NCBI GenBank assembly: GCA_051647685.1 | Contig: JBOFEG010000020.1 | Coordinates: forward strand, 1 to 63,270 | DNA from: Chlamydiales bacterium | Lineage (GTDB): Bacteria > Chlamydiota > Chlamydiia > Chlamydiales > CALTSX01 | DNA: 63,270 bases | Direction: 5' to 3' | Shown here: positions 1 through 63,270 of the stretch, piece after piece | Position numbering within the stretch: the stretch's first letter is position 1 | How the letters are laid out: every line of letters starts with the position of its first letter | Notes under the pieces: model-generated | The model's input: only the letters and a program-made list of their open reading frames with translations | What the model was told of the DNA's origin: nothing | The model's database searches: none | Translations under genes and position numbers: made by a program

Positions 1-534
1 TCTGCAAATCTTTGGGAATATTTGCAAGGTTGGCAATTTAACGATGCTTTTATGCATCAACTTATGCCAATGTGCCAAACTCGCATTAAAACGCTAAGCG
101 ATTTTATGGAACTCTGTGGATTTTTCTTTATTCGGCATATTCCCTTAACTGAAGAATTACTGCTTCCGTTTTCTACATCTAGAGAAACAGCAGCCTGCAT
201 TTTACAAGCCATTATATGGCATATGGATCACAATGAGGATTGGAGTAGGTCCGGCGTAGAAAACGCCTCCAGAGCTGTTGCCGAGGTTTTCACTGTCAAT
301 CATAAAAAAGTGATTATGCGTCTTCTTTTTGTCGCAATTACGGGCAAAATTTCTGGTCCTCCCCTATTTCAATCCATAGAGATTTTGGGGAAATATCGAA
401 CAAGAGCGCGATTATTGGCAGCTATTGAATTTTTAGGAGGACTCTCTGGTAAACAATATCAGCTGCTTGAAAAACATTGGAAATCTGGTGACTGTACAAT
501 ATTTGTAAAACCCAATACCTCTTATGTCACATGA
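1..534 (+). CDS. gltX: glutamyl-tRNA synthetase, C-terminal fragment (5' end lies left of the window)
   Basis: Frame 1 is open from base 1; the listed ORF only starts at an internal TTG at 22. The tail RLLFVAITGKISGPPLFQSIEILGK..RARLLAAIEFLG resembles the conserved C-terminal end of GluRS. Confidence 0.6.
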   Translation, partial: SANLWEYLQGWQFNDAFMHQLMPMCQTRIKTLSDFMELCGFFFIRHIPLTEELLLPFSTSRETAACILQAIIWHMDHNEDWSRSGVENASRAVAEVFTVNHKKVIMRLLFVAITGKISGPPLFQSIEILGKYRTRARLLAAIEFLGGLSGKQYQLLEKHWKSGDCTIFVKPNTSYVT

Positions 535-1639
535 TCATATAAGGATGCACATCACCAACCGGTATCCGCTAACTCAAACTGGCTCCACAAAAGAGACTTT
601 TCATGTCACGCTGAGTCTCCCATCCTCCTCTCCACATAAAGTAGGAGATGCTATTGCTATTTTTCCCGAAAATTGTGTATCCGAAATAAGAGAATTATTT
701 TCCTATCTTACTATCACACCCTCAACTAGGGTTTCTGAAACAAAAACCAATAAAACCTATACCCTAGAAAAATTCCTGAAAGAAAGAGTTAATCTCAATA
801 AAATTAGGGTATCACTACTGCGCGCTATTGATGACAAAACGAGCGATGCATTCCTACGAAATTTATTACAAAGCGATAATAAAGACCTACTCAACTCTTG
901 TATACAAGAATGGGATTTAGTCACATGGCTGTCTAAAATTCCAATGCCTTTATCTGCCCAGGAATTCATTTCGCATCTGTTACCGTTACTTCCTAGATTT
1001 TATTCAATTGCTTCCTCTCCTCTTCGATACTCAAATCAAATTGATATTGTAGTCTCTCATTTCTCATACAAAAAAAATGAAAAGATAAAAACTGGCCTCG
1101 CCAGTCATTTTTTATGCTATGCGGCAGAGCCATATAACACTTCGATTCTTGGATATATACAACCGACTAAACACTTTACCCTCCCTAAAGACCCAACTAC
1201 AAATATTATCATGATTGGGCCTGGGACTGGAATTGCTCCCTACAAAGGATTTTTAGAGGAAAGAATACACGTGCAAGCTCCCGGCAAAAATTGGTTATTT
1301 TTTGGAGAGAGAAATAGAAATTACGATTTTTTCTACCGCGAATTTTTGGAGTCTTGTATTGCCCAAGGATATCTGACTTTACATACAGCTTTTTCTCGAG
1401 ATCAAACAGAAAAACTCTATGTTCAACATCATATAGAAAATGAAAGAAAGGAATTTATAAATTGGATAGACAGAGGCGCTTATATCTATTTGTGCGGTGA
1501 TGCAAAAAAAATGGCTCCCAGTGTAGAAGCTACTTTGCAATCTATTTTAGTAAAAGAAAAAAATTTAGATATCGAAGAGGCAAAGATTTATCTCAAATCC
1601 CTTAAGAAAGAAAAACGTTATTTATTAGATGTTTACTAA
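524..1639 (+). CDS. FNR-type FAD/NADPH oxidoreductase, like the C-terminal module of sulfite reductase flavoprotein CysJ; no flavodoxin domain
   Basis: Motifs RFYSIASSP (FAD), GPGTGIAPYKGFLEER (NADPH), YIYLCGDAKKMA and terminal RYLLDVY are typical of the CysJ/CPR ferredoxin-reductase module. The start overlaps the gltX end by 11 nt. Confidence 0.7.
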   Translation: MSHDHIRMHITNRYPLTQTGSTKETFHVTLSLPSSSPHKVGDAIAIFPENCVSEIRELFSYLTITPSTRVSETKTNKTYTLEKFLKERVNLNKIRVSLLRAIDDKTSDAFLRNLLQSDNKDLLNSCIQEWDLVTWLSKIPMPLSAQEFISHLLPLLPRFYSIASSPLRYSNQIDIVVSHFSYKKNEKIKTGLASHFLCYAAEPYNTSILGYIQPTKHFTLPKDPTTNIIMIGPGTGIAPYKGFLEERIHVQAPGKNWLFFGERNRNYDFFYREFLESCIAQGYLTLHTAFSRDQTEKLYVQHHIENERKEFINWIDRGAYIYLCGDAKKMAPSVEATLQSILVKEKNLDIEEAKIYLKSLKKEKRYLLDVY

Positions 1640-1687
1640 AGCTCTTTGATTGTGATAATACAAGGATTAGAAGCAATTCTAATCTTT

Positions 1688-2593
1688 ATGAACAAAAAAA
1701 TTTTAATATTTGGTGGCTCGGGATTTATTGGTTCGTATTTAACAAAAACTTTATTGGATAATAACTGTAAGGTTTTGATTATCTGCAGAAATATAGATAC
1801 AGCCTTGAACAGGGTAGGCAACCATAAAAATTTACAAGCTAAGAATATTGATATTTTTAATGAAGATGAAGTAAAAAAGTTAGTAAAAAAGTGCGATGTA
1901 ATCGTAAATTTAATTGGAAAGTTATTTGAAGCTCAAAAAGGTGATTTCAGAAAATTTCACACTATATTTCCAGATATATTATCTAAAAATGTCCCTAGTA
2001 GTAAGCAATTGATCCACATCTCAGCCTTAGGTATAGAAAAATCGGCAAAAACATCCGTTTATGCCTCAACAAAACTAGAAGGACAAAATGCAGTTATTAA
2101 CAACTCTAAAAACTATAATATCGTAAAGCCAAGTATCGTTTTTGGAGAGGAAGATAACTTCTTCAATCAATTTGCAAAAATGGCAAAAACATCTCCTTGC
2201 ATACCATTAATTGGGCGTGGAAAAACGAAATTTGCTCCAATTTATATTCAGGATTTAGTTAGCAGTATTATTTTCCTAATACGATATAATAAAAAATATC
2301 AAAATACAATTTTTGAAGCTTATGGACCAAAAACATTAAGTTTTAAACAACTCATTGAATTTGTTCTAAAAACTACAAATAAGAAAAGACTGCTAATTGT
2401 TATACCCTTTCCTCTTGCAAAGTTACTCGCTAAACTTATGAATGTATTCAGGGTCTATAGGCTGACGCCAGATCAAGTTGAATTACTCAAATATAATAAT
2501 ATTGGTAGCAAGAATTACAAAAATATTGATGAGCTTATTGGGAAATTAGGAAATTATAAAAAAATTGTTCCAAAGTATTTATTTACAATTTAA
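1688..2593 (+). CDS. NAD(P)-binding epimerase/dehydratase-family protein (NDUFA9 / complex-I 39-kDa-like)
   Basis: Rossmann motif ILIFGGSGFIGSYL sits directly after the ATG at 1688, which I prefer over the upstream alternative start at 1646. YASTK catalytic-type motif present. Confidence 0.6.
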   Translation: MNKKILIFGGSGFIGSYLTKTLLDNNCKVLIICRNIDTALNRVGNHKNLQAKNIDIFNEDEVKKLVKKCDVIVNLIGKLFEAQKGDFRKFHTIFPDILSKNVPSSKQLIHISALGIEKSAKTSVYASTKLEGQNAVINNSKNYNIVKPSIVFGEEDNFFNQFAKMAKTSPCIPLIGRGKTKFAPIYIQDLVSSIIFLIRYNKKYQNTIFEAYGPKTLSFKQLIEFVLKTTNKKRLLIVIPFPLAKLLAKLMNVFRVYRLTPDQVELLKYNNIGSKNYKNIDELIGKLGNYKKIVPKYLFTI

Positions 2594-2642
2594 TAAAGGA
2601 TGGAATTTTTATTAATGAATTACATAAAGACCATTGCAGGTT

Positions 2643-3119
2643 TCATTTTTCTTCCGTAGTAATAATACAAAGACATTGCATTCCCTCGCCTCTTCCAAAA
2701 GCTGTAAGTCCATCACCAGATGTAATCGTCAGCCCCACCTGCTCTATTCCAATGTGTAAAATGTCTGCAATATTTCTTCTAATTTCTTCAGATCGAGATT
2801 GCAACCTAGGTGTTTTGCCCTCAATCGATAAAGCTACATGAGAAATTATTTGGGACCCAAGTGTCCCTAAAGCTTTTTCTACGTAAATTTGACTATCAGT
2901 AATTCCAGTGCGACAAAGTGAAATAGCGACCTTGCCAAGTATGGGTACATGACTCAGAGAACTAATTGCATTACAGATTGCATGCAAAACAATATCGCCA
3001 TCAGAGTCTGCAGCAAATGGCAATGATTCTTTAATATCGAGACCGCCTATGCGACATAATTTGGAATCATTTTCCTCAAATGCATGACTATCTTGTCCAA
3101 TTCCAACGCGAATTTTCAT
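2643..3119 (-). CDS. ispF: 2-C-methyl-D-erythritol 2,4-cyclodiphosphate synthase
   Basis: 158 aa. N-terminal RVGIGQDSHAF and DSDGDIVLHAICNAI match the IspF metal/substrate motifs. Confidence 0.8.
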   Translation of the reverse strand: MKIRVGIGQDSHAFEENDSKLCRIGGLDIKESLPFAADSDGDIVLHAICNAISSLSHVPILGKVAISLCRTGITDSQIYVEKALGTLGSQIISHVALSIEGKTPRLQSRSEEIRRNIADILHIGIEQVGLTITSGDGLTAFGRGEGMQCLCIITTEEK

Positions 3120-3347
3120 AATTTGGCAAAGAATATAAAATATAAGGACTTTTCTACCATATAAATATAGAAATAGTCTATATGTGATTGTATAAATAAC
3201 TATTATAAATAACTTTTGTAAAAATGATGTAAAAAAATTAAAAACTTTCTATTTTGTTAAATATAGAGGATTACTATAAAATCTCAGGAACCCATTTAAT
3301 TTAGAAATACAGTTATTATTCTGCTTTAGTGTAAGGAAATTTGCTTT

Positions 3348-4727
3348 ATGGAAGCTCTGCAAATTCAAGGGGGTCTGCCTTTACAAGGATCAGTTAAGGC
3401 CTCTGGCGCTAAAAACGCTATTACAAAAATGTTAGTGGCCTCCCTCTTATCTGATAAACTATGTACTTTTTATAATGTCCCTACTATTTCTGAAGTTGAT
3501 ATTACCTTAGCTTTATGTCGTGAAATAGGCATGCATGCTACATGGGATCGAGATTTGAATACACTGACAACGATTACGAAAGAAATTGTTAGATCTCATA
3601 TTCCTCAAAAATTCTCAGGTGCAAATCGGATTCCGATTTTATTGATTGGCGCTCTTTTAGGTCGCTCTCGTAATGAGATTGTTGTTCCTATATCCGGTGG
3701 GTGTAAGATAGGGAAGAGACCTATCGATTTCCATATTGCTGCATTAGAAAAGCTAGGCGCCGATATTGTATACCGGGTCAAAAATGGTGAAGAAGCTTAC
3801 TATACAAATGCAACTTCAAAACTTATTGGAACTATTATTGAGCTACCTTATCCGTCAGTAGGAGCAACCGAAAATAGTATTTTAGCCGGCTGTAGTGCTG
3901 AAGGTCAGACTATTATTAAAAATGCTGCGATAGAACCTGAAATTTTAGATTTCATTCGATTTTTACAAAAAATGGGCGCCTCTATTAAAGTGGTTGACCG
4001 AACTATTTATATAGAAAAAATGAGAAAAACATTTCCGGTCACTCATAAAGTGCTCACCGATCGCATGGAGGTTGCTTGTTTTGGAATGGCAGCAATCGCT
4101 ACAAAAGGAAGAGTTTTTGTGAAAGGCGCTGATGCTACAACTTTGGGATCTTTCTTGCGTCAACTACAAAAAATTGGTGCTGGATTTCAAATAGAGCCTG
4201 ACGGAATTGAATTCTTTTTTCGTGACGCTTTGAAAGGTGGGATTCACGTGGAAACTGATGTATATCCAGGGTTTGCAACGGACTGGCAACAATCTTTTGC
4301 AGTATTACTTACTCAAGCAGCAGGCTACTCTGTGATTCATGAAACTGTTTATGAGAATCGTTTTGGTTATACACAGATATTGCAACAAATGGGAGCCGAT
4401 CTCGAATTATTTACAGAGTGTTTAGGCAATAAACCATGTAGGTTTACAACCGAGGCTCATTATCATAGTTTAATAGTAAAAGGTCCTACTCAATTACACG
4501 GAAGAGTAATTTCTATTCCCGATTTACGCGCAGGATTTGCCTATATTATGGCAGCTTTGCTGGCACTTGAAGAGAGTGTAATATTTAATCTACACTATTT
4601 AGACAGAGGATATGAAAATATAGATCAGAAATTATCAAGTCTAGGTGCAAATATTAAACGGATAGATTCTATGGAATCAAGTAGTATCGTAAATACTTCC
4701 CAATCACGTATTCATTCATTGTATTAA
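3348..4727 (+). CDS. murA: UDP-N-acetylglucosamine 1-carboxyvinyltransferase
   Basis: GSVKASGAKNA N-terminus and active-site loop SGGCKIGKRPIDFH (Cys codon at 3702-3704). Length 459 aa. Confidence 0.9.
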   Translation: MEALQIQGGLPLQGSVKASGAKNAITKMLVASLLSDKLCTFYNVPTISEVDITLALCREIGMHATWDRDLNTLTTITKEIVRSHIPQKFSGANRIPILLIGALLGRSRNEIVVPISGGCKIGKRPIDFHIAALEKLGADIVYRVKNGEEAYYTNATSKLIGTIIELPYPSVGATENSILAGCSAEGQTIIKNAAIEPEILDFIRFLQKMGASIKVVDRTIYIEKMRKTFPVTHKVLTDRMEVACFGMAAIATKGRVFVKGADATTLGSFLRQLQKIGAGFQIEPDGIEFFFRDALKGGIHVETDVYPGFATDWQQSFAVLLTQAAGYSVIHETVYENRFGYTQILQQMGADLELFTECLGNKPCRFTTEAHYHSLIVKGPTQLHGRVISIPDLRAGFAYIMAALLALEESVIFNLHYLDRGYENIDQKLSSLGANIKRIDSMESSSIVNTSQSRIHSLY

Positions 4728-4732
4728 TTTAT

Positions 4733-5692
4733 ATGCCCTGGAAACAAGTTCAGAAAAATAATTTTACCTCTATTGAACGTTTAGCAGAGTTCCTCGAGCT
4801 TTCCGAGATGAATCGGAGTATACTTATTAAAAGAAAGGATTTTCCATTAAATATTCCCCTCAGACTTGCAAAAAAAATGCAAAAGAACTCGTTGTTAGAT
4901 CCTTTATTTAAACAATATGTGTCAACCTCTAGTGAGTTGCTTGCTGACAAGGGGTATTCTGATGATCCAGTACAGGATAAGCAGTTTTGCAAGACTCCTA
5001 AATTACTACAAAAGTATCGCGGTAGAGCCCTGCTTATTTGTACACAAGCATGCGCAATGCACTGTCGATTTTGTTTCCGACAAAATTTTCCTTATGCCTC
5101 ACTACAATCAAAATTTGATCGAGAGATAGCCTATATAACCGAAGATCAAACTATTACAGAAGTTATTCTTAGCGGGGGTGACCCTCTTTCTTTATCTGAT
5201 CATTACTTAAGGGATTTATGTCATCGACTAGCGGCTATTCCTCATGTACAAATCATTCGATTTCATACCCGGTTTCTGATTGGAATTCCTGAGAGAATTA
5301 CGGATAGTTTATTATCGTCATTGCCTGAGAATATACAAATGTATTTTGTGATCCACATTAATCATCCTCTGGAGTTAGATGCGGATGTGATAGACGCATG
5401 CAGATCACTACAAGGTCATAGAATACAATTGCTTTCACAAACTGTTTTACTGAAAGGAATTAACGATAGCGTTGCCCCATTACAAGAATTATTTTTTAAA
5501 CTCGCAGGTACTGGGATTATTCCTTATTATTTCCATCAGTTGGATGCCATTTTAGGAGGAGGCCATTTTTTTGTGGAGAAAGAAAAGGGTATTCATTTGA
5601 TAAAAGAGTTACAAAAATGTCTTCCAGGTTATGCAGTTCCAAAATATGTAGAAGAAATCCCGGGTCAATTTAACAAAACGAGAATCTTTTAA
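4733..5692 (+). CDS. epmB: KamA-family radical SAM lysine 2,3-aminomutase (EF-P beta-lysylation type)
   Basis: CAMHCRFCFR radical-SAM CxxxCxxC cluster motif, SGGDPL, and KamA-like overall length (319 aa). Confidence 0.75.
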   Translation: MPWKQVQKNNFTSIERLAEFLELSEMNRSILIKRKDFPLNIPLRLAKKMQKNSLLDPLFKQYVSTSSELLADKGYSDDPVQDKQFCKTPKLLQKYRGRALLICTQACAMHCRFCFRQNFPYASLQSKFDREIAYITEDQTITEVILSGGDPLSLSDHYLRDLCHRLAAIPHVQIIRFHTRFLIGIPERITDSLLSSLPENIQMYFVIHINHPLELDADVIDACRSLQGHRIQLLSQTVLLKGINDSVAPLQELFFKLAGTGIIPYYFHQLDAILGGGHFFVEKEKGIHLIKELQKCLPGYAVPKYVEEIPGQFNKTRIF

Positions 5693-5771
5693 AGGTTGAT
5701 GAGGGTGCGAAGTGTATATCATTCACAATGATTTCAATTGTAAATCAGCAAACTAATTTTCTTGATACCAG

Positions 5772-7505
5772 TTACATTTTATCTAGGGTCTTTAATCCAA
5801 GGATTTCAAGGCCTTGTTTAAGCACTCGACTGGAGCACTCGCACAACAATAACCGGCTGGATTCACTATCACTTCCCTCCACCCTACAATCGCGGAAGAA
5901 TGCATGAAATTTTTCTGCTAAGTGATATAAGTATTCGGCTAGTCTATTAGGAAGAAGATCGCGACTCATAGACAAAAGCGTTTCATCAAATTGACGTAGA
6001 TGCAGTGCAAGCGCAATTTCGCTTGGGTGCTCTATGGATATAGGAACAGATAGTTCAATCGATTTATTGACTTTTCTTTTGATGCCCTGCATTCTGACGT
6101 AAGAATACAATAAATAAGGAGCTGTATTTCCTTCAAACTGGAGCATTCTTTCATAACTAAATATATAGTCTTTTTGTCGATGTCCTGATAAATCCGCATA
6201 TTTTATGGCATCTATTCCAAGTATGATAGCAGAATCATTAATCTCTTTTTCTGAAAAATCGGGACGTCGCTCTCTAAGAGTAGTTTTTGCAAATGCGATT
6301 GCTTTATGAATTAAATCGATTAATTTCTCAGTAGTACCTTCTCGCGTTTTTAATCGTTTTTTTTCTGGAGATAGAACGACTCCAAAAGTGACATGATTAA
6401 ACTCTGTTTTTTTTGGATCCAAATATCCAGCGGCAATTGACGCCCGAACGAGCATTTGAAAATGAAGAAGTTGCCCACCATCAGTGACTACAATAATGCG
6501 ATCTGCTTTTTCCTCCTGCGTACGCTGCCGCATAGCAGCGAGATCTGTTGTAACGTAGTTGTGTCCGCCATCAGATTTTTGAACCATGATTGGTAATGGC
6601 TCTCCTTCTTTATTGGTAAATTCTGGGAAAAAGATGCATCTGGCTCCCTGTGACTCAATAATAAGATTTTTCTTGTCTAAATCTTGTATAATGTTGGGCA
6701 ATTGGTCGCTATAAAATGACTCACCTCGTTCTGTTATTTTTATATCTAAAAGATCATAAATTTCTTTGTAGGCTTTACGAGAGACTTCACAGATAGATTT
6801 CCATACTTCTATTGAAGGTGGATATTTTTGTTGTAATGATACTACCGCCAGCTGAGAAGCTTCTTTAAAACTACGATCATTGTCAAATCTTTGCTTAGCC
6901 GCTTGATAGATCTTTAGTAATTCTTTAATCGTTAAATGATTGTAATCTATATTTTCATATTTAATATATGCGAGTAGCATTCCAAATTGCGTTCCCCAAT
7001 CCCCTACGTGGTTGAGTCGCATAACTCTATGCCCTAAGAATTCAAAAAGTCTAGCTAAACTATCTCCAATGATTGTGGAGCGCAAGTGTCCTACGTGAAG
7101 CTCTTTAGCCACATTTGGAGAAGAAAAATCTATAATGATTTTAGATGGGTGCTCTGGCATTTCTATCCCAAGTTTTGCGTCACGTAGCATCTTAGATAGC
7201 TCCGAGGCGAGAAATTTCGACAAAATAGTGAAGTTGATAAATCCCGACTTACAAGTTATTGACTTAAGGAGAGTTTTTGACTCTTTTGGAAAGGCTTGTG
7301 CAATGGCCTCTGCAATTTCATTTGGAGATCTTTTAAGAATCCTAGCCATTTTTAAGGCACTATTACATTGGTAATTTCCAAGTGCCTGATTCATGCTTTG
7401 CGTAATTTCTGCTGGAATATAAGCATTTAATTCTGATGTAAAAAATTTACAGTTTTGAATTGCACTAGTGCAGTAAGTTTGGAGAATGTGCGTAATTGTT
7501 TTCAT
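5772..7505 (-). CDS. argS: arginyl-tRNA synthetase
   Basis: Class I HIGH region PNVAKELHVGHLRSTIIGD. 577 aa. C-terminal anticodon-binding region typical of ArgRS. Confidence 0.9.
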   Translation of the reverse strand: MKTITHILQTYCTSAIQNCKFFTSELNAYIPAEITQSMNQALGNYQCNSALKMARILKRSPNEIAEAIAQAFPKESKTLLKSITCKSGFINFTILSKFLASELSKMLRDAKLGIEMPEHPSKIIIDFSSPNVAKELHVGHLRSTIIGDSLARLFEFLGHRVMRLNHVGDWGTQFGMLLAYIKYENIDYNHLTIKELLKIYQAAKQRFDNDRSFKEASQLAVVSLQQKYPPSIEVWKSICEVSRKAYKEIYDLLDIKITERGESFYSDQLPNIIQDLDKKNLIIESQGARCIFFPEFTNKEGEPLPIMVQKSDGGHNYVTTDLAAMRQRTQEEKADRIIVVTDGGQLLHFQMLVRASIAAGYLDPKKTEFNHVTFGVVLSPEKKRLKTREGTTEKLIDLIHKAIAFAKTTLRERRPDFSEKEINDSAIILGIDAIKYADLSGHRQKDYIFSYERMLQFEGNTAPYLLYSYVRMQGIKRKVNKSIELSVPISIEHPSEIALALHLRQFDETLLSMSRDLLPNRLAEYLYHLAEKFHAFFRDCRVEGSDSESSRLLLCECSSRVLKQGLEILGLKTLDKM

Positions 7506-8608
7506 ACATGGGAACTTTCGAGAATAGAGTGATGAAAATGAGGCGCTATTTGTCGTTTGCCAATGTTATGAGAAATGCGATACTTAGCGAGTTTAAGCGC
7601 TGTTTGATTGGTGCAGCAGCCAGATTGACTAGATACTCTAAAAATAGATAGTAAATTGTCATAAATTGTACTGATGAATTTTTGTGACTGCACGGGATTA
7701 TAACCTTCTGCTCTCAGCTCCATCGCAACATTGATAAGTCCACCTGCATTAATAACGAAATCTGGGGCATATAAAATTCCTCTTTTGTATAAAGCAATGC
7801 CATCTTCTTCTGTCTGGAGTATATTGTTGGCACATCCACCTATGGCTCTGCAATTCAAAACGGGAATAGTTTCTTTATTCAGTACATTTCCAATGGCACA
7901 TGGGGCTAAAATATCGCAATTTTCCGTAAAAGATTCTGCTACGCTGATTTGTCTCGCTCCTAATTCTTTAGCAACTGCAGCTGCCCGCTCTTCGTTGACA
8001 TCGGCTAAAACTAATTCGGCTCCTGCCCAAAACAATCGCGATGCTAAGTCTTTTCCCACACTTCCAAGTCCTTGAATGACTATCTTTTTACCTCGCACTG
8101 ATCTACTTCCAAATAAATGCATGCAAATTGCTTCCATTCCAATAAGGACACCGTGTGCAGTAAAAGGGCTTGGATTTCCACTACTTTTGATGTGACTGAG
8201 TCCAGTTATATATTTTGTTTTTTGATGAATGATAGCGAGCTCTTTAATAGTACAATTCATATCCTCAGAGCAAATATATTTCCCTTCTAGGGCATTGACA
8301 GCTTCTCCAAAATCCCATAGAAGTTCTTTTTCTAATGGTTTCTTGGAATCCTGTATAATTACACTTTTCCCACCTCCAAGGCCTATGCCTGCAAAAGCTG
8401 CTTTATAAGTCATCCCTTGCGATAAACGGAGAACATCGGATAAGGCATCTGAAAAGGATTGATAGTATAAAATTCGAATACCCCCTAGTGCGGGACCCAG
8501 GGTGGTATCGTGAATAGCTATAATGGCTTCTAGTCCACTTACTGGGCTGGTTACGTGTATAACTCTTTCATAATTAGGAATTTGTAACTCTTGCAGCGTA
8601 AGATCCAT
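7502..8608 (-). CDS. leucine dehydrogenase (Glu/Leu/Phe/Val dehydrogenase family)
   Basis: HDTTLGPALGGIRI...GMTYKAAFAGIGLGGGKSVI closely follows LeuDH catalytic motifs. Rossmann motif GLGSVG. The stop overlaps the argS start (ATGA). Confidence 0.8.
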   Translation of the reverse strand: MDLTLQELQIPNYERVIHVTSPVSGLEAIIAIHDTTLGPALGGIRILYYQSFSDALSDVLRLSQGMTYKAAFAGIGLGGGKSVIIQDSKKPLEKELLWDFGEAVNALEGKYICSEDMNCTIKELAIIHQKTKYITGLSHIKSSGNPSPFTAHGVLIGMEAICMHLFGSRSVRGKKIVIQGLGSVGKDLASRLFWAGAELVLADVNEERAAAVAKELGARQISVAESFTENCDILAPCAIGNVLNKETIPVLNCRAIGGCANNILQTEEDGIALYKRGILYAPDFVINAGGLINVAMELRAEGYNPVQSQKFISTIYDNLLSIFRVSSQSGCCTNQTALKLAKYRISHNIGKRQIAPHFHHSILESSHV

Positions 8609-8777
8609 AGACTCTCCAAAGAATTAATTAAAAATAACAAAATTATTTTATCCGATTCAACTCGAAAATTGCAAAATAAATAGAAGCTTAACCCATTAAA
8701 TTATATAATGATTTGGGTTGAATTAATGCGCTTTCTTGCGTTACTCTTAATTAAAAATTAAAAAATTTGAGGAAAGA

Positions 8778-9494
8778 ATGATGACTCTCGTCATTAACGA
8801 ACGACTAAAAAATGCTCTATTAGAGTTTCTTCAACAGAATAAAAAATCTGATCTGTTGACTACATATCTATTTTTTTTAGAAAAATCTGAGCATATTCAT
8901 CCCTGTCTTTTTATTAAAGAAAAAACCATCTATAAAACACAGGAAGAAATTATTGAAAAACTCGAACAAGAAGGAAAGCTCTGGAGAGAGACAGAGATTA
9001 CCATCCAATTCGGGCAGCCAAGTGTAAATGAACAAACAAAACGAATTTATATTTGTCCATTTTCGGGAAAAGCCTTTGGCGATAATACACATCCGAATCC
9101 GCAAGATGCAATTTATGATTGGGTTTCGAAATGTCCAGAGAATACAGAGCGCGTATCAGGTATTCGCGTAAAGAGATTTTTTGTGTCAGAAGATCCAGAT
9201 GTTATAAAAAATTATATTCGCCAAGAACACAAACCTATAAAAAAAATAGTATATTCTTCTGCGATATCTGGGAAATTATTTAATAGTCGAAAAGCGGTTA
9301 TTGAAGATTTTAAAAAAAACGGGTTGAAGCCATTAACATTAATTGAAGTTCCTAATCAGAACAGGTTTCATATTGAAGAAAAATTCCTGCTATTTATTCA
9401 AAAATCTCTAGAGGAAACACAAATTTCTGAATTCGTCGAAGCTTTACAGCATTACGAGGAATTTGATTCTTATACAAAGCAGTGGCTGGAGTAA
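8778..9494 (+). CDS. hypothetical protein (no recognisable domain)
   Basis: Clean 238-aa ORF in an otherwise unassigned interval, with an AGGAAAG purine tract before the ATG. Contains C..C-poor motif ICPFSGKAFGDNTHPNPQDAIYDWVSKCPE. Function unknown. Confidence 0.4.
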   Translation: MMTLVINERLKNALLEFLQQNKKSDLLTTYLFFLEKSEHIHPCLFIKEKTIYKTQEEIIEKLEQEGKLWRETEITIQFGQPSVNEQTKRIYICPFSGKAFGDNTHPNPQDAIYDWVSKCPENTERVSGIRVKRFFVSEDPDVIKNYIRQEHKPIKKIVYSSAISGKLFNSRKAVIEDFKKNGLKPLTLIEVPNQNRFHIEEKFLLFIQKSLEETQISEFVEALQHYEEFDSYTKQWLE

Positions 9495-9515
9495 TATGAG
9501 ATTCTGGAGTTTTAT

Positions 9516-10121
9516 TTGATATCTTCTCAAGAAATTAAATTCCTCTATTCCTCTCTATCCCCTGATGAAATTCCTCCGATTTTATATTCAGAGGATGGAC
9601 AGCCTTTGTGTGAAATCGCATTGGTTGGTAGATCGAATGTGGGGAAATCATCTCTTATCAATCATATTCTACAACAAAAAGTTGCCTATATTTCCAATAA
9701 ACCTGGCAAAACTCAAACTATTAATTTTATCTCTGCTCCTCCGTTTTGCTTTGTCGATCTTCCTGGATATGGATTTTCGAAAGTATCAAAAACATTGAAA
9801 TGTCAATGGAACATTGTACTTAGATCTTATTTCTTGAGGAATAGTTTACGAGCTATACTTTTACTGATAGACAGTAGGCGAGATTTTACGGAAACTGACC
9901 ATACTTTTATCGACTTTGTTCGACAATTAAATTTACCGCTGATGATTATTTTTACAAAATGGGATAAGTTAACTGATTCTGAGCAAAAAAGAAAACAAAG
10001 CCAAATCAGAGATCACTATCAACAATTCGCATCCTATCCAATTATTACGTATTCTATTAAAAATGCGCAGGTTAGAAAATATCTCCTCTCATCACTCGCG
10101 CATTTTAAAAGGACTTCCTAA
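9516..10121 (+). CDS. engB: ribosome-biogenesis GTPase EngB/YsxC/YihA
   Basis: G1 GRSNVGKSSLIN, G3 DLPGYG, G4 TKWDK. TTG start at 9516. Confidence 0.8.
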   Translation: MISSQEIKFLYSSLSPDEIPPILYSEDGQPLCEIALVGRSNVGKSSLINHILQQKVAYISNKPGKTQTINFISAPPFCFVDLPGYGFSKVSKTLKCQWNIVLRSYFLRNSLRAILLLIDSRRDFTETDHTFIDFVRQLNLPLMIIFTKWDKLTDSEQKRKQSQIRDHYQQFASYPIITYSIKNAQVRKYLLSSLAHFKRTS

Positions 10122-10873
10122 TGATCCCTTTGGATGACGAAGTATTTGTTTGTTTTGATGTAGAATCAACAGGCCTCGATCATAACAAAGATCGGATTAT
10201 TGAAATTGCAGCTATTAAATTTACTCTAAAAAAGAATTTTGATCATTTCCACTATTTAATTAATCCCGAAATTCCAATCCCCCTTGAGTCACAAAAAATT
10301 CACCATATTTCTGATGAAATGGTATCAGACCAACCGACCATTTCCAAAATTCTTCCTGCTTTTTGTGAATTTTTAGGAGACTACCCTATCGTTGGACATG
10401 GGATTTCTTTTGATATCTCTATTCTGCAATCTTCAATGCAAAGGTCTAATTTTTCAATTTCATTAGATAAAAAAATTGTGATAGATACTCTCAGACTCGC
10501 TAGATTATATGGAGAGAGTCCGTCTAATTCTTTGGATGTCTTGCGGCAACATTTTAATATTCCTTTTGAAGGGTCGCATCGCGCTTTGAATGACGTAATT
10601 ATTAATATCCAGGTTTTCAAACAATTGACAAAAAAATTTAGGACTTTGCCAGAATTACTACAATGTTTGAAGAAACCCATTGCAATGAAAATGATGCCTC
10701 TTGGGAAATATAAAGGAAGATTATTTAAAGAAATCCCATTAGATTATCTTTTGTGGGCGAGAAGACAAAAATTCGACCAGGATTTGCGTTATTCTATCCA
10801 AACAGAAATTCACAGACGAAGATCTGCAGAAAATTTTTCCAAAGCCACTAATCCATTTCATGATTTGCTCTAA
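10121..10873 (+). CDS. DnaQ-like 3'-5' exonuclease with a C-terminal KYKG-motif domain
   Basis: ExoI FDVESTGL, ExoII GHGISFD, ExoIII HRALNDV. C-terminal PLGKYKGRLFKEIPLDYLLWA resembles the DUF3820-type module. The start overlaps the engB stop. Confidence 0.7.
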   Translation: MIPLDDEVFVCFDVESTGLDHNKDRIIEIAAIKFTLKKNFDHFHYLINPEIPIPLESQKIHHISDEMVSDQPTISKILPAFCEFLGDYPIVGHGISFDISILQSSMQRSNFSISLDKKIVIDTLRLARLYGESPSNSLDVLRQHFNIPFEGSHRALNDVIINIQVFKQLTKKFRTLPELLQCLKKPIAMKMMPLGKYKGRLFKEIPLDYLLWARRQKFDQDLRYSIQTEIHRRRSAENFSKATNPFHDLL

Positions 10874-10921
10874 TTATTTATATAGATATTGAATCCGTAT
10901 ATCTAGATTAGGGGTAAGTTA

Positions 10922-12130
10922 GTGAAAACGCTATCTATACAAGATCTTTTTTTAGTTGATCAAAAAGTTCTCCTGAGGGTGGATTTTAACGTACCATTAC
11001 AAAAGAATGGAATTATTGTCGATGATACAAGAATTAAACAAGCTACAACTTCGATCAATTATATTATATCGCAAAAGGGCAAGGTAATTATTCTCAGTCA
11101 TTTGGGTAGACCCAAGGGGACGCCAGATCGCAAGTTATCTCTACTGCCTTGCGCTAAGCGTTTGTCAAAAATGATTCGTAAATCTGTGATTTTAGCGCCT
11201 GATTGTATCGGAACAGAAGTAAACCAAATTGTAGAGAAAATGAATTATGAGCAAGTAGTAATGCTTGAAAATCTTCGCTTCCATATTGAAGAAGAGAATC
11301 CACCGAATCGAGATTTTGCCGCTCATCTCGCTACACTTGGTGATTGTTATGTAAACGATGCTTTTGCGAGTTCTCATAGACTCCATAGTTCTATCACTAT
11401 CCTCCCGACTTTGTTTCCAGGAAAATCTGCATCTGGATTTCTTATGGAAGAAGAGATAACTGGCCTATCTCCTCTCATTAGATCTCCAAAGCGTCCTTTT
11501 CATATCATTTTAGGAGGGTCTAAAATTGGAACTAAAATAAATATTTTATACTCTTTATTAGATAAAATTGATTGTATTTATTTAGGCGGCGGAATGGCTT
11601 TTACTTTTTTTAAAGCGCAAGGATACGAAGTCGGAAATTCTTATTACGATCTTGCAAGTGTACCGAGAGCTTGTGAACTGATTGAGCTTTTTGAGCTTTG
11701 TAGAGAAAAAATGGTTCAAATTCATTTACCACAAGATATAGCAGCAAGCCATACTACACATTCTAAGAGTCAAATTTTTCCTTTTACAAAAATAAAACCT
11801 GGATGGACCGGTCTAGATATCGGTCCAGATACAATCACAAATTGGGCGTCAGCATTATCTAAAGCGTCTACTATTTTTTGGAATGGACCGCTCGGTATGT
11901 GGGAAATGCCTGAATTTTCTCATGGAACTCGCAACCTCGCTCAAGCTATAACTACAATGCCGTCTACCGTTGTAGCTGGAGGTGGCGATCTCACAGCTGC
12001 TTTGCGAGATTTTCAGATAACAGAAAAGTTTTCCTATATTTCTACGGGGGGGGGGGAGCGGCATCCCTTGAATTCCTTCAACATGGCCACCTGCCTGGTA
12101 TCGATGCCTTATCTACTGTTTAAACAATAA
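10922..12130 (+). CDS. pgk: phosphoglycerate kinase; C-terminus frameshifted at an 11-G tract (conserved frame would end at 12123)
   Basis: RVDFNVP, SHLGRPKG, STGGG motifs. After STGGG the listed frame gives a non-conserved tail, whereas the adjacent frame reads AASLEFLQHGHLPGIDALSTV*. GTG start. Confidence 0.9.
   Translation: MKTLSIQDLFLVDQKVLLRVDFNVPLQKNGIIVDDTRIKQATTSINYIISQKGKVIILSHLGRPKGTPDRKLSLLPCAKRLSKMIRKSVILAPDCIGTEVNQIVEKMNYEQVVMLENLRFHIEEENPPNRDFAAHLATLGDCYVNDAFASSHRLHSSITILPTLFPGKSASGFLMEEEITGLSPLIRSPKRPFHIILGGSKIGTKINILYSLLDKIDCIYLGGGMAFTFFKAQGYEVGNSYYDLASVPRACELIELFELCREKMVQIHLPQDIAASHTTHSKSQIFPFTKIKPGWTGLDIGPDTITNWASALSKASTIFWNGPLGMWEMPEFSHGTRNLAQAITTMPSTVVAGGGDLTAALRDFQITEKFSYISTGGGERHPLNSFNMATCLVSMPYLLFKQ
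12046..12056 (+). repeat. homopolymeric G tract (11 G) inside pgk
   Basis: Counted directly: tctac + 11 g + agcg. The longest G run I noticed in a very AT-rich window. Confidence 0.95.
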
Positions 12131-12171
12131 TTTTTAATCTATTTGTAGTAAAATTAAAAAAATTTGAAACC

Positions 12172-12199
12172 TTGCAAAATAAATAATTTCGCTTATACT
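12172..12199 (+). promoter_or_regulatory. candidate sigma-70-type promoter for the nucleotide transporter gene
   Basis: TTGCAA (12172-12177), 16-nt spacer, TATACT (12194-12199). It would give a leader of about 160 nt before the ATG at 12365. Confidence 0.3.
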
Positions 12200-12364
12200 A
12201 GAATGAAAAAATTGAAGTATTTTTCCTTTTGAAGGCTTTGTTGCAATTTTTGCCAAAACGTCTACATTTGATTTATAATAGGTCATCATTGATGACTATA
12301 ATCCAACCTTATCCGTTCTACTCTACATTACAAAATAATTTTTTCAACCAAACTAGTAGGAATA

Positions 12365-13930
12365 ATGTCTATTTCTTCTCCACTTAGTAAACTTAGATTA
12401 TTTTTTTGGCCTATTCGCTCTGGTGAATTAAAAAAATTTATTCCAATGTTTCTAATGTGCTTCTTCATCTGCTTTATTTATAGCCTATTGAAAGTAGCAA
12501 AAGATACATTAGTGATTAGCACATCCGGAGCCGAGGTCATACCCTTTATTAAAGTATGGGCTATTCTGCCCGGCGCACTACTCATCACGATGATTTTTAC
12601 AAAGCTGACTACCCGTTTCAAAAGTTCAACTATTTTTTATATAATGATGGGTTCTTTCCTCTCCTTTTTCCTGCTATTTGCCTTTGTGTTATACCCTCTA
12701 CAAGATCTTTTGCATCCGCACAGTCTCGCAAATTACCTCGAAACGATTCTTCCTCAGGGCTTCCATGGATTAATTGCTATCTTTCGAAATTGGACCTTTA
12801 CTCTATTCTACGTCATGTCTGAACTCTGGGGCACTGCGATTATGACAGTACTTCTCTGGGGATTTATTAATCAGGTTACTCGAGTAGAAGAGGCCGGCCG
12901 ATTCTATGGAATTCTATCTGTCGGCAGCAATATCTCTACTGCTTTAGCTGGATACATTGCAATGCATCCGCCATCAGAGCCTTTCCTTCAATTACCCTTC
13001 TTCTGCCAATCCGATTCCTGGGGAAATTGTTTAATGGTGATTACTCTTATTATCGCTCTCTGTGGCATGAGCTCTATATTTTTATTTCGGTTCTTAATTA
13101 ATAAAGTAGTAGGAGAATCGACTATTCACATTGAGGCTCAACGAAAAAATGCTTGTTGCTGCGGGGTGATAAAAAGTTTTAAATATCTTCTTAAATCCAA
13201 ATATTTAATTTGTATTGCTGCGATTGTCTTTATGTATAACATCTCTATGAATATGATAGAGATAGTCTGGAAAGATCAAGTGAGAGAATTATATACCAAT
13301 CGAATGGATTTTATGATGTATTCCGGAAAAATACAAATTATCATGGGGATCTTATCCAGTGTAATTGCATGGATTGCTTGTAGCAATGTCATTAAAAGAT
13401 TCGGTTGGACTCGAAGTGCTCTAATCACGCCCATTACCCTTTTGATTTCCGGATCATTATTTTTCTTCTGTTTCTTATTTAAAAAGAGTTCTTACGTATC
13501 CTCTCTATCCATGTTACTGCATACTACTCCGCTTGCTTTAATCGTTTTTTTTGGAGCTCTTCAAAATTGGTTAACTAGATCGTGTAAATTTACTTTTTTT
13601 GATGCTACAAAAGAAATGGCTTTTATACCCTTAAGCATCGAATCTAAACTCCAAGGTAAAGCAGCTATTGACGGTGTCGCATCAAGACTTGGGAAGTCAA
13701 GTGGTTCTTTAATTTATCAATTTTTATTAATGATATTTGGCTCTGTTGCTACCAGTTCCCCATACGTTGGAGTTGTTCTACTCCTTAGCATCATCATATG
13801 GATACTTGCTACAAAATCACTTGGAACCAAATTTGATGAGTTGACTAAACCAAGCGCACCTCCGGAGAGTGAGGTCAGTAGCACAGACGATGTAACCACA
13901 ACATTGATTACAAAACCTGTAAGTTTATAA
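12365..13930 (+). CDS. ntt: ATP/ADP (nucleotide) translocase, Tlc/NTT family
   Basis: 521 aa with about 12 hydrophobic segments. N-terminus FWPIRSGELKKFIPMFLMCFFICFIYSLLKVAKDTLVI is characteristic of rickettsial/chlamydial/plastid NTTs. Confidence 0.85.
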   Translation: MSISSPLSKLRLFFWPIRSGELKKFIPMFLMCFFICFIYSLLKVAKDTLVISTSGAEVIPFIKVWAILPGALLITMIFTKLTTRFKSSTIFYIMMGSFLSFFLLFAFVLYPLQDLLHPHSLANYLETILPQGFHGLIAIFRNWTFTLFYVMSELWGTAIMTVLLWGFINQVTRVEEAGRFYGILSVGSNISTALAGYIAMHPPSEPFLQLPFFCQSDSWGNCLMVITLIIALCGMSSIFLFRFLINKVVGESTIHIEAQRKNACCCGVIKSFKYLLKSKYLICIAAIVFMYNISMNMIEIVWKDQVRELYTNRMDFMMYSGKIQIIMGILSSVIAWIACSNVIKRFGWTRSALITPITLLISGSLFFFCFLFKKSSYVSSLSMLLHTTPLALIVFFGALQNWLTRSCKFTFFDATKEMAFIPLSIESKLQGKAAIDGVASRLGKSSGSLIYQFLLMIFGSVATSSPYVGVVLLLSIIIWILATKSLGTKFDELTKPSAPPESEVSSTDDVTTTLITKPVSL

Positions 13931-13935
13931 CCATC

Positions 13936-14556
13936 ATGATATTCTGGCTTGAAAGCTTTCTTTTGTCCTATCCACAAAGCGCTCCCTATATTATTTTTTT
14001 TTTACTACTGCTTGCGGGAATTAATTTCCCAATTAGTATTGATATTGTAGTTATACTCAGCGCTTTTTTAGTCACGAAAACATTAAAGCATCAAATTCTT
14101 CCTATTTATATTAGTTTATTGCTGGGCACTTATCTTTCGGCATGGATTTCTTATTGGTTAGGAAGGCTTGCCAGAAAAAAGTTACTGCGATTTCAATTCG
14201 TGCAGAATTTTTTTTCCCAAGAAAAATTAAATTCTCTTCAACAATTTTATGAAAAAAATGGAATGTTAACTCTTTTAATAGGAAGATTCATTCCCTTTGG
14301 AATTCGCAATTGTTTATTCCTATCGACGGGATTTAGTAAATGTTCCTTCAAAAAATTTATACTTCGAGATTCTTTGAGTTGTTTGATTTGGGTTTCTGTA
14401 TCATATTATAGTTTTTTGCATATTAGTAAAAATATGCACCAATTATTGTATAGTATAAAAAAATTCCAACTCGCTTTATTTCTTGGATTCAGTGTGACTC
14501 TAATTGTAGTGGTTTGTTATAATTTAAAAAAAAATAGAAAACCCAGGAATCTTTAA
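13936..14556 (+). CDS. DedA/SNARE-associated family membrane protein
   Basis: Multi-TM 206-aa protein with a GRFIPFGIRNCLFLSTG DedA-type re-entrant motif. Confidence 0.65.
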   Translation: MIFWLESFLLSYPQSAPYIIFFLLLLAGINFPISIDIVVILSAFLVTKTLKHQILPIYISLLLGTYLSAWISYWLGRLARKKLLRFQFVQNFFSQEKLNSLQQFYEKNGMLTLLIGRFIPFGIRNCLFLSTGFSKCSFKKFILRDSLSCLIWVSVSYYSFLHISKNMHQLLYSIKKFQLALFLGFSVTLIVVVCYNLKKNRKPRNL

Positions 14557-14561
14557 TCGTA

Positions 14562-15071
14562 ATGTTTACGGTATCTAACGCTCTATCTTTATTGCGTGCG
14601 CCTTTAGCGCTTTTATTTTTTATCCATAATCCCATAATGCGTTTATGCGTCGTGATTGCAGCTATGTTGACAGATTGTATCGATGGTTACGTCGCAAGAA
14701 AATATCAATTTGCTAGTCGGATTGGAGCGATTATTGATCCTATAATGGATAAATTTTTTGTCTTTTTTTCTTTAGCTATTCTGGTCCTTGAGTGTCAAAT
14801 AGAATATTGGCAAGTTCTTGCTATGCTTTCTAGAGACTTTTTCCTCTGCTTGTTTGCAATTTATTTGCGATTCTTTGGAAAATGGGAAACCTATCAATTT
14901 CAATCTATTCGATGGGGAAAAATAACCACTGGACTTCAGTTTTGTGTGCTTATGGCACTTGCAATGCAAAAAAAGTTACCGTGGTCGATGTATATGCTCT
15001 TTATTTTTTTGGGGATACTCGCTTTTTTTGAGCTCCTGCAAATTGCAAGAAATTGCGTCAGTAAAAACTAA
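14562..15071 (+). CDS. pgsA: CDP-alcohol phosphatidyltransferase (PgsA-like)
   Basis: DCIDGYVARKYQFASRIGAIIDPIMDK fits D(x2)DG(x2)AR...G(x3)D(x3)D. Small polytopic protein. Confidence 0.7.
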   Translation: MFTVSNALSLLRAPLALLFFIHNPIMRLCVVIAAMLTDCIDGYVARKYQFASRIGAIIDPIMDKFFVFFSLAILVLECQIEYWQVLAMLSRDFFLCLFAIYLRFFGKWETYQFQSIRWGKITTGLQFCVLMALAMQKKLPWSMYMLFIFLGILAFFELLQIARNCVSKN

Positions 15072-15168
15072 TGAATAGACAACTCTTTATCTCACAAGAA
15101 ACTTGGTTTTTATCAAACTAGAACATACACTAGAGTAAACAAAATTTGAACTACAAAGGCACACTATC

Positions 15169-16191
15169 ATGAAAGAATCTATTTTACGCTCTGCAATTCG
15201 TTCGTTTTTCACATCGCTGTTTGGATGCATTGGATTTTTTATCGCTATTTTTGCCGTTATTATGTTTGGTATTATGAGCTCTGGAATCGACACGAAAACT
15301 ACTATGAAAACGATTCCCAATGCAGAAGGAAATAAGGGTGAATTAAAACTAACGTCCCCTGTTCTATTACAGATTGATATTCACGATATCATTGGCCTTG
15401 GAAAGATGACTGCGGAATCGGTTAATTTGCAACTCTTTGAATCACAACTTAAGTTTAAACAGGGACAAATTAAAGGTATTCTTCTGCATATGAATACACC
15501 AGGTGGCGGCGTGATAGCATCGAACGCTATTTACGAAGCACTATTGGAATACAAAAAGAAATACAATGTTCCTATTTACGCTTATGTAGAAGGGCTTTGT
15601 GCATCCGGTGGTATGTATATCGCCTCCGCTGCTGATTTTATTTATTCAAGCCCCATTAGTGTAATTGGTAGTATAGGCGTAATTGAAGGGCCTTTCTTTA
15701 ATTTCTCCGAGTTATTGAAAAAAATAGATGTTTCTTCTGTAACCTTAACAGAGGGAAAAAATAAAGATTCGTTCAACCCATTTCGGCCTTGGAGAGAGGG
15801 AGAAGGAAGTACTCATCAAGCTATTATCAAATCTATGTATGATCGATTTGTGCAAATTATCGAGAAAAGTAGACCCAATCTCAACATCAATCAATTGCGC
15901 AATGAATATGGAGCGCAAGTTTTCATTGCAGAAAAAGCAAAAGAATTGGGGTATATAGATATTAGCAATTCGACCTATAAGGAGGCTTTGAAGTCATTAA
16001 AATTAGCTGCTCATATTGGAGAAAATGAGTGTTATCAGGTTATAAAACTAATTCCTCCCATTGAATACAAATTTTTCCCAGCCTCTGCTTCTAGTAATTT
16101 TATTTTTAATCTACTGAGTCGAATTTTTCCATTTTCTCCCCCTATTGGAGAAAAATTTCTCTATTTAGATCCGTCTTATACCAATGGATAG
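15169..16191 (+). CDS. sppA: signal peptide peptidase SppA (36K type)
   Basis: N-terminal TM segment. NTPGGGV and CASGGMYIASAAD (catalytic Ser region) are typical of S49 peptidases. Confidence 0.75.
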   Translation: MKESILRSAIRSFFTSLFGCIGFFIAIFAVIMFGIMSSGIDTKTTMKTIPNAEGNKGELKLTSPVLLQIDIHDIIGLGKMTAESVNLQLFESQLKFKQGQIKGILLHMNTPGGGVIASNAIYEALLEYKKKYNVPIYAYVEGLCASGGMYIASAADFIYSSPISVIGSIGVIEGPFFNFSELLKKIDVSSVTLTEGKNKDSFNPFRPWREGEGSTHQAIIKSMYDRFVQIIEKSRPNLNINQLRNEYGAQVFIAEKAKELGYIDISNSTYKEALKSLKLAAHIGENECYQVIKLIPPIEYKFFPASASSNFIFNLLSRIFPFSPPIGEKFLYLDPSYTNG

Positions 16192-18850
16192 ATTATTTAT
16201 TCTAGATGCTATTAATTATCTCTACAGGTCTTATTATGCAATAAGGCCTATGACCAATAGTGCTGGAAAGTCAACTCATGCCCTATATGGTTTTATTCGC
16301 TCCGTACAAAAAATAATTAAAGATTTTTCCCCAACCCATCTAGTTTGTGTATTTGATGGAAAAAATAATACGAGTAGTCGAGAAAAGATTTATCCAGAAT
16401 ATAAAGCCCAGAGAGATGGAATGCCTAATGATTTGGGCCAACAATTACAAGAAGCCCTTTTTTTTTGTGAATATGCAGGTATTCCTTATTTATCAATAGA
16501 TGATGTGGAAGCGGATGATATCATTGCAAGTATTGCAAAGTGGGCAGAAAGAAAGGAGTTCGATGTCTTTTTATGTTCTAGCGATAAGGATTTATGCCAG
16601 CTGATTAGTCCACATATCAAGATGATTCATATTCATAAAGAAAATCTGATTGTGGATGGGGAAAAAATTATCGAGATGTATGGTGTGAAGCCAAGTCAGA
16701 TGATTGATTACTTGGCTTTAGTCGGCGATACCTCCGATAATATCCCTGGAGTGGCTGGATTTGGACCAAAAACCGCTGCTTTGCTCTTGCAACAGTTTAA
16801 CGATTTACAAACTATACTCGCAAAAACAAATGAAATCGCTTCACCTAGGCAAAGAGAGCTTTTGCGCATTCATAAAAAAGATGCTCTTATGAGCCAAAAA
16901 CTTGTCCGCCTTTATACCAATATTCCTTTTCCCAAAAAAGCTTCTTTCTTTCTCTTAAAGCCTCCCGATAAAGAAAAGTTACTCGAATTTTATCAATCCA
17001 TGAATTTTTCTAGTCTTCTCAAAAATTTCCTGCAACATCCAAATAGTGCTCCTGCAAAAAAAGATTCCATCAAAAGTACCTATATACTTATTGATAATTT
17101 GAAGACCCTGGATGCATTACTGCAGTCTCTTGTGCAAAAGAAAAGCATAGCTATAAAAACAATTACTACCGGTCCAAACCCTTTTCGAGACAGTCTACTT
17201 GGCATAGCTATCTCTGCGGAAAAAGGAAAAGCTTTTTATATTCCGATTCAACAGGAAGCAGCGGAATCAATAATATTAAACAGAGTAAAAAGTTTATTAG
17301 AGGATAAAAATATCCAATTTTTTGGACACGATATAAAATATGATATGCACGTACTTGCGAGATACCATATTACTGTGTCTACCATCAGTTTTGATACAAT
17401 GATTGCTTCTTATTTATTACAACCACAAAAAAATCGACATAGTCTAGCTATTCTACTTTTAGATCAATTTGGTATTGTTCATTCATCCTCAAAAGAGTTT
17501 TTGGCCATGCAAAAACAATCAGATTCAGCGAATAAAATTGCGTCCTATGGATGCCAAAGTGTTGATTATATCTTCCGAGCAAAAAACATTTTATTGAAAC
17601 AATTAAAAGAGCGAAAATTATTTACCCTTTTTACTTGTATGGAAATTCCGCTCATCCCTGTTTTGTTTCTTATGGAATCCCATGGAATTTATGTTGATTT
17701 GAAAAAACTTGAGCAGTTATCAGATGAGGTTCGCAAAAATTTACATATCCTAATGGAAAAAATTTACACATCGACTGGAGAGAGATTTAATTTGAATTCT
17801 CCAAAACAACTTCGCGAAATTTTATTCAAAAAAATTCCCCTCAAGATGACCAAACGAGGGAAAAAAACTGGGGAATTATCCACTAGTGCAGAAGTACTCG
17901 AAAGTATTCAACATGAGGTCCCGCTTGCCGCGGACATACTTGAATATAGAACACTGGAAAAATTACGTTCGACCTATTTAGATGTTTTGCCCCACCAACT
18001 AGACCCAGATACTCATCGAATCCATTGTACTTTTAATCAATCGGTTACCGCTACTGGACGCCTTTCCTGTCAGGATCCAAATCTACAAAATATCCCTATC
18101 CGATCAAAAATTGGAAGGAAAATTAGAGGTGTCTTTCGGCCACAGCGTCCAGGATGGAGTTTTTTATCAGCAGACTATTCACAGATAGAATTGCGGATTT
18201 TAGCTCATTTGAGTCAAGATCCTAACCTGATTCATGCTTTTTTAACCGGGCAAGACATTCATAATTTCACAGCTTCTCAAATCTTTGAGGTGCCTCTCGA
18301 AAAAGTCACGAAATCGATGCGAGATAGAGCCAAAGGAGTGAACTTTGGGCTTATTTATGGACAAGGCGCTACAGGGCTATCCAAACAATTAAAAATTAGT
18401 ATACCGGAAGCAAAGGATTTTATAGCCAAATATTTTCTGCAATACCCCAAAATAGCTATTTACTTAGAATCTTTGAAACAACAAGCGAGAGAAAGCCATA
18501 TAGCCTATACCTTGATGGGAAGACAAAGACCTATTCCAGAAATTGAAAATAAAAATTTTATGGTGCAAAGCAGTGCAGAAAGGCTTGCGATTAACACGCC
18601 TTTTCAGGGGTTGGGAGCCGATTTTATCAAAATGGCTATGATTGAAATCGATAACCAATTGCGACGCTACCAAGGTCTTGGCCTATTAATCCTTCAGATT
18701 CACGATGAGCTCCTTTTCGAGATAGCTGATTCGGTAATCTCTGAACTCGAACCTATAATAAAGTCTACTATGGAATCAGTATATTCACTCAGTGTTCCTC
18801 TGATTGTAGATATCGATATTGGCAAAAATTGGGAAGAATGTTACCATTAA
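16184..18850 (+). CDS. polA: DNA polymerase I
   Basis: 5'-nuclease N-terminus, DYSQIELRILAHLS (motif A), RDRAKGVNFGLIYG (motif B), QIHDELLFE (motif C). 888 aa. Confidence 0.95.
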   Translation: MDRLFILDAINYLYRSYYAIRPMTNSAGKSTHALYGFIRSVQKIIKDFSPTHLVCVFDGKNNTSSREKIYPEYKAQRDGMPNDLGQQLQEALFFCEYAGIPYLSIDDVEADDIIASIAKWAERKEFDVFLCSSDKDLCQLISPHIKMIHIHKENLIVDGEKIIEMYGVKPSQMIDYLALVGDTSDNIPGVAGFGPKTAALLLQQFNDLQTILAKTNEIASPRQRELLRIHKKDALMSQKLVRLYTNIPFPKKASFFLLKPPDKEKLLEFYQSMNFSSLLKNFLQHPNSAPAKKDSIKSTYILIDNLKTLDALLQSLVQKKSIAIKTITTGPNPFRDSLLGIAISAEKGKAFYIPIQQEAAESIILNRVKSLLEDKNIQFFGHDIKYDMHVLARYHITVSTISFDTMIASYLLQPQKNRHSLAILLLDQFGIVHSSSKEFLAMQKQSDSANKIASYGCQSVDYIFRAKNILLKQLKERKLFTLFTCMEIPLIPVLFLMESHGIYVDLKKLEQLSDEVRKNLHILMEKIYTSTGERFNLNSPKQLREILFKKIPLKMTKRGKKTGELSTSAEVLESIQHEVPLAADILEYRTLEKLRSTYLDVLPHQLDPDTHRIHCTFNQSVTATGRLSCQDPNLQNIPIRSKIGRKIRGVFRPQRPGWSFLSADYSQIELRILAHLSQDPNLIHAFLTGQDIHNFTASQIFEVPLEKVTKSMRDRAKGVNFGLIYGQGATGLSKQLKISIPEAKDFIAKYFLQYPKIAIYLESLKQQARESHIAYTLMGRQRPIPEIENKNFMVQSSAERLAINTPFQGLGADFIKMAMIEIDNQLRRYQGLGLLILQIHDELLFEIADSVISELEPIIKSTMESVYSLSVPLIVDIDIGKNWEECYH

Positions 18851-19434
18851 AAAAAATTGCAGTTACTGGATCTATAGGTTCTGGTAAAACCACCGTTTGC
18901 CAACTTTTTAAAAAATATGGCGCTTATTCTATTAGTACAGACGTCATTGCTCATCAACTTTTATCTCAAAATAGACATTGTATAGCAGAAATTCTCCAAG
19001 AATTCGGCTCTAACATTGTAGTAAAAGATAAAATTGACCGTAATAAATTAGCAAAGATTGTTTTTGCTGATTATAATAACTTATATAAACTGGAGAAAAT
19101 TCTTCATCCAAGGATTTTAAAACAAATTACTACTGCATATGGCATTGCCTCTCAAAAAGATATTTATCATTTTTTTGTCGTTGAAGTACCACTTTTATAT
19201 GAGGCCATCTGGCAAAAATACTTTGATATAATTATATATGTAGATGCAAGATTAAGTTTACGTAGGAGTAGATGTAACCAAAGGGCGCTGAAGTTTTTTT
19301 CATCGCGTGAAAAACGAATGTCTATTATTTCAAATAAGAAAAATCTATCCGATTATATTATTTATAACAATTTTGAGATAAAAAAATTAGATAACTCAGT
19401 ACAAGAAGTTATCAAACAAATACAATTAAATTAA
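18838..19434 (+). CDS. coaE: dephospho-CoA kinase
   Basis: IAVTGSIGSGKTTV P-loop right after the ATG at 18838, which I prefer to the TTG at 18829. Overlaps the polA stop. Confidence 0.85.
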   Translation: MLPLKKIAVTGSIGSGKTTVCQLFKKYGAYSISTDVIAHQLLSQNRHCIAEILQEFGSNIVVKDKIDRNKLAKIVFADYNNLYKLEKILHPRILKQITTAYGIASQKDIYHFFVVEVPLLYEAIWQKYFDIIIYVDARLSLRRSRCNQRALKFFSSREKRMSIISNKKNLSDYIIYNNFEIKKLDNSVQEVIKQIQLN

Positions 19435-19456
19435 TTATTAAGGAGAAATCAATTCA

Positions 19457-20842
19457 ATGGAACGCGCTAATACGCCTACAGAAAAGGAAGAAGATACACA
19501 CAGTACCATTCTTCCTCCACCCCCTTTATCTACACATCATGGAAATCTTTCTACCCCTCCACAACAAAAAAAGACAATTACACGGATTACCGATTTACAG
19601 CGGATGACAATTGATGAACTCGCTCAATACGCAAAACATCTAGGCATCAAAAATCTAGGTGCTCTATCTAAATCTCAAGTAGTTTTTGAAGTTGTTAAAA
19701 CAATATCCGCGATGGAACAAGAAACTCTTGTCGGAGAAGGAGTACTGGAAGTGCTACCAGATGGCTTTGGGTTCTTGCGCTCTCCCAATTATAACTATTT
19801 CCCCTCTGCAGAAGATATTTATGTATCACCCGCACAGATTAGACGATTTAATTTGAAAAAAGGCGATACAATATATGGCTCTATAAGACCTCCTAAAGAC
19901 AAAGAGAAGTATTTCGCTTTGTTAAAAGTAGATCAATTGAATTATAAATCTCCAGAAACTGCTAGAGATCGCATAGCTTTCGAAAATCTCACTCCTGTTT
20001 TCCCAACTGAGAGATTGATTTTAGAAACCAATAAAGAAAAATTATCGACTCGAGTGATGGACTTGCTTACTCCTATAGCAAAGGGAACGCGGGGTCTTAT
20101 TGTGTCTCCTCCGAAATCTGGGAAAACCTCTTTATTGATCAATATCATTCAAGCTGTAGAACAAAACTATCCAGAAGTCTACGTCATCGTTCTTTTGATT
20201 GATGAGCGTCCAGAAGAGGTAACAGGACTTATGCGCAGCGTAATGCGAGCAGAAGTCGTAGCTTCCACTTTTGATGAACCGCCAGACCATCATACTCATG
20301 TAGCAGAAATGGTAATCGAGAAAGCTCGTCGCTTAGCAGAAGGTGGAACCGATGTGGTTATTTTCTTAGATTCTTTAACGCGACTTGCCCGAGCTTATAA
20401 TACAGTTCAACCTCATTCTGGAAAAATTTTAACCGGTGGAGTAGATGCTCACTCTCTTTATAAACCAAAGCGATTTTTTGGTTCGGCAAGAAAGCTAGAG
20501 CAAGGCGGCTCGCTGACTATCATTGCATCAGCTCTGACAGATACTGGATCTCGTATGGACGAAGTCATTTTTGAAGAGTTTAAAGCAACTGGTAACATGG
20601 AACTCGTGCTGGATCGAAAACTTGCAGAACGCAGATTATATCCCGCTATTGATCCGCTTCGCAGTAGTACGCGTAAGGAAGAACTATTACTACACCCTGA
20701 AGAATTAGAAAAAATTTATGAGTTTCGAAGGGCTCTCGCAGATCTGTCTACAACAGATGCCATGGGAATTTTGTTAGGGAGATTGCGGAAAACCAATAGT
20801 AATGCAGAATTCCTGCTTCGATTGAAAGATCTAAAAGATTAA
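19457..20842 (+). CDS. rho: transcription termination factor Rho (with N-terminal extension)
   Basis: RNA-binding GFGFLR, Walker A SPPKSGKTSLL, LIDERPEEV, FLDSLTRLARAYN. AAGGAG lies upstream. Confidence 0.95.
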   Translation: MERANTPTEKEEDTHSTILPPPPLSTHHGNLSTPPQQKKTITRITDLQRMTIDELAQYAKHLGIKNLGALSKSQVVFEVVKTISAMEQETLVGEGVLEVLPDGFGFLRSPNYNYFPSAEDIYVSPAQIRRFNLKKGDTIYGSIRPPKDKEKYFALLKVDQLNYKSPETARDRIAFENLTPVFPTERLILETNKEKLSTRVMDLLTPIAKGTRGLIVSPPKSGKTSLLINIIQAVEQNYPEVYVIVLLIDERPEEVTGLMRSVMRAEVVASTFDEPPDHHTHVAEMVIEKARRLAEGGTDVVIFLDSLTRLARAYNTVQPHSGKILTGGVDAHSLYKPKRFFGSARKLEQGGSLTIIASALTDTGSRMDEVIFEEFKATGNMELVLDRKLAERRLYPAIDPLRSSTRKEELLLHPEELEKIYEFRRALADLSTTDAMGILLGRLRKTNSNAEFLLRLKDLKD

Positions 20843-20851
20843 TTAACTTGT

Positions 20852-22159
20852 ATGGGTAAAGTCCGAAACCTTCTTTTAATTACCTCCTCCGGCGGAGGAG
20901 GGCATTTACAAGCGGCTAAGGCAAAAGTAGCCTCTATTCGGTCTAGTAACCCAAATGCAATTATTTATCAGCAAGATCTTTTGTTAGATTGGCTTGGCCC
21001 AATCATCGGAAGATTGTTCGGCTGGGTTTGGAATTTTTCTATGAAAAAGGGCTGGGTAGTCGTGCAAGAGCGACTCCAACAATCGCAAAGATTTTTAGAT
21101 ATTACTTTTTGGCCTTTGATCTTTACCTACACTCTGACTCAACTTATACGCAAAGATATTGATGAGATTATTGATACGCAACCCCTGGGTACTTCTGCCA
21201 TTATAAAAGCGACACGCCTAGCTAGTTTCTGGACGAAAAAACCATTATTTGTCGAAAAAGTGATTACAGAACTACCAACAGAAGAAGTGACCCATTTTTT
21301 TAAACCTATTAAAAGGCTCTCGGATAAAGATCGGATTTTTCTTCGAATTATTAGTGCAAAACCTTTGGCTATAGACACAGCTAAGCAATTCTGGCATAAG
21401 GCATGTAATATCGATGAAGCAAATGTCTCTTATGAGGGGCTACCACTCAGGCCCGCCTTCTATAAATATATAGATAGTGTTCCATCTAGTATTTCTCTAT
21501 CAGTATCTATCCAATATGCTCACCACAGGAAAATGATTATAAGATCGTTACAAAGAGGATGCATACAAGCAAATATTCAAAATGATGCTATTTATTTTAC
21601 AGTAAATCCAGATGACTATGTATTTACATTGATGCTTGGCAGTCAACCGACAGAAAAAGCAACAGCTCAATACGTCAAAAACTTTATTTCTTTCTATCGG
21701 AAATTTCCAATATCTAAAAAAAGTCATCTTTTTGTATTATGTGGCCATTATTATCGAAGTTGCCCACTCTTACATAAAATTTATAATTTGGTTTGCTCTA
21801 CGCAAGAATATCCAAGTGGGTTGACGGTAATTCCACTTCCCTTTCAGGATGATACTATCATTGCACCTCTTTTTGCGCGTAGTAACGCTACTTTTACTAG
21901 GAGTGGAGGGATTACGTCTCTAGAGCTAATGGCTGTTGCTAGAGGAAATATTTGGATTCATATGGAGCATCACAGTAAAAATACACTGTTTCGTAAACCA
22001 TACCCCTATATGGTTAGTTGGGAGCGAGGGAATGCATTTTATCTTCATTCTATTAAAGGAGCACAGTTTATTACACCAGATAAAGTATTTACTGTCCTTT
22101 CCCAATTTATAGATCATCTAAATAGTCAAGAAGCCCTATCCAATCATGTCGATCAATAA
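20852..22159 (+). CDS. putative GT-B glycosyltransferase (MGDG-synthase/UgtP-like)
   Basis: N-terminal LLITSSGGGGHLQAAKA, C-terminal TRSGGITSLELMA and WERGNAFYL resemble the MGDG_synth + GT-B C-domain pattern. The middle is divergent. Confidence 0.5.
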   Translation: MGKVRNLLLITSSGGGGHLQAAKAKVASIRSSNPNAIIYQQDLLLDWLGPIIGRLFGWVWNFSMKKGWVVVQERLQQSQRFLDITFWPLIFTYTLTQLIRKDIDEIIDTQPLGTSAIIKATRLASFWTKKPLFVEKVITELPTEEVTHFFKPIKRLSDKDRIFLRIISAKPLAIDTAKQFWHKACNIDEANVSYEGLPLRPAFYKYIDSVPSSISLSVSIQYAHHRKMIIRSLQRGCIQANIQNDAIYFTVNPDDYVFTLMLGSQPTEKATAQYVKNFISFYRKFPISKKSHLFVLCGHYYRSCPLLHKIYNLVCSTQEYPSGLTVIPLPFQDDTIIAPLFARSNATFTRSGGITSLELMAVARGNIWIHMEHHSKNTLFRKPYPYMVSWERGNAFYLHSIKGAQFITPDKVFTVLSQFIDHLNSQEALSNHVDQ

Positions 22160-22634
22160 ATATAGAAATATCTTCCCATCTGTCGCATCCAATCTTTTCG
22201 CTGAAATTCTTAACATAAGGTAATAAATTATCTCTTTCGGCTTCTATTTCCATCTTTTCAGATAATCCTGTTATAAATTCCTTTCTTTTAAAGTAACTAG
22301 AATTAATTAATTTCATACTTTTAGCTAATTCTGGTTGTGAATAAATATATGCTAAAAAACTTAAAGGATGGACATGTCTAATACGATCTCCTAATCGATT
22401 CATCTCTTTAACATGCCAAAGTAGCCTCCCAATTCCCCAATTCCCAAGTTGTATAATTAGTTTCGCGATATTATTTTGATCTACTTGTTGTATAAAGAAT
22501 AATTCGTTGTAAGACTCTTCCACTACAGAATTAGAATAGTTAGAACCATTGAATGTTACTACCCCAATAACGATATTACCATAAAGAAAAATTCCTAGGA
22601 TAATCCAATTAGAATAGCGAATTATATAATCCAA
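22107..22634 (-). CDS. hypothetical membrane-anchored protein
   Basis: 175-aa ORF 4 nt downstream of the FkbM-like gene on the same strand. N-terminal TM (WIILGIFLYGNIVIGVV). No recognisable domain. Confidence 0.35.
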   Translation of the reverse strand: MDYIIRYSNWIILGIFLYGNIVIGVVTFNGSNYSNSVVEESYNELFFIQQVDQNNIAKLIIQLGNWGIGRLLWHVKEMNRLGDRIRHVHPLSFLAYIYSQPELAKSMKLINSSYFKRKEFITGLSEKMEIEAERDNLLPYVKNFSEKIGCDRWEDISIFIDRHDWIGLLDYLDDL

Positions 22635-22638
22635 ATTA

Positions 22639-23430
22639 TTACTTAGGTAGGGCTAAATAATCATCAATTAATATTTTTTTTACTATGTAATCCATACTTT
22701 CTAATGTCTGAATAGTATGTTGTATTTTTTGATTCATTTCAGGATTTGGATTCCATCCACACCCACCTCTTATTTCAATTATTAATATAGGTCTTGAGCG
22801 CGCAATTGTTTCTTTAGCTCCTTCTAAAAATTCATCTTCAGTGGATTCAATGTCAATTTTCATTAAAGCAATATTGTCTAAGTTAAAAGAATCTAAAGTA
22901 CGATATTCTCGAATCCAATTTATATCATACGAACTCCCAGTCATTTCTTTCTCTTCATTTTTATCTCCTAACCAAATTAAATAAGGAAAAATATTTGTTC
23001 GCAGATTAGAATAGATATTCCAATATAATTCTCTAAACAATGTTAAGTCAGCTTCAAAAGAGAGAACTTTCCCAGTACTTTCGACTAGATTGCTCATAGC
23101 GAAAGTAATTGTTCCGATGTGAGCACCTACATCAATAACTGTATCTCCTTTTTTGACAAATTTCTTTAGTAAATCAACAATATATGGTTCCCAAACTTTC
23201 CCTTTTCTAACTGTATCTTTTACACAGTCATTATAACCACCAACCCAAAACCATGTTGTAATTTCTGGAACATAGTGCGCTTTATAAGACTCCCATGGCA
23301 TCTTATCCAAATATTTAAATATATACTCATCTTTTGGATAATACGTTGGTAATTGTACTGCACTAATTTTGTAATTTATTCCTATTATTGCTAATAATAA
23401 AAACCCATACAAATAATTTATTTTTTTCAT
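22639..23430 (-). CDS. FkbM-family SAM methyltransferase with N-terminal signal peptide
   Basis: VIDVGAHIGTITFAMS (SAM motif I) and MKIDIESTEDEFLEGA are FkbM hallmarks. N-terminus MKKINYLYGFLLLAIIGINYKISA looks like a Sec signal. Confidence 0.7.
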   Translation of the reverse strand: MKKINYLYGFLLLAIIGINYKISAVQLPTYYPKDEYIFKYLDKMPWESYKAHYVPEITTWFWVGGYNDCVKDTVRKGKVWEPYIVDLLKKFVKKGDTVIDVGAHIGTITFAMSNLVESTGKVLSFEADLTLFRELYWNIYSNLRTNIFPYLIWLGDKNEEKEMTGSSYDINWIREYRTLDSFNLDNIALMKIDIESTEDEFLEGAKETIARSRPILIIEIRGGCGWNPNPEMNQKIQHTIQTLESMDYIVKKILIDDYLALPK

Positions 23431-23616
23431 CCCTATTTCCTTTGTAGAAAATATTTTTTTATTCCTAATGTTTATATCGTTAACACTACTAAAAAATAAA
23501 TTTTATTATCAATATATTATTCACACAATGCAAGCATTTGATTGCTAGGCAATATCTATTATAGCAAAACCTATCTATATGATATTATTAAAAATAAAAT
23601 ACTTTTAATATCCCTT

Positions 23617-24888
23617 ATGGACAAACAACATTATATAGCGGCTAAGGAAATCGTAGATATTCTACAATCTAAAAAATATATCGCTTATTTTAACGGAGGG
23701 TGGGTACGAGATTTTTTAATGAAACATCCGTCCAACGATATTGATATTGTAACGGATGCCCCAATACCTGTAATACAAAAACTTTTTCCCAAAATTATTC
23801 CTGTAGGAATTTCTTTTGGCATTCTCATTGTTATATATAAAGGACATCAATTTGAAGTAGCTACCTTTCGTAAAGAATATGACTATAAAGATGGGAGAAG
23901 ACCTTCGTACATTACAACTGCAACGCCAGAAGAAGATGCTAAGCGTAGAGATTTTACCATAAATGGAATGTTTTATGATCCTATTTGTAATGTCTTATAT
24001 GATTATGTAGATGGACAGAGGGATATAAAAAAGAAAATAGTTAGAGCTATAGGAGATCCCAATTTGCGTTTTATGGAAGATCGCCTACGTATGATTAGAG
24101 CAGTACGTTACTCCGTACGTTTTCATTTTACTATAGAACCAAAAACTTTGCATGCTATTATGGATCAGTCGAATCATCTATTTCCGTCTGTTGCAATAGA
24201 GAGAATTTGGAATGAATTTCAAAAAATGTCATCCGCTCAAGACTTCTATAAGGCTTTGATTTTACTCTATCAATTAGGATTGCTTACAGTGATACTTCCA
24301 GATCTAAAAGATAATACACTAGAAGTTTTACAAAACAATCTTCGATATTTACCCCACTTCCCAAAGAAAACTCCTTTAATTATTAAAATACTCGAATTAT
24401 TCCCAAAATATTCTCTAGATCAAAAGATCAAACTATGTAACTACCTCAAATCTTCTAAAGAGGATAAGGCTTTAGCGATATTTTGGCATAAATTCGAGAG
24501 GTTCCTCTCTATTTTGCCTATAGAGAAAAAACATTGGGATTCTCTTGTAGAATTTTATGCACATCCACAATCTGAATTATTATTACAAATAATATACACA
24601 AAATGTACACCATCAGATCAAATCACCGTTGAAAAAGAACATGCTAACTTGCAAAAATTATTGGCTAGTCCTATTGAACGCAGAAAAACCCGTATTTTTC
24701 TTTTAACGGGAGCCGCCCTTATCCATCAAGGAATCCCACCAGGCAAGCATCTGAAAGCGTTACTTAACGAAGGCGAACATCTCGCTATCATTCACGATTT
24801 ACACACTCCAGCAGCAGTTTTTAAACAATTGCAACAGTCTTATGTCTGGAAAAATTACATAGTTCGTATTAATTCTACAGAAAATTAA
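23617..24888 (+). CDS. tRNA nucleotidyltransferase (CCA-adding) / poly(A) polymerase family protein
   Basis: GGWVRDFLM..SNDIDIVT and RRDFTINGMFYD motifs. ATG at 23617 preferred over the TTG at 23542. Confidence 0.75.
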   Translation: MDKQHYIAAKEIVDILQSKKYIAYFNGGWVRDFLMKHPSNDIDIVTDAPIPVIQKLFPKIIPVGISFGILIVIYKGHQFEVATFRKEYDYKDGRRPSYITTATPEEDAKRRDFTINGMFYDPICNVLYDYVDGQRDIKKKIVRAIGDPNLRFMEDRLRMIRAVRYSVRFHFTIEPKTLHAIMDQSNHLFPSVAIERIWNEFQKMSSAQDFYKALILLYQLGLLTVILPDLKDNTLEVLQNNLRYLPHFPKKTPLIIKILELFPKYSLDQKIKLCNYLKSSKEDKALAIFWHKFERFLSILPIEKKHWDSLVEFYAHPQSELLLQIIYTKCTPSDQITVEKEHANLQKLLASPIERRKTRIFLLTGAALIHQGIPPGKHLKALLNEGEHLAIIHDLHTPAAVFKQLQQSYVWKNYIVRINSTEN

Positions 24889-25082
24889 ATTTTTTATTTT
24901 CTTTTAAAGATATTTCTTCTAAACTTCTTCTCGTTTTTTATAAAAAATCACACCTTTATGTTTTTATCTATTAAATAGGATAAAACTCATATTTATTTAT
25001 AATATTTAATTAATAAAAAGGAATCTTTTTTAAAATATGTTTTATATAAACACCATTTGTAATTAATTTCATCTCTAATTTT

Positions 25083-28000
25083 ATGTTACAACCACTTATT
25101 TTTTCTTCATTTCAAGTCAGGTTTGCGGGTCCAGCTTATATGAATAGTAATACCCCTATTCATATAAATGATATTAACTATATTTTATTCGAATTATACA
25201 AACTATATCCTAACGTAAAAGATACAGATCTTTTAGAATCTTTAAGTAAATGGATATTGCTTTTTGGATGGAAACAAACAGAGTCTAATGACTTTCGTCT
25301 TTTTTTCTTTGCCCAGTCTCTTGGGCAAAATCGGGAAAATACAGATTTAATTTGCTTAGTACAAAAGCGATTTTCCGATATATCCCTATGGCCTCATGCC
25401 GCTGTACGCTCTTTTCCCTTTCTCCTTTCTCAATTTTCTCACAAAGTTTTTTTTGTTACAGAACTATCTTTAATTCCAACTAAGGTTTCTCAAGTACTTT
25501 ATATAACTACTCAGCTACATAATTTTCGAAAAGAACTTACAACTATCTCAAGCACTTCATATAACTCTAAAATACAGCCCTCTATTCCTGCTCATACAGA
25601 AATTTTATATTATCTCACACGAATCAAATCCAAATGGCCAGGATATTTTGAAAATGATTTACTAGAAGACTTCTACACTTTCATGGTGTTGACTGATAGA
25701 CATTTTCGAAGCTATAGAAATTCTATTCATTTGACAAAAGTAATTGCTAGTCATTATCGGATGCGAAAATATCTTCATCAAATCATTAACTTGACTCCCA
25801 ATCAAAATTATTTTCTCTATAGAATATTTCCAACAAAACTAAACCTGCCCCGAAAAAGTATACCTATTCTCGGACTTTGTATTTCTATGTTTTTTCCAAA
25901 TGGTTATGAGCGCTTTGAAGAAAATCACTTTCTTTTAGCATTGCAACACTATTATCCTAATATTTCTATAGTCCCTAATTCCCTGCATATTCATCTCCGC
26001 CCGCATACTCCTATCCAATCTTTTTATCTAGAGATTGAGAAAAGAGATCATACTATTTTTTTAAGAGAGGAAATCAAACATCTCAGAGAGATTATGTCTC
26101 GTGACTTCCCAAGATATATAGAAAAAGTCGTTCCTTTAATTTTTAAAAAAAGAAACGAAGAAGAAGTAATTAGAAATATTTTACTATTAAATCGAGAGAT
26201 TAAAACAAACTATGATATTCCCCAGATGATCTTATTATTAGAAGAAGTAACTGTAAACTCTCTAGTTTTCAATATGCTTCTTGTGAGAGTAATTACTAAA
26301 AAAACTCCATCGATACGCTCATACTTACAAAAAATATCTACAGAAGTGGAGTTTACTATAGACTGGAGCCGTGTTATTGGGAATTTCGGTAAAAATTACC
26401 AAAAAGAAGCTGTAGTTGTGCGGATCATTGTACGAAAAGAACCCTGTTTTTTGCGTTCTGATTTTTCTATCAACTTTTATCTTGTACGACAAAAAGTACT
26501 TTCATTAATTCATAGCGCGATTGGTAAAGTACGAGACTACAATGGAGGAATTTTAGAAAAACAAGAGGAACAACTCGCTATATTGCAAAAACAATTCACA
26601 AAAGCCACTAGACAAAACCCAGATTTATTAGAAGAATTTTTCTACTCTCTTACTCCTCTAGAGGCGCAAGTAGCTTTTAATCCATCTATTATTGCTATGT
26701 TATTTGATCTATTTTTACAAGCAATTAATGAACCTTTATCTGAAGTTGCTTTATATACACTAAAAGAACATCAATATGAAAACTTTCATTTTATTGTTAT
26801 TCGTAGTTTGGATCCTTCTTGTAATAAAATGATCCACGATAAAATAAACCTATCTCTACTTCGTCGAGATTTCTTAATACATGCTAATATAACTTATCTA
26901 TCCAGTAATCTCATTGGTTATATTTGTAAAGATCTTAAAACTAAGGCGAGGCTTCTACAAGCTAAGAATTCATGGATTAAAAATCGACACCCACAAAAAG
27001 GAATTACTATATTTTCTAAAAAGAATTTCCCCTCGTTTCTAGGAAGCCTTCGATTAGATCCAAGACTTAGTGGCTTCCATTCTTCTGATATGATTGTGCG
27101 ATTGCTATACGAGGGACTACTGCGACTTGCAGCAGGTGCAAGTTACAATTTTGGCATAGCTAAATCTCTTTGTATTTCTGTGGATCAAAAAACTTATACC
27201 TTTTCTTTGCGTAAAAGCTATTGGAATAATGGAGAACTAGTAACGGCTTATGACTTTCTATATTCTTGGGAAACAATCATTTCCCCAAAATCATCCAATC
27301 CTTTCGTGCACTTTTTTTATCCTATTAAAAATGCCAGATCTATTAAATATGAATTGCAACCTATGAGTGCACTTGGAGTCCATGCAATTGATGATATGAC
27401 TCTACAGATAGAACTAGAGCACCCATGTCCTTATTTTCTCGAACTCATCTGTCATCCCCTTTATTTTCCTATGCATTTCCGAAGCGATCAGGGTTACTCC
27501 GATTTATCTTGGTGTAAAAATAAAGAATATATCTGTAATGGCCCTTTTCAAATTAAACAAGCGATCGACGGGGAGAGATATACACTTATAAAAAATCTAT
27601 TTTATTGGGATAAAACAAATATAAAATTGGACTATATTATTTTCTCTCAAATGACTACACAACTGGCAGTGGAGCAATTTAAAAATCAGAAAATTCACTG
27701 GATAGGAACTCCATGGGCTTCTTGGGATTCTCCATTTTATGCTCTTCTTCCTAAACGGAGTGTTTTCAATAATAAAAATACACACTGCATCTACTGGTTA
27801 GTTTTTAATATAAAACAATTTCCATTTCACAATAAAAAAATCAGACAAGCATTATCCTATATTTTAAATCGGAAAAAAATTTGCTCCCAATTCCCAAAAG
27901 AATTAGTTCCAGCCTATGCACCTCTTCCAACATCAAGTCATTTACATAAACAACATATACATAAAATATCTCCCAAAGTTCTCTTTCAAGAGGCTCTACA

Positions 28001-28493
28001 AGAATTAAATTTATCATTGCAATCCTTTCCAGAAATTGTATTGACTTATTCCAATAATGAGATGTGGAAGAAAGTTGCTATCCTCATTAAATCTCAATGG
28101 GAAGATATGCTGGGAATACAATGTAAACTAGAAGCTCATCACGAAGAGCATTTTACCACGCTCTACTCAAAAAATCACCACATTGCCACTGTGAACTGGT
28201 ATTCTGCCATATCAGATCCTATGTACACTTTTTATTCCTTTTTTGCACAAGGCGAATGCGTGAATTTTTCTAACTGGCGTAATATGCGATATGAAAAACT
28301 ATTTCTACTTGCTAATCGATCTACGTTACACAGAGAAAAATACTTCGCAAAAATGGAAGAAATTTTATTAGAGGAAGTTCCAATAGCCCCCATTGCATAT
28401 AAAAAAAGTTTATTTATCAAACAAAAAAATCTAGTAACCCCTCCTCTTCTTTCTAATGGTTTTATAGATTTAAAATTTTCTCGCCTAAATTAA
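25083..28493 (+). CDS. large fusion protein: unknown N-terminal ~650 aa plus C-terminal family-5 (OppA/DppA-type) solute-binding domain; no signal peptide
   Basis: From about nt 27040: LLYEGLLRL, TYTFSLRKSYWNNGELVTAYDFLYSWE, GPFQIK, YWDK are typical SBP_bac_5 landmarks. I recognise no domain in the N-terminal part. Confidence 0.6.
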   Translation: MLQPLIFSSFQVRFAGPAYMNSNTPIHINDINYILFELYKLYPNVKDTDLLESLSKWILLFGWKQTESNDFRLFFFAQSLGQNRENTDLICLVQKRFSDISLWPHAAVRSFPFLLSQFSHKVFFVTELSLIPTKVSQVLYITTQLHNFRKELTTISSTSYNSKIQPSIPAHTEILYYLTRIKSKWPGYFENDLLEDFYTFMVLTDRHFRSYRNSIHLTKVIASHYRMRKYLHQIINLTPNQNYFLYRIFPTKLNLPRKSIPILGLCISMFFPNGYERFEENHFLLALQHYYPNISIVPNSLHIHLRPHTPIQSFYLEIEKRDHTIFLREEIKHLREIMSRDFPRYIEKVVPLIFKKRNEEEVIRNILLLNREIKTNYDIPQMILLLEEVTVNSLVFNMLLVRVITKKTPSIRSYLQKISTEVEFTIDWSRVIGNFGKNYQKEAVVVRIIVRKEPCFLRSDFSINFYLVRQKVLSLIHSAIGKVRDYNGGILEKQEEQLAILQKQFTKATRQNPDLLEEFFYSLTPLEAQVAFNPSIIAMLFDLFLQAINEPLSEVALYTLKEHQYENFHFIVIRSLDPSCNKMIHDKINLSLLRRDFLIHANITYLSSNLIGYICKDLKTKARLLQAKNSWIKNRHPQKGITIFSKKNFPSFLGSLRLDPRLSGFHSSDMIVRLLYEGLLRLAAGASYNFGIAKSLCISVDQKTYTFSLRKSYWNNGELVTAYDFLYSWETIISPKSSNPFVHFFYPIKNARSIKYELQPMSALGVHAIDDMTLQIELEHPCPYFLELICHPLYFPMHFRSDQGYSDLSWCKNKEYICNGPFQIKQAIDGERYTLIKNLFYWDKTNIKLDYIIFSQMTTQLAVEQFKNQKIHWIGTPWASWDSPFYALLPKRSVFNNKNTHCIYWLVFNIKQFPFHNKKIRQALSYILNRKKICSQFPKELVPAYAPLPTSSHLHKQHIHKISPKVLFQEALQELNLSLQSFPEIVLTYSNNEMWKKVAILIKSQWEDMLGIQCKLEAHHEEHFTTLYSKNHHIATVNWYSAISDPMYTFYSFFAQGECVNFSNWRNMRYEKLFLLANRSTLHREKYFAKMEEILLEEVPIAPIAYKKSLFIKQKNLVTPPLLSNGFIDLKFSRLN

Positions 28494-28559
28494 ACTGTGT
28501 TTTTTAGTGATAAAAAAAAAAAGTTATCTTAGGATGTATCTTTTTCTTCAGGAGATTTT

Positions 28560-29249
28560 ATGAAAAAATTTTTTCTTTCTTGTATAGCATTAGTATTTTG
28601 TAATTACACTTATGGAATCTCTCCTAAACCGGAAATCATTCAGGCACATAAAAAATATATTCAAAGAGAACTTAAATATATAGAAGGATGGTGTTCAGCG
28701 GAAAAAGCTTTAGCTATATTTGATCTTATTGTAAAAGAAAATCCAAAAATTTGTGTAGAAATTGGAGTTTGGGGTGGATCTTCTATTTTTCCCACTGCAG
28801 TTGCGTTAAAATTATTAGGAAATGGAGGAGTTGTATTTGCAATCGATCCTTGGAGTACACAAGAATGCATTAAACATTATGAAAAAGGGGATCCCAATTT
28901 TGAATGGTGGTCTAAAGTTGACATCCAGAAAATTTATACTTCTTATACAAATATGCTTCAAAAATTCGATATTGCTTCTCAATGTATTACTTGTAAGGAA
29001 ACCTCATCTAACGCTTATACAAAAATTCCGTCTAATATCGATATATTACATATCGATGGGAATCATTCTGAAGAGTCTTCTTTCTTTGACATAGTTACTT
29101 ATTACCCTAAGGTTAAATCGGGAGGATATATTTGGTTCGATGATAAAAATTGGATTACAACAAAAAAAGCTATTGATTACTTATATGAACACTGCAACTA
29201 TGTACAAATGGTTGACAATGGCAATTGTATCTTATTTCAAAAACCATAA
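28560..29249 (+). CDS. class I SAM-dependent methyltransferase (Methyltransf_24-like) with signal peptide
   Basis: CVEIGVWGGSS (motif I), FAIDPW, LHIDGNHS, GGYIWFDD. N-terminus MKKFFLSCIALVFCNYTYG is signal-like. Confidence 0.6.
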   Translation: MKKFFLSCIALVFCNYTYGISPKPEIIQAHKKYIQRELKYIEGWCSAEKALAIFDLIVKENPKICVEIGVWGGSSIFPTAVALKLLGNGGVVFAIDPWSTQECIKHYEKGDPNFEWWSKVDIQKIYTSYTNMLQKFDIASQCITCKETSSNAYTKIPSNIDILHIDGNHSEESSFFDIVTYYPKVKSGGYIWFDDKNWITTKKAIDYLYEHCNYVQMVDNGNCILFQKP

Positions 29250-29345
29250 ACTGAAGGTATATTTGACTTTTACAGTACAATGATGTAACAAATAATGTTC
29301 ATATATGTAAAATAATCAAACTGTTAGTAATTTCCTCGAGTTAAA

Positions 29346-30293
29346 ATGATGTATTATTTAAACAAATATGCAAGACATATAGTTGTACTCCTCTTATTAT
29401 CTTTATCACTAACTTCGTGTTCAAAATCCCAGAAAATTATTACCGGCGTAACAGAACGGGAAGCTAATATTATTGTAGTATTTTTAGAAGCGCGTGGCAT
29501 CCGCTCTAATAAAGTTCGCGTATCGGGAGGGTCTACTACTGCAGCAGAACAGCTCGCTAAATTTGACATTACTGTTAAGAAGAATCAATCTATCCAAGCT
29601 ATGGCTCTTTTAAATCAAAATGGTTTCCCAAAACAGAGGTACATCACGCTCTTGCAGCTTTTTCAGGCATCCGGATTCATGACTTCAGAAAGAGAAGAAA
29701 ATATTCGATACCAGGCCGGACTTGCGGAACAAATCAATAATATGATTACGATGATCGACGGAGTCATTGACTCTAATGTACAGCTTTCCTTTCCTACAAC
29801 AGAAACTACTGCAATTGGCGCGAATACCACAGGAACACAAGAAAAACAACGAATTACAGCAGCTGTCTACGTAAAACACCAAGGCGTACTCGATGATCCA
29901 AATAACTATTTAGAAGATAAGATTAAAAGACTTGTATCCGGGAGTATTACGGGATTAAATATTAATGACGTGACGGTTGTTTCTGATCGATCTCGATTTA
30001 CAGATATATTGCCTTACGAGAGAGAAGATCGGCTCACCTCTTATCCAAAAGAAATGGTGAGTATCTGGTCAATTATTATGAATAGAGAGTCTGCACTTCG
30101 ATTTCGAATACTTTTTCTAATCTTAATTAGTGTAAGTACTTTATTATTGTTATTATTCGGTTGGACTATATGGAAAATTTATCCTATTTTTAAACAAAAA
30201 CATGGAGTAAGAAAACTTTTTAGTTTAAAACCATTCACTAATTTATTAAATGACAATTCAGTGGCGCCTGCACCCATTGAGGAAGAGATTTGA
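29346..30293 (+). CDS. sctJ: type III secretion inner-membrane ring lipoprotein SctJ (CdsJ/YscJ)
   Basis: Lipobox LSLTSC followed by ITGVTEREANIIVVFLEARGI, and a C-terminal TM. Classic YscJ/PrgK family layout. Confidence 0.9.
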   Translation: MMYYLNKYARHIVVLLLLSLSLTSCSKSQKIITGVTEREANIIVVFLEARGIRSNKVRVSGGSTTAAEQLAKFDITVKKNQSIQAMALLNQNGFPKQRYITLLQLFQASGFMTSEREENIRYQAGLAEQINNMITMIDGVIDSNVQLSFPTTETTAIGANTTGTQEKQRITAAVYVKHQGVLDDPNNYLEDKIKRLVSGSITGLNINDVTVVSDRSRFTDILPYEREDRLTSYPKEMVSIWSIIMNRESALRFRILFLILISVSTLLLLLFGWTIWKIYPIFKQKHGVRKLFSLKPFTNLLNDNSVAPAPIEEEI

Positions 30294-31159
30294 AAGAAGC
30301 ATCAAAGATTGAATATATTTCTTGGATTACTACCAACTCTCTTATTAAACAATTTCTTACAGAAGAAGAGCAAAAAAAAATACATCATTATTTCTCTTCA
30401 AGTGATTTATCGCACCTGTCGGAATCTAAAACTATCTTTCGCATATCTCATATCGCTCCACAATACAGTGAAATACTGTCTCAAATTCATTACACTTGGC
30501 TTATTGCTATATTACAAAACTTGCCTAAACAAGAACAAACCCTATTCCTATCTGTTTTACCAACAGAATTATCTACTAAGTTAGCATCTCTTCTCTCCTG
30601 CGATTCACCAGGGTCTAACATGCCTCCTATTATGCAAGAATTTGCTCGAGTCTACCTGATGGAAGAATTACTAGAGGGGATTAGTTATTTATCTTTAGAA
30701 ACACTGCCTGATCATCCTTTGAATCGACTCTTAGAATTATCCTCTAAAGACCTAAAAGAATTGATTTCTACTTTAGGGTTACATGATCTTGCAATAGATA
30801 TGAAAAAATTAATCCGATCTTCTCTATTGAAACGCTTGCAGGAATCTCTATCTGGCAATGAATTAATGTATATTCGAAAGTTACAAAATAAAGGGGAAAA
30901 TATCCAACTTAGCTCTCTACATTTAGATAAATGGAATGGAGAAACGAATGCATTGCAGCGATTAATTTTTTTATGTGGAATTAATCGATTGGCGAAAGCA
31001 ATATATCCATGTCATTATCTCTTATTATGGAATATATCACATAGATTAAATAAAACAGTTCATTCATCACTATATGCTTTACACACCGATGTGAAAAATA
31101 AGAGAATCAAAGAAAAGCTCGTTCATGATATCCTAGAATTGATATTGCAAACTATTTGA
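30290..31159 (+). CDS. hypothetical protein in the SctK position of the chlamydial T3SS cluster
   Basis: Call rests on position only, between sctJ and sctL as in the Chlamydia cdsJ-(hypothetical)-cdsL arrangement. TTG start overlaps the sctJ stop (TTGA). No motif recognised. Confidence 0.45.
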   Translation: MKEASKIEYISWITTNSLIKQFLTEEEQKKIHHYFSSSDLSHLSESKTIFRISHIAPQYSEILSQIHYTWLIAILQNLPKQEQTLFLSVLPTELSTKLASLLSCDSPGSNMPPIMQEFARVYLMEELLEGISYLSLETLPDHPLNRLLELSSKDLKELISTLGLHDLAIDMKKLIRSSLLKRLQESLSGNELMYIRKLQNKGENIQLSSLHLDKWNGETNALQRLIFLCGINRLAKAIYPCHYLLLWNISHRLNKTVHSSLYALHTDVKNKRIKEKLVHDILELILQTI

Positions 31160-31178
31160 TACCCCAAGTTTTATTTAT

Positions 31179-31805
31179 ATGGCAAAAAGATTTACGTTGT
31201 TGAAAAACGATAAAGTTTTAATTAGTAGAAAAGAAAAAGTTATTCCTGCAAAGGAATTTGCAGTGCTTTTAGATGCAGAAGAACTGAAGAGTCATATAGA
31301 ACTTGAAATAAAAGAATTAAAGAAAAAAACAGAGAAAAAATGTAAAGAATTGGAAGCTAAAGCTCGCGATGCTGGATTTCAAGAAGGACTCCTAGAATTT
31401 AATAAACATGTGGTTGCATTAGAGGAAAAAAAAAGACAACTCTATCATGAAACGCAGCGCCTTATTATTCCACTCGCCTTGAAAGCTGCAAAAAAGATAG
31501 TGTCACAAGAATTGAAACTCAATCCAAATGTAATAGTAGAAATTGTAAAACAAACTTTGAAACCAGTACTACAGAATCATCGCATTAGAATTTTTGTAAA
31601 TAAAGAAGACAGGAATGTATTAGAATCGAATAAAGATTCTATAAAGTCCATTCTAGAACAAGTAGAAACCTTTAGCATTGAGGATCGTCCAGATATTGAA
31701 CAAGGTGGATGTATTATTGAAACAGAATTTGGTATTATTAATGCTACATTAGATAACCAGTGGAAAGCTTTAGAAGCTGCTTTTCAAGGTTTTATGAAAA
31801 ATTAA
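31179..31805 (+). CDS. sctL: type III secretion stator protein SctL (CdsL/YscL, FliH-like)
   Basis: 208 aa. Charged coiled-coil N-half, C-terminal GGCIIETEFGIINATLDNQW typical of the HrpE/YscL/FliH family. Confidence 0.75.
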   Translation: MAKRFTLLKNDKVLISRKEKVIPAKEFAVLLDAEELKSHIELEIKELKKKTEKKCKELEAKARDAGFQEGLLEFNKHVVALEEKKRQLYHETQRLIIPLALKAAKKIVSQELKLNPNVIVEIVKQTLKPVLQNHRIRIFVNKEDRNVLESNKDSIKSILEQVETFSIEDRPDIEQGGCIIETEFGIINATLDNQWKALEAAFQGFMKN

Positions 31806-31812
31806 GAAACTT

Positions 31813-32583
31813 ATGAAAATACGATTCGGCCTCTTATTATTTCTCTTTAGTGTTCTTCCCATTTTGTTGTATGCTCAAACGGCCCCAAGTTCCATAGAAG
31901 TTCCATCGGCAGGAGAGCCGCCTTCTTTAATTACTTCTATGGCAATTCTCACGGCGATGGCGCTGTTGCCTTTTGCAGTGATGATGCTGACCTCTTTTCT
32001 TAAAATTGTGGTTGTATTGTCTCTAATGCGAAACGCACTTGGTGTCCAGCAATCACCACCTAACCAAGCTATCAATGGTATTGCCATTCTTATGACTATT
32101 TATGTCATGTTTCCAACAGCAAACGCTATGTATTCTAGTGTTAAAGACCATTTAGATACATCACAAGGAAATGCATTATTTTCTACTACAACAGCTAGCC
32201 GAGTATTGGAAATTATAGACCGTTCAAAAGAACCACTCCGACAATTTCTGATGAGAAATACAATGATGAAAAATCAACAGTATTTTTATCAGCTCGCTTA
32301 TAAAAATTTTCCTGAGGAATATCGAACTGATTTATCGGTAAACGATTTTATTGTTTTATTGCCCTCTTATATTACAAGTCAGTTGAAAAGTGCTTTTGAA
32401 ATTGGAGTTCTCATCTATTTACCATTTTTCGTCATCGACATAGTGACTTCAAATATTTTACTTGCAATGGGAATGATGATGTTATCTCCTCTTACAATCT
32501 CACTCCCATTAAAATTACTTCTCATTGTAATGATGGATGGTTGGACTCTTGTAATTCAAGGATTAGTATTAACCTATCGGTAG
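31813..32583 (+). CDS. sctR: type III secretion export-apparatus protein SctR (CdsR/YscR, FliP family)
   Basis: LLPFAVMMLTSFLKIVVVLSLMRNALGVQQSPPNQ and GMMMLSP motifs of the FliP/SctR family. Confidence 0.9.
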   Translation: MKIRFGLLLFLFSVLPILLYAQTAPSSIEVPSAGEPPSLITSMAILTAMALLPFAVMMLTSFLKIVVVLSLMRNALGVQQSPPNQAINGIAILMTIYVMFPTANAMYSSVKDHLDTSQGNALFSTTTASRVLEIIDRSKEPLRQFLMRNTMMKNQQYFYQLAYKNFPEEYRTDLSVNDFIVLLPSYITSQLKSAFEIGVLIYLPFFVIDIVTSNILLAMGMMMLSPLTISLPLKLLLIVMMDGWTLVIQGLVLTYR

Positions 32584-32592
32584 GAGAGTTGT

Positions 32593-32859
32593 ATGTTCCA
32601 AAATGAAATTTATCAACTGACTAATCAGGCCTTATTATTAATTCTAATTTTATCGGGGCCTCCCGTTATCGTTAGTATGTTATTTGGACTAATAGTTGCT
32701 ATTTTTCAAGCAGCTACACAAATCCAAGAACAAACACTCTCTTTTACCATTAAATTGATTGCTGTCATTTTTATGTTAATGTTTTTCGGTGGATTCTTAA
32801 GCGCACAAATTATGCAATATGCTCGCACGATATTTAATAATTTTTATAAATGGCTGTAA
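32593..32859 (+). CDS. sctS: type III secretion export-apparatus protein SctS (CdsS/YscS, FliQ family)
   Basis: 88-aa two-TM protein with AIFQAATQIQEQTLSF motif. GGAGAG SD lies 4 nt upstream. Confidence 0.85.
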   Translation: MFQNEIYQLTNQALLLILILSGPPVIVSMLFGLIVAIFQAATQIQEQTLSFTIKLIAVIFMLMFFGGFLSAQIMQYARTIFNNFYKWL

Positions 32860-33690
32860 ATGCCTCCTTTCTTTAATACTGACATCTCTGAAGCTGAACT
32901 AACCCATTACCTAAGTTTATTTCTTTTAACTATTCTACGTCTCGGTCCTATCGTACGTTTGGCCCCCTTTTTAGGTGCAAAAGTTATGCCAGGAATGGCT
33001 CGTATGGGACTTATCTTAATTCTAGGGGTTATTTTTTTTCCCAATATCTTAGTTTATTCTACTTCAGGTCCTTTTGCCTTTAATCTTGTTTTCATTGGTT
33101 ATGCCTTTAAAGAATTAATACTTGGTTATATTTTAGGATTCTTCTCAACCGTCCCATTTCTGATCGCAAATTCAGCTGGGATTTTTATTGATTTTGTTCG
33201 CGGATCATCTATGCTCATGCAACAAGATATCACATTGCAACAGCAAGCTTCCCCACTCGGAATTCTATATAATTCTATTTTCATAGTAATTTTTTATCAA
33301 CTCAACGGCATATGGTTATTTTTCGATGCTGTTACTACTTCTTATCAAATCCTGCCGCCTTCAGCATGGTTCAATGCCAGTTTATTCTCACTTAATACCC
33401 CTCTATGGTCAAACGCTTTAACTATTTTGCACTCTATCATCGCAATATCTCTGCAATTAGCGGCTCCCTCTCTAGTGGCTATCTTAATGGCTGAAATTTT
33501 TCTTGGAATTGCCAATCGACTAGCTCCACAAGTACAGATTATTTTCTTAGGAATGCCTATCAAATCTTTGCTAGGGATCTTTTTTCTCTGGGCTGGATGG
33601 TTTTTCATTTTACCACAAGCAAATAAACAATTGCTTGCTTGGTTTAGATCATTAGAACAAATTATTTATAGTTTCAAATTATTTATATGA
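32860..33690 (+). CDS. sctT: type III secretion export-apparatus protein SctT (CdsT/YscT, FliR family)
   Basis: 276-aa polytopic protein abutting the sctS stop. Position and hydrophobic pattern match FliR/SctT. Confidence 0.85.
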   Translation: MPPFFNTDISEAELTHYLSLFLLTILRLGPIVRLAPFLGAKVMPGMARMGLILILGVIFFPNILVYSTSGPFAFNLVFIGYAFKELILGYILGFFSTVPFLIANSAGIFIDFVRGSSMLMQQDITLQQQASPLGILYNSIFIVIFYQLNGIWLFFDAVTTSYQILPPSAWFNASLFSLNTPLWSNALTILHSIIAISLQLAAPSLVAILMAEIFLGIANRLAPQVQIIFLGMPIKSLLGIFFLWAGWFFILPQANKQLLAWFRSLEQIIYSFKLFI

Positions 33691-33740
33691 ATATAAAAAT
33701 ATTTACTTGATATCATCAAAGTAATAATTATAATAGTGCG

Positions 33741-35489
33741 ATGATTAATCCAATATCGACCAACTCTATTACAGATGCTAACAATAGATTTTATACTGCT
33801 TGCAATATCATATCTACCATTGCGTTATTTGCATTGAAAGAAGCTACTTCCTTAGCTTTCACTCCATTTGCTATGTTAGGAATAACCACTTTAGTAGCCA
33901 ATTATTTTATTTTTGATGCCATTGCAACATCATCTCTGAACAATAAAAAGAAATTTATTCCTCTACAAATTTCATTAATTGCATTAATTGTCTTGGGGTG
34001 TGCTGTAACTAATATAATCTTTATTTCGCCTGCATTTTTCCTATCAAAAATTTTATCTGGATTAATAAGTGCAAAAATCTCATTTTGTATAGCAGATCTC
34101 CCTGCATACATGCTTCTTCTTTCCGTTGTATCCTGTCCCTTAGAAACATTTTCTAAAATTATTCATTTATTTAAAAAAATCATCACAATTCATAATAGAT
34201 TATTACAACAACTGCGCTCACTCAATTCGTCTTCTCATCAAAGAACCTCAGTTCAAATTACATCGGCACATTGTTTTCAATTTATATTATCTTTCTTATT
34301 AGAAGCTATAACTCGTGGGGTCCGAGATGAGATAGATACGAATCAAAATACAATTGTATTTGAACATAGTCCAATACTTGCTCCTTATCTAATAACACAT
34401 ATTAATGAAACTACTCAGCCTATTTTGAACCCATCTCGATTTTTAGACATCTCCGAATATTTACAAGCATTGCCACAGGAAGTAGAGTTTCAAGAGGATC
34501 GAATGATAACATTCCAAACGCTTGTATTTGAATTTCAAAAGTTATCAATAGATTTACAGAAGAAATATTGTAATCAAATATTACAACATCATGATTTGCA
34601 ATGGATTGTGCCAACTGATTTAGGAATTATTCTACAAGAATACCATAATACACATATTGATTTAGCAACAGATGTAGATGTAATTATTACCACTGGCGTC
34701 TCCTTTACTAAAGAAATGTTAGAATTTGCAAACAAGAAACGAGATGTGCAAAGGTTAGACGAGTTAAATGATATAATGATTCGATATACCTCTTTACAGA
34801 ACTCCTTTAGAGAAAGCTTAAGTCACCAACCAGAAAATACTGATGCTCGAAGAAGAATTATAAGTCTTATTAATTCACTGTACTTGTTGTATGAAAAAAA
34901 TATAGTTCCAATGCGCTTCCAATTTCCTTATTATACTTCTAATGATGATATGGATCAACCGGCTTGGAATTACCTTGCTAGTAAATTTCCATATGATTTT
35001 TTTGAAAATCTACCAACACATCTATTTTCAAATACACAAGACCCCAACAAATTAGATGAGGATTTTAAAAAATATAAAATAAGTACAGCCAGAGAATTTA
35101 TCAAAGAGATATTTAATGATGATATTGAGGTTTTTCGAGCTTCTAGAAAAGAACAAGTTATTGAAAAACTAATTAATTACTGCACAAATAACTCTCTTTC
35201 TAATAAATATAAGATACAATTTCTAAAAATACGAAATCAGGCGCATGAAATAATTAAAATTTCTACTGCAATATTTACCTCTATTGTAGCACCATTATTG
35301 ATCCATCCCAAGGAATTTGCAGCAGGATCTATTTATGCAGTTATATCAAAAAAAAGAATATCCCCAGCTTCTATTCACAATGTATCTACATCCTTATTGG
35401 AAGGATTCTTTTTAACCGTAACTCCTTTTGGAGGTTTATGGGCAGGATGCCAGTTTACGGGTCAATATATCGTTCCATTATTGGATTAA
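33741..35489 (+). CDS. hypothetical membrane protein (candidate T3SS substrate / Inc-like)
   Basis: 582 aa. About five hydrophobic segments in the first ~140 aa, two more near the C-terminus, and a long polar middle. No cleavable signal. 50 nt downstream of sctT. Confidence 0.45.
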   Translation: MINPISTNSITDANNRFYTACNIISTIALFALKEATSLAFTPFAMLGITTLVANYFIFDAIATSSLNNKKKFIPLQISLIALIVLGCAVTNIIFISPAFFLSKILSGLISAKISFCIADLPAYMLLLSVVSCPLETFSKIIHLFKKIITIHNRLLQQLRSLNSSSHQRTSVQITSAHCFQFILSFLLEAITRGVRDEIDTNQNTIVFEHSPILAPYLITHINETTQPILNPSRFLDISEYLQALPQEVEFQEDRMITFQTLVFEFQKLSIDLQKKYCNQILQHHDLQWIVPTDLGIILQEYHNTHIDLATDVDVIITTGVSFTKEMLEFANKKRDVQRLDELNDIMIRYTSLQNSFRESLSHQPENTDARRRIISLINSLYLLYEKNIVPMRFQFPYYTSNDDMDQPAWNYLASKFPYDFFENLPTHLFSNTQDPNKLDEDFKKYKISTAREFIKEIFNDDIEVFRASRKEQVIEKLINYCTNNSLSNKYKIQFLKIRNQAHEIIKISTAIFTSIVAPLLIHPKEFAAGSIYAVISKKRISPASIHNVSTSLLEGFFLTVTPFGGLWAGCQFTGQYIVPLLD

Positions 35490-35712
35490 GTTGTAATCTA
35501 GCTAAATTAATATACATTTGTATTGTATTATTTTTTGCTATTTACGAAATTGAAGATATTTCAGACTTCTCTATGTAAATTCGATATCGCAAAAGAAAAA
35601 GTAAAATTTTTTCTTCTTTTTATTGACTCTATTTTTTTTAATTCATATGTTTATAGATTCAACTTAAATATTAAACTGAAATCATAGCTCAGGAAAAGGA
35701 GAAACCGATCTT

Positions 35713-37011
35713 ATGAAAACAACAGTAATAAAATGGCTTCCCGCCATAAGCATCCTTGGATGCTCCTTATTTAGCACGCTGACTGCTGACACTACGCACA
35801 GCAATTCAGTAACTGCTGGCATGATGAATTCCTCATACTGCCCAAGTGATTGTCCACCAAAACCATGTCCACCTACATGTTGCAAACCATGTTGTAAGCC
35901 ATGTCCAAAACCATGCCCTCCTCCATGTCCAAGACCATGTCCTCCTCCTCCTCCTCCATGTCCACAGCCATGCCCTCCCCCTCCTTGTGTTCCTTGCTGT
36001 GAACCGAATCCTTGTTGTCCACAAACTCCTGCATATGGTTATGAAGTTCCTTGTAATTTCGCTATTTTGCACGATGCCGGACCTAGGGTGTGTGATGGAA
36101 TTGACCTCTTCTTTACAGTTGATTTCATTTGGTGGACAGCGAGACAAGATTGCCTTGCATATGCGATAACTGCTCCAGATCCTGCTCCTGCAGACGAATG
36201 TTCTGGAAAACCTAAAGGCCATGTAAAACATCCCGATTTCCGTTGGAAACCGGGCTTTAAAGTAGGACTAGGTGCTAATCTTTGGCATGATGGTTGGGAT
36301 GCCTATGTTCAATATACATGGTTGCACGGTGGAACTAAAAAATCCCATGACAATCGTTGCTCTGACGATTCAACAACTTCTGGTACTTTAATACCTCTAT
36401 GGAAGTTAATAGGAGTTCAAGAGGATGATACATTCCGTACGTTTTCTAAAGCTAGTACGCGTTGGGACTTACATTTCAATGTTATTGATTTAGAAATTGG
36501 ACGTGGTTTCTTTGTAAGCCGATACGTAACTTTGCGACCATTCTCAGGACTCAAAATAACTTGGCAAAGACAGGATAACAAAAATCTTTATATCGGTACT
36601 GGCACGGCTATTATAAGAAACCGCAGTAAAACATGGGGTGTTGGTATTCGACCAGGTATTAATGCTAATTGGCACTTTACTAGAGAATTTGGAATATTTA
36701 GTGATTGGGCTTTTACTGCCTTAATGACTAAGTTTAACAATGACCGCGGTGATAAAACAATTACTACCGACGGAACTACCACTGCTGCTAAATACAACAA
36801 TAGCTTTTATAGCTTAAAAGGTGTCTTAGAACTTGCTCTAGGATTACGTTACGACATTTGGTTCGGATGCAATGATGCATTCCACTTTGGGCTATCAGCC
36901 GCTTGGGAAGAACAACTTTGGATTAACCAAAATAATCTTTTCAGTGAGTGCTGTTCTCAAGGAGATCTAATGTTACATGGACTCACCATCCAAGCTAGAT
37001 TAGATTTCTAA
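35713..37011 (+). CDS. outer-membrane beta-barrel protein (MOMP/porin-like) with Cys/Pro-rich N-terminal module
   Basis: Signal peptide (possible lipobox ILGC). Alternating aromatic beta-strand pattern (DFIWWTARQD, WDAYVQYTWLHG). Terminal ...LTIQARLDF with C-terminal Phe. GGAG upstream and a strong terminator downstream. Confidence 0.65.
   Translation: MKTTVIKWLPAISILGCSLFSTLTADTTHSNSVTAGMMNSSYCPSDCPPKPCPPTCCKPCCKPCPKPCPPPCPRPCPPPPPPCPQPCPPPPCVPCCEPNPCCPQTPAYGYEVPCNFAILHDAGPRVCDGIDLFFTVDFIWWTARQDCLAYAITAPDPAPADECSGKPKGHVKHPDFRWKPGFKVGLGANLWHDGWDAYVQYTWLHGGTKKSHDNRCSDDSTTSGTLIPLWKLIGVQEDDTFRTFSKASTRWDLHFNVIDLEIGRGFFVSRYVTLRPFSGLKITWQRQDNKNLYIGTGTAIIRNRSKTWGVGIRPGINANWHFTREFGIFSDWAFTALMTKFNNDRGDKTITTDGTTTAAKYNNSFYSLKGVLELALGLRYDIWFGCNDAFHFGLSAAWEEQLWINQNNLFSECCSQGDLMLHGLTIQARLDF
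35839..36018 (+). repeat. coding low-complexity Cys-Pro repeat (18 Cys + 30 Pro in 60 codons), includes (CCT)5 at 35941-35955
   Basis: CPSDCPPKPCPPTCCKPCCKPCPKPCPPPCPRPCPPPPPPCPQPCPPPPCVPCCEPNPCC, with reiterated CCATGTCC / CCATGCCC nucleotide units. Confidence 0.9.
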
Positions 37012-37036
37012 TCTGTTATTTCTCCCTTTGTAATAG

Positions 37037-37077
37037 AGCCCGAATCATTCATTTGAGTGATTCGGGCTTTTTATTTT
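37037..37077 (+). terminator. rho-independent terminator of the OMP gene
   Basis: Perfect 11-bp stem AGCCCGAATCA / TGATTCGGGCT (37037-37047 and 37058-37068), 10-nt loop, then TTTTATTTT. Confidence 0.8.
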
Positions 37078-37095
37078 CAAAAAATACAATTTTAT

Positions 37096-38310
37096 TTATG
37101 CAGTAAGAATAGATACAACATCTTCTAAATGATTTAAAAACTGATCAATTTCATTTTGCAGAGTATAGATACCAAAAGAAATACGTCCAACTGAGGTCAA
37201 TCCAAAATGTTGTAGAGTCGGTTGTGAACAAAGATGACCACTCCGAATAGATACTCCTTTAGCATTAAGCATTGTAGCTATGTCAAACATATGAATATCT
37301 TTTATAAAAAAGCTAATTAAGGATCCTCGTTTACTAGCATTTCCCATTAATTGTAGATTAGGAATTTTTTTAATTTGTTCAAGAGCATATCTTGTAATAC
37401 TTGTCTCATAGTTATAAATATTGGATTGCCCAATACCCTGTAAGTATTTAATAGCTTCGCCAAGCCCTATAGCTTGAGCAATCATAGGAGTTCCGGCTTC
37501 AAATTTTAAAGGAGAAGGAGCAAACCTAGTTTCAGCAATAGTCACTGATTCAATCATATCCCCTCCACTTTGATAAGGAGGCATCTGCTCTAGCAATTTA
37601 GATTTAGCATACAATATACCTATCCCATTTGGCCCATACATTTTATGGGCTGAAAAGGCATAAAAATCTACGTCTAGTTCTTGTACATTTATAGCCATAT
37701 GAGCAACAGCTTGTGCACCATCTATACAAACTTTTGCTCCTACAGAATGGGCTAGATCTATAATTTCCTTTATAGGATTTATTGTACCCGTATTATTCGA
37801 GATGTGGGCAATGGAAATTAAGCGAGTTTTACTAGAGATCCATTGTTGAAGTAATTCTATATCTAATTCTCCTAGATCTGTAATAGGCAAGTATCGAATG
37901 CGAAGATTTTTTTCTCGTGCAAGAATTTGCCAAGGCACGAAATTAGAGTGATGTTCCATTTGTGATACAATGATTTCATCGTTAGGCTGTAAAAGAGAGC
38001 CAAAAGAACTTGCAATGAGATTTAAACCTTCCGTAGTACTTTTAGTAAAAACGATCTCACTTTCTGACTCGGCTCCAATCCAATTTTGCACAAGTTTTCG
38101 AACACTGCAGTATTTTTCGGTTGTTTTAGTGCAGAGATCATAGATTGCACGGTGGACTGTTGCATATTCCATTTCATAGAATTGCATCATAGAATGGATC
38201 ACGCATTGCGGTTTATGCGATGTTGCAGCTGTATCAAGGTAGATCAACGATGGATTTGCCCGGAAAATAGGAAAATCTCGTCTGATTTCCTCTATATCAA
38301 ACTTATTCAT
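37096..38310 (-). CDS. sufS: cysteine desulfurase SufS
   Basis: PLP lysine region FSAHKMYGPNGIGILY and catalytic Cys loop RSGHLCSQP. Last gene of the suf operon. Confidence 0.9.
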   Translation of the reverse strand: MNKFDIEEIRRDFPIFRANPSLIYLDTAATSHKPQCVIHSMMQFYEMEYATVHRAIYDLCTKTTEKYCSVRKLVQNWIGAESESEIVFTKSTTEGLNLIASSFGSLLQPNDEIIVSQMEHHSNFVPWQILAREKNLRIRYLPITDLGELDIELLQQWISSKTRLISIAHISNNTGTINPIKEIIDLAHSVGAKVCIDGAQAVAHMAINVQELDVDFYAFSAHKMYGPNGIGILYAKSKLLEQMPPYQSGGDMIESVTIAETRFAPSPLKFEAGTPMIAQAIGLGEAIKYLQGIGQSNIYNYETSITRYALEQIKKIPNLQLMGNASKRGSLISFFIKDIHMFDIATMLNAKGVSIRSGHLCSQPTLQHFGLTSVGRISFGIYTLQNEIDQFLNHLEDVVSILTA

Positions 38311-39587
38311 ATACTAGGAATGCATTGCCTTGCAAGACTATCTCCAAGGACTCGGATGAAAGGCACTGAAACAAGCTGCAATATTTCTCTAAAATAGCCT
38401 TGAAGTAGACAGGACATTGCCTCTGAGTGGGAAAGTCCACGTGTTTGTAAATAAAATAATTCCTCTCGAGATAATTTAGAGATGGTAGCTCCGTGAGATG
38501 CTTTTACATCATCGGCAAAGATTTCTAAATTAGGTTTTGCATTAGCAATTGCACTATCACTCAAAAGGAGTTGATGACTTAACTGATAAGCTTCTGTTTT
38601 TTGTGCTTCTGGATGTACATATATTTTTCCCTCAAAACTCGATTGGGAATTACCACAATTAACTCCCTTAAAATGTTGATAAGAACGCGTATGCGGAGTT
38701 AAATGCGAAACGAGTACATTTATGTGAGCCTGATGATTGGACTGCAAAGCCCAAAGCCCCCGAATATCAGTTGTCGCTTTCTCGCCCTCGAGAGACACAG
38801 CAATATCTTGATGATGGGTTTGTTCTCCTGTGGATAAAGAAATAGAAGAGAAAGAACTATCTCTTTTCAAAAAGGCTCGAATCGAATGCATTGTCCAAGC
38901 GCGTGCATTCTTTGGCATATTAGCATAAGAGTAAGAGACAGAAGCACCCTCTGCAACATGCACTTGCAAGTGAGAACTTACTAGAAAATCATCATTGCAT
39001 TCACTAAATTCGTCATTCATAGATAGAGTAATCTTAGATCCAGCTCCAACAAAGATAAGAATAAATGGGCAAGAGATCAATGAATCTTCTACATAATTTG
39101 CAAGAGTTATAGGAGAGTCTATTATGGTATTTGGAGGAATGTATATGAAAATTCCAGATGACAAACTTTGATTTAACAAAACAAATGGGTTTTTTTCTTT
39201 AGCTATAGTAGATAGGCACTTTCCGATAATAATACTGCGATAGCTCCGCATTGCATCAGAAATAGGAAGAATCACTATTTTCTCTATTTCTTGGATTATA
39301 GTAGGGGATCCATTGTGAAAACGCACAGTTGTCGTTTCTTGTTCTGATGTACAGGGTATATTAGTAATTACCTTCTTTTTTTTATTTAGAGAAGAATACA
39401 TTAGATGCAGAGGAAAATACTGAAATAAATCTTTTCGACAAACGGGCAGCCCGAGTTTCGTAAATTTTTCCCAACCATATGAATGAATTGAATTAAAAGA
39501 AGAACTATTTGATTTTTCACGAAATAGGTTTTCGAGTTCTAAATACAAAGTTTTGGCACTATTATGCATACGCTGTAATCCAATCAT
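38307..39587 (-). CDS. sufD: Fe-S cluster assembly protein SufD
   Basis: Position between sufC and sufS. C-terminal ...ANAKPNLEIFADDVKASHGATISKL and EELFYLQTRGL motifs shared with the SufB/SufD family. Confidence 0.8.
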   Translation of the reverse strand: MIGLQRMHNSAKTLYLELENLFREKSNSSSFNSIHSYGWEKFTKLGLPVCRKDLFQYFPLHLMYSSLNKKKKVITNIPCTSEQETTTVRFHNGSPTIIQEIEKIVILPISDAMRSYRSIIIGKCLSTIAKEKNPFVLLNQSLSSGIFIYIPPNTIIDSPITLANYVEDSLISCPFILIFVGAGSKITLSMNDEFSECNDDFLVSSHLQVHVAEGASVSYSYANMPKNARAWTMHSIRAFLKRDSSFSSISLSTGEQTHHQDIAVSLEGEKATTDIRGLWALQSNHQAHINVLVSHLTPHTRSYQHFKGVNCGNSQSSFEGKIYVHPEAQKTEAYQLSHQLLLSDSAIANAKPNLEIFADDVKASHGATISKLSREELFYLQTRGLSHSEAMSCLLQGYFREILQLVSVPFIRVLGDSLARQCIPSI

Positions 39588-40308
39588 ATCCTTTTTTATC
39601 TAATTCATAAGCAAGATCTATGGTACCACTCATAGCAATCTTTCCATCCATCATCACATGCACAAAATCTGGATGTATAAACTCGAGCAATCTCTGATAA
39701 TGAGTAATAAGCAATAAAGATCGATTAGGATCTTTATAAGAGGAAATTCCTTCCCCGACTATTTTTAATGCATCAATATCTAGTCCAGAATCTGTTTCAT
39801 CCAAGACTGCAAGTTTTGGTTGCAATACGAGCATCTGGAGAATTTCATTCCTCTTCTTCTCTCCTCCAGAAAATCCATCGTTAATATCTCTATCTAAAAA
39901 CTCTTCCTTAATAGACATAGTTTTCATAATCTCTGCTGTAAATTTGCGAAAATCACTCTCTGGCATAGGAGTTTGATTTCTAGACTTATATAAGGAGGAA
40001 TGAGCTGTATAGAGAAATTGAAAGTTAGACACCCCCTTAATTTCAATGGGATATTGAAAACTGACAAATAGACCTTCAGCGGCCCTTATTTCTGGCTCAA
40101 CCTCTGTAATATCTTTGTCGAAAAATTGAATTTTGCCTTGTGTCACAGCATAATCGGGATGTCCCGCAAGCACTTTTGACAAAGTAGATTTTCCAGCACC
40201 ATTAGGACCCATAATCGCGTGGACTTCTCCTGGACGTATGTGGATGTTTAGTCCATTGATAATTGGATTATCATTGATATTCACGTGGATATCTTCGATT
40301 TTTAACAT
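39562..40308 (-). CDS. sufC: Fe-S cluster assembly ATPase SufC
   Basis: Walker A GPNGAGKST, signature FSGGEKKRNEILQ, Walker B LAVLDETDSGLD. Confidence 0.9.
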   Translation of the reverse strand: MLKIEDIHVNINDNPIINGLNIHIRPGEVHAIMGPNGAGKSTLSKVLAGHPDYAVTQGKIQFFDKDITEVEPEIRAAEGLFVSFQYPIEIKGVSNFQFLYTAHSSLYKSRNQTPMPESDFRKFTAEIMKTMSIKEEFLDRDINDGFSGGEKKRNEILQMLVLQPKLAVLDETDSGLDIDALKIVGEGISSYKDPNRSLLLITHYQRLLEFIHPDFVHVMMDGKIAMSGTIDLAYELDKKGYDWITAYA

Positions 40309-40311
40309 AAC

Positions 40312-41754
40312 TTACCCTACAGACCCTTCTAATTTTAAAGATAATAACTTTGAAGCCTCAACTGCGAATTCGAGTGGGAGTTCTTGCATTACAGTCTTAC
40401 AAAATCCATTTACAACCATATTAATCGCATCTTCTTTGGATATTCCTCTAGACTGTAAATAAAATAATTGTTCTTCATTCATTTTTGAGGTAGAAGCTTC
40501 ATGCTCTACTTCAGCACTTTCGGTATGCACTTCAATATAGGGAAAAGTATTTGCAGAGCATTTATTTTTAACCAGCATCGAGTCGCATTGCGTAAAATTT
40601 CTAGCCCCGGTAGATGTTTTTGCAATTTTTACAAGGCCTCGATACGTATTGTGTGATTGATCCGCTGCAATTCCTTTAGCGATAATTGTAGAACGCGTAT
40701 TTTTACCTATATGAATCATTTTAGTTCCCGTATCTGCCTGCATTTTTCCATTTGTGAGTGCAACCGAATAAAATTCTCCTATTGAGTGATCTCCTTTTAA
40801 TATGCAACTGGGATATTTCCATGTAATTGCAGCGCCCGCTTCGACTTGTGTCCAACAAATTTTAGAATGATCTCCGGCACATAAACCTCTTTTGGTAACG
40901 AAGTTATATACCCCACCTTTCCCTGTCTTTGAATCTCCAGCATACCAATTTTGTACAGTAGAATACTTGATCTCCGCGTCTCTATGAGCGATGAGTTCAA
41001 CAACCGCTGCATGAAGTTGATTGTTATCATAAGCAGGCGCTGTGCAACCTTCTAGATAACTGACATATGAACCCTCTTCTGCAATGATCAAAGTTCGTTC
41101 AAACTGTCCTGTTTCCCTTTCATTAATACGAAAATAAGTAGAAAGTTCAATCGGACATCTAACACCTTTTGGTATATATACAAAAGATCCATCAGAGAAT
41201 ACAGCAGAGTTAAGAGCGGAAAAGAAATTATCTTGAACGGGAACAACACTTGCTAAGTATTTTTTTATCAAATCGGGATATTTTTGAACAGCTTCTGAAA
41301 TAGAACAAAGCACAACACCAGCATCTTGCAATTTCTGATGAAAAGTAGTTCCAAGGGAAACAGAATCGAATACAACATCTACAGCTACATTAGATAGTCT
41401 TTTCTGTTCCTCTAATGGAATTCCCAATCTTTCAAAAGTACGTAGAATTTCGGGATCTACCTCATCAAGAGAATTAATAGTTTGTCGAATTTTTGGCGCT
41501 GCAAAGTACCGAATGTTTTGAAAATCTATTGGATTATACTGTATGTTTGCCCAAGTCGGGGGTACAGTCATTGTTAACCAAATTCTGTAAGCCTCTAATC
41601 GAAATTGAAGCATGAACGGTGGTTCATTCTTTTTTTGTGAAAGGCGCGTAATGATTTCTTCATTCAAACCTTTAGGAAAAATTTCTGATTCAATGTCTGT
41701 GACAAATCCATATTCATAAGATTTTTCTTCAAAGGATATTTGATCTGTAGTCAT
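40312..41754 (-). CDS. sufB: Fe-S cluster assembly scaffold SufB
   Basis: 480 aa. [48 protein letters not shown] are typical SufB blocks. Confidence 0.9.
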
Positions 41755-41917
41755 AGAAATCTCGCATTCTAACTAGTTAAGTTGATATTAGAAAATGGCG
41801 TACAGGATATTATAACTAATCCATTAATTGTAAATTTTATCATGATAAAACAAAATCCGCAATCAGAATAAAATTCTTATTATAGATAATTGTAATATAC
41901 TTAACCTTAAATAAAAT

Positions 41918-42691
41918 TTATTTGGAAATTACATTTTTTGATATACCATATTGTTTTTCCCATAAACGCTCTGCCAGGATTAGATCTTGAGGAGTATCTA
42001 TACCAATAGAATCTTTCATTGTTTCGTGCACTTGAATATGAAGTCCATGATATAAAAATCGCAACTGTTCTAATTGTTCGTTAATTTCAATGGGAACGGG
42101 CCCAGTTTTAGAAATTTTCTCTAATGCCTTTGGGCTAAATGCATATATTCCAATATGTTTAAAATAGAGAATAGGTAACTTTCCAGAATCATAAGGAATA
42201 GCCTGTCTAGAAAAATACATAGCCCTGCCCGTATTATCCGTCACTACCTTAGTAATATTTACATTTTTAATTTCATCTAATTTGGTAATTTTTTTCTTTA
42301 GCGTCCAAATATCCCTTTCTGTATCAATGCTGCTTAATAATTCAAGTAACATCTGTTTCTCTAAAAAAGGTTCATCTGCCTGCCAATTGACCCAAATATC
42401 AGCAGAAATTTTGCCACTTTGATAGACTTCAATAAGGCGATCTGTCCCACTATTCCAAGTAGGCGATGTATATATTATATTTTTTGTGAAACTCGATGCT
42501 AAATCATACGTCGACTGATCATCGACAGCAATGATAATTGAATCAAATAAAGAACATTGTTTTGCTGCTTTATATACCCGTTTTAACAAAGGCTCTCCAG
42601 CAAGATACTGTAGGACCTTTCCTGGAAAACGAGTGGAATGCAAACGAGCTGGTATAATACATGCGATCTTCTTTTTATGTAACATACGCAA
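41918..42691 (-). CDS. kdsB: 3-deoxy-manno-octulosonate cytidylyltransferase (CMP-Kdo synthetase)
   Basis: IIPARLHSTRFPGKVL, NSGTDRL, NWQADEP, YFSRQAIPY, LEQLRFL all parallel E. coli KdsB blocks. Confidence 0.85.
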   Translation of the reverse strand: MRMLHKKKIACIIPARLHSTRFPGKVLQYLAGEPLLKRVYKAAKQCSLFDSIIIAVDDQSTYDLASSFTKNIIYTSPTWNSGTDRLIEVYQSGKISADIWVNWQADEPFLEKQMLLELLSSIDTERDIWTLKKKITKLDEIKNVNITKVVTDNTGRAMYFSRQAIPYDSGKLPILYFKHIGIYAFSPKALEKISKTGPVPIEINEQLEQLRFLYHGLHIQVHETMKDSIGIDTPQDLILAERLWEKQYGISKNVISK

Positions 42692-43691
42692 CCTTGTCCT
42701 CTGTTGTAGTTAACCAGCCCTTATTATGAATATACCAAGCAATAGTATGTTCGAGATGTTTAGAAAAAGATTTCTTGGAATTCCAATCTATTATTCCTTC
42801 TGTTTTTTGCAAGGAATAACAATAGTCGTGACCGGGTCTATCGGGTATAAATTTAATGAGTCCTCGGTAATCAGACTCTTCATCACCTATAAGGAGACAA
42901 TAAATGCTAATAATTTTTTGAACAAGCTCGAAATTATTCCAATGATTCTCTCCAGTAAAGGCCACTCTTCTACTATGCAGCGGTATTTCGAGAAAGTTCC
43001 ATATAGCCATTATATGATCGTCAACATAAATCCAATCACGGATTTGTTTTCCTTCTCCATAAACAGGAATAGATTTTCTTTCTATGAGGCTTCGAATAAT
43101 TACTGGAATGAATTTTTCAGGGTATTGATAAGGTCCAAAATTATTACTGGAATACGAGAGCGTCACTGGCGTATTATACGTTTTATTATAAGAAAGCACG
43201 AAATGATCTGCACTTGCTTTAGAAGCAGCATACGGAGAACTTGGATTATAAGGCGCGTTTATATCTGATACTTGTTTCCGAGAACCAAAAACTTCATCAG
43301 TCGAAACGTGATGCATCCGAACTGATGGATGAGCACGAGTGAATTCGAGCAGAGATATAGTCCCGAGGATATTGGTATGAATAAATTGATACGGAGCTGC
43401 AATGCTGCGGTCTACATGAGATTCTGCTGCAAAATGAACAATAATAGTAAATGAATACTTTTGCCAAATATTCTCCAGCAGATCAGGGTCTCCAATATTG
43501 CCTTCTATAAACTGATACTTAGAGTTACGCTGCAAGTCTATCGGAATATTATTTGGATTTCCGGCATAGGTAAGTGCATCCAAATTGATAATTTTTCCAG
43601 TAAATTCTCTTCTTAGTAAAACAAATCTTATAAAGGCAGAACCAATAAATCCAGCTCCCCCCGTCACTAAAATGGTTTGATGATCTAACAT
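42675..43691 (-). CDS. rfbB: dTDP-glucose 4,6-dehydratase
   Basis: ILVTGGAGFIGSAF, HFAAESHVDRS, YAASKASADH (YxxxK). 338 aa. Confidence 0.9.
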   Translation of the reverse strand: MLDHQTILVTGGAGFIGSAFIRFVLLRREFTGKIINLDALTYAGNPNNIPIDLQRNSKYQFIEGNIGDPDLLENIWQKYSFTIIVHFAAESHVDRSIAAPYQFIHTNILGTISLLEFTRAHPSVRMHHVSTDEVFGSRKQVSDINAPYNPSSPYAASKASADHFVLSYNKTYNTPVTLSYSSNNFGPYQYPEKFIPVIIRSLIERKSIPVYGEGKQIRDWIYVDDHIMAIWNFLEIPLHSRRVAFTGENHWNNFELVQKIISIYCLLIGDEESDYRGLIKFIPDRPGHDYCYSLQKTEGIIDWNSKKSFSKHLEHTIAWYIHNKGWLTTTEDKVAYVT

Positions 43692-44524
43692 AATAACTCA
43701 GTCAGTCCTCGTTTCCAATGGCGAATCTCCAGTCCATAATTTTCAATTTTTTGCGTATTGAGTACGCTATACTTAGGACGGAAAGCTCTAACTTCATAAT
43801 CGCAGCTCGATATAGGAATAATCTTAGTACACCGCAATTTTGTTACTGATTGTAGACAATAATGAATTTCTTTTGCGAGATCAAACCATGTAGTTTCTCC
43901 TTTATTGGCAAAGTGAAAAATTCCCTCCTGTTCTAACAAAAATATAACGGCCTCTGCTAGATCTTTAACAAGTGTTGGTTTGCCTATCTGGTCAGATACA
44001 ATAGATATTTCTTCTTTTTCCATCATTAACCTGCGCATAGTGGTAAAAAAGTTAGTATTATTAGAAGAAATTACCCAAGAAGTCCGGAGTATAGTACATC
44101 CTGGTAAATAGATTTGAATTTTCTTTTCTCCCTCGTATTTCGTTTTGCCATATATATTTTGTGGTATCGGTATATCTTCTTCTGTGTAGCCATCTTTATT
44201 TTTTCCAGAAAAAATATAATCTGTCGAAATATGAAGAAAGCGCCCTTTTTCTTCTTGGATTACTCGAGCGATATTCTCGACTCCTTGTACATTAATTGAG
44301 TATGCTCGCGTAATTTCTTCTTCCGCTCTATCTACTGCAGTATATGCGGCAGCATTAATAGTATGAGTGGGGCGAAACTGTCGATACCAAGTGCGAATCG
44401 ACTTTATATTACAAATATCCACTTCCTTTCTAGAAGTAGCGTAAAATAGAATATTCCTATTTTGCAACGCATTGAAAAGCGCCTGTGCAACTATGCCAGA
44501 CTTTCCTATGACCCAAATCCGCAT
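43685..44524 (-). CDS. rfbD: dTDP-4-dehydrorhamnose reductase
   Basis: MRIWVIGKSGIVAQAL, INAAAYTAVDRAE, STDYIFSG, YGKTKYEGE are RmlD motifs. Overlaps both neighbours. Confidence 0.85.
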   Translation of the reverse strand: MRIWVIGKSGIVAQALFNALQNRNILFYATSRKEVDICNIKSIRTWYRQFRPTHTINAAAYTAVDRAEEEITRAYSINVQGVENIARVIQEEKGRFLHISTDYIFSGKNKDGYTEEDIPIPQNIYGKTKYEGEKKIQIYLPGCTILRTSWVISSNNTNFFTTMRRLMMEKEEISIVSDQIGKPTLVKDLAEAVIFLLEQEGIFHFANKGETTWFDLAKEIHYCLQSVTKLRCTKIIPISSCDYEVRAFRPKYSVLNTQKIENYGLEIRHWKRGLTELLC

Positions 44525-45048
44525 ACACTCTCACGAAAATTCGGTGCTTCTAGATCTCGCTTCGATAGGATCTTATCAGAAAGTGGCCATGTAATGGCTA
44601 TTTCTGGATCCATACTAGAAAATTGATTTTCTTTTTCTGGATTATAATATTCACTTACTTTGTATATGAGATGAGCAACCGGACTTAAGACACAAAATCC
44701 ATGTGCAAAGCCATCTGGAATAAAAAATAATTGGGGTTTATCATCACTCAAATAAATCCCCACCCATTTTCCAAATGTAGTAGAAGATGGCCTAACATCA
44801 ACTACGACATCAAAAATTGTACCCACTATCACTTGAATGAGTTTTGCTTGGCCTGGTTGCCAGTGCATCCCTCTCAAAACGTTTTTATGAGAAAAAGAAT
44901 GATTTTCTTGTACAAACTTACAAGTGATCCCCGCTTCTGGTAATTTTTCTTTCCGGAGGGTTTCATAAAAAAATCCTCGTTTATCTCGATATATTTTCGG
45001 AGTAAGTATTTTTAGTCCTGAAACTTCCAGTTCACTAATTTTTACCAT
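44506..45048 (-). CDS. rfbC: dTDP-4-dehydrorhamnose 3,5-epimerase
   Basis: RGFFYE, VLRGMHWQ, QAKLIQV, IPDGFAHGF cupin motifs of RmlC. 180 aa. Confidence 0.9.
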   Translation of the reverse strand: MVKISELEVSGLKILTPKIYRDKRGFFYETLRKEKLPEAGITCKFVQENHSFSHKNVLRGMHWQPGQAKLIQVIVGTIFDVVVDVRPSSTTFGKWVGIYLSDDKPQLFFIPDGFAHGFCVLSPVAHLIYKVSEYYNPEKENQFSSMDPEIAITWPLSDKILSKRDLEAPNFRESVCGFGS

Positions 45049-45757
45049 ATTGTTCCATTTGACTAAATGACATGTTATTAGTTGTTTTTGGATATTCTCG
45101 TCTTACATAAATAACTTCTCCCTTGCCAGAAGGAGTACGTTCAGGAAAATCACATCGTATAGCTTCTGCACTACATACATAATCAGGAAACTTCTTATGA
45201 ATTTCTTTCATAACACTTTCTGCAATCTGATGATCCTCCTCTAAAATTTCTCTATCATAATAAAAATAACCAGTGATGGGATCCATATCCCAGTAAGCTA
45301 TTACCTCTCTTATATTGAATGTAATTTCACCTAATAAAGCATGCAGAAAAGCTAGCACTACTTTAATGCGTAATTGTATTTCTAAACTCAGTTCTAAATT
45401 TGGCGTATTTGGATATTCTATATATTCTTTAGTTAATTGACCGGGATGAAATGGCTCTTTTCGAAGGTAGATAACATCACCGCATAATGGAATTGGGCTT
45501 TCATAATCCAATCTAGTATATTCTGTAACAAAGCGATAAGACATAAAGTCTACAGAAGATTCTGTTTCTGCACAGCTCATTGATTCATAATCATCATCTG
45601 TTATTTCTCTATCATAAAAAAAATATAGATAAACGAATTGTTCATCATATCTAATCTGTGCAGATCGAAGTTGTGGGAAAATTTCTTGTCCAAGCGCACG
45701 TTTTAACGAAAGGATGAGATCAGTTCTTGTTACTTTATTTTGGTGCTGCGGGTACAA
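45035..45757 (-). CDS. candidate immunity protein (internally duplicated domain), cognate to the upstream toxin-like gene
   Basis: TTG start at 45757 preceded by AAGGAG (45764-45769, 6-nt spacer). Overlaps the 3' end of the extended toxin frame by 23 nt and the rfbC start by 14 nt. Two homologous halves: YLYFFYDREITDDDYES..GDVIYLRKEP and TGYFYYDREILEEDHQI..GEVIYVRREYP. Confidence 0.5.
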   Translation of the reverse strand: MYPQHQNKVTRTDLILSLKRALGQEIFPQLRSAQIRYDEQFVYLYFFYDREITDDDYESMSCAETESSVDFMSYRFVTEYTRLDYESPIPLCGDVIYLRKEPFHPGQLTKEYIEYPNTPNLELSLEIQLRIKVVLAFLHALLGEITFNIREVIAYWDMDPITGYFYYDREILEEDHQIAESVMKEIHKKFPDYVCSAEAIRCDFPERTPSGKGEVIYVRREYPKTTNNMSFSQMEQYGKN

Positions 45758-47369
45758 TGTGTGCTCCTTTTTTACTATAATGAATTTTCGCCATGGTAGT
45801 AGGTACTCGCGTTTTTCCCTCGTTAGTAATATAAATACCTATAATTTCCTTACAGTCAATAATTTCTCTGTAACTAGCTTGACCTAATTCACCGGCTACT
45901 CAAATTCCTTTGCCCCCAAATTTATTGATTTTTTTTTGAGGATCTGGATGTATCCAGATGCTTCTATTTAATTCTACTTTATAATTCCAACTCCCTGCTA
46001 TATGCTTAGTTTGTTTATGGATTTCTACTATAAAAGCGCCTCTTTTTATCATTTCTTTACGAATGGCAAGACATTCTTTTGCCCTTGTTTTAATTACTTG
46101 CTTATTAGCTTTACTAAGCTGAATAGCTTCGTAAGTCATTATATTATTGGCTCTTTTTAAATTTTGGTAGGAACGAATTCCTTTAGTCATTGCCATTCCT
46201 GCAAAAATATCTTCGCCATATTTACCAATGATATTGCCCGATATAACTCCTCTTTCTTTTCTATCTAGTATATCCCAATTTTGTATTAGATATTGAAGTT
46301 CAGGAACTAGTTTATCTAGATACTCTTTTGGGGTATGAGTTCTTATGAATTCGATACAAGCTTGTGTTGCTTGTACCATTTCATAAGAAATATTGACTGG
46401 ATCCTGGACAAAAGCCCATAGACCTTGTCCTAGTCCATACATAGAGGAAAGCAGTGATGGAATATATTCTAAGGCTGATTCTGCTCCATCTTTTATAATT
46501 CCTTCTGATAATCCTAAAGAAAAATCAAGAAGATTAGAATTTTTAGGAATAGAAGTTGGTTGAATTTTAGAAGTAATATAATCTTGTAAAGATTCTTCAA
46601 AATTTCCAAGTTCAAAGTAAGCAGTAGCCCTTTGAAAATAAGCTTCTTTATTTTCTGGGTCTTTTTTAATCGCATTATTAAGAATATGCAATGCTTGGCT
46701 AAATTGATTTGTTTCTATATAACCCTTTGCAAGTTCTACATGAAAATAAGAGGCGTCTTGTTGTATACCTTGTAAGTATTCTTCTACTTTTTCATTATTT
46801 AGAATTTTGTTAATACATTGTATAGCTTCAATAGTATCTGATCTATCTAAAGCAATTAATCCTTTTTCAGCCCAATAATTAGGATTATTAGAATCTGTTT
46901 TTTCTTGATACAATAGATAGAATCTCTTTTGTATATCTTCCCATGCTAATTCTAAAATAGAGCTTATAACAGGTATTTCTCTAACACTTACACAATTATA
47001 ATCGGGATGATTACATCGCCAAAAAAGACTATTGAAACCTTCTCGAAAATGAATATATTGTGGATGCCAAGATAATCGATATGCGCTATCAAACGCTTCT
47101 GGCCATTCAAATCTATATAGAAATCTTTTAGGGCTAAATGGTGATAAAAGACCAGCGTGTGCTGCTTCATTAACATATTTAATCGCTTGATCAGCAAATT
47201 CTAATCTTTTCTCTCTCGTTTCTGGTATAGGATCTTTAAAAACTACAGTATTTGCTTCCGAAAAAAAAAGAATATTAAAAATAAAGAAGAATATTGCTAA
47301 GAATACGCGCTGTTTTTGGCCATATGTGTGTTCGCAAATAGACTTCATTTTCTGCCGAAGAATTTTCAT
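45735..47369 (-). pseudogene. secreted TPR protein with polymorphic-toxin-type C-terminal domain, interrupted by an in-frame TGA at 45900-45902
   Basis: The listed ORF (45900-47369) ends ...EIHKQTKHIAGSWNYKVELNRSIWIHPDPQKKINKFGGKGI*. The same frame continues for 54 codons (VAGELGQASYREIIDCKEIIGIYITNEGKTRVPTTMAKIHYSKKGAHIVPAAPK) to a TAA at 45735-45737. Signal/anchor at the N-terminus and TPR repeats mid-protein. Confidence 0.6.
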
Positions 47370-47444
47370 AGTTGCATTTCAAGATTTTTTGAAAAAACAG
47401 GAGAATATATGGTTTATTATTTGTAAAATATACATTTATTTAAC

Positions 47445-48158
47445 TTAGTACTTTATTCCAATCACACTTGCATTTCGCATTTGTGTTTTTGTCCTTCGAT
47501 AGGAAAAATAATTTGAACTTGAAAAAGTACAAATCTTCGATATCGCAATATTATTCTCTGGTATCCCCATTTGACTCAGTTGATAAGCACCTAATTGCCA
47601 AAAATCAAAATAGGATGGTGCTATTTGAAATTTATAAAAATATTTCGGAAAAACTTCTCGATGATGGGTATATTTTGAAGCTGTAGGACCTAAACTTGGA
47701 CTAATACAAACTAAAATATCATTTGAATTTGTAGAAAACTTATCTTGCATTGTGGTAATGACCTTTCTATATATGTTTCTAACAAGGCCTTTCCATCCAG
47801 AATGGATTATAGCAATTACTTGATTGTATTTATCATACAGCAGTGCTGCTTGACAATCAGCATGACGGACACATAGGGCAATATTTTTTTTCGCGGTAAT
47901 CAAAGCATCTGTATCTGATATGCAAAGTACACTGTTACTTTCTATATTTTTAACAATATGTACATTGTCTCCATGGATCTGATTACAATAGACTAATCCA
48001 TCGAGTTCCCATTCTTTTATAATTTTGCGTGTTATTTTCTCGATGTTACTGTCGCAAAAATCGTGAGGGCACAGAAATGCGCCTTGGATTAACTCTGGAG
48101 ATTTCATAAAGAGTGAAAATGTTTTATAGTAAAATGCACTCTTTTTTAATTCTTGCAT
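47445..48158 (-). CDS. pgeF: YfiH/PgeF (DUF152, laccase-domain) purine nucleoside phosphorylase / peptidoglycan editing factor
   Basis: NQIHGDNV, TDALIT, RHADCQAALLYD, IIHSGWKG, YFSYRR motifs. The true start may be the internal Met at 48107. Confidence 0.75.
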   Translation of the reverse strand: MQELKKSAFYYKTFSLFMKSPELIQGAFLCPHDFCDSNIEKITRKIIKEWELDGLVYCNQIHGDNVHIVKNIESNSVLCISDTDALITAKKNIALCVRHADCQAALLYDKYNQVIAIIHSGWKGLVRNIYRKVITTMQDKFSTNSNDILVCISPSLGPTASKYTHHREVFPKYFYKFQIAPSYFDFWQLGAYQLSQMGIPENNIAISKICTFSSSNYFSYRRTKTQMRNASVIGIKY

Positions 48159-49094
48159 AATTCTATGTCCTCTTATAGTGTAAAGTATTACCAGCTACTA
48201 TTCACAAGTCCTATGAATGAGTTTTCTTTTGGAATATTTTGGGCGGAACCTACTATAACTCTCGCATTTTCTGCTATTTTTGTTGCATTAATTTCTGTAT
48301 GGATTCGTCCAACACCATGGGTATGGGGCACTCTTGCAGTGTTATCTGGAATACTCGGATATATCAGTGGCCTGCTTCATATCTATGCTATCATTCCACT
48401 TGCCCTATTATTTATTTTTCTTTTAGTGCTTGCCCATATTGAGATGGAAGGTGTACGTAGAATAATCGTATTGGTTGCGGTAGTTGTACTTTCCTTTTTG
48501 CTAATTCTTCATATCACTCCGGGATTTAAAAGTTGGCTCTTATATCAACCATACGAAATGAAAAAAGGAGTGCGATGGTATTTGGAAACGCCATTTCTTG
48601 GACTATTTATTACGACGCTATATCATCCCCTCCTTCAATCTAAAAAAGAATGGATGCGTATGATTTGGCAAACTATTCCTATCATGTTTTTACAAATTGT
48701 AATAATAATTTATTTTGCGATGTCTTGGGGATTAATCTTTCCTAATGTGAATTTTTCTCTCGCTTTCTTTCCTTGGGTTTTAGGATATCTTTTTTGCACA
48801 GTGGTTCCCCAAGAAGCATTGTTCCACGGAGTAATTCAAAAGGAATTAGAGAGACTTCCTCATAATACAATAAATATTGCTTTAAGCATTGCAATTCCCA
48901 CTGTATGCTTTATTTGCCTGCAGTTATTCATGCAATTCTCTTTTTTATATTTAATCATTCTATGTTTGAGTGGTCTCGGCTATAGTATTTTATATTATAT
49001 GACAAAAAGTATTGAAAGCAGTGTAATATGTCGTATGGTACTCAATAGTATTTACTTCATCTTTTTTACTTATTTGCCTTCTATTAATTTCTGA
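48153..49094 (+). CDS. polytopic membrane protein with degenerate CPBP (CAAX protease/Abi) C-terminal domain
   Basis: PQEALFHGVIQKELE occupies the EExxxR motif position and CRMVLNS the HxxxN position. Start uncertain (48153, 48165 or 48213) because it collides with the divergent pgeF start. Confidence 0.45.
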   Translation: MHNSMSSYSVKYYQLLFTSPMNEFSFGIFWAEPTITLAFSAIFVALISVWIRPTPWVWGTLAVLSGILGYISGLLHIYAIIPLALLFIFLLVLAHIEMEGVRRIIVLVAVVVLSFLLILHITPGFKSWLLYQPYEMKKGVRWYLETPFLGLFITTLYHPLLQSKKEWMRMIWQTIPIMFLQIVIIIYFAMSWGLIFPNVNFSLAFFPWVLGYLFCTVVPQEALFHGVIQKELERLPHNTINIALSIAIPTVCFICLQLFMQFSFLYLIILCLSGLGYSILYYMTKSIESSVICRMVLNSIYFIFFTYLPSINF

Positions 49095-49108
49095 TATGTA
49101 GAGTAGAT

Positions 49109-50077
49109 TTATTTTTTAGAGGCAATCCAATCCTCCATAATTCTTAGTAAGTTTTCTCGGATAGGAATATAGTCTCTTGGATTTTCTTTAGGATCATCAA
49201 AATCAAAATGAAAATTCCCATCGATAAATTCTTGTTTGCTACAACTTCGAACTAATTCCTTTAAACCTCCAAAACGAGAATCGGATGCCGCTATAAATAA
49301 CACAGGTGTTTCAAAAGCAAGACACGGAAGCGCAGCATGTAGTCGCGTGGTAACAACACATTTTGCTTTTCGGTATTTATCTAAAATTTTTTCTGCATGT
49401 AAAAGCCGCTTTTCATAATTTGTTGCCGTAAACTCTGTTAATGGTACTCCATGAGTTAATTTCACTATTTTATATTGAGTATATCTTTCCAAAGCCTGTA
49501 AACAATCTGAGTCAATATCGACAGCATAAATGACTTGTTCTCTTTCTGGGAACGAAGAACCAAGAGTTAGAGTAAGGCATCCAGAAAAATAAGCAGGAAT
49601 GTTCTTTTCTTGTAATTTTTCCCATGTACACCTATCTCTAGCACCAACTGGAGAATGCCGTTTAAGATATTGTATTCCTTCCTCAGAGAATGCAATAGGA
49701 AGGAATTTTGTCGTAAAATGAATCGATATCAAAAATGGATCAATGTCTGGAGAAGGTGGCCATAATTTTTGCAAAGGATTTGTCTGCCACCACCAGCAAT
49801 TATCTTTAGTATGCATAAACCAACCATTAACAATAGTTGGGATCTTATTACAATTAGAGAACGAAGATATAAGTTCTCTATCTATAGGGATATTATTTTT
49901 TTTAGGGAGAAATTGTTTAGCGGCTATTGCTTGTATATCATCTCCAACATTTGTAGTAGAATAAGCAATATAACCAAATGTATTATCGTTAGTCATATTT
50001 CGATTAATCTGACTACTACTACAAAAAAGTAAATTCTCTAGATAAATAAAAACTAAAAAAAGTGATCTAAGATACAT
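49109..50077 (-). CDS. polysaccharide pyruvyl transferase-family protein with N-terminal signal/anchor
   Basis: TNVGDDIQAIAAKQFL, VGARDRCTWEKL, VTTRLHAALPCLAFETPVLFI match PS_pyruv_trans landmarks. ATG at 50077 (MYLRSLFLVFIY...) sits 2 nt after the upstream gene's stop. Confidence 0.6.
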   Translation of the reverse strand: MYLRSLFLVFIYLENLLFCSSSQINRNMTNDNTFGYIAYSTTNVGDDIQAIAAKQFLPKKNNIPIDRELISSFSNCNKIPTIVNGWFMHTKDNCWWWQTNPLQKLWPPSPDIDPFLISIHFTTKFLPIAFSEEGIQYLKRHSPVGARDRCTWEKLQEKNIPAYFSGCLTLTLGSSFPEREQVIYAVDIDSDCLQALERYTQYKIVKLTHGVPLTEFTATNYEKRLLHAEKILDKYRKAKCVVTTRLHAALPCLAFETPVLFIAASDSRFGGLKELVRSCSKQEFIDGNFHFDFDDPKENPRDYIPIRENLLRIMEDWIASKK

Positions 50078-50079
50078 GT

Positions 50080-50913
50080 CTATTCGTTTTCTTTGAAACC
50101 ACATTTATGATTATCCGATATAGCTCCAATAAGATTTGATACGATATTTCTTCTTGATGAATATTGACGAATGCCTGGAATATAATGCGTTTCAGCATCA
50201 ATAAAAGTCCATATAGGGCGAGATGTATAATGTTCTAATATTTTTTTTATTCCTTTCTTTGAAAGAATCATAGAATGCGTTCCATACCTGCTTCTAATTT
50301 GCATAATATCTTTATGACAATAATTTCGAGTAAGGTAGTATTCTAATGGATGTAATTTTTGTCCGGGACGTGGATCTAAGGCTAGACAACGTAGGTAACC
50401 ACCTCGTTTTCTATAATCTATATCTGTATAAAATATGTCCCATTCTGGATCTATTATAAAGAGAGTGGATAAAAGATTTATTAATTCTTTAGGATCCTCC
50501 AAAAACTCCACATCATCTTCCATAACCCAGATAATAGAAAATTCCCTATCAGATGCATCTTTTATTATAGAAATATGAGTTAATAAGCATCCTAAAGCTC
50601 CAGGCGTTATTCTTATGGAATAAGGAGATGCAAGTTCTTGCTGTGCATTCTTAGGAAGTTTCCAACCATTAACAGCAGAGACTCTATTTATACCTAAATT
50701 GTATCGTTCACAAGCAGTTTTTGTATTTTGCCATTTCTCTGTTCGAAAATCTAAATTAAGCACATAAATACAGTCGATTAAATCCAGGCCTGTATTGAGC
50801 TCTGTTACTTCAATAGAAGTTAAATATCTCCAAATGGGGTTCGCTTCATTTGATGCAGAAAAAATAGCGCCAAAGATAGAAAAATAATGAAAAATAAAAA
50901 AATATTTAATCAT
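50080..50913 (-). CDS. family-25 glycosyltransferase (Lic2B/LgtB-, collagen galactosyltransferase-like) with N-terminal signal/anchor
   Basis: IYVLNLDFRTEKW...RVSAVNG, GALGCLLTHISI, IWVMEDDVEF (DxD-like) follow the GT25 pattern. N-terminus MIKYFFIFHYFSIFGAIFSA is hydrophobic. Confidence 0.65.
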   Translation of the reverse strand: MIKYFFIFHYFSIFGAIFSASNEANPIWRYLTSIEVTELNTGLDLIDCIYVLNLDFRTEKWQNTKTACERYNLGINRVSAVNGWKLPKNAQQELASPYSIRITPGALGCLLTHISIIKDASDREFSIIWVMEDDVEFLEDPKELINLLSTLFIIDPEWDIFYTDIDYRKRGGYLRCLALDPRPGQKLHPLEYYLTRNYCHKDIMQIRSRYGTHSMILSKKGIKKILEHYTSRPIWTFIDAETHYIPGIRQYSSRRNIVSNLIGAISDNHKCGFKENE

Positions 50914-50973
50914 AGTTTACTCAATCTTTATGCATCATGTTATATAATCATTATTATTTTCAATTCTTATTTA

Positions 50974-51002
50974 TTGCAGTAAACACATTTTCAAATTATA
51001 AA
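50974..51002 (+). promoter_or_regulatory. candidate sigma-70-type promoter for mcsA-mcsB
   Basis: TTGCAG (50974-50979), 17-nt spacer, TATAAA (50997-51002), 27 nt before the ATG at 51030. Confidence 0.3.
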
Positions 51003-51029
51003 CAGGAAAATATATTTTGAGGTCTTATC

Positions 51030-51542
51030 ATGGAACGTCCTATAGAATGCAGTCACTGCAAACGCAGTATTAAAATTATTTATCAAGATATTCAATTACA
51101 CGAATCAAACGAAATTGGTATGTGTAACAAATGTCCAATTCTGAACAAAAAATTGCACGGTACGCAAGGAAAATCTACCACAAGCCATCCTATTAACCAG
51201 GAAACTGTACAGACTCTTCACTGTGGGAATTGTGAAACTTCACAAGAGGCTCTGCAAACAGGAGAGGGACTTGGGTGCAGTGAATGTTATGTTGTGTTTG
51301 AAGAACTTATTTTGCAAGATCTCGTGCAGGCAAATAAAATAGGCCCACGAGTGAGATCAACTCTAGCAAAAAAGAAATATGCTTCTCTTCATATTGGGAA
51401 AACACCTCATCAACCAAAAGAAATTACACTCTCTAAACGACTACAAGAACTCACTGAAGCTCTTAATGAAGCTTTAAAAGGAGAAAACTACGAACAGGCG
51501 GCTTGGCTCAGAGATCAAATTCAGGAGATTATAGGGAAATAA
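51030..51542 (+). CDS. mcsA: McsA-like protein (zinc-finger plus UVR motif; activator of protein arginine kinase)
   Basis: Paired CxxC motifs (CSHC..CNKC; CGNC..CSEC) and C-terminal UVR motif ENYEQAAWLRDQIQEI. Immediately upstream of mcsB. Confidence 0.75.
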   Translation: MERPIECSHCKRSIKIIYQDIQLHESNEIGMCNKCPILNKKLHGTQGKSTTSHPINQETVQTLHCGNCETSQEALQTGEGLGCSECYVVFEELILQDLVQANKIGPRVRSTLAKKKYASLHIGKTPHQPKEITLSKRLQELTEALNEALKGENYEQAAWLRDQIQEIIGK

Positions 51543-51543
51543 T

Positions 51544-52611
51544 ATGCCAAAAAAATCTGTACTTCCAAAATCATTGCTCGAACATACTCCTTGGGAAAAT
51601 ACAGAAACTCCTATTTGGTTAGCTTCTGTATTTATAATTCGTCGAAATCTTTCTAGATACCTATTTCCACAGAAAATGAATGGAAAACAATCAGAAATTA
51701 CGTTAAAAATTCTCAAAGAGACTATTCTTCAATCGCAAATATTGAATAAGCCTATATTTTTTAAAGCTAATACGTTAAATCCTACTGAACGAGAATATCT
51801 CTTAGAGTATTTTCTCCTCAGTGATGAAATACAAAGCCTGCAAGAACAACAAGGTTTCTTTTTAGAAGACTCACGATCCCTTTTCATACAAATTAATCAA
51901 AAAGATCACTTATCCTTCTATTGTATTGATTGTGGAAGTGATTGGAAAAATAGTTGGAAAAAATTATCCAATATGGAATCTACACTGAGCAATCACGTAG
52001 AATTTGCTTATAATCCAAAATTTGGATATTTAACCTCTAACCAACAAGCCTGTGGATCAGCTTTTCAAATCCACACCTATCTTCATATCCCATCTATTAT
52101 TCATAGCAATGCTTTGTCCTCTAGTTTGCAAAATCTTAGAGAACAAGATATCGAGGTAAAGGGAATCTCAGGAAATTTAGAAGAAATAGTTGGCGATCTA
52201 ATTCTTCTACAGAATAGATACACTTTGGGAGTTTCTGAAGAAACCATATTGCATCAAGTCCATACTTTTGCGACAAAATTGATGCAAGCCGAAAGAGAAT
52301 GTAGAGAAAAAATTCTAGAAAAAGAACCTGCTATTATTAAAGATAAAGTGAGTAGAGCTTATGGGTTGTTAAATCATTCCTATCAATTAGAAATTAAAGA
52401 AACTCTTTCGGCTTTGAGTTTACTGAAGCTTGGAATCGATTTGAATTTGATAATTGGCATTACACATCCACAAATTAATGATCTTCTCTTTAAATGCCGA
52501 AGAGCTTATCTAATGGTGGCTGAAGATAGCCACCTTACACAGGAAGAAATTTCTCATAAACGTTCTGAATTATTGCATCAATATTTAAAGAATGTAACCT
52601 TAAAAATTTGA
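51544..52611 (+). CDS. mcsB: protein arginine kinase McsB (ATP:guanido phosphotransferase family)
   Basis: 355 aa. INQKDHLSF and CGSAFQIHTYLHIP align with the NEEDHLR and GTG.R.SV..HLP blocks of guanido kinases. Confidence 0.85.
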   Translation: MPKKSVLPKSLLEHTPWENTETPIWLASVFIIRRNLSRYLFPQKMNGKQSEITLKILKETILQSQILNKPIFFKANTLNPTEREYLLEYFLLSDEIQSLQEQQGFFLEDSRSLFIQINQKDHLSFYCIDCGSDWKNSWKKLSNMESTLSNHVEFAYNPKFGYLTSNQQACGSAFQIHTYLHIPSIIHSNALSSSLQNLREQDIEVKGISGNLEEIVGDLILLQNRYTLGVSEETILHQVHTFATKLMQAERECREKILEKEPAIIKDKVSRAYGLLNHSYQLEIKETLSALSLLKLGIDLNLIIGITHPQINDLLFKCRRAYLMVAEDSHLTQEEISHKRSELLHQYLKNVTLKI

Positions 52612-52690
52612 ATTACTTATAGTAATTTTAGATACTATGAAAAAATCTCATATCGCATAATACTATCTGAATAATGTATTTTGAAATTCT

Positions 52691-54049
52691 ATGACTGACT
52701 CCTCTAAACCAATTATAAAAGCTATCCTTGTAATGGGAGGTAAGGGGCTTAGATTCGGAGCATCAACCCCTAAACAATTTCATCTCCTATCTGGCAAACC
52801 CGTCTATTTATACGCATTGGAAACTCTCCAAGCAAGTTTAGCTTTTTGTAAAATAATTATTGTATGCCCAAAGGATTGGATAGGGAAAGTATCTGAAGAA
52901 ACAGCTAGCTTTGGAGATTCTGTGCAATTAATTGTTGGTGGGTCTACAAGACAGCAATCTTGCTATTTAGGACTACAAGAAGCAAATCCATGTGATTATA
53001 TTCTTATACATGACGCAGTGCGTCCACTACTGACCCACGAGATCATTAATAAAAATATTGATAGTGTGCTGCAATACAAAGCTGTAAATACGATTTGTCC
53101 TGTCTCTGATACTATAGTTCATTTAAATCAAACAACGCGCTTTATACAAAGTATTCCTAATCGATCCTTTTGCTTTCAAGGACAAACGCCACAAACTTTT
53201 GCATATCCTCTAATCTTGAATGCACACAATCACGCTTTACAATGTAACGTAAACAATGCCTCCGATGATTGTCAATTGGTACTCGGCATTGGTCACCCCA
53301 TATATACCGTTAATGGATCTGAACAAAATATTAAAATTACAAATAGAATCGATCTTTATATTGCAGAACATCTCCTAAGAACATACAGACCAATTACAGA
53401 TGTTGACTCTCCTGAAAAATTCTTCGGAAAAACTTTTGTCATCACAGGGGGTACAGGCGGTATTGGAAAAGAAATCTGTAAGTTATTACAACACTATGGT
53501 GCTACAGCAATCCCGATTTCTACTACTTCCCAATATAAAGCTAATTTGCAAAGTGCTAAGGAAGCTAAGCGGATATTTCATCAAATTTATAAAAAATATG
53601 GTCTTATCGACGGATTAATCAATAGTATTGGCTACCTAAAGAAAAGCCATCTAGCTGATTTAAGCGTCGAGGAAATACAAAAAGGAGTTGCAATAAACTT
53701 TTGTAGCGTAATTTACTCTTGTAAATTTGCACAGATTAAAACTGGTGGCCATATCATTAATTTAGCGTCGTCTGCATACTTTCGTGGAAGACGAGAATGC
53801 AGCATTTATTCTGGAAGTAAAGCGGCTATTGTCAACTTTACGCAAGCTCTAGCGGAAGAAATTCCAGATTTATTTATCAATGCTGTGATTCCACAGCGCA
53901 CAAATACATCTCTTCGAAAAAAAAATTTCCCTAGCGATGATCCAGCGGGCTTATTATCCCCTGAACAAGTAGCCTCTTCTACACTTAAGGTTTTGTTACA
54001 AAAAAAAGATACAGGCACTGTCATTGAGATAAAGAAAGATGAGACGTGA
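52691..54049 (+). CDS. bifunctional IspD/TarI-type cytidylyltransferase + short-chain dehydrogenase (Bcs1-like CDP-ribitol synthase)
   Basis: N-half: AILVMGGKGLRFG..PKQF, HDAVRPL, GQTPQTF. C-half: VITGGTGGIGKEI, YSGSKAAIVNFTQALAEE, PQRTNT. The C-half parallels H. influenzae Bcs1 as I remember it. Confidence 0.75.
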   Translation: MTDSSKPIIKAILVMGGKGLRFGASTPKQFHLLSGKPVYLYALETLQASLAFCKIIIVCPKDWIGKVSEETASFGDSVQLIVGGSTRQQSCYLGLQEANPCDYILIHDAVRPLLTHEIINKNIDSVLQYKAVNTICPVSDTIVHLNQTTRFIQSIPNRSFCFQGQTPQTFAYPLILNAHNHALQCNVNNASDDCQLVLGIGHPIYTVNGSEQNIKITNRIDLYIAEHLLRTYRPITDVDSPEKFFGKTFVITGGTGGIGKEICKLLQHYGATAIPISTTSQYKANLQSAKEAKRIFHQIYKKYGLIDGLINSIGYLKKSHLADLSVEEIQKGVAINFCSVIYSCKFAQIKTGGHIINLASSAYFRGRRECSIYSGSKAAIVNFTQALAEEIPDLFINAVIPQRTNTSLRKKNFPSDDPAGLLSPEQVASSTLKVLLQKKDTGTVIEIKKDET

Positions 54050-54114
54050 TGGATTCGAACCAATCGACCTCCTCCTTAAAAGGGAGGCGCTCTAACCAGC
54101 TGAGCTAACGTCCC
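54040..54114 (-). tRNA. tRNA-Lys (anticodon UUU)
   Basis: Reverse complement folds as acceptor GGGACGT/ACGTCTC, D arm GCTC/GAGC, anticodon arm CCTCC-CTTTTAA-GGAGG, T loop TTCGAAT. CCA is not encoded. The T stem needs one bulged or mismatched base. Confidence 0.85.
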
Positions 54115-54132
54115 AATGACTTAAATAGAATG

Positions 54133-54207
54133 TGACCCCAAGGGGATTCGAACCCCTGTTGCCAGAATGAAAATCTGATGTCCTAGGCCGGGCTAGACGA
54201 TGGGGCC
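54133..54207 (-). tRNA. tRNA-Glu (anticodon UUC)
   Basis: GGCCCCATCGTCTAG... start typical of tRNA-Glu. Anticodon arm TCAGA-TTTTCAT-TCTGG, T arm AGGGG-TTCGAAT-CCCCT, acceptor GGCCCCA/TGGGGTC. Confidence 0.9.
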
Positions 54208-54268
54208 AAAAATTAAAAGCTTAACTTAAACCAAAAAAGCTTATAAAAATCCCGAGTTTTTTTACAGA

Positions 54269-54820
54269 TTAAACTTCTAATACTTCTTTTCCCTTGTTTT
54301 CTGTAAGCTCATCAATTTGTTTACAAAATGAATCTGTTTGTTCTTGCACATGCTTTTCCAACTTTTTTTGTTGATCTTCTGCAAGTAAGCCATCTGCTTT
54401 TTGTTTTTTGATTTCTTTATTGCTCTCCTGTCGGATACTTCGAATTGTGATCTTAGCATCCTCCCCTTTTTGTTTTACTTGTTTAACAACTATCTTGCGT
54501 GTTTCTTCGCTTAGAGGAAGAATCATAATACGAAGAGCATTTCCATGTTGATTAATTTGTAAATTCGGATTTTCTTTCTCAATGGCTTTGCCAATATCTC
54601 CAAGTAAACTTGCATCGTAAGGAGTAATCAACAATTGTCTAGGTTCAGGGATTGTAATTGTAGCGACATCCCGCAGACGCATACGAGAATTGTAAGCTGA
54701 TATAAAAATATCCTCTACCATAGCCGCATTAGCTCTATTCGTTCTAATAATGCTGAGCTCTTTCGCAAAAAAATCTAATGCTGCTGCCATTTTCTTTTTT
54801 GTATCTTCCATGATACTCAT
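54269..54820 (-). CDS. frr: ribosome recycling factor
   Basis: 183 aa. LSIIRTNRANAAMVEDI, ITIPEPRQLLITPYD, PLSEETRK blocks are typical of RRF. Confidence 0.9.
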   Translation of the reverse strand: MSIMEDTKKKMAAALDFFAKELSIIRTNRANAAMVEDIFISAYNSRMRLRDVATITIPEPRQLLITPYDASLLGDIGKAIEKENPNLQINQHGNALRIMILPLSEETRKIVVKQVKQKGEDAKITIRSIRQESNKEIKKQKADGLLAEDQQKKLEKHVQEQTDSFCKQIDELTENKGKEVLEV

Positions 54821-54853
54821 TATGTAATACTCAATTTGAAAAAAATATATAAG

Positions 54854-55714
54854 TTATATAGAACTATTTACTTCTTCCCCTAATTGCCATCGAAGAAATT
54901 TTTCTATTTTACAATTAGGATCTGTTTTCTTAATAAATTCTTCTACTGTATAAGCATTGTCTTTAACATATTTTTGCGATAACAAACAATTTGTTTCATA
55001 AAATGCTTTTAGTTTTCCTTCAATAATATTTCGGGTAACATTTTCTGGTTTCCCAGTTGGTATCTGAGCCCGTAGAATTTCTTGTTCCTCATTCAGAACC
55101 GATTTAGGGATCAATTCTTTAGATAAATAGATAGGTGCTTCTGCAACTACATGAACCGCAATTTCTTTAGCGAGATCAGAGCGATTTGCTCCTTGTATAT
55201 CTACAAAAGAAACGATTTTTCCACCCATGTGAGAATACCAACCATAGGAATGAGCTCGATTCTTTTTGTAAAGATAGATACGACGAAGTTGCAAGTTTTC
55301 TCCTAAACTGAGAACAAGTTCTATTCGTCTATCTTCTACTGTTTTTTTTGGATCAGAAATCAAATGAGATTTTTCCAGTTTTGCAATCGAATCAGCGTGA
55401 GATTGTAAGGAAATATTTGCGCATTCTTCTACAAATTTTTGAAATAGATCATTTTTTGCTACAAAATCCGTTTCAGAATTTATTTCGAGGATGACGAGAT
55501 AATCTTCATTTTCTGCACATTGTAACATACCATTTTTAGCAGATCGCCCACTCTTATTTACAGCTGTGGCAGCTCCAATCTTTCGCAAGTGGACTACAGC
55601 AGCCGGGATATCTCCATGAGTAATAACTAAAGCCTCTTGACATTTTTGCATTCCGACTCCAGTGAGTTCGCGCAATTTTTTTACATCAGCAGCAGTTACA
55701 ATAGAGTTACTCAC
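54854..55714 (-). CDS. tsf: elongation factor Ts
   Basis: N-terminal UBA-like AADVKKLRELTGVGMQKCQEAL and ETDFVAKND motif. Confidence 0.9.
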   Translation of the reverse strand: MSNSIVTAADVKKLRELTGVGMQKCQEALVITHGDIPAAVVHLRKIGAATAVNKSGRSAKNGMLQCAENEDYLVILEINSETDFVAKNDLFQKFVEECANISLQSHADSIAKLEKSHLISDPKKTVEDRRIELVLSLGENLQLRRIYLYKKNRAHSYGWYSHMGGKIVSFVDIQGANRSDLAKEIAVHVVAEAPIYLSKELIPKSVLNEEQEILRAQIPTGKPENVTRNIIEGKLKAFYETNCLLSQKYVKDNAYTVEEFIKKTDPNCKIEKFLRWQLGEEVNSSI

Positions 55715-56502
55715 TCGTTATCTCCTTTTTCTTTATCAGTCTCTGTAGTTTCTTCTTTTGCGATTTCGGATGATTCTTGTTGATGTTTTTGTACAAGTCC
55801 TACATTGAGCTCTTTTTTACAAGAACTAATTACAGATGCAAACTCTGCAAGAATTAGTTTAATGCTTTTAAGGGCATCATCGTTACAAGCAACAATGTGA
55901 TCAATCGGATCTGGATCGCAATTCGTATCAACTAATGCGAGAATTGGAATGTCTAGTGCGTTTGCTTCTGCAACAGCAATATGTTCCTTCCCGGGATCAA
56001 CTATTATAATGAGACCAGGAGGTTTACGCATTGCTCGCACACCAGATAAATTTCGATCTAATTTTATCCTATCCTTATTTAATACAGATTGCTCTTTTTT
56101 AGTTAACTCATCTGCCTTTTGAGTGAGTTCCTTTTCAATTCTTTCGAGTCTTTTAACGGATTGTCTTATAGTAGTGAGATTAGTCAACATTCCTCCAAGC
56201 CATCTCTCTGAAACATAAAACTCTCCGCATTGCTCTGCGCATTCTTTAATAACACTTTTAGCTTGTTTTTTTGTTCCTACAAATAGAATGCTCTTTCGGG
56301 AGGAGACTACACTTGTTATGACTTGGATTGCTTGTCGAATCTGCTCCATTGTTTTAGCGAGATCAATCAGATAGATCCCGTTGCGCTCTTCATAGATATA
56401 ACGTCGCATTTTTGGATTCCAACGATTTTTTTGATGGCCAAAATGAGCTCCGCTCTCTAATAATGCGGCGATTGTTACTGTTGTATGTATTGTACTTGTC
56501 AA
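55711..56502 (-). CDS. rpsB: 30S ribosomal protein S2
   Basis: LLESGAHFGHQKNRWNPKM, ILFVGTKKQA, WLGGMLTN. TTG start with AGAGG upstream. Acidic C-terminal tail. Confidence 0.9.
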   Translation of the reverse strand: MTSTIHTTVTIAALLESGAHFGHQKNRWNPKMRRYIYEERNGIYLIDLAKTMEQIRQAIQVITSVVSSRKSILFVGTKKQAKSVIKECAEQCGEFYVSERWLGGMLTNLTTIRQSVKRLERIEKELTQKADELTKKEQSVLNKDRIKLDRNLSGVRAMRKPPGLIIIVDPGKEHIAVAEANALDIPILALVDTNCDPDPIDHIVACNDDALKSIKLILAEFASVISSCKKELNVGLVQKHQQESSEIAKEETTETDKEKGDNE

Positions 56503-56634
56503 TTTAAACCTCTAACCTTACATATCTTTTAAATTAAAAGATGAAAAAATAGCTTCTTCAAAAGGATACCAACTTAAGGTATTTAATACAAGTGACCCTA
56601 AGAACGTTTTATTGTATATTTTTTTTAAACTAAA

Positions 56635-56705
56635 AGCGCCCGACCAGAGTCGAACTGGCGACCGAAGCTTGGAAGGCTTCTATTTTACCACTAAACTACA
56701 GGCGC
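56635..56705 (-). tRNA. tRNA-Gly (anticodon UCC)
   Basis: GCGCCTG/CGGGCGC acceptor with U discriminator, anticodon arm GAAGC-CTTCCAA-GCTTC, T arm GCCAG-TTCGACT-CTGGT. Confidence 0.9.
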
Positions 56706-56811
56706 ACTACGTAAAAATAGAAAAATTTACCTCAGATACTTTTTTTTTCCAAGCATAAAAGAGAGTATACTAAGAAGATTATTTGACAAATCTTTTTATT
56801 TATCGCAATTT

Positions 56812-59800
56812 ATGAATATGAAAAAACAGAATGTTACAAAGAAAGCTAATTACATGTTGTATTTTTTTTTGGTCATTATCGTACTGATCGCTATACGAAT
56901 TGGTTACTTACAATGGAAACAATATAATTATTATTTTAATCTTTCTCAAAAACCTCAAAAAAAATCTATTTTAGAACCTGCTCTTCGGGGAATCATTTAT
57001 GATCGATTTTCTATCCCAGTTGCTTTAAATCAACTACAATACAATTTATTTATTTATTACGAACCTATTGCAAAACAAATTCCCCGAATTGCCTGGGAAG
57101 AAGGCTTACAGGGACGTACGAAAATTTTCCCTAGACGAGATTATATTGAATATTTATCCAATGTACTTACAAAAATTACTCATTGTGATCAAGTTAGAAT
57201 AAAAGATTTAATATATAGTAAGGCCAGTATTTTCCCTAATACCCCTATTCTAATACAAGAAAATTTAGATGAGGCTACCTACTATCGCCTTAAGCTCTTG
57301 GAAAAGGATTTTCCAGGTATTCATACTAAAATCCAAGCAAAACGCTTCTATCCATATCATACTATAGGTAGCAATCTACTCGGATACATGGGAAGAATTA
57401 ATGGAAAAGAATATAATCTATTATCTCACGAGCGCCTAGTTTTACAAAATTTTTTATGTGATAGATCCCAACAACTTCCTACCCCTTTGCCAGTCGGAAC
57501 AGAAAGTGTTAGCGATGTACATAGTAGATTGCGAACATTAGAGCGACAGTCCTATTCTATTAATGATTGCGTAGGTAAATCTGGGATAGAAAAACAATTC
57601 GACCAATCTCTAAGAGGAATTTTTGGAAAGCAAGCTTATGAAATCGATGTGAAAGGGAATGTCTTGCGAATCGCTCCAAATTCTTATCCCCCAGTTCCAG
57701 GAAAACACATTAAACTTGCTATTTCTATTGAATTACAAGAGTATGCCGAGAAGCTTCTTGCTATGCACGAGGGTATTCGGGATCAATCCTTTTCCAGTAA
57801 TAAACAACCACCTCCTTGGATAAAAGGAGGTGCAATTGTTGCGATGATTCCGAATAGTGGGGAAGTTGTTGCTATGGCTTCTTATCCTCGATACAACCCA
57901 AATGATTTTATCAATAGAACTCGAAAAATACCAGAGTGGCTTGAAAATGATACTATGATTGAGGACATTTGGAATGGCAACAGATCACTACAAAAAGAAA
58001 TTTATGACCTAAACAAAAATCGATATTCTTACATCTATCAACCGTGTACTTGGTCCTATTTTACGCAATCTATTCTATCTCCAAATAGTCAAATATATAA
58101 AATAGTTAAAAACCTTTCCGATCTAAATGTCGTCCATCAAATTCTTTCTGCATTTTCTCAATTACTTATACTTTCTGGACAAAGCCCCATGGATTTATTG
58201 AATAGTATGTATAAGGAGAATAGTACTTTTTATGTAGATGATACAAATATATATGCCCTAGCCCTTCCAATAATGGTAAAGAAACTACGAGAAACGCTTG
58301 ATCGCTATTTATCCAAAATTCCAAACAATTTAGATAGATTACTCTTCCTAGATATATGTCAATTATGTATCGACCACAACCTATTTTCTCGAGACTTGCT
58401 TGAATTTGTCGGGAATGACTCTTTATCACAATATCGAAAATTAACACAATCTCTTGCAATACTCAGCAAAGAAATACAACGAGATATAAGGCCCTTATTC
58501 TATAAATATGATTTTGCTACATGGCGAGAAAATTCTCTCTCTGATTTTTTAAAAGAAAAACGAGCTTGGGAAAAAGAACACAGGCGATATGCAAAACCCT
58601 ATTTAGATTATCTAACCATAGAAGAACAAAAACTCTTTAAGAATTTTTGGGAAGAGAATCGAACAATTTTTATATCAGCGATTTTTTTTGATCAGAAAGA
58701 CAGCAGTATTCCTAATAACTTGCAAGTATATATTGATTTCCTATCTGAACGATATACGTCTACACGTGATTGTTCTCCTGAATCTGTCCAAGCTTATAGT
58801 TATCTACAAGCCCGACTGAATCAAATTCCTCAAGAAATTGCAATAAAATACTTAAAAACCATGCGTTCTTATAGTGAATTAAACCGTCCACTATTTGGTA
58901 GATATCCGACACTACCTTCATTAGATGGAATTCAATATGAACGACACTTAGCTAAAGCTTTTTATCCTATTGGTGGTTATGGATTCACACGCTCTTTGGC
59001 ATATCAACAAGGATCACCTCTCGGTTCTTTATTTAAAATCGTCACCGGATACGCAAGTCTTTATAATCGATGGACGAATTACCACGTGGAAAATCCAGAT
59101 TTCGAACTGAATCCACTGACACTAATCGACAACCTACAACCAAATATACGGGGGAAAAATGGAATTTTACTCGGCTCATTCTGTTCTGGAGAGCCTATTT
59201 ATCAAATTCATAAAGGTGGAAGAATTCCTCGTAGTAGCCATAAAAATATTGGGAAAGTAGATTTTATTAAAGCTATGGAACAATCGAGCAATATTTATTT
59301 TTCGTTGCTCGCAAGCAATACTCTTGAAGTACCCGACGATTTAATTACCGCCGCAAAAAAATTTGGATTTGGTAGAAAAACAGGATTACTTCTTCCAGGA
59401 GAGGCATCGGGATATCTACCGAGAGATATCCGAGAAAATATTACCTCATTATACTCTCTTGCTATTGGCCAACACTCACTACTTGTCACTCCTCTTCAAG
59501 CAGCCCATATGTTAAACATTGTAGCTAACTGTGGGAAGGCACCCTTCCCACAAATCATACAATCACTACACGGAGAACAAGTGCAGAACTCTACCGAAAT
59601 TTTATCTAAAAAATTGTACTTTCCACTACAATCTGAATTACACCGAATAGGAGTCTCATTTCCTATATTTAGTGGTTTAAGCGAAAAGAAAAAATACTCA
59701 TCTATTGATTTCCATTCAACTGAGATGCAAAATAGAGCTCCTTTCCCAACAAAAATCCATGATTATTTAATGCATAGCTTACAACAAGTAATGATCGGTG

Positions 59801-60144
59801 AAAGAGGATCTGCTAGAGGTTCTGTAATTACCTCTCTGCAAAAACAGATTTTTAATAAACAAATTTATAATAATTTAATCCGACAAGTAGTTGGAAAAAC
59901 CGGGACTGCAGAAATAGTGTACAGACCTACTCTAGATAGAGAGGGATCCGGCATAATATGCAACCACATTTGGTTCGGTGGTATTTCTTTTCCAGATGAA
60001 GAATCTTGCATACATTATGTACATCCCGAACTGATTGTGGTTGTATTTCTGCGTTATGGCGATTACGGAAAGGAAGCCGCTCCTATTGCAGTACAAATGA
60101 TTGACAAATGGAGAGATCTACAAAAACAACATATAAATCATTAG
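56812..60144 (+). CDS. pbp2: penicillin-binding protein 2 (class B transpeptidase), enlarged chlamydial type
   Basis: N-terminal TM. SxxK = SLFK (Ser codon 59026-59028, residue 739), SxN = SSN, KTG = KTGTAE. 1110 aa versus about 630 aa for typical PBP2. Confidence 0.85.
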   Translation: MNMKKQNVTKKANYMLYFFLVIIVLIAIRIGYLQWKQYNYYFNLSQKPQKKSILEPALRGIIYDRFSIPVALNQLQYNLFIYYEPIAKQIPRIAWEEGLQGRTKIFPRRDYIEYLSNVLTKITHCDQVRIKDLIYSKASIFPNTPILIQENLDEATYYRLKLLEKDFPGIHTKIQAKRFYPYHTIGSNLLGYMGRINGKEYNLLSHERLVLQNFLCDRSQQLPTPLPVGTESVSDVHSRLRTLERQSYSINDCVGKSGIEKQFDQSLRGIFGKQAYEIDVKGNVLRIAPNSYPPVPGKHIKLAISIELQEYAEKLLAMHEGIRDQSFSSNKQPPPWIKGGAIVAMIPNSGEVVAMASYPRYNPNDFINRTRKIPEWLENDTMIEDIWNGNRSLQKEIYDLNKNRYSYIYQPCTWSYFTQSILSPNSQIYKIVKNLSDLNVVHQILSAFSQLLILSGQSPMDLLNSMYKENSTFYVDDTNIYALALPIMVKKLRETLDRYLSKIPNNLDRLLFLDICQLCIDHNLFSRDLLEFVGNDSLSQYRKLTQSLAILSKEIQRDIRPLFYKYDFATWRENSLSDFLKEKRAWEKEHRRYAKPYLDYLTIEEQKLFKNFWEENRTIFISAIFFDQKDSSIPNNLQVYIDFLSERYTSTRDCSPESVQAYSYLQARLNQIPQEIAIKYLKTMRSYSELNRPLFGRYPTLPSLDGIQYERHLAKAFYPIGGYGFTRSLAYQQGSPLGSLFKIVTGYASLYNRWTNYHVENPDFELNPLTLIDNLQPNIRGKNGILLGSFCSGEPIYQIHKGGRIPRSSHKNIGKVDFIKAMEQSSNIYFSLLASNTLEVPDDLITAAKKFGFGRKTGLLLPGEASGYLPRDIRENITSLYSLAIGQHSLLVTPLQAAHMLNIVANCGKAPFPQIIQSLHGEQVQNSTEILSKKLYFPLQSELHRIGVSFPIFSGLSEKKKYSSIDFHSTEMQNRAPFPTKIHDYLMHSLQQVMIGERGSARGSVITSLQKQIFNKQIYNNLIRQVVGKTGTAEIVYRPTLDREGSGIICNHIWFGGISFPDEESCIHYVHPELIVVVFLRYGDYGKEAAPIAVQMIDKWRDLQKQHINH

Positions 60145-60186
60145 AAAATTAAACGATAGAAAAAGAGTTTTTGTTATCATTTTATC

Positions 60187-61185
60187 ATGAAAATATTTAT
60201 TACGGGGATTGCTGGCTTTATAGGATTTCATCTAGCAAAACGTCTATGCTCTCAAGATATTTCTGTTAGTGGATGCGATATCCTATCACCTTATTATTGT
60301 GTCAGTTTAAAAAATCTGAGAAAAGCTACTTTAGAAAAGTTAGGAATTTCTATTATACCACTTGATATCACAAATCTTGAGGCAATGGAAGATCATTTCC
60401 ACAAAAATACTTATGATATTCTTATCCATTTAGCTGCGCAACCAGGTGTGCGTTATTCCGTGCAAAACCCAAGTACTTACGTACAAACAAATTGGATTGG
60501 CTTTTTTCATATTGTAGAAATTTGTAAAAAACATCCAAATATGAGACTAATTTATGCTTCCTCGTCATCTGTTTATGGAAAAAATGCGAAAATTCCTTTT
60601 TCCGAGAACGATATTACAGATTCTCCAACTAACATTTATGCCGTTACAAAAAAATCAGGCGAATTACTAGCACATGCCTATCACCACCTATACAAAATTC
60701 CTGTTACAGGACTCCGCTTCTTTACAGTATACGGCCCATGGGGAAGACCAGATATGGCTTATTACTCTTTCACAGAATCCATTCTTCAAGGAAAAACCAT
60801 TCCTTTATATAGCTTGGGAAAAATGGAGAGGGATTTTACTTATATCGATGATATAATAACTGGAATATTGCAAGTTATAAATAAATTGCCAGGGAATGCG
60901 GAAATTATTAATTTAGGAAATCAAAACCCAGAATCTATACAGAGAATGATAGAAATACTCGAGATATTATTACAAAAATCGGCTGTCATTGAGCATATAC
61001 CTGCACCGTTAGAAGATGTTTTTATTACCTATGCTGATGGGACGCATTCTGCAGATATAATTTCTTTCAAACCAACTACTACACTTTATAAAGGTCTCTC
61101 TCATTTTGTATCTTGGTATCTATTATATAAAGAAAGAAATGCCTCTGGCAGTGCTAATATTATGTCGGATGCAATAATAGAGTAA
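60187..61185 (+). CDS. NAD-dependent nucleotide-sugar epimerase (UDP-glucuronate 4-epimerase-like)
   Basis: IFITGIAGFIGFHL, ASSSSVYG, YAVTKKSGE (YxxxK), RFFTVYGPWGRPDMA are typical of CapI/WbnF-type epimerases. Confidence 0.65.
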   Translation: MKIFITGIAGFIGFHLAKRLCSQDISVSGCDILSPYYCVSLKNLRKATLEKLGISIIPLDITNLEAMEDHFHKNTYDILIHLAAQPGVRYSVQNPSTYVQTNWIGFFHIVEICKKHPNMRLIYASSSSVYGKNAKIPFSENDITDSPTNIYAVTKKSGELLAHAYHHLYKIPVTGLRFFTVYGPWGRPDMAYYSFTESILQGKTIPLYSLGKMERDFTYIDDIITGILQVINKLPGNAEIINLGNQNPESIQRMIEILEILLQKSAVIEHIPAPLEDVFITYADGTHSADIISFKPTTTLYKGLSHFVSWYLLYKERNASGSANIMSDAIIE

Positions 61186-62633
61186 GATGTTTTCTGACTT
61201 GCTGCTATTTCTCCGGCAACTCCATGAAGATATACACCAAGCACAGCAGCCTTATACAGGTCAAGTCGCTGCGCTACGAATCCTCCTATTATTCCGGCTA
61301 ACACATCTCCGGTTCCAGCAGTAGCCATTCCAGGATCTCCTCTTGTTATAACTACAGCAGGTAAATCTTTAGAAAAAATCCATGTTGGCGCTCCTTTATA
61401 GACAAGAATACAATCGTATTCATCGACAAAATCTTGACAATGTTGCAATAGCAATGAGGGATAAGTTTCTTCTCTGTGTAACAGCCGCAGTAATTCTTTA
61501 TGATGAGGGGTAAAAATAGTTCTTTTTGTAAAGGATTTGAGCCTAATGCGCGCACAAATATTTATCCCATCGGCATCGATAATAAAAGGAACTTCCAATG
61601 TATAGAGTATATCTTGGACTAATGATTCATCATAGGAATCCGTCCCGAGACCTGGTCCAATGATAGCGGCATTGCAGCGTTTCCCTTCACGAAAAATATT
61701 TGATTTTTCGCGAAGCGACTGCATAATTTCGAGTGGCATTTCTCGATTTACACTAGAGCTGAATAAGCGAGAAATACCCGCCCCGACTTTCAATGCTGAA
61801 ATCGCCGATAAAATTCCAGCGCCCTCCATACCAATAGAACCACCAATAGTAATTACGTAACCTGTCTCGTATTTATGTCGGGTTCTTTTAATAATTGGAA
61901 GTAAAGAGAAAACAGATTTCTCATTGATCAAATTTGCCACTGGACGTAGCTTTTCCTGAAACTTTTTTTCAAGTCCAAAATCAATTCGAATTAACTTTCC
62001 AGTATAATTATATCCATCTTGGATAAAGAACCCGATCTTGGGAAATCCGAGATAAAAAGTATAATAGGCTTGAATACAACTACTAGCTGCAACGCCCGTA
62101 TCTCCATTTAATCCGGAGGGAATATCGATGGAAAAAATAGGAATCTTGGAATTATTAGCAGCTGTAATGATTTTTGTTATAATCGGACTTAAACTTTTAG
62201 TATGATATCCACTACCAAAAATACCATCTATAATACATCCGGCATTAGTAAATGATATTTTTTCAGGATTTATTTCAATGCCACCTCGCTTTTGAAATTG
62301 AAGTAACATTTTTTTGCATAAACTCGAAAGAACAGATTTTGGAAATAAAAGATAGGCATGTACGATAAAACCCGCTTCTCTTAGGTAATATCCAGTAAGG
62401 AGTGCATCTGCTGCATTATTGCCTTTGCCAAGCAAAAGAATTGCAATTTTTTTCCTTTGGAGTGATGAAATTATCGAATCTATCTGTTGTGATATAACAA
62501 GACCAACATTTTTTATGTAAGTCTCTTCTTTTGCTCCTTGTTCTATACTAAGTTTTTCTATATCTCGTAGATGAGATCCATATACAATAGATTCTCCAAA
62601 TATAGAATTTTCAAGTATGCTCACCTCATTCAT
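61101..62633 (-). CDS. nnr: bifunctional NAD(P)H-hydrate repair enzyme (epimerase + ADP-dependent dehydratase)
   Basis: N-domain GKGNNAADAL (YjeF_N). C-domain HKYETGYV, GPGLG, GTGDVLAGIIGGF (carbohydrate-kinase-like). Confidence 0.85.
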   Translation of the reverse strand: MNEVSILENSIFGESIVYGSHLRDIEKLSIEQGAKEETYIKNVGLVISQQIDSIISSLQRKKIAILLLGKGNNAADALLTGYYLREAGFIVHAYLLFPKSVLSSLCKKMLLQFQKRGGIEINPEKISFTNAGCIIDGIFGSGYHTKSLSPIITKIITAANNSKIPIFSIDIPSGLNGDTGVAASSCIQAYYTFYLGFPKIGFFIQDGYNYTGKLIRIDFGLEKKFQEKLRPVANLINEKSVFSLLPIIKRTRHKYETGYVITIGGSIGMEGAGILSAISALKVGAGISRLFSSSVNREMPLEIMQSLREKSNIFREGKRCNAAIIGPGLGTDSYDESLVQDILYTLEVPFIIDADGINICARIRLKSFTKRTIFTPHHKELLRLLHREETYPSLLLQHCQDFVDEYDCILVYKGAPTWIFSKDLPAVVITRGDPGMATAGTGDVLAGIIGGFVAQRLDLYKAAVLGVYLHGVAGEIAASQKTSYSIIASDIILALPEAFLSLYNRYQDTK

Positions 62634-62689
62634 TAATCTATATCCCTTCTTGGATAAAAATAAATTACTGTATACAAGGGTTTAAAAAC

Positions 62690-63270
62690 CTATAGCCATT
62701 CTTCTTTAATCTCACGACTAAATAGTGCTTTAACAGCTTCTAATGGATCTACTCCGAGGTAAAGAATCGCATAGACTGCTTCTGTAATAGGAAGTGGTAT
62801 TTTATGTTTGTTTCCAAGTTCTTTAGCTGAAATGCAAGTAAAGGCTCCCTCCACTACCATACCTATATCCTTCTTGGCTTCTTGAGAGCTCTCTCCTTCT
62901 GCCAACAATTTTCCGAAAGTATAATTTCGACTAAGACTGGATAGACAAGTAACTGCTAAATCACCCAATCCAGTAAGACCATTTAATGTTTCTATATGAG
63001 ATGTCTTTATAACAGCAAGCTTTCTCATCTCATGGAGTCCGCGAGTGAGCAAAGCAGCCTTGGCATTTTGTCCAAATCCAAGTCCATCGGAAATTCCACA
63101 TGCAATGGCGATAATGTTTTTCATAGCACCCCCAAAGCAGACTCCCATTATATCGGGATTTGGATAGACTCTAAACAAAGGTGCTGAAAATAGACCCTGA
63201 ATCCATTGCATAAGTTTTGTATCAAATGCAGATGCAACAACCGATGATGGCATGCATTGCATAACTTCTT
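62690..63270 (-). CDS. gpsA: glycerol-3-phosphate dehydrogenase [NAD(P)+], C-terminal part (5' end lies right of the window)
   Basis: NIIAIACGISDGLGFGQNAKAALLTRGL, GLGDLAVTCLSSLSRNYTFG, VEGAFT are GpsA blocks. The frame stays open to the window edge. Confidence 0.8.
   Translation of the reverse strand, partial: EVMQCMPSSVVASAFDTKLMQWIQGLFSAPLFRVYPNPDIMGVCFGGAMKNIIAIACGISDGLGFGQNAKAALLTRGLHEMRKLAVIKTSHIETLNGLTGLGDLAVTCLSSLSRNYTFGKLLAEGESSQEAKKDIGMVVEGAFTCISAKELGNKHKIPLPITEAVYAILYLGVDPLEAVKALFSREIKEEWL

Follow-up and report, generated by a model that had tools for sequence, protein, structure and literature searches.

Organization of the Locus

The stretch of DNA analyzed herein (the window; 63,270 nucleotides of contig JBOFEG010000020.1 from a Chlamydiales bacterium) carries, on the minus strand, a tightly overlapping string of genes in the order pgeF, toxin, immunity gene, rmlC, rmlD, rmlB, and kdsB, which is conserved in relatives. 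The upstream neighbor pgeF (47445..48158), encoding a peptidoglycan editing factor (Cu-oxidase_4), keeps its position in the orthologous loci, and the overlapping minus-strand genes rmlC (44506-45048), rmlD (43685-44524), rmlB (42675-43691), and kdsB (41918-42691) constitute the downstream block (41918..45048). The first-pass annotation, which was made from the sequence alone, placed the toxin gene in a core lipopolysaccharide operon; this description is partly right, the genes of the overlapping string providing dTDP-rhamnose synthesis and CMP-Kdo synthetase. Scans for promoters and terminators around the locus gave no useful information; promoter-like sites were fewer than in shuffled sequences. 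Type II secretion genes were rejected as a general neighbor of the toxin family because they occur at one locus (L067) and at none of the other approximately 60.

The truncated toxin ORF (45900..47369, minus strand) encodes 489 amino acids comprising a signal peptide, tetratricopeptide repeats (TPR), a helical central domain, and the first approximately 40 residues of an Ntox50 domain, and its coordinates and translation in the first-pass annotation were matched exactly upon re-examination. The ORF terminates with FGGKGI followed by TGA (codon 490; 45902-45900), past which the same frame remains open for 54 sense codons (VAGELGQ...HIVPAAPK) up to a TAA at 45737-45735. This untranslated remnant, consisting of the 54 codons and the original TAA (45735..45899, minus strand), encodes all six β strands of the toxin domain. 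The gap of 142 nt at 45758-45899 is accordingly not intergenic, as had been proposed, and represents the severed 3′ end of the toxin gene, into which the Ntox50 domain continues. The chance of such an open frame is approximately 0.02 by our own estimate from the base composition (35% GC), which is only mildly improbable; hence, homology is the decisive test.

The N-terminal residues 1–39 (47253..47369, minus strand) are predicted to form a Sec signal peptide or signal anchor with an h-region of VFLAIFFFIFNILFF and a putative cleavage site at SEA|NT. Residues ~22–37 constitute the single hydrophobic segment of the entire toxin protein, and the signal region is modeled as an N-terminal helix in an orthologue. 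TPR repeats at residues ~199–264 (46578..46775, minus strand) are matched by Pfam TPR_2, TPR_16, TPR_17, and related models and by the folds of TPR proteins in the PDB. Both the signal or anchor sequence and the TPR repeats, as noted in the first-pass annotation, are thus borne out by the hydrophobic segment and the Pfam matches. Furthermore, residues 271–430 (46080..46559, minus strand) form a conserved central domain that is all-helical in the AlphaFold2 (AF2) model of the orthologue; this domain matched no Pfam family and is the hallmark by which the chlamydial chassis is recognized.

The immunity gene (45035..45757, minus strand) is intact and encodes a protein of 240 amino acids with two tandem MafI2-like domains. 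It starts with TTG preceded by AAGGAG (45764-45769), and it overlaps the old 3′ end of the toxin gene by 23 nt and the start of rmlC by 14 nt. Orthologues 74–96% identical to the immunity protein carry precomputed matches to PF26541 (MafI2), and a single-domain profile built from 22 sequences matches MafI2 in the structure 8hhj (chain A; E 1.6e-4), with 88 of the 97 profile positions covered. The two halves of the protein are 32% identical to each other (E 6e-12), and the AF2 model, built on a four-sequence alignment, is poor (pLDDT 44). Three close homologues were obtained by direct search, the sensitivity of which is limited by its word index, and distant ones by tblastn in related loci. A MafI2-like gene lies directly downstream of the toxin in approximately 30 related loci, and, by analogy with MafI2, the 240-amino-acid protein may confer immunity by binding the toxin.

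The Toxin Domain Split by the Stop Codon

Homology across the stop codon is demonstrated by Pfam. The conceptual readthrough protein matches Ntox50 (PF15542) with 71.0 bits (E 1.5e-19) over residues 449–540 and profile positions 2–92 of 92, whereas the ORF as encoded attains 15.5 bits over profile positions 2–40 and fails alone, under the gathering score of 22.2 bits. The earlier proposal of an Ntox50 domain spanning the TGA therefore stands; the domain occupies 45750..46025 (minus strand), and both sequence and fold matches agree with this identification. Its best sequence match is 9v8i_B, the C-terminal domain of YxiD (E 5.5e-6), and MafB2 (8hhj_B) is matched at E 1.6e-4. The fold was modeled on an intact orthologue 74% identical to the window protein (P0001; pLDDT 86), and the C-terminal domain of this model adopts the alpha+beta RNase fold of 8hhj_B and 9v8i_B, the latter being the top PDB match (TM 0.78, rmsd 1.9 Å, 103 columns, and 36% identity). 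In the model, the residue equivalent to the stop is located at the first β strand and all strands come after it.

The Ntox50 motifs of the conceptual translation, i.e., K455-H456, H530 (IHY), and H537-I-V-P540, are near-invariant among 72 aligned family members. The three histidines align with H335/H402/H409 of MafB2 and H447/H521/H528 of YxiD, all of which are needed for toxicity (PMC9970974; PMC12700104). Of these catalytic residues, His456 in the K-H motif (46002..46004, minus strand) alone lies upstream of the stop, while His530 (45780-45782) and His537 of the HxVP motif (45759-45761) follow it on the same strand. Without the β-sheet core and with a single catalytic histidine left, the truncated product cannot be an RNase. 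By analogy with MafB2 and YxiD, the ancestral toxin was probably an RNase of the tRNA- or RNA-cleaving type.

Orthologue Comparison and Recent Decay

At the stop codon position, all four orthologues recovered (L001, L064, L065, and L066) have CGA (Arg), two of them being strains approximately 94–99% identical in DNA; the TGA thus corresponds to a C>T substitution at 45902 on the coding strand. The first-pass annotation had called for orthologues with an intact codon at this position and had suggested that a single nonsense mutation disarmed the toxin, and both are in accordance with these sequences. In the family alignment, the same column is Lys in 43 and Arg in 19 of 71 homologues (62/71); the count excludes the window row, which had been entered as Arg.

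The closest strain, L064, is 98.7–99.4% DNA-identical to the window, and its toxin gene was broken independently, by a TTA>TAA change at codon 174 and by a frameshifting deletion of 266 bp (corresponding to 46169-46434). These two separate disabling lesions indicate that loss of the toxin gene is tolerated in the lineage. The immunity gene is intact in L064 and in every other strain compared, and the earlier claim that it persists downstream of the disarmed toxin is supported by this intact, cognate-type (MafI2-like) ORF.

Nonsynonymous and synonymous differences between the window and L064 number 17:1 in the toxin gene versus 10:13 in six flanking genes (Fisher p = 7e-4), and the immunity gene is likewise rich in nonsynonymous differences (9:2, p = 0.064). 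The excess in the toxin indicates that constraint has been relaxed or altered in this clade; it could instead stem from diversifying selection, as is common among toxin–immunity pairs. Over the longer term, in comparison with L001, the toxin has an ω of 0.24 and the post-stop codons have one of 0.32, which implies that the remnant remained a coding sequence until very recently. Furthermore, L065 matches the window at every one of the 162 bases after the stop. This absence of decay is expected of a very recent event and is no independent proof of non-function.

A Chlamydial Family of TPR-Linked Toxins

The first-pass annotation regarded such a toxin as unusual in Chlamydiota. This view is not sustained, since more than 100 full-length TPR–Ntox50 homologues are found in metagenome-assembled genomes of Chlamydiota and chlamydiae had already been listed among the Ntox50 lineages (Zhang et al., 2012; PMC3482391). 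The closest toxin match among GTDB representatives is 44%. The PolA sequence of the window supports no placement finer than Chlamydiota, its nearest named match being in a Simkaniaceae metagenome-assembled genome (59%), and the flanking genes had no useful overlap with those of named loci. The helical central domain is found in 508 representative clusters at E<=1e-3 and in 362 at E<=1e-10, and the signal peptide, TPR, and helical chassis recur in approximately 500 protein clusters with at least ten kinds of C-terminal modules. Clustering of the tails of 213 family members with complete tails yielded 144 Ntox50, 32 and 22 in two unnamed types, and 3 Ntox35-like tails; the remainder falls into approximately ten less common types, among them DUF6883 (84 bits) and one with a weak colicin-DNase-like match. 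A constant N-terminal chassis with varied C-terminal modules, by which polymorphic toxins are recognized, is thus present in this family. Orphan cassettes, another trait of such systems, occur in relatives only: at locus L005, the downstream ORF consists of MafI2, Ntox50 profile positions 50–92 (43 bits), and MafI2, and the window contains no orphan toxin-tip/immunity cassette. In the literature searched, no description was found of the chassis (TPR and the helical domain of ~160 amino acids), its pairing with MafI2-type proteins, or the half-domain orphan cassettes.

Interpretation

Taken together, the locus is best read as a polymorphic-toxin-type toxin–immunity pair, the toxin gene of which has just been turned into a pseudogene by a C-to-T change at Arg codon 490, and we assign this reading a probability of approximately 85%. 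The ancestral gene would have encoded a Sec-exported protein of approximately 544 amino acids consisting of the signal peptide, TPR, helical domain, and C-terminal Ntox50 RNase; Sec export itself is suggested by the predicted N-terminal signal. The next gene, with its own ribosome-binding site and overlapping the last codons of the toxin, would provide an immunity protein with two MafI2-like domains, which, to judge from MafI2 itself, may block the substrate groove of the RNase in the producer. In this strain, the transition from CGA to TGA at Arg codon 490 now halts translation ahead of the first β strand of the toxin domain. The 489-amino-acid product may still be made and could keep some non-toxic role.

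A functional alternative, proposed in the first-pass annotation, is that low-level UGA readthrough (or selenocysteine insertion or an alternative genetic code) supplies small, safe doses of the full-length toxin. The open frame does cover exactly the rest of the domain and closes at the ancestral TAA, and bacterial UGA is in general somewhat leaky; however, a one-step nonsense mutation of any kind would leave the same open frame. Furthermore, the TGA is private to one strain, and the aligned residue is Lys or Arg and never Trp, Cys, or Gly. An alternative code in which TGA specifies Trp or Gly is rejected, since TGA closes 13 of the 55 long ORFs in the window and interrupts no long conserved gene, e.g., polA. 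Selenocysteine insertion or a structured readthrough signal is likewise rejected: the region downstream of the TGA has no SECIS-like or unusually stable RNA fold (z = 0.23), no tRNA-Sec or suppressor tRNA is present within the window, and no Rfam element was found. With a strain-private TGA in a Lys/Arg column, TGA serving as a normal stop, and no recoding structure, dosing by readthrough is highly improbable, and the toxin gene is a very recent nonsense pseudogene rather than a case of programmed readthrough.

Two further explanations concern the stop codon itself. Because every orthologue has CGA, the flanking 160 bases are the same as in relatives, and the window is a single draft contig, an error in sequencing, assembly, or consensus calling might conceal a true CGA codon and an intact toxin. 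We consider this quite unlikely, since the change is a substitution outside any homopolymer, CGA>TGA is a common natural route to nonsense codons in AT-rich genomes, and the two independent lesions of L064 in the same gene show that its loss is tolerated in the lineage. Alternatively, the truncation may be tolerated or even favored, the N-terminal 489 amino acids having a toxin-independent role and the immunity gene being kept against the toxins of relatives. The precise position of the stop at the boundary between the chassis and the toxin core, the immunity gene kept intact by every strain, and a paralogous pair, likely intact, in the sample that also yielded the sister strain L064 would fit this explanation. 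It is nevertheless unlikely, because L064 has wrecked the chassis itself by the codon-174 stop and the deletion in the helical domain, making the N-terminal part dispensable there too, and the ratio of 17:1 across the chassis is hard to reconcile with strong purifying selection.

The pseudogene reading implies ordinary gene decay in a large, little-described chlamydial toxin family, and in annotation the locus should appear as a pseudogene with an orphan immunity gene after it. This is a clean natural example of a toxin lost in a single step while its immunity gene survives, and a sister strain has repeated the loss independently. A broader proposition, which we advance tentatively, is that the gene is a decaying copy of a large and essentially undescribed Chlamydiota-wide polymorphic toxin system with a Sec-exported TPR and helical chassis, at least ten interchangeable tips, cognate immunity genes, and orphan cassettes that swap only the β-sheet half of Ntox50 together with its immunity domain. 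The wider value lies in hundreds of chlamydial proteins in which one export chassis bears swappable nuclease tips with immunity genes; this family is relevant to the question of direct competition among obligate intracellular bacteria inside their hosts. The family may act in competition among chlamydiae and not against the host. If the toxins are aimed at other chlamydiae in the same host cell, the result would be colicin-like warfare among obligate intracellular bacteria inside eukaryotic cells, and strains like that of the window would be turning into immune non-producers ("cheaters").

Comparison with Known Systems

One of the closest known systems is MafB2-CT/MafI2 of Neisseria meningitidis B16B6 (PDB 8hhj; PMC9970974; PMC4287609), which shares with the window an Ntox50 toxin with three aligned functional histidines, an immunity protein of the MafI2 family, a signal peptide, and an immunity gene directly downstream of the toxin; moreover, in both systems, alternative or orphan cassettes for the C-terminus are found among relatives. 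Unlike the Neisseria Maf toxins, the window toxin has no mafA neighbor and no DUF1020 (PF06255), its Pfam matches being TPR families and Ntox50 only, and its chassis consists of TPR and an unnamed helical domain. Furthermore, the window immunity protein is a tandem two-domain version of MafI2, and the window toxin is truncated by the stop.

YxiD-CTD/YxxD of Bacillus subtilis 6633 (PDB 9v8i; PMC12700104) provides the best match to the toxin domain in both sequence and fold. As an Ntox50 tRNase, YxiD has an active site made up of His447, His521, and His528, with the HxVP motif (PMC12700104). In contrast to the window toxin, YxiD is an LXG toxin of a Gram-positive bacterium delivered by type VII secretion, and its immunity protein YxxD is Sm-like and not MafI2-like; no LXG domain was matched by Pfam in the window toxin, the N-terminus of which is of the Sec type.

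The "T2SS"-type toxins with a signal peptide only, described by Zhang et al. (2012; PMC3482391), resemble the present family in their constant N-terminus, swappable tips, adjacent immunity gene, and orphan cassettes. The same study reported toxin–immunity pairs in the amoeba endosymbionts Simkania and Odyssella and listed no immunity family for Ntox50. Finally, CDI, Rhs, and Maf loci in which the toxin has decayed and the immunity gene is left as an orphan share with the window a toxin lost by point mutation or deletion, an intact immunity gene, and independent occurrence in related strains, whereas the event in the window has been caught at the stage of one mutation and its locus lies in a conserved housekeeping string, not in a genomic island.

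Interruption of the Toxin Gene and Its Ancestral Codon

The toxin gene comprises a minus-strand ORF of 489 aa (45900..47369), which ends at a TGA (45902-45900), and 54 further sense codons in the same frame, which end at a TAA (45737-45735); re-reading of the sequence reproduced the first-pass annotation exactly. Because a 54-codon open run is only mildly improbable by chance in DNA of 35% GC, homology is the real test. The readthrough translation matches Ntox50 (PF15542), an RNase toxin domain, in Pfam with 71 bits (E 1.5e-19; residues 449-540, profile 2-92 of 92), whereas the encoded ORF alone reaches 15.5 bits (profile 2-40) and falls short of the Pfam cut-off of 22.2 bits, confirming the proposal that an Ntox50 module spans the TGA. 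The proposed TPR repeats and signal/anchor N-terminus were likewise recovered: TPR families match in Pfam at about residues 199-264, and the sole hydrophobic segment is N-terminal (residues 22-37, then SEA|NT), which fits a putative Sec signal peptide or signal anchor.

Four orthologous loci keep one gene order (Rce1-like, pgeF, toxin, immunity, rmlC, rmlD, rmlB, kdsB, and suf). The toxin is intact in L001 (533 aa, 74% protein identity to the window toxin), in L066 (568 aa), and, over the part covered, in the partial contig L065 (94% DNA identity to the window); the sister strain L064 shares 98.7-99.4% DNA identity with the window. CGA (Arg) occupies the TGA position in all four orthologues. 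In a 72-row family alignment, with the window sequence entered as row 1 with Arg at the stop, the column holds Lys in 43 and Arg in 19 of the 71 homologues (20 Arg with the window row), and Trp, Cys, or Gly in none of the 72 rows. By this sequence comparison, CGA in all four orthologues and the Lys/Arg column identify the lesion as one C>T transition (CGA>TGA) present in the window strain alone.

The first-pass annotation had offered either a single nonsense mutation disarming the toxin or low-level TGA readthrough dosing it, and the former alone is supported. TGA is a normal stop: of the 55 long ORFs in the window, 13 end in it, and it interrupts none of the long conserved genes, such as polA. 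The RNA 3′ of the TGA is no more stably folded than shuffled controls (z = 0.23), and neither tRNA-Sec nor a suppressor tRNA was found in the window, in which Rfam elements are limited to three ordinary tRNAs. Neither programmed recoding nor low-level readthrough is thus supported, and the open frame past the TGA is the plain leftover of a one-step nonsense mutation. The chief doubt left is a base-call error at this one position, which would leave the toxin intact and is improbable. We assign a probability of roughly 85% to a toxin pseudogene that is one mutation old and has kept its immunity gene.

Structure and Effect of the Truncation

The AlphaFold model of the intact orthologous protein P0001 is confident (pLDDT 86, pTM 0.83), and its best PDB match is the C-terminal tRNase domain of YxiD (9v8i_B; TM 0.78, rmsd 1.9 Å, 36% identity), with TPR proteins next, aligned to its central part. 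A sequence search with the toxin domain also recovered 9v8i_B (E 5.5e-6) and MafB2 (8hhj_B, E 1.6e-4). The MafB2 domain has RNase activity, and His335, His402, and His409 are required for toxicity (PMC9970974); YxiD cleaves tRNA with an active site of His447, His521, and His528 (HxVP motif) (PMC12700104). By alignment spacing, these histidines correspond to His456, His530, and His537 in the window. Codon 490, now a stop, corresponds to the first β-strand of the orthologue model; the six strands all come after it in the reading frame, as do His530 and His537. Since two helices are all that remains of the toxin domain, the 489-aa product would be incapable of RNase activity, as judged from the model and the published mutagenesis.

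Downstream Immunity Gene

The immunity gene (45035..45757, minus strand, 240 aa) starts at a TTG within the toxin HIVP codons, is preceded by AAGGAG (45764-45769), and shares 14 nt with rmlC. The window and all four orthologous loci have it intact. The window protein had no match in the local Pfam copy and its structure prediction was too poor for use; its orthologues carry precomputed matches to the immunity family MafI2 (PF26541). The protein is a tandem duplication (halves 32% identical, E 6e-12), and a profile built from 22 single domains of the window and related loci matches the MafB2 immunity protein 8hhj_A almost over its full length (E 1.6e-4). At about 30 related loci, a MafI2-like homologue comes directly after the toxin. 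The intact MafI2-like ORF directly after the toxin therefore supports the earlier statement that the immunity gene persists.

Age of the Lesion and Decay in the Clade

Between the window and L001, omega for the whole toxin gene is 0.24 and for its 54 post-stop codons 0.32, so the remnant was coding for nearly the whole of its history; the immunity gene has 0.24, and the neighbour genes are somewhat lower (0.13-0.19). These estimates indicate purifying selection on the toxin gene over this long divergence. The 162 post-stop bases differ at no position from L065 and at one from L064, by which count the stop mutation is very young.

The L064 toxin retains CGA but is otherwise broken, by TTA>TAA at codon 174 (46849) and a frame-breaking 266-bp deletion (46169-46434), and is called as three fragments. 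Window and L064 differ by 17 nonsynonymous and 1 synonymous changes in the toxin vs. 10 and 13 in six flanking genes pooled (Fisher p = 7e-4); in the immunity gene, the counts are 9 and 2 (p = 0.064). Two independent inactivations and the excess of amino-acid changes point to a toxin gene no longer needed by the clade, although diversifying selection could be a partial source of the excess.

Gene decay also differs within the clade at a second place, 49109-50913 (minus strand), where two accessory genes lie between the Rce1-like gene and mcsA. The window has both intact, one of 331 aa (polysaccharide pyruvyl-transferase-like) and one of 277 aa; in L064 they are frameshifted by deletions of 10 bp (50888-50897) and of 1 bp each (50248 and 50061), and L001 lacks them. 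Elsewhere on the plus strand, an OppA-like substrate-binding protein (25083-28493, 1136 aa) has its family match in residues 658-1110 only, with no NCBIfam match in its N-terminal extension of ~650 aa, and the family matches of a PBP2-like protein (56812-60144, 1110 aa) are split (residues 14-387 and 820-908), implying a probable large insertion.

Toxin Family, Proposed Function, and Comparison With Known Systems

The toxin had been considered unusual in Chlamydiota, which did not hold: a homologue search found 115 proteins, of which most have TPR + Ntox50 and almost all come from MAGs of Chlamydiota, and chlamydiae were already among the Ntox50 lineages of Zhang et al. 2012 (PMC3482391). Relatives occur at 62 loci in GTDB representative genomes, often in several copies per genome. 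The window PolA assigns the organism to Chlamydiota, the closest named relative being a Simkaniaceae MAG (59%) and other relatives reaching 76-86%.

The best-conserved part of the family is a helical domain of ~160 residues (271-430; 46080-46559, minus strand), which has no Pfam family and as sole query retrieved 508 representative clusters (E<=1e-3). Behind it, the C-terminal tip of ~117 residues is of many unrelated types, with at least 10 modules in the family: 144 Ntox50, two unnamed types with 32 and 22 members (‘HVMQxKHAWDK...AWVITK’ and ‘GIPxxF...YIRLMPG...EAHIP’), and rarer Ntox35-like, DUF6883, weak colicin-DNase-like, and other tips. No MafI2 homologue was found at the related loci with non-Ntox50 tips. 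The family is of polymorphic toxin architecture, on a chlamydia-specific chassis.

In one related locus (L005:6812-7591), the ORF after the toxin encodes in one frame a MafI2-like domain, an orphan Ntox50 C-terminal half (profile 50-92, 43 bits), and a second MafI2-like domain; the same arrangement lies downstream of toxins in L004, L008, L014, L017, and L024, the half being degenerate in L024 and L017. This half is the segment past the TGA in the window, which suggests a putative exchange cassette of the β-sheet half alone with its immunity domain. The post-stop segment (45738-45899) is ~80% identical to the homologue P0002 and ~61% to P0001, as counted on the alignment, whereas the whole toxin is nearer P0001 (74%) than P0002 (61-68%); this mosaic hints at past recombination within the tip.

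An intact toxin would be exported by Sec, may be released through type II secretion, and would cleave RNA in the target cell, while the immunity protein would shield producing cells and their kin. A bacterial, inter-chlamydial target would be more likely than the host, given the cognate immunity genes, the exchangeable tips, and the orphan cassettes. An intact paralogous pair, TPR-Ntox50 (573 aa) and MafI2 (258 aa), adjoins type II secretion genes (GspF, GspE, and the secretin; gspD/E/F) at L067:3115-5621 and 6495-10836, the only such locus among those compared. It shares sample (ERR13998652) and GC content with L064 and may be a second copy in that genome, which means that the genome of the window may have such a copy elsewhere.

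The toxin-immunity pairing is of an already known type, Ntox50/MafI2. Unlike MafB, the chlamydial toxin has no DUF1020 and no mafA at its locus, and by Pfam search it is not an LXG toxin.
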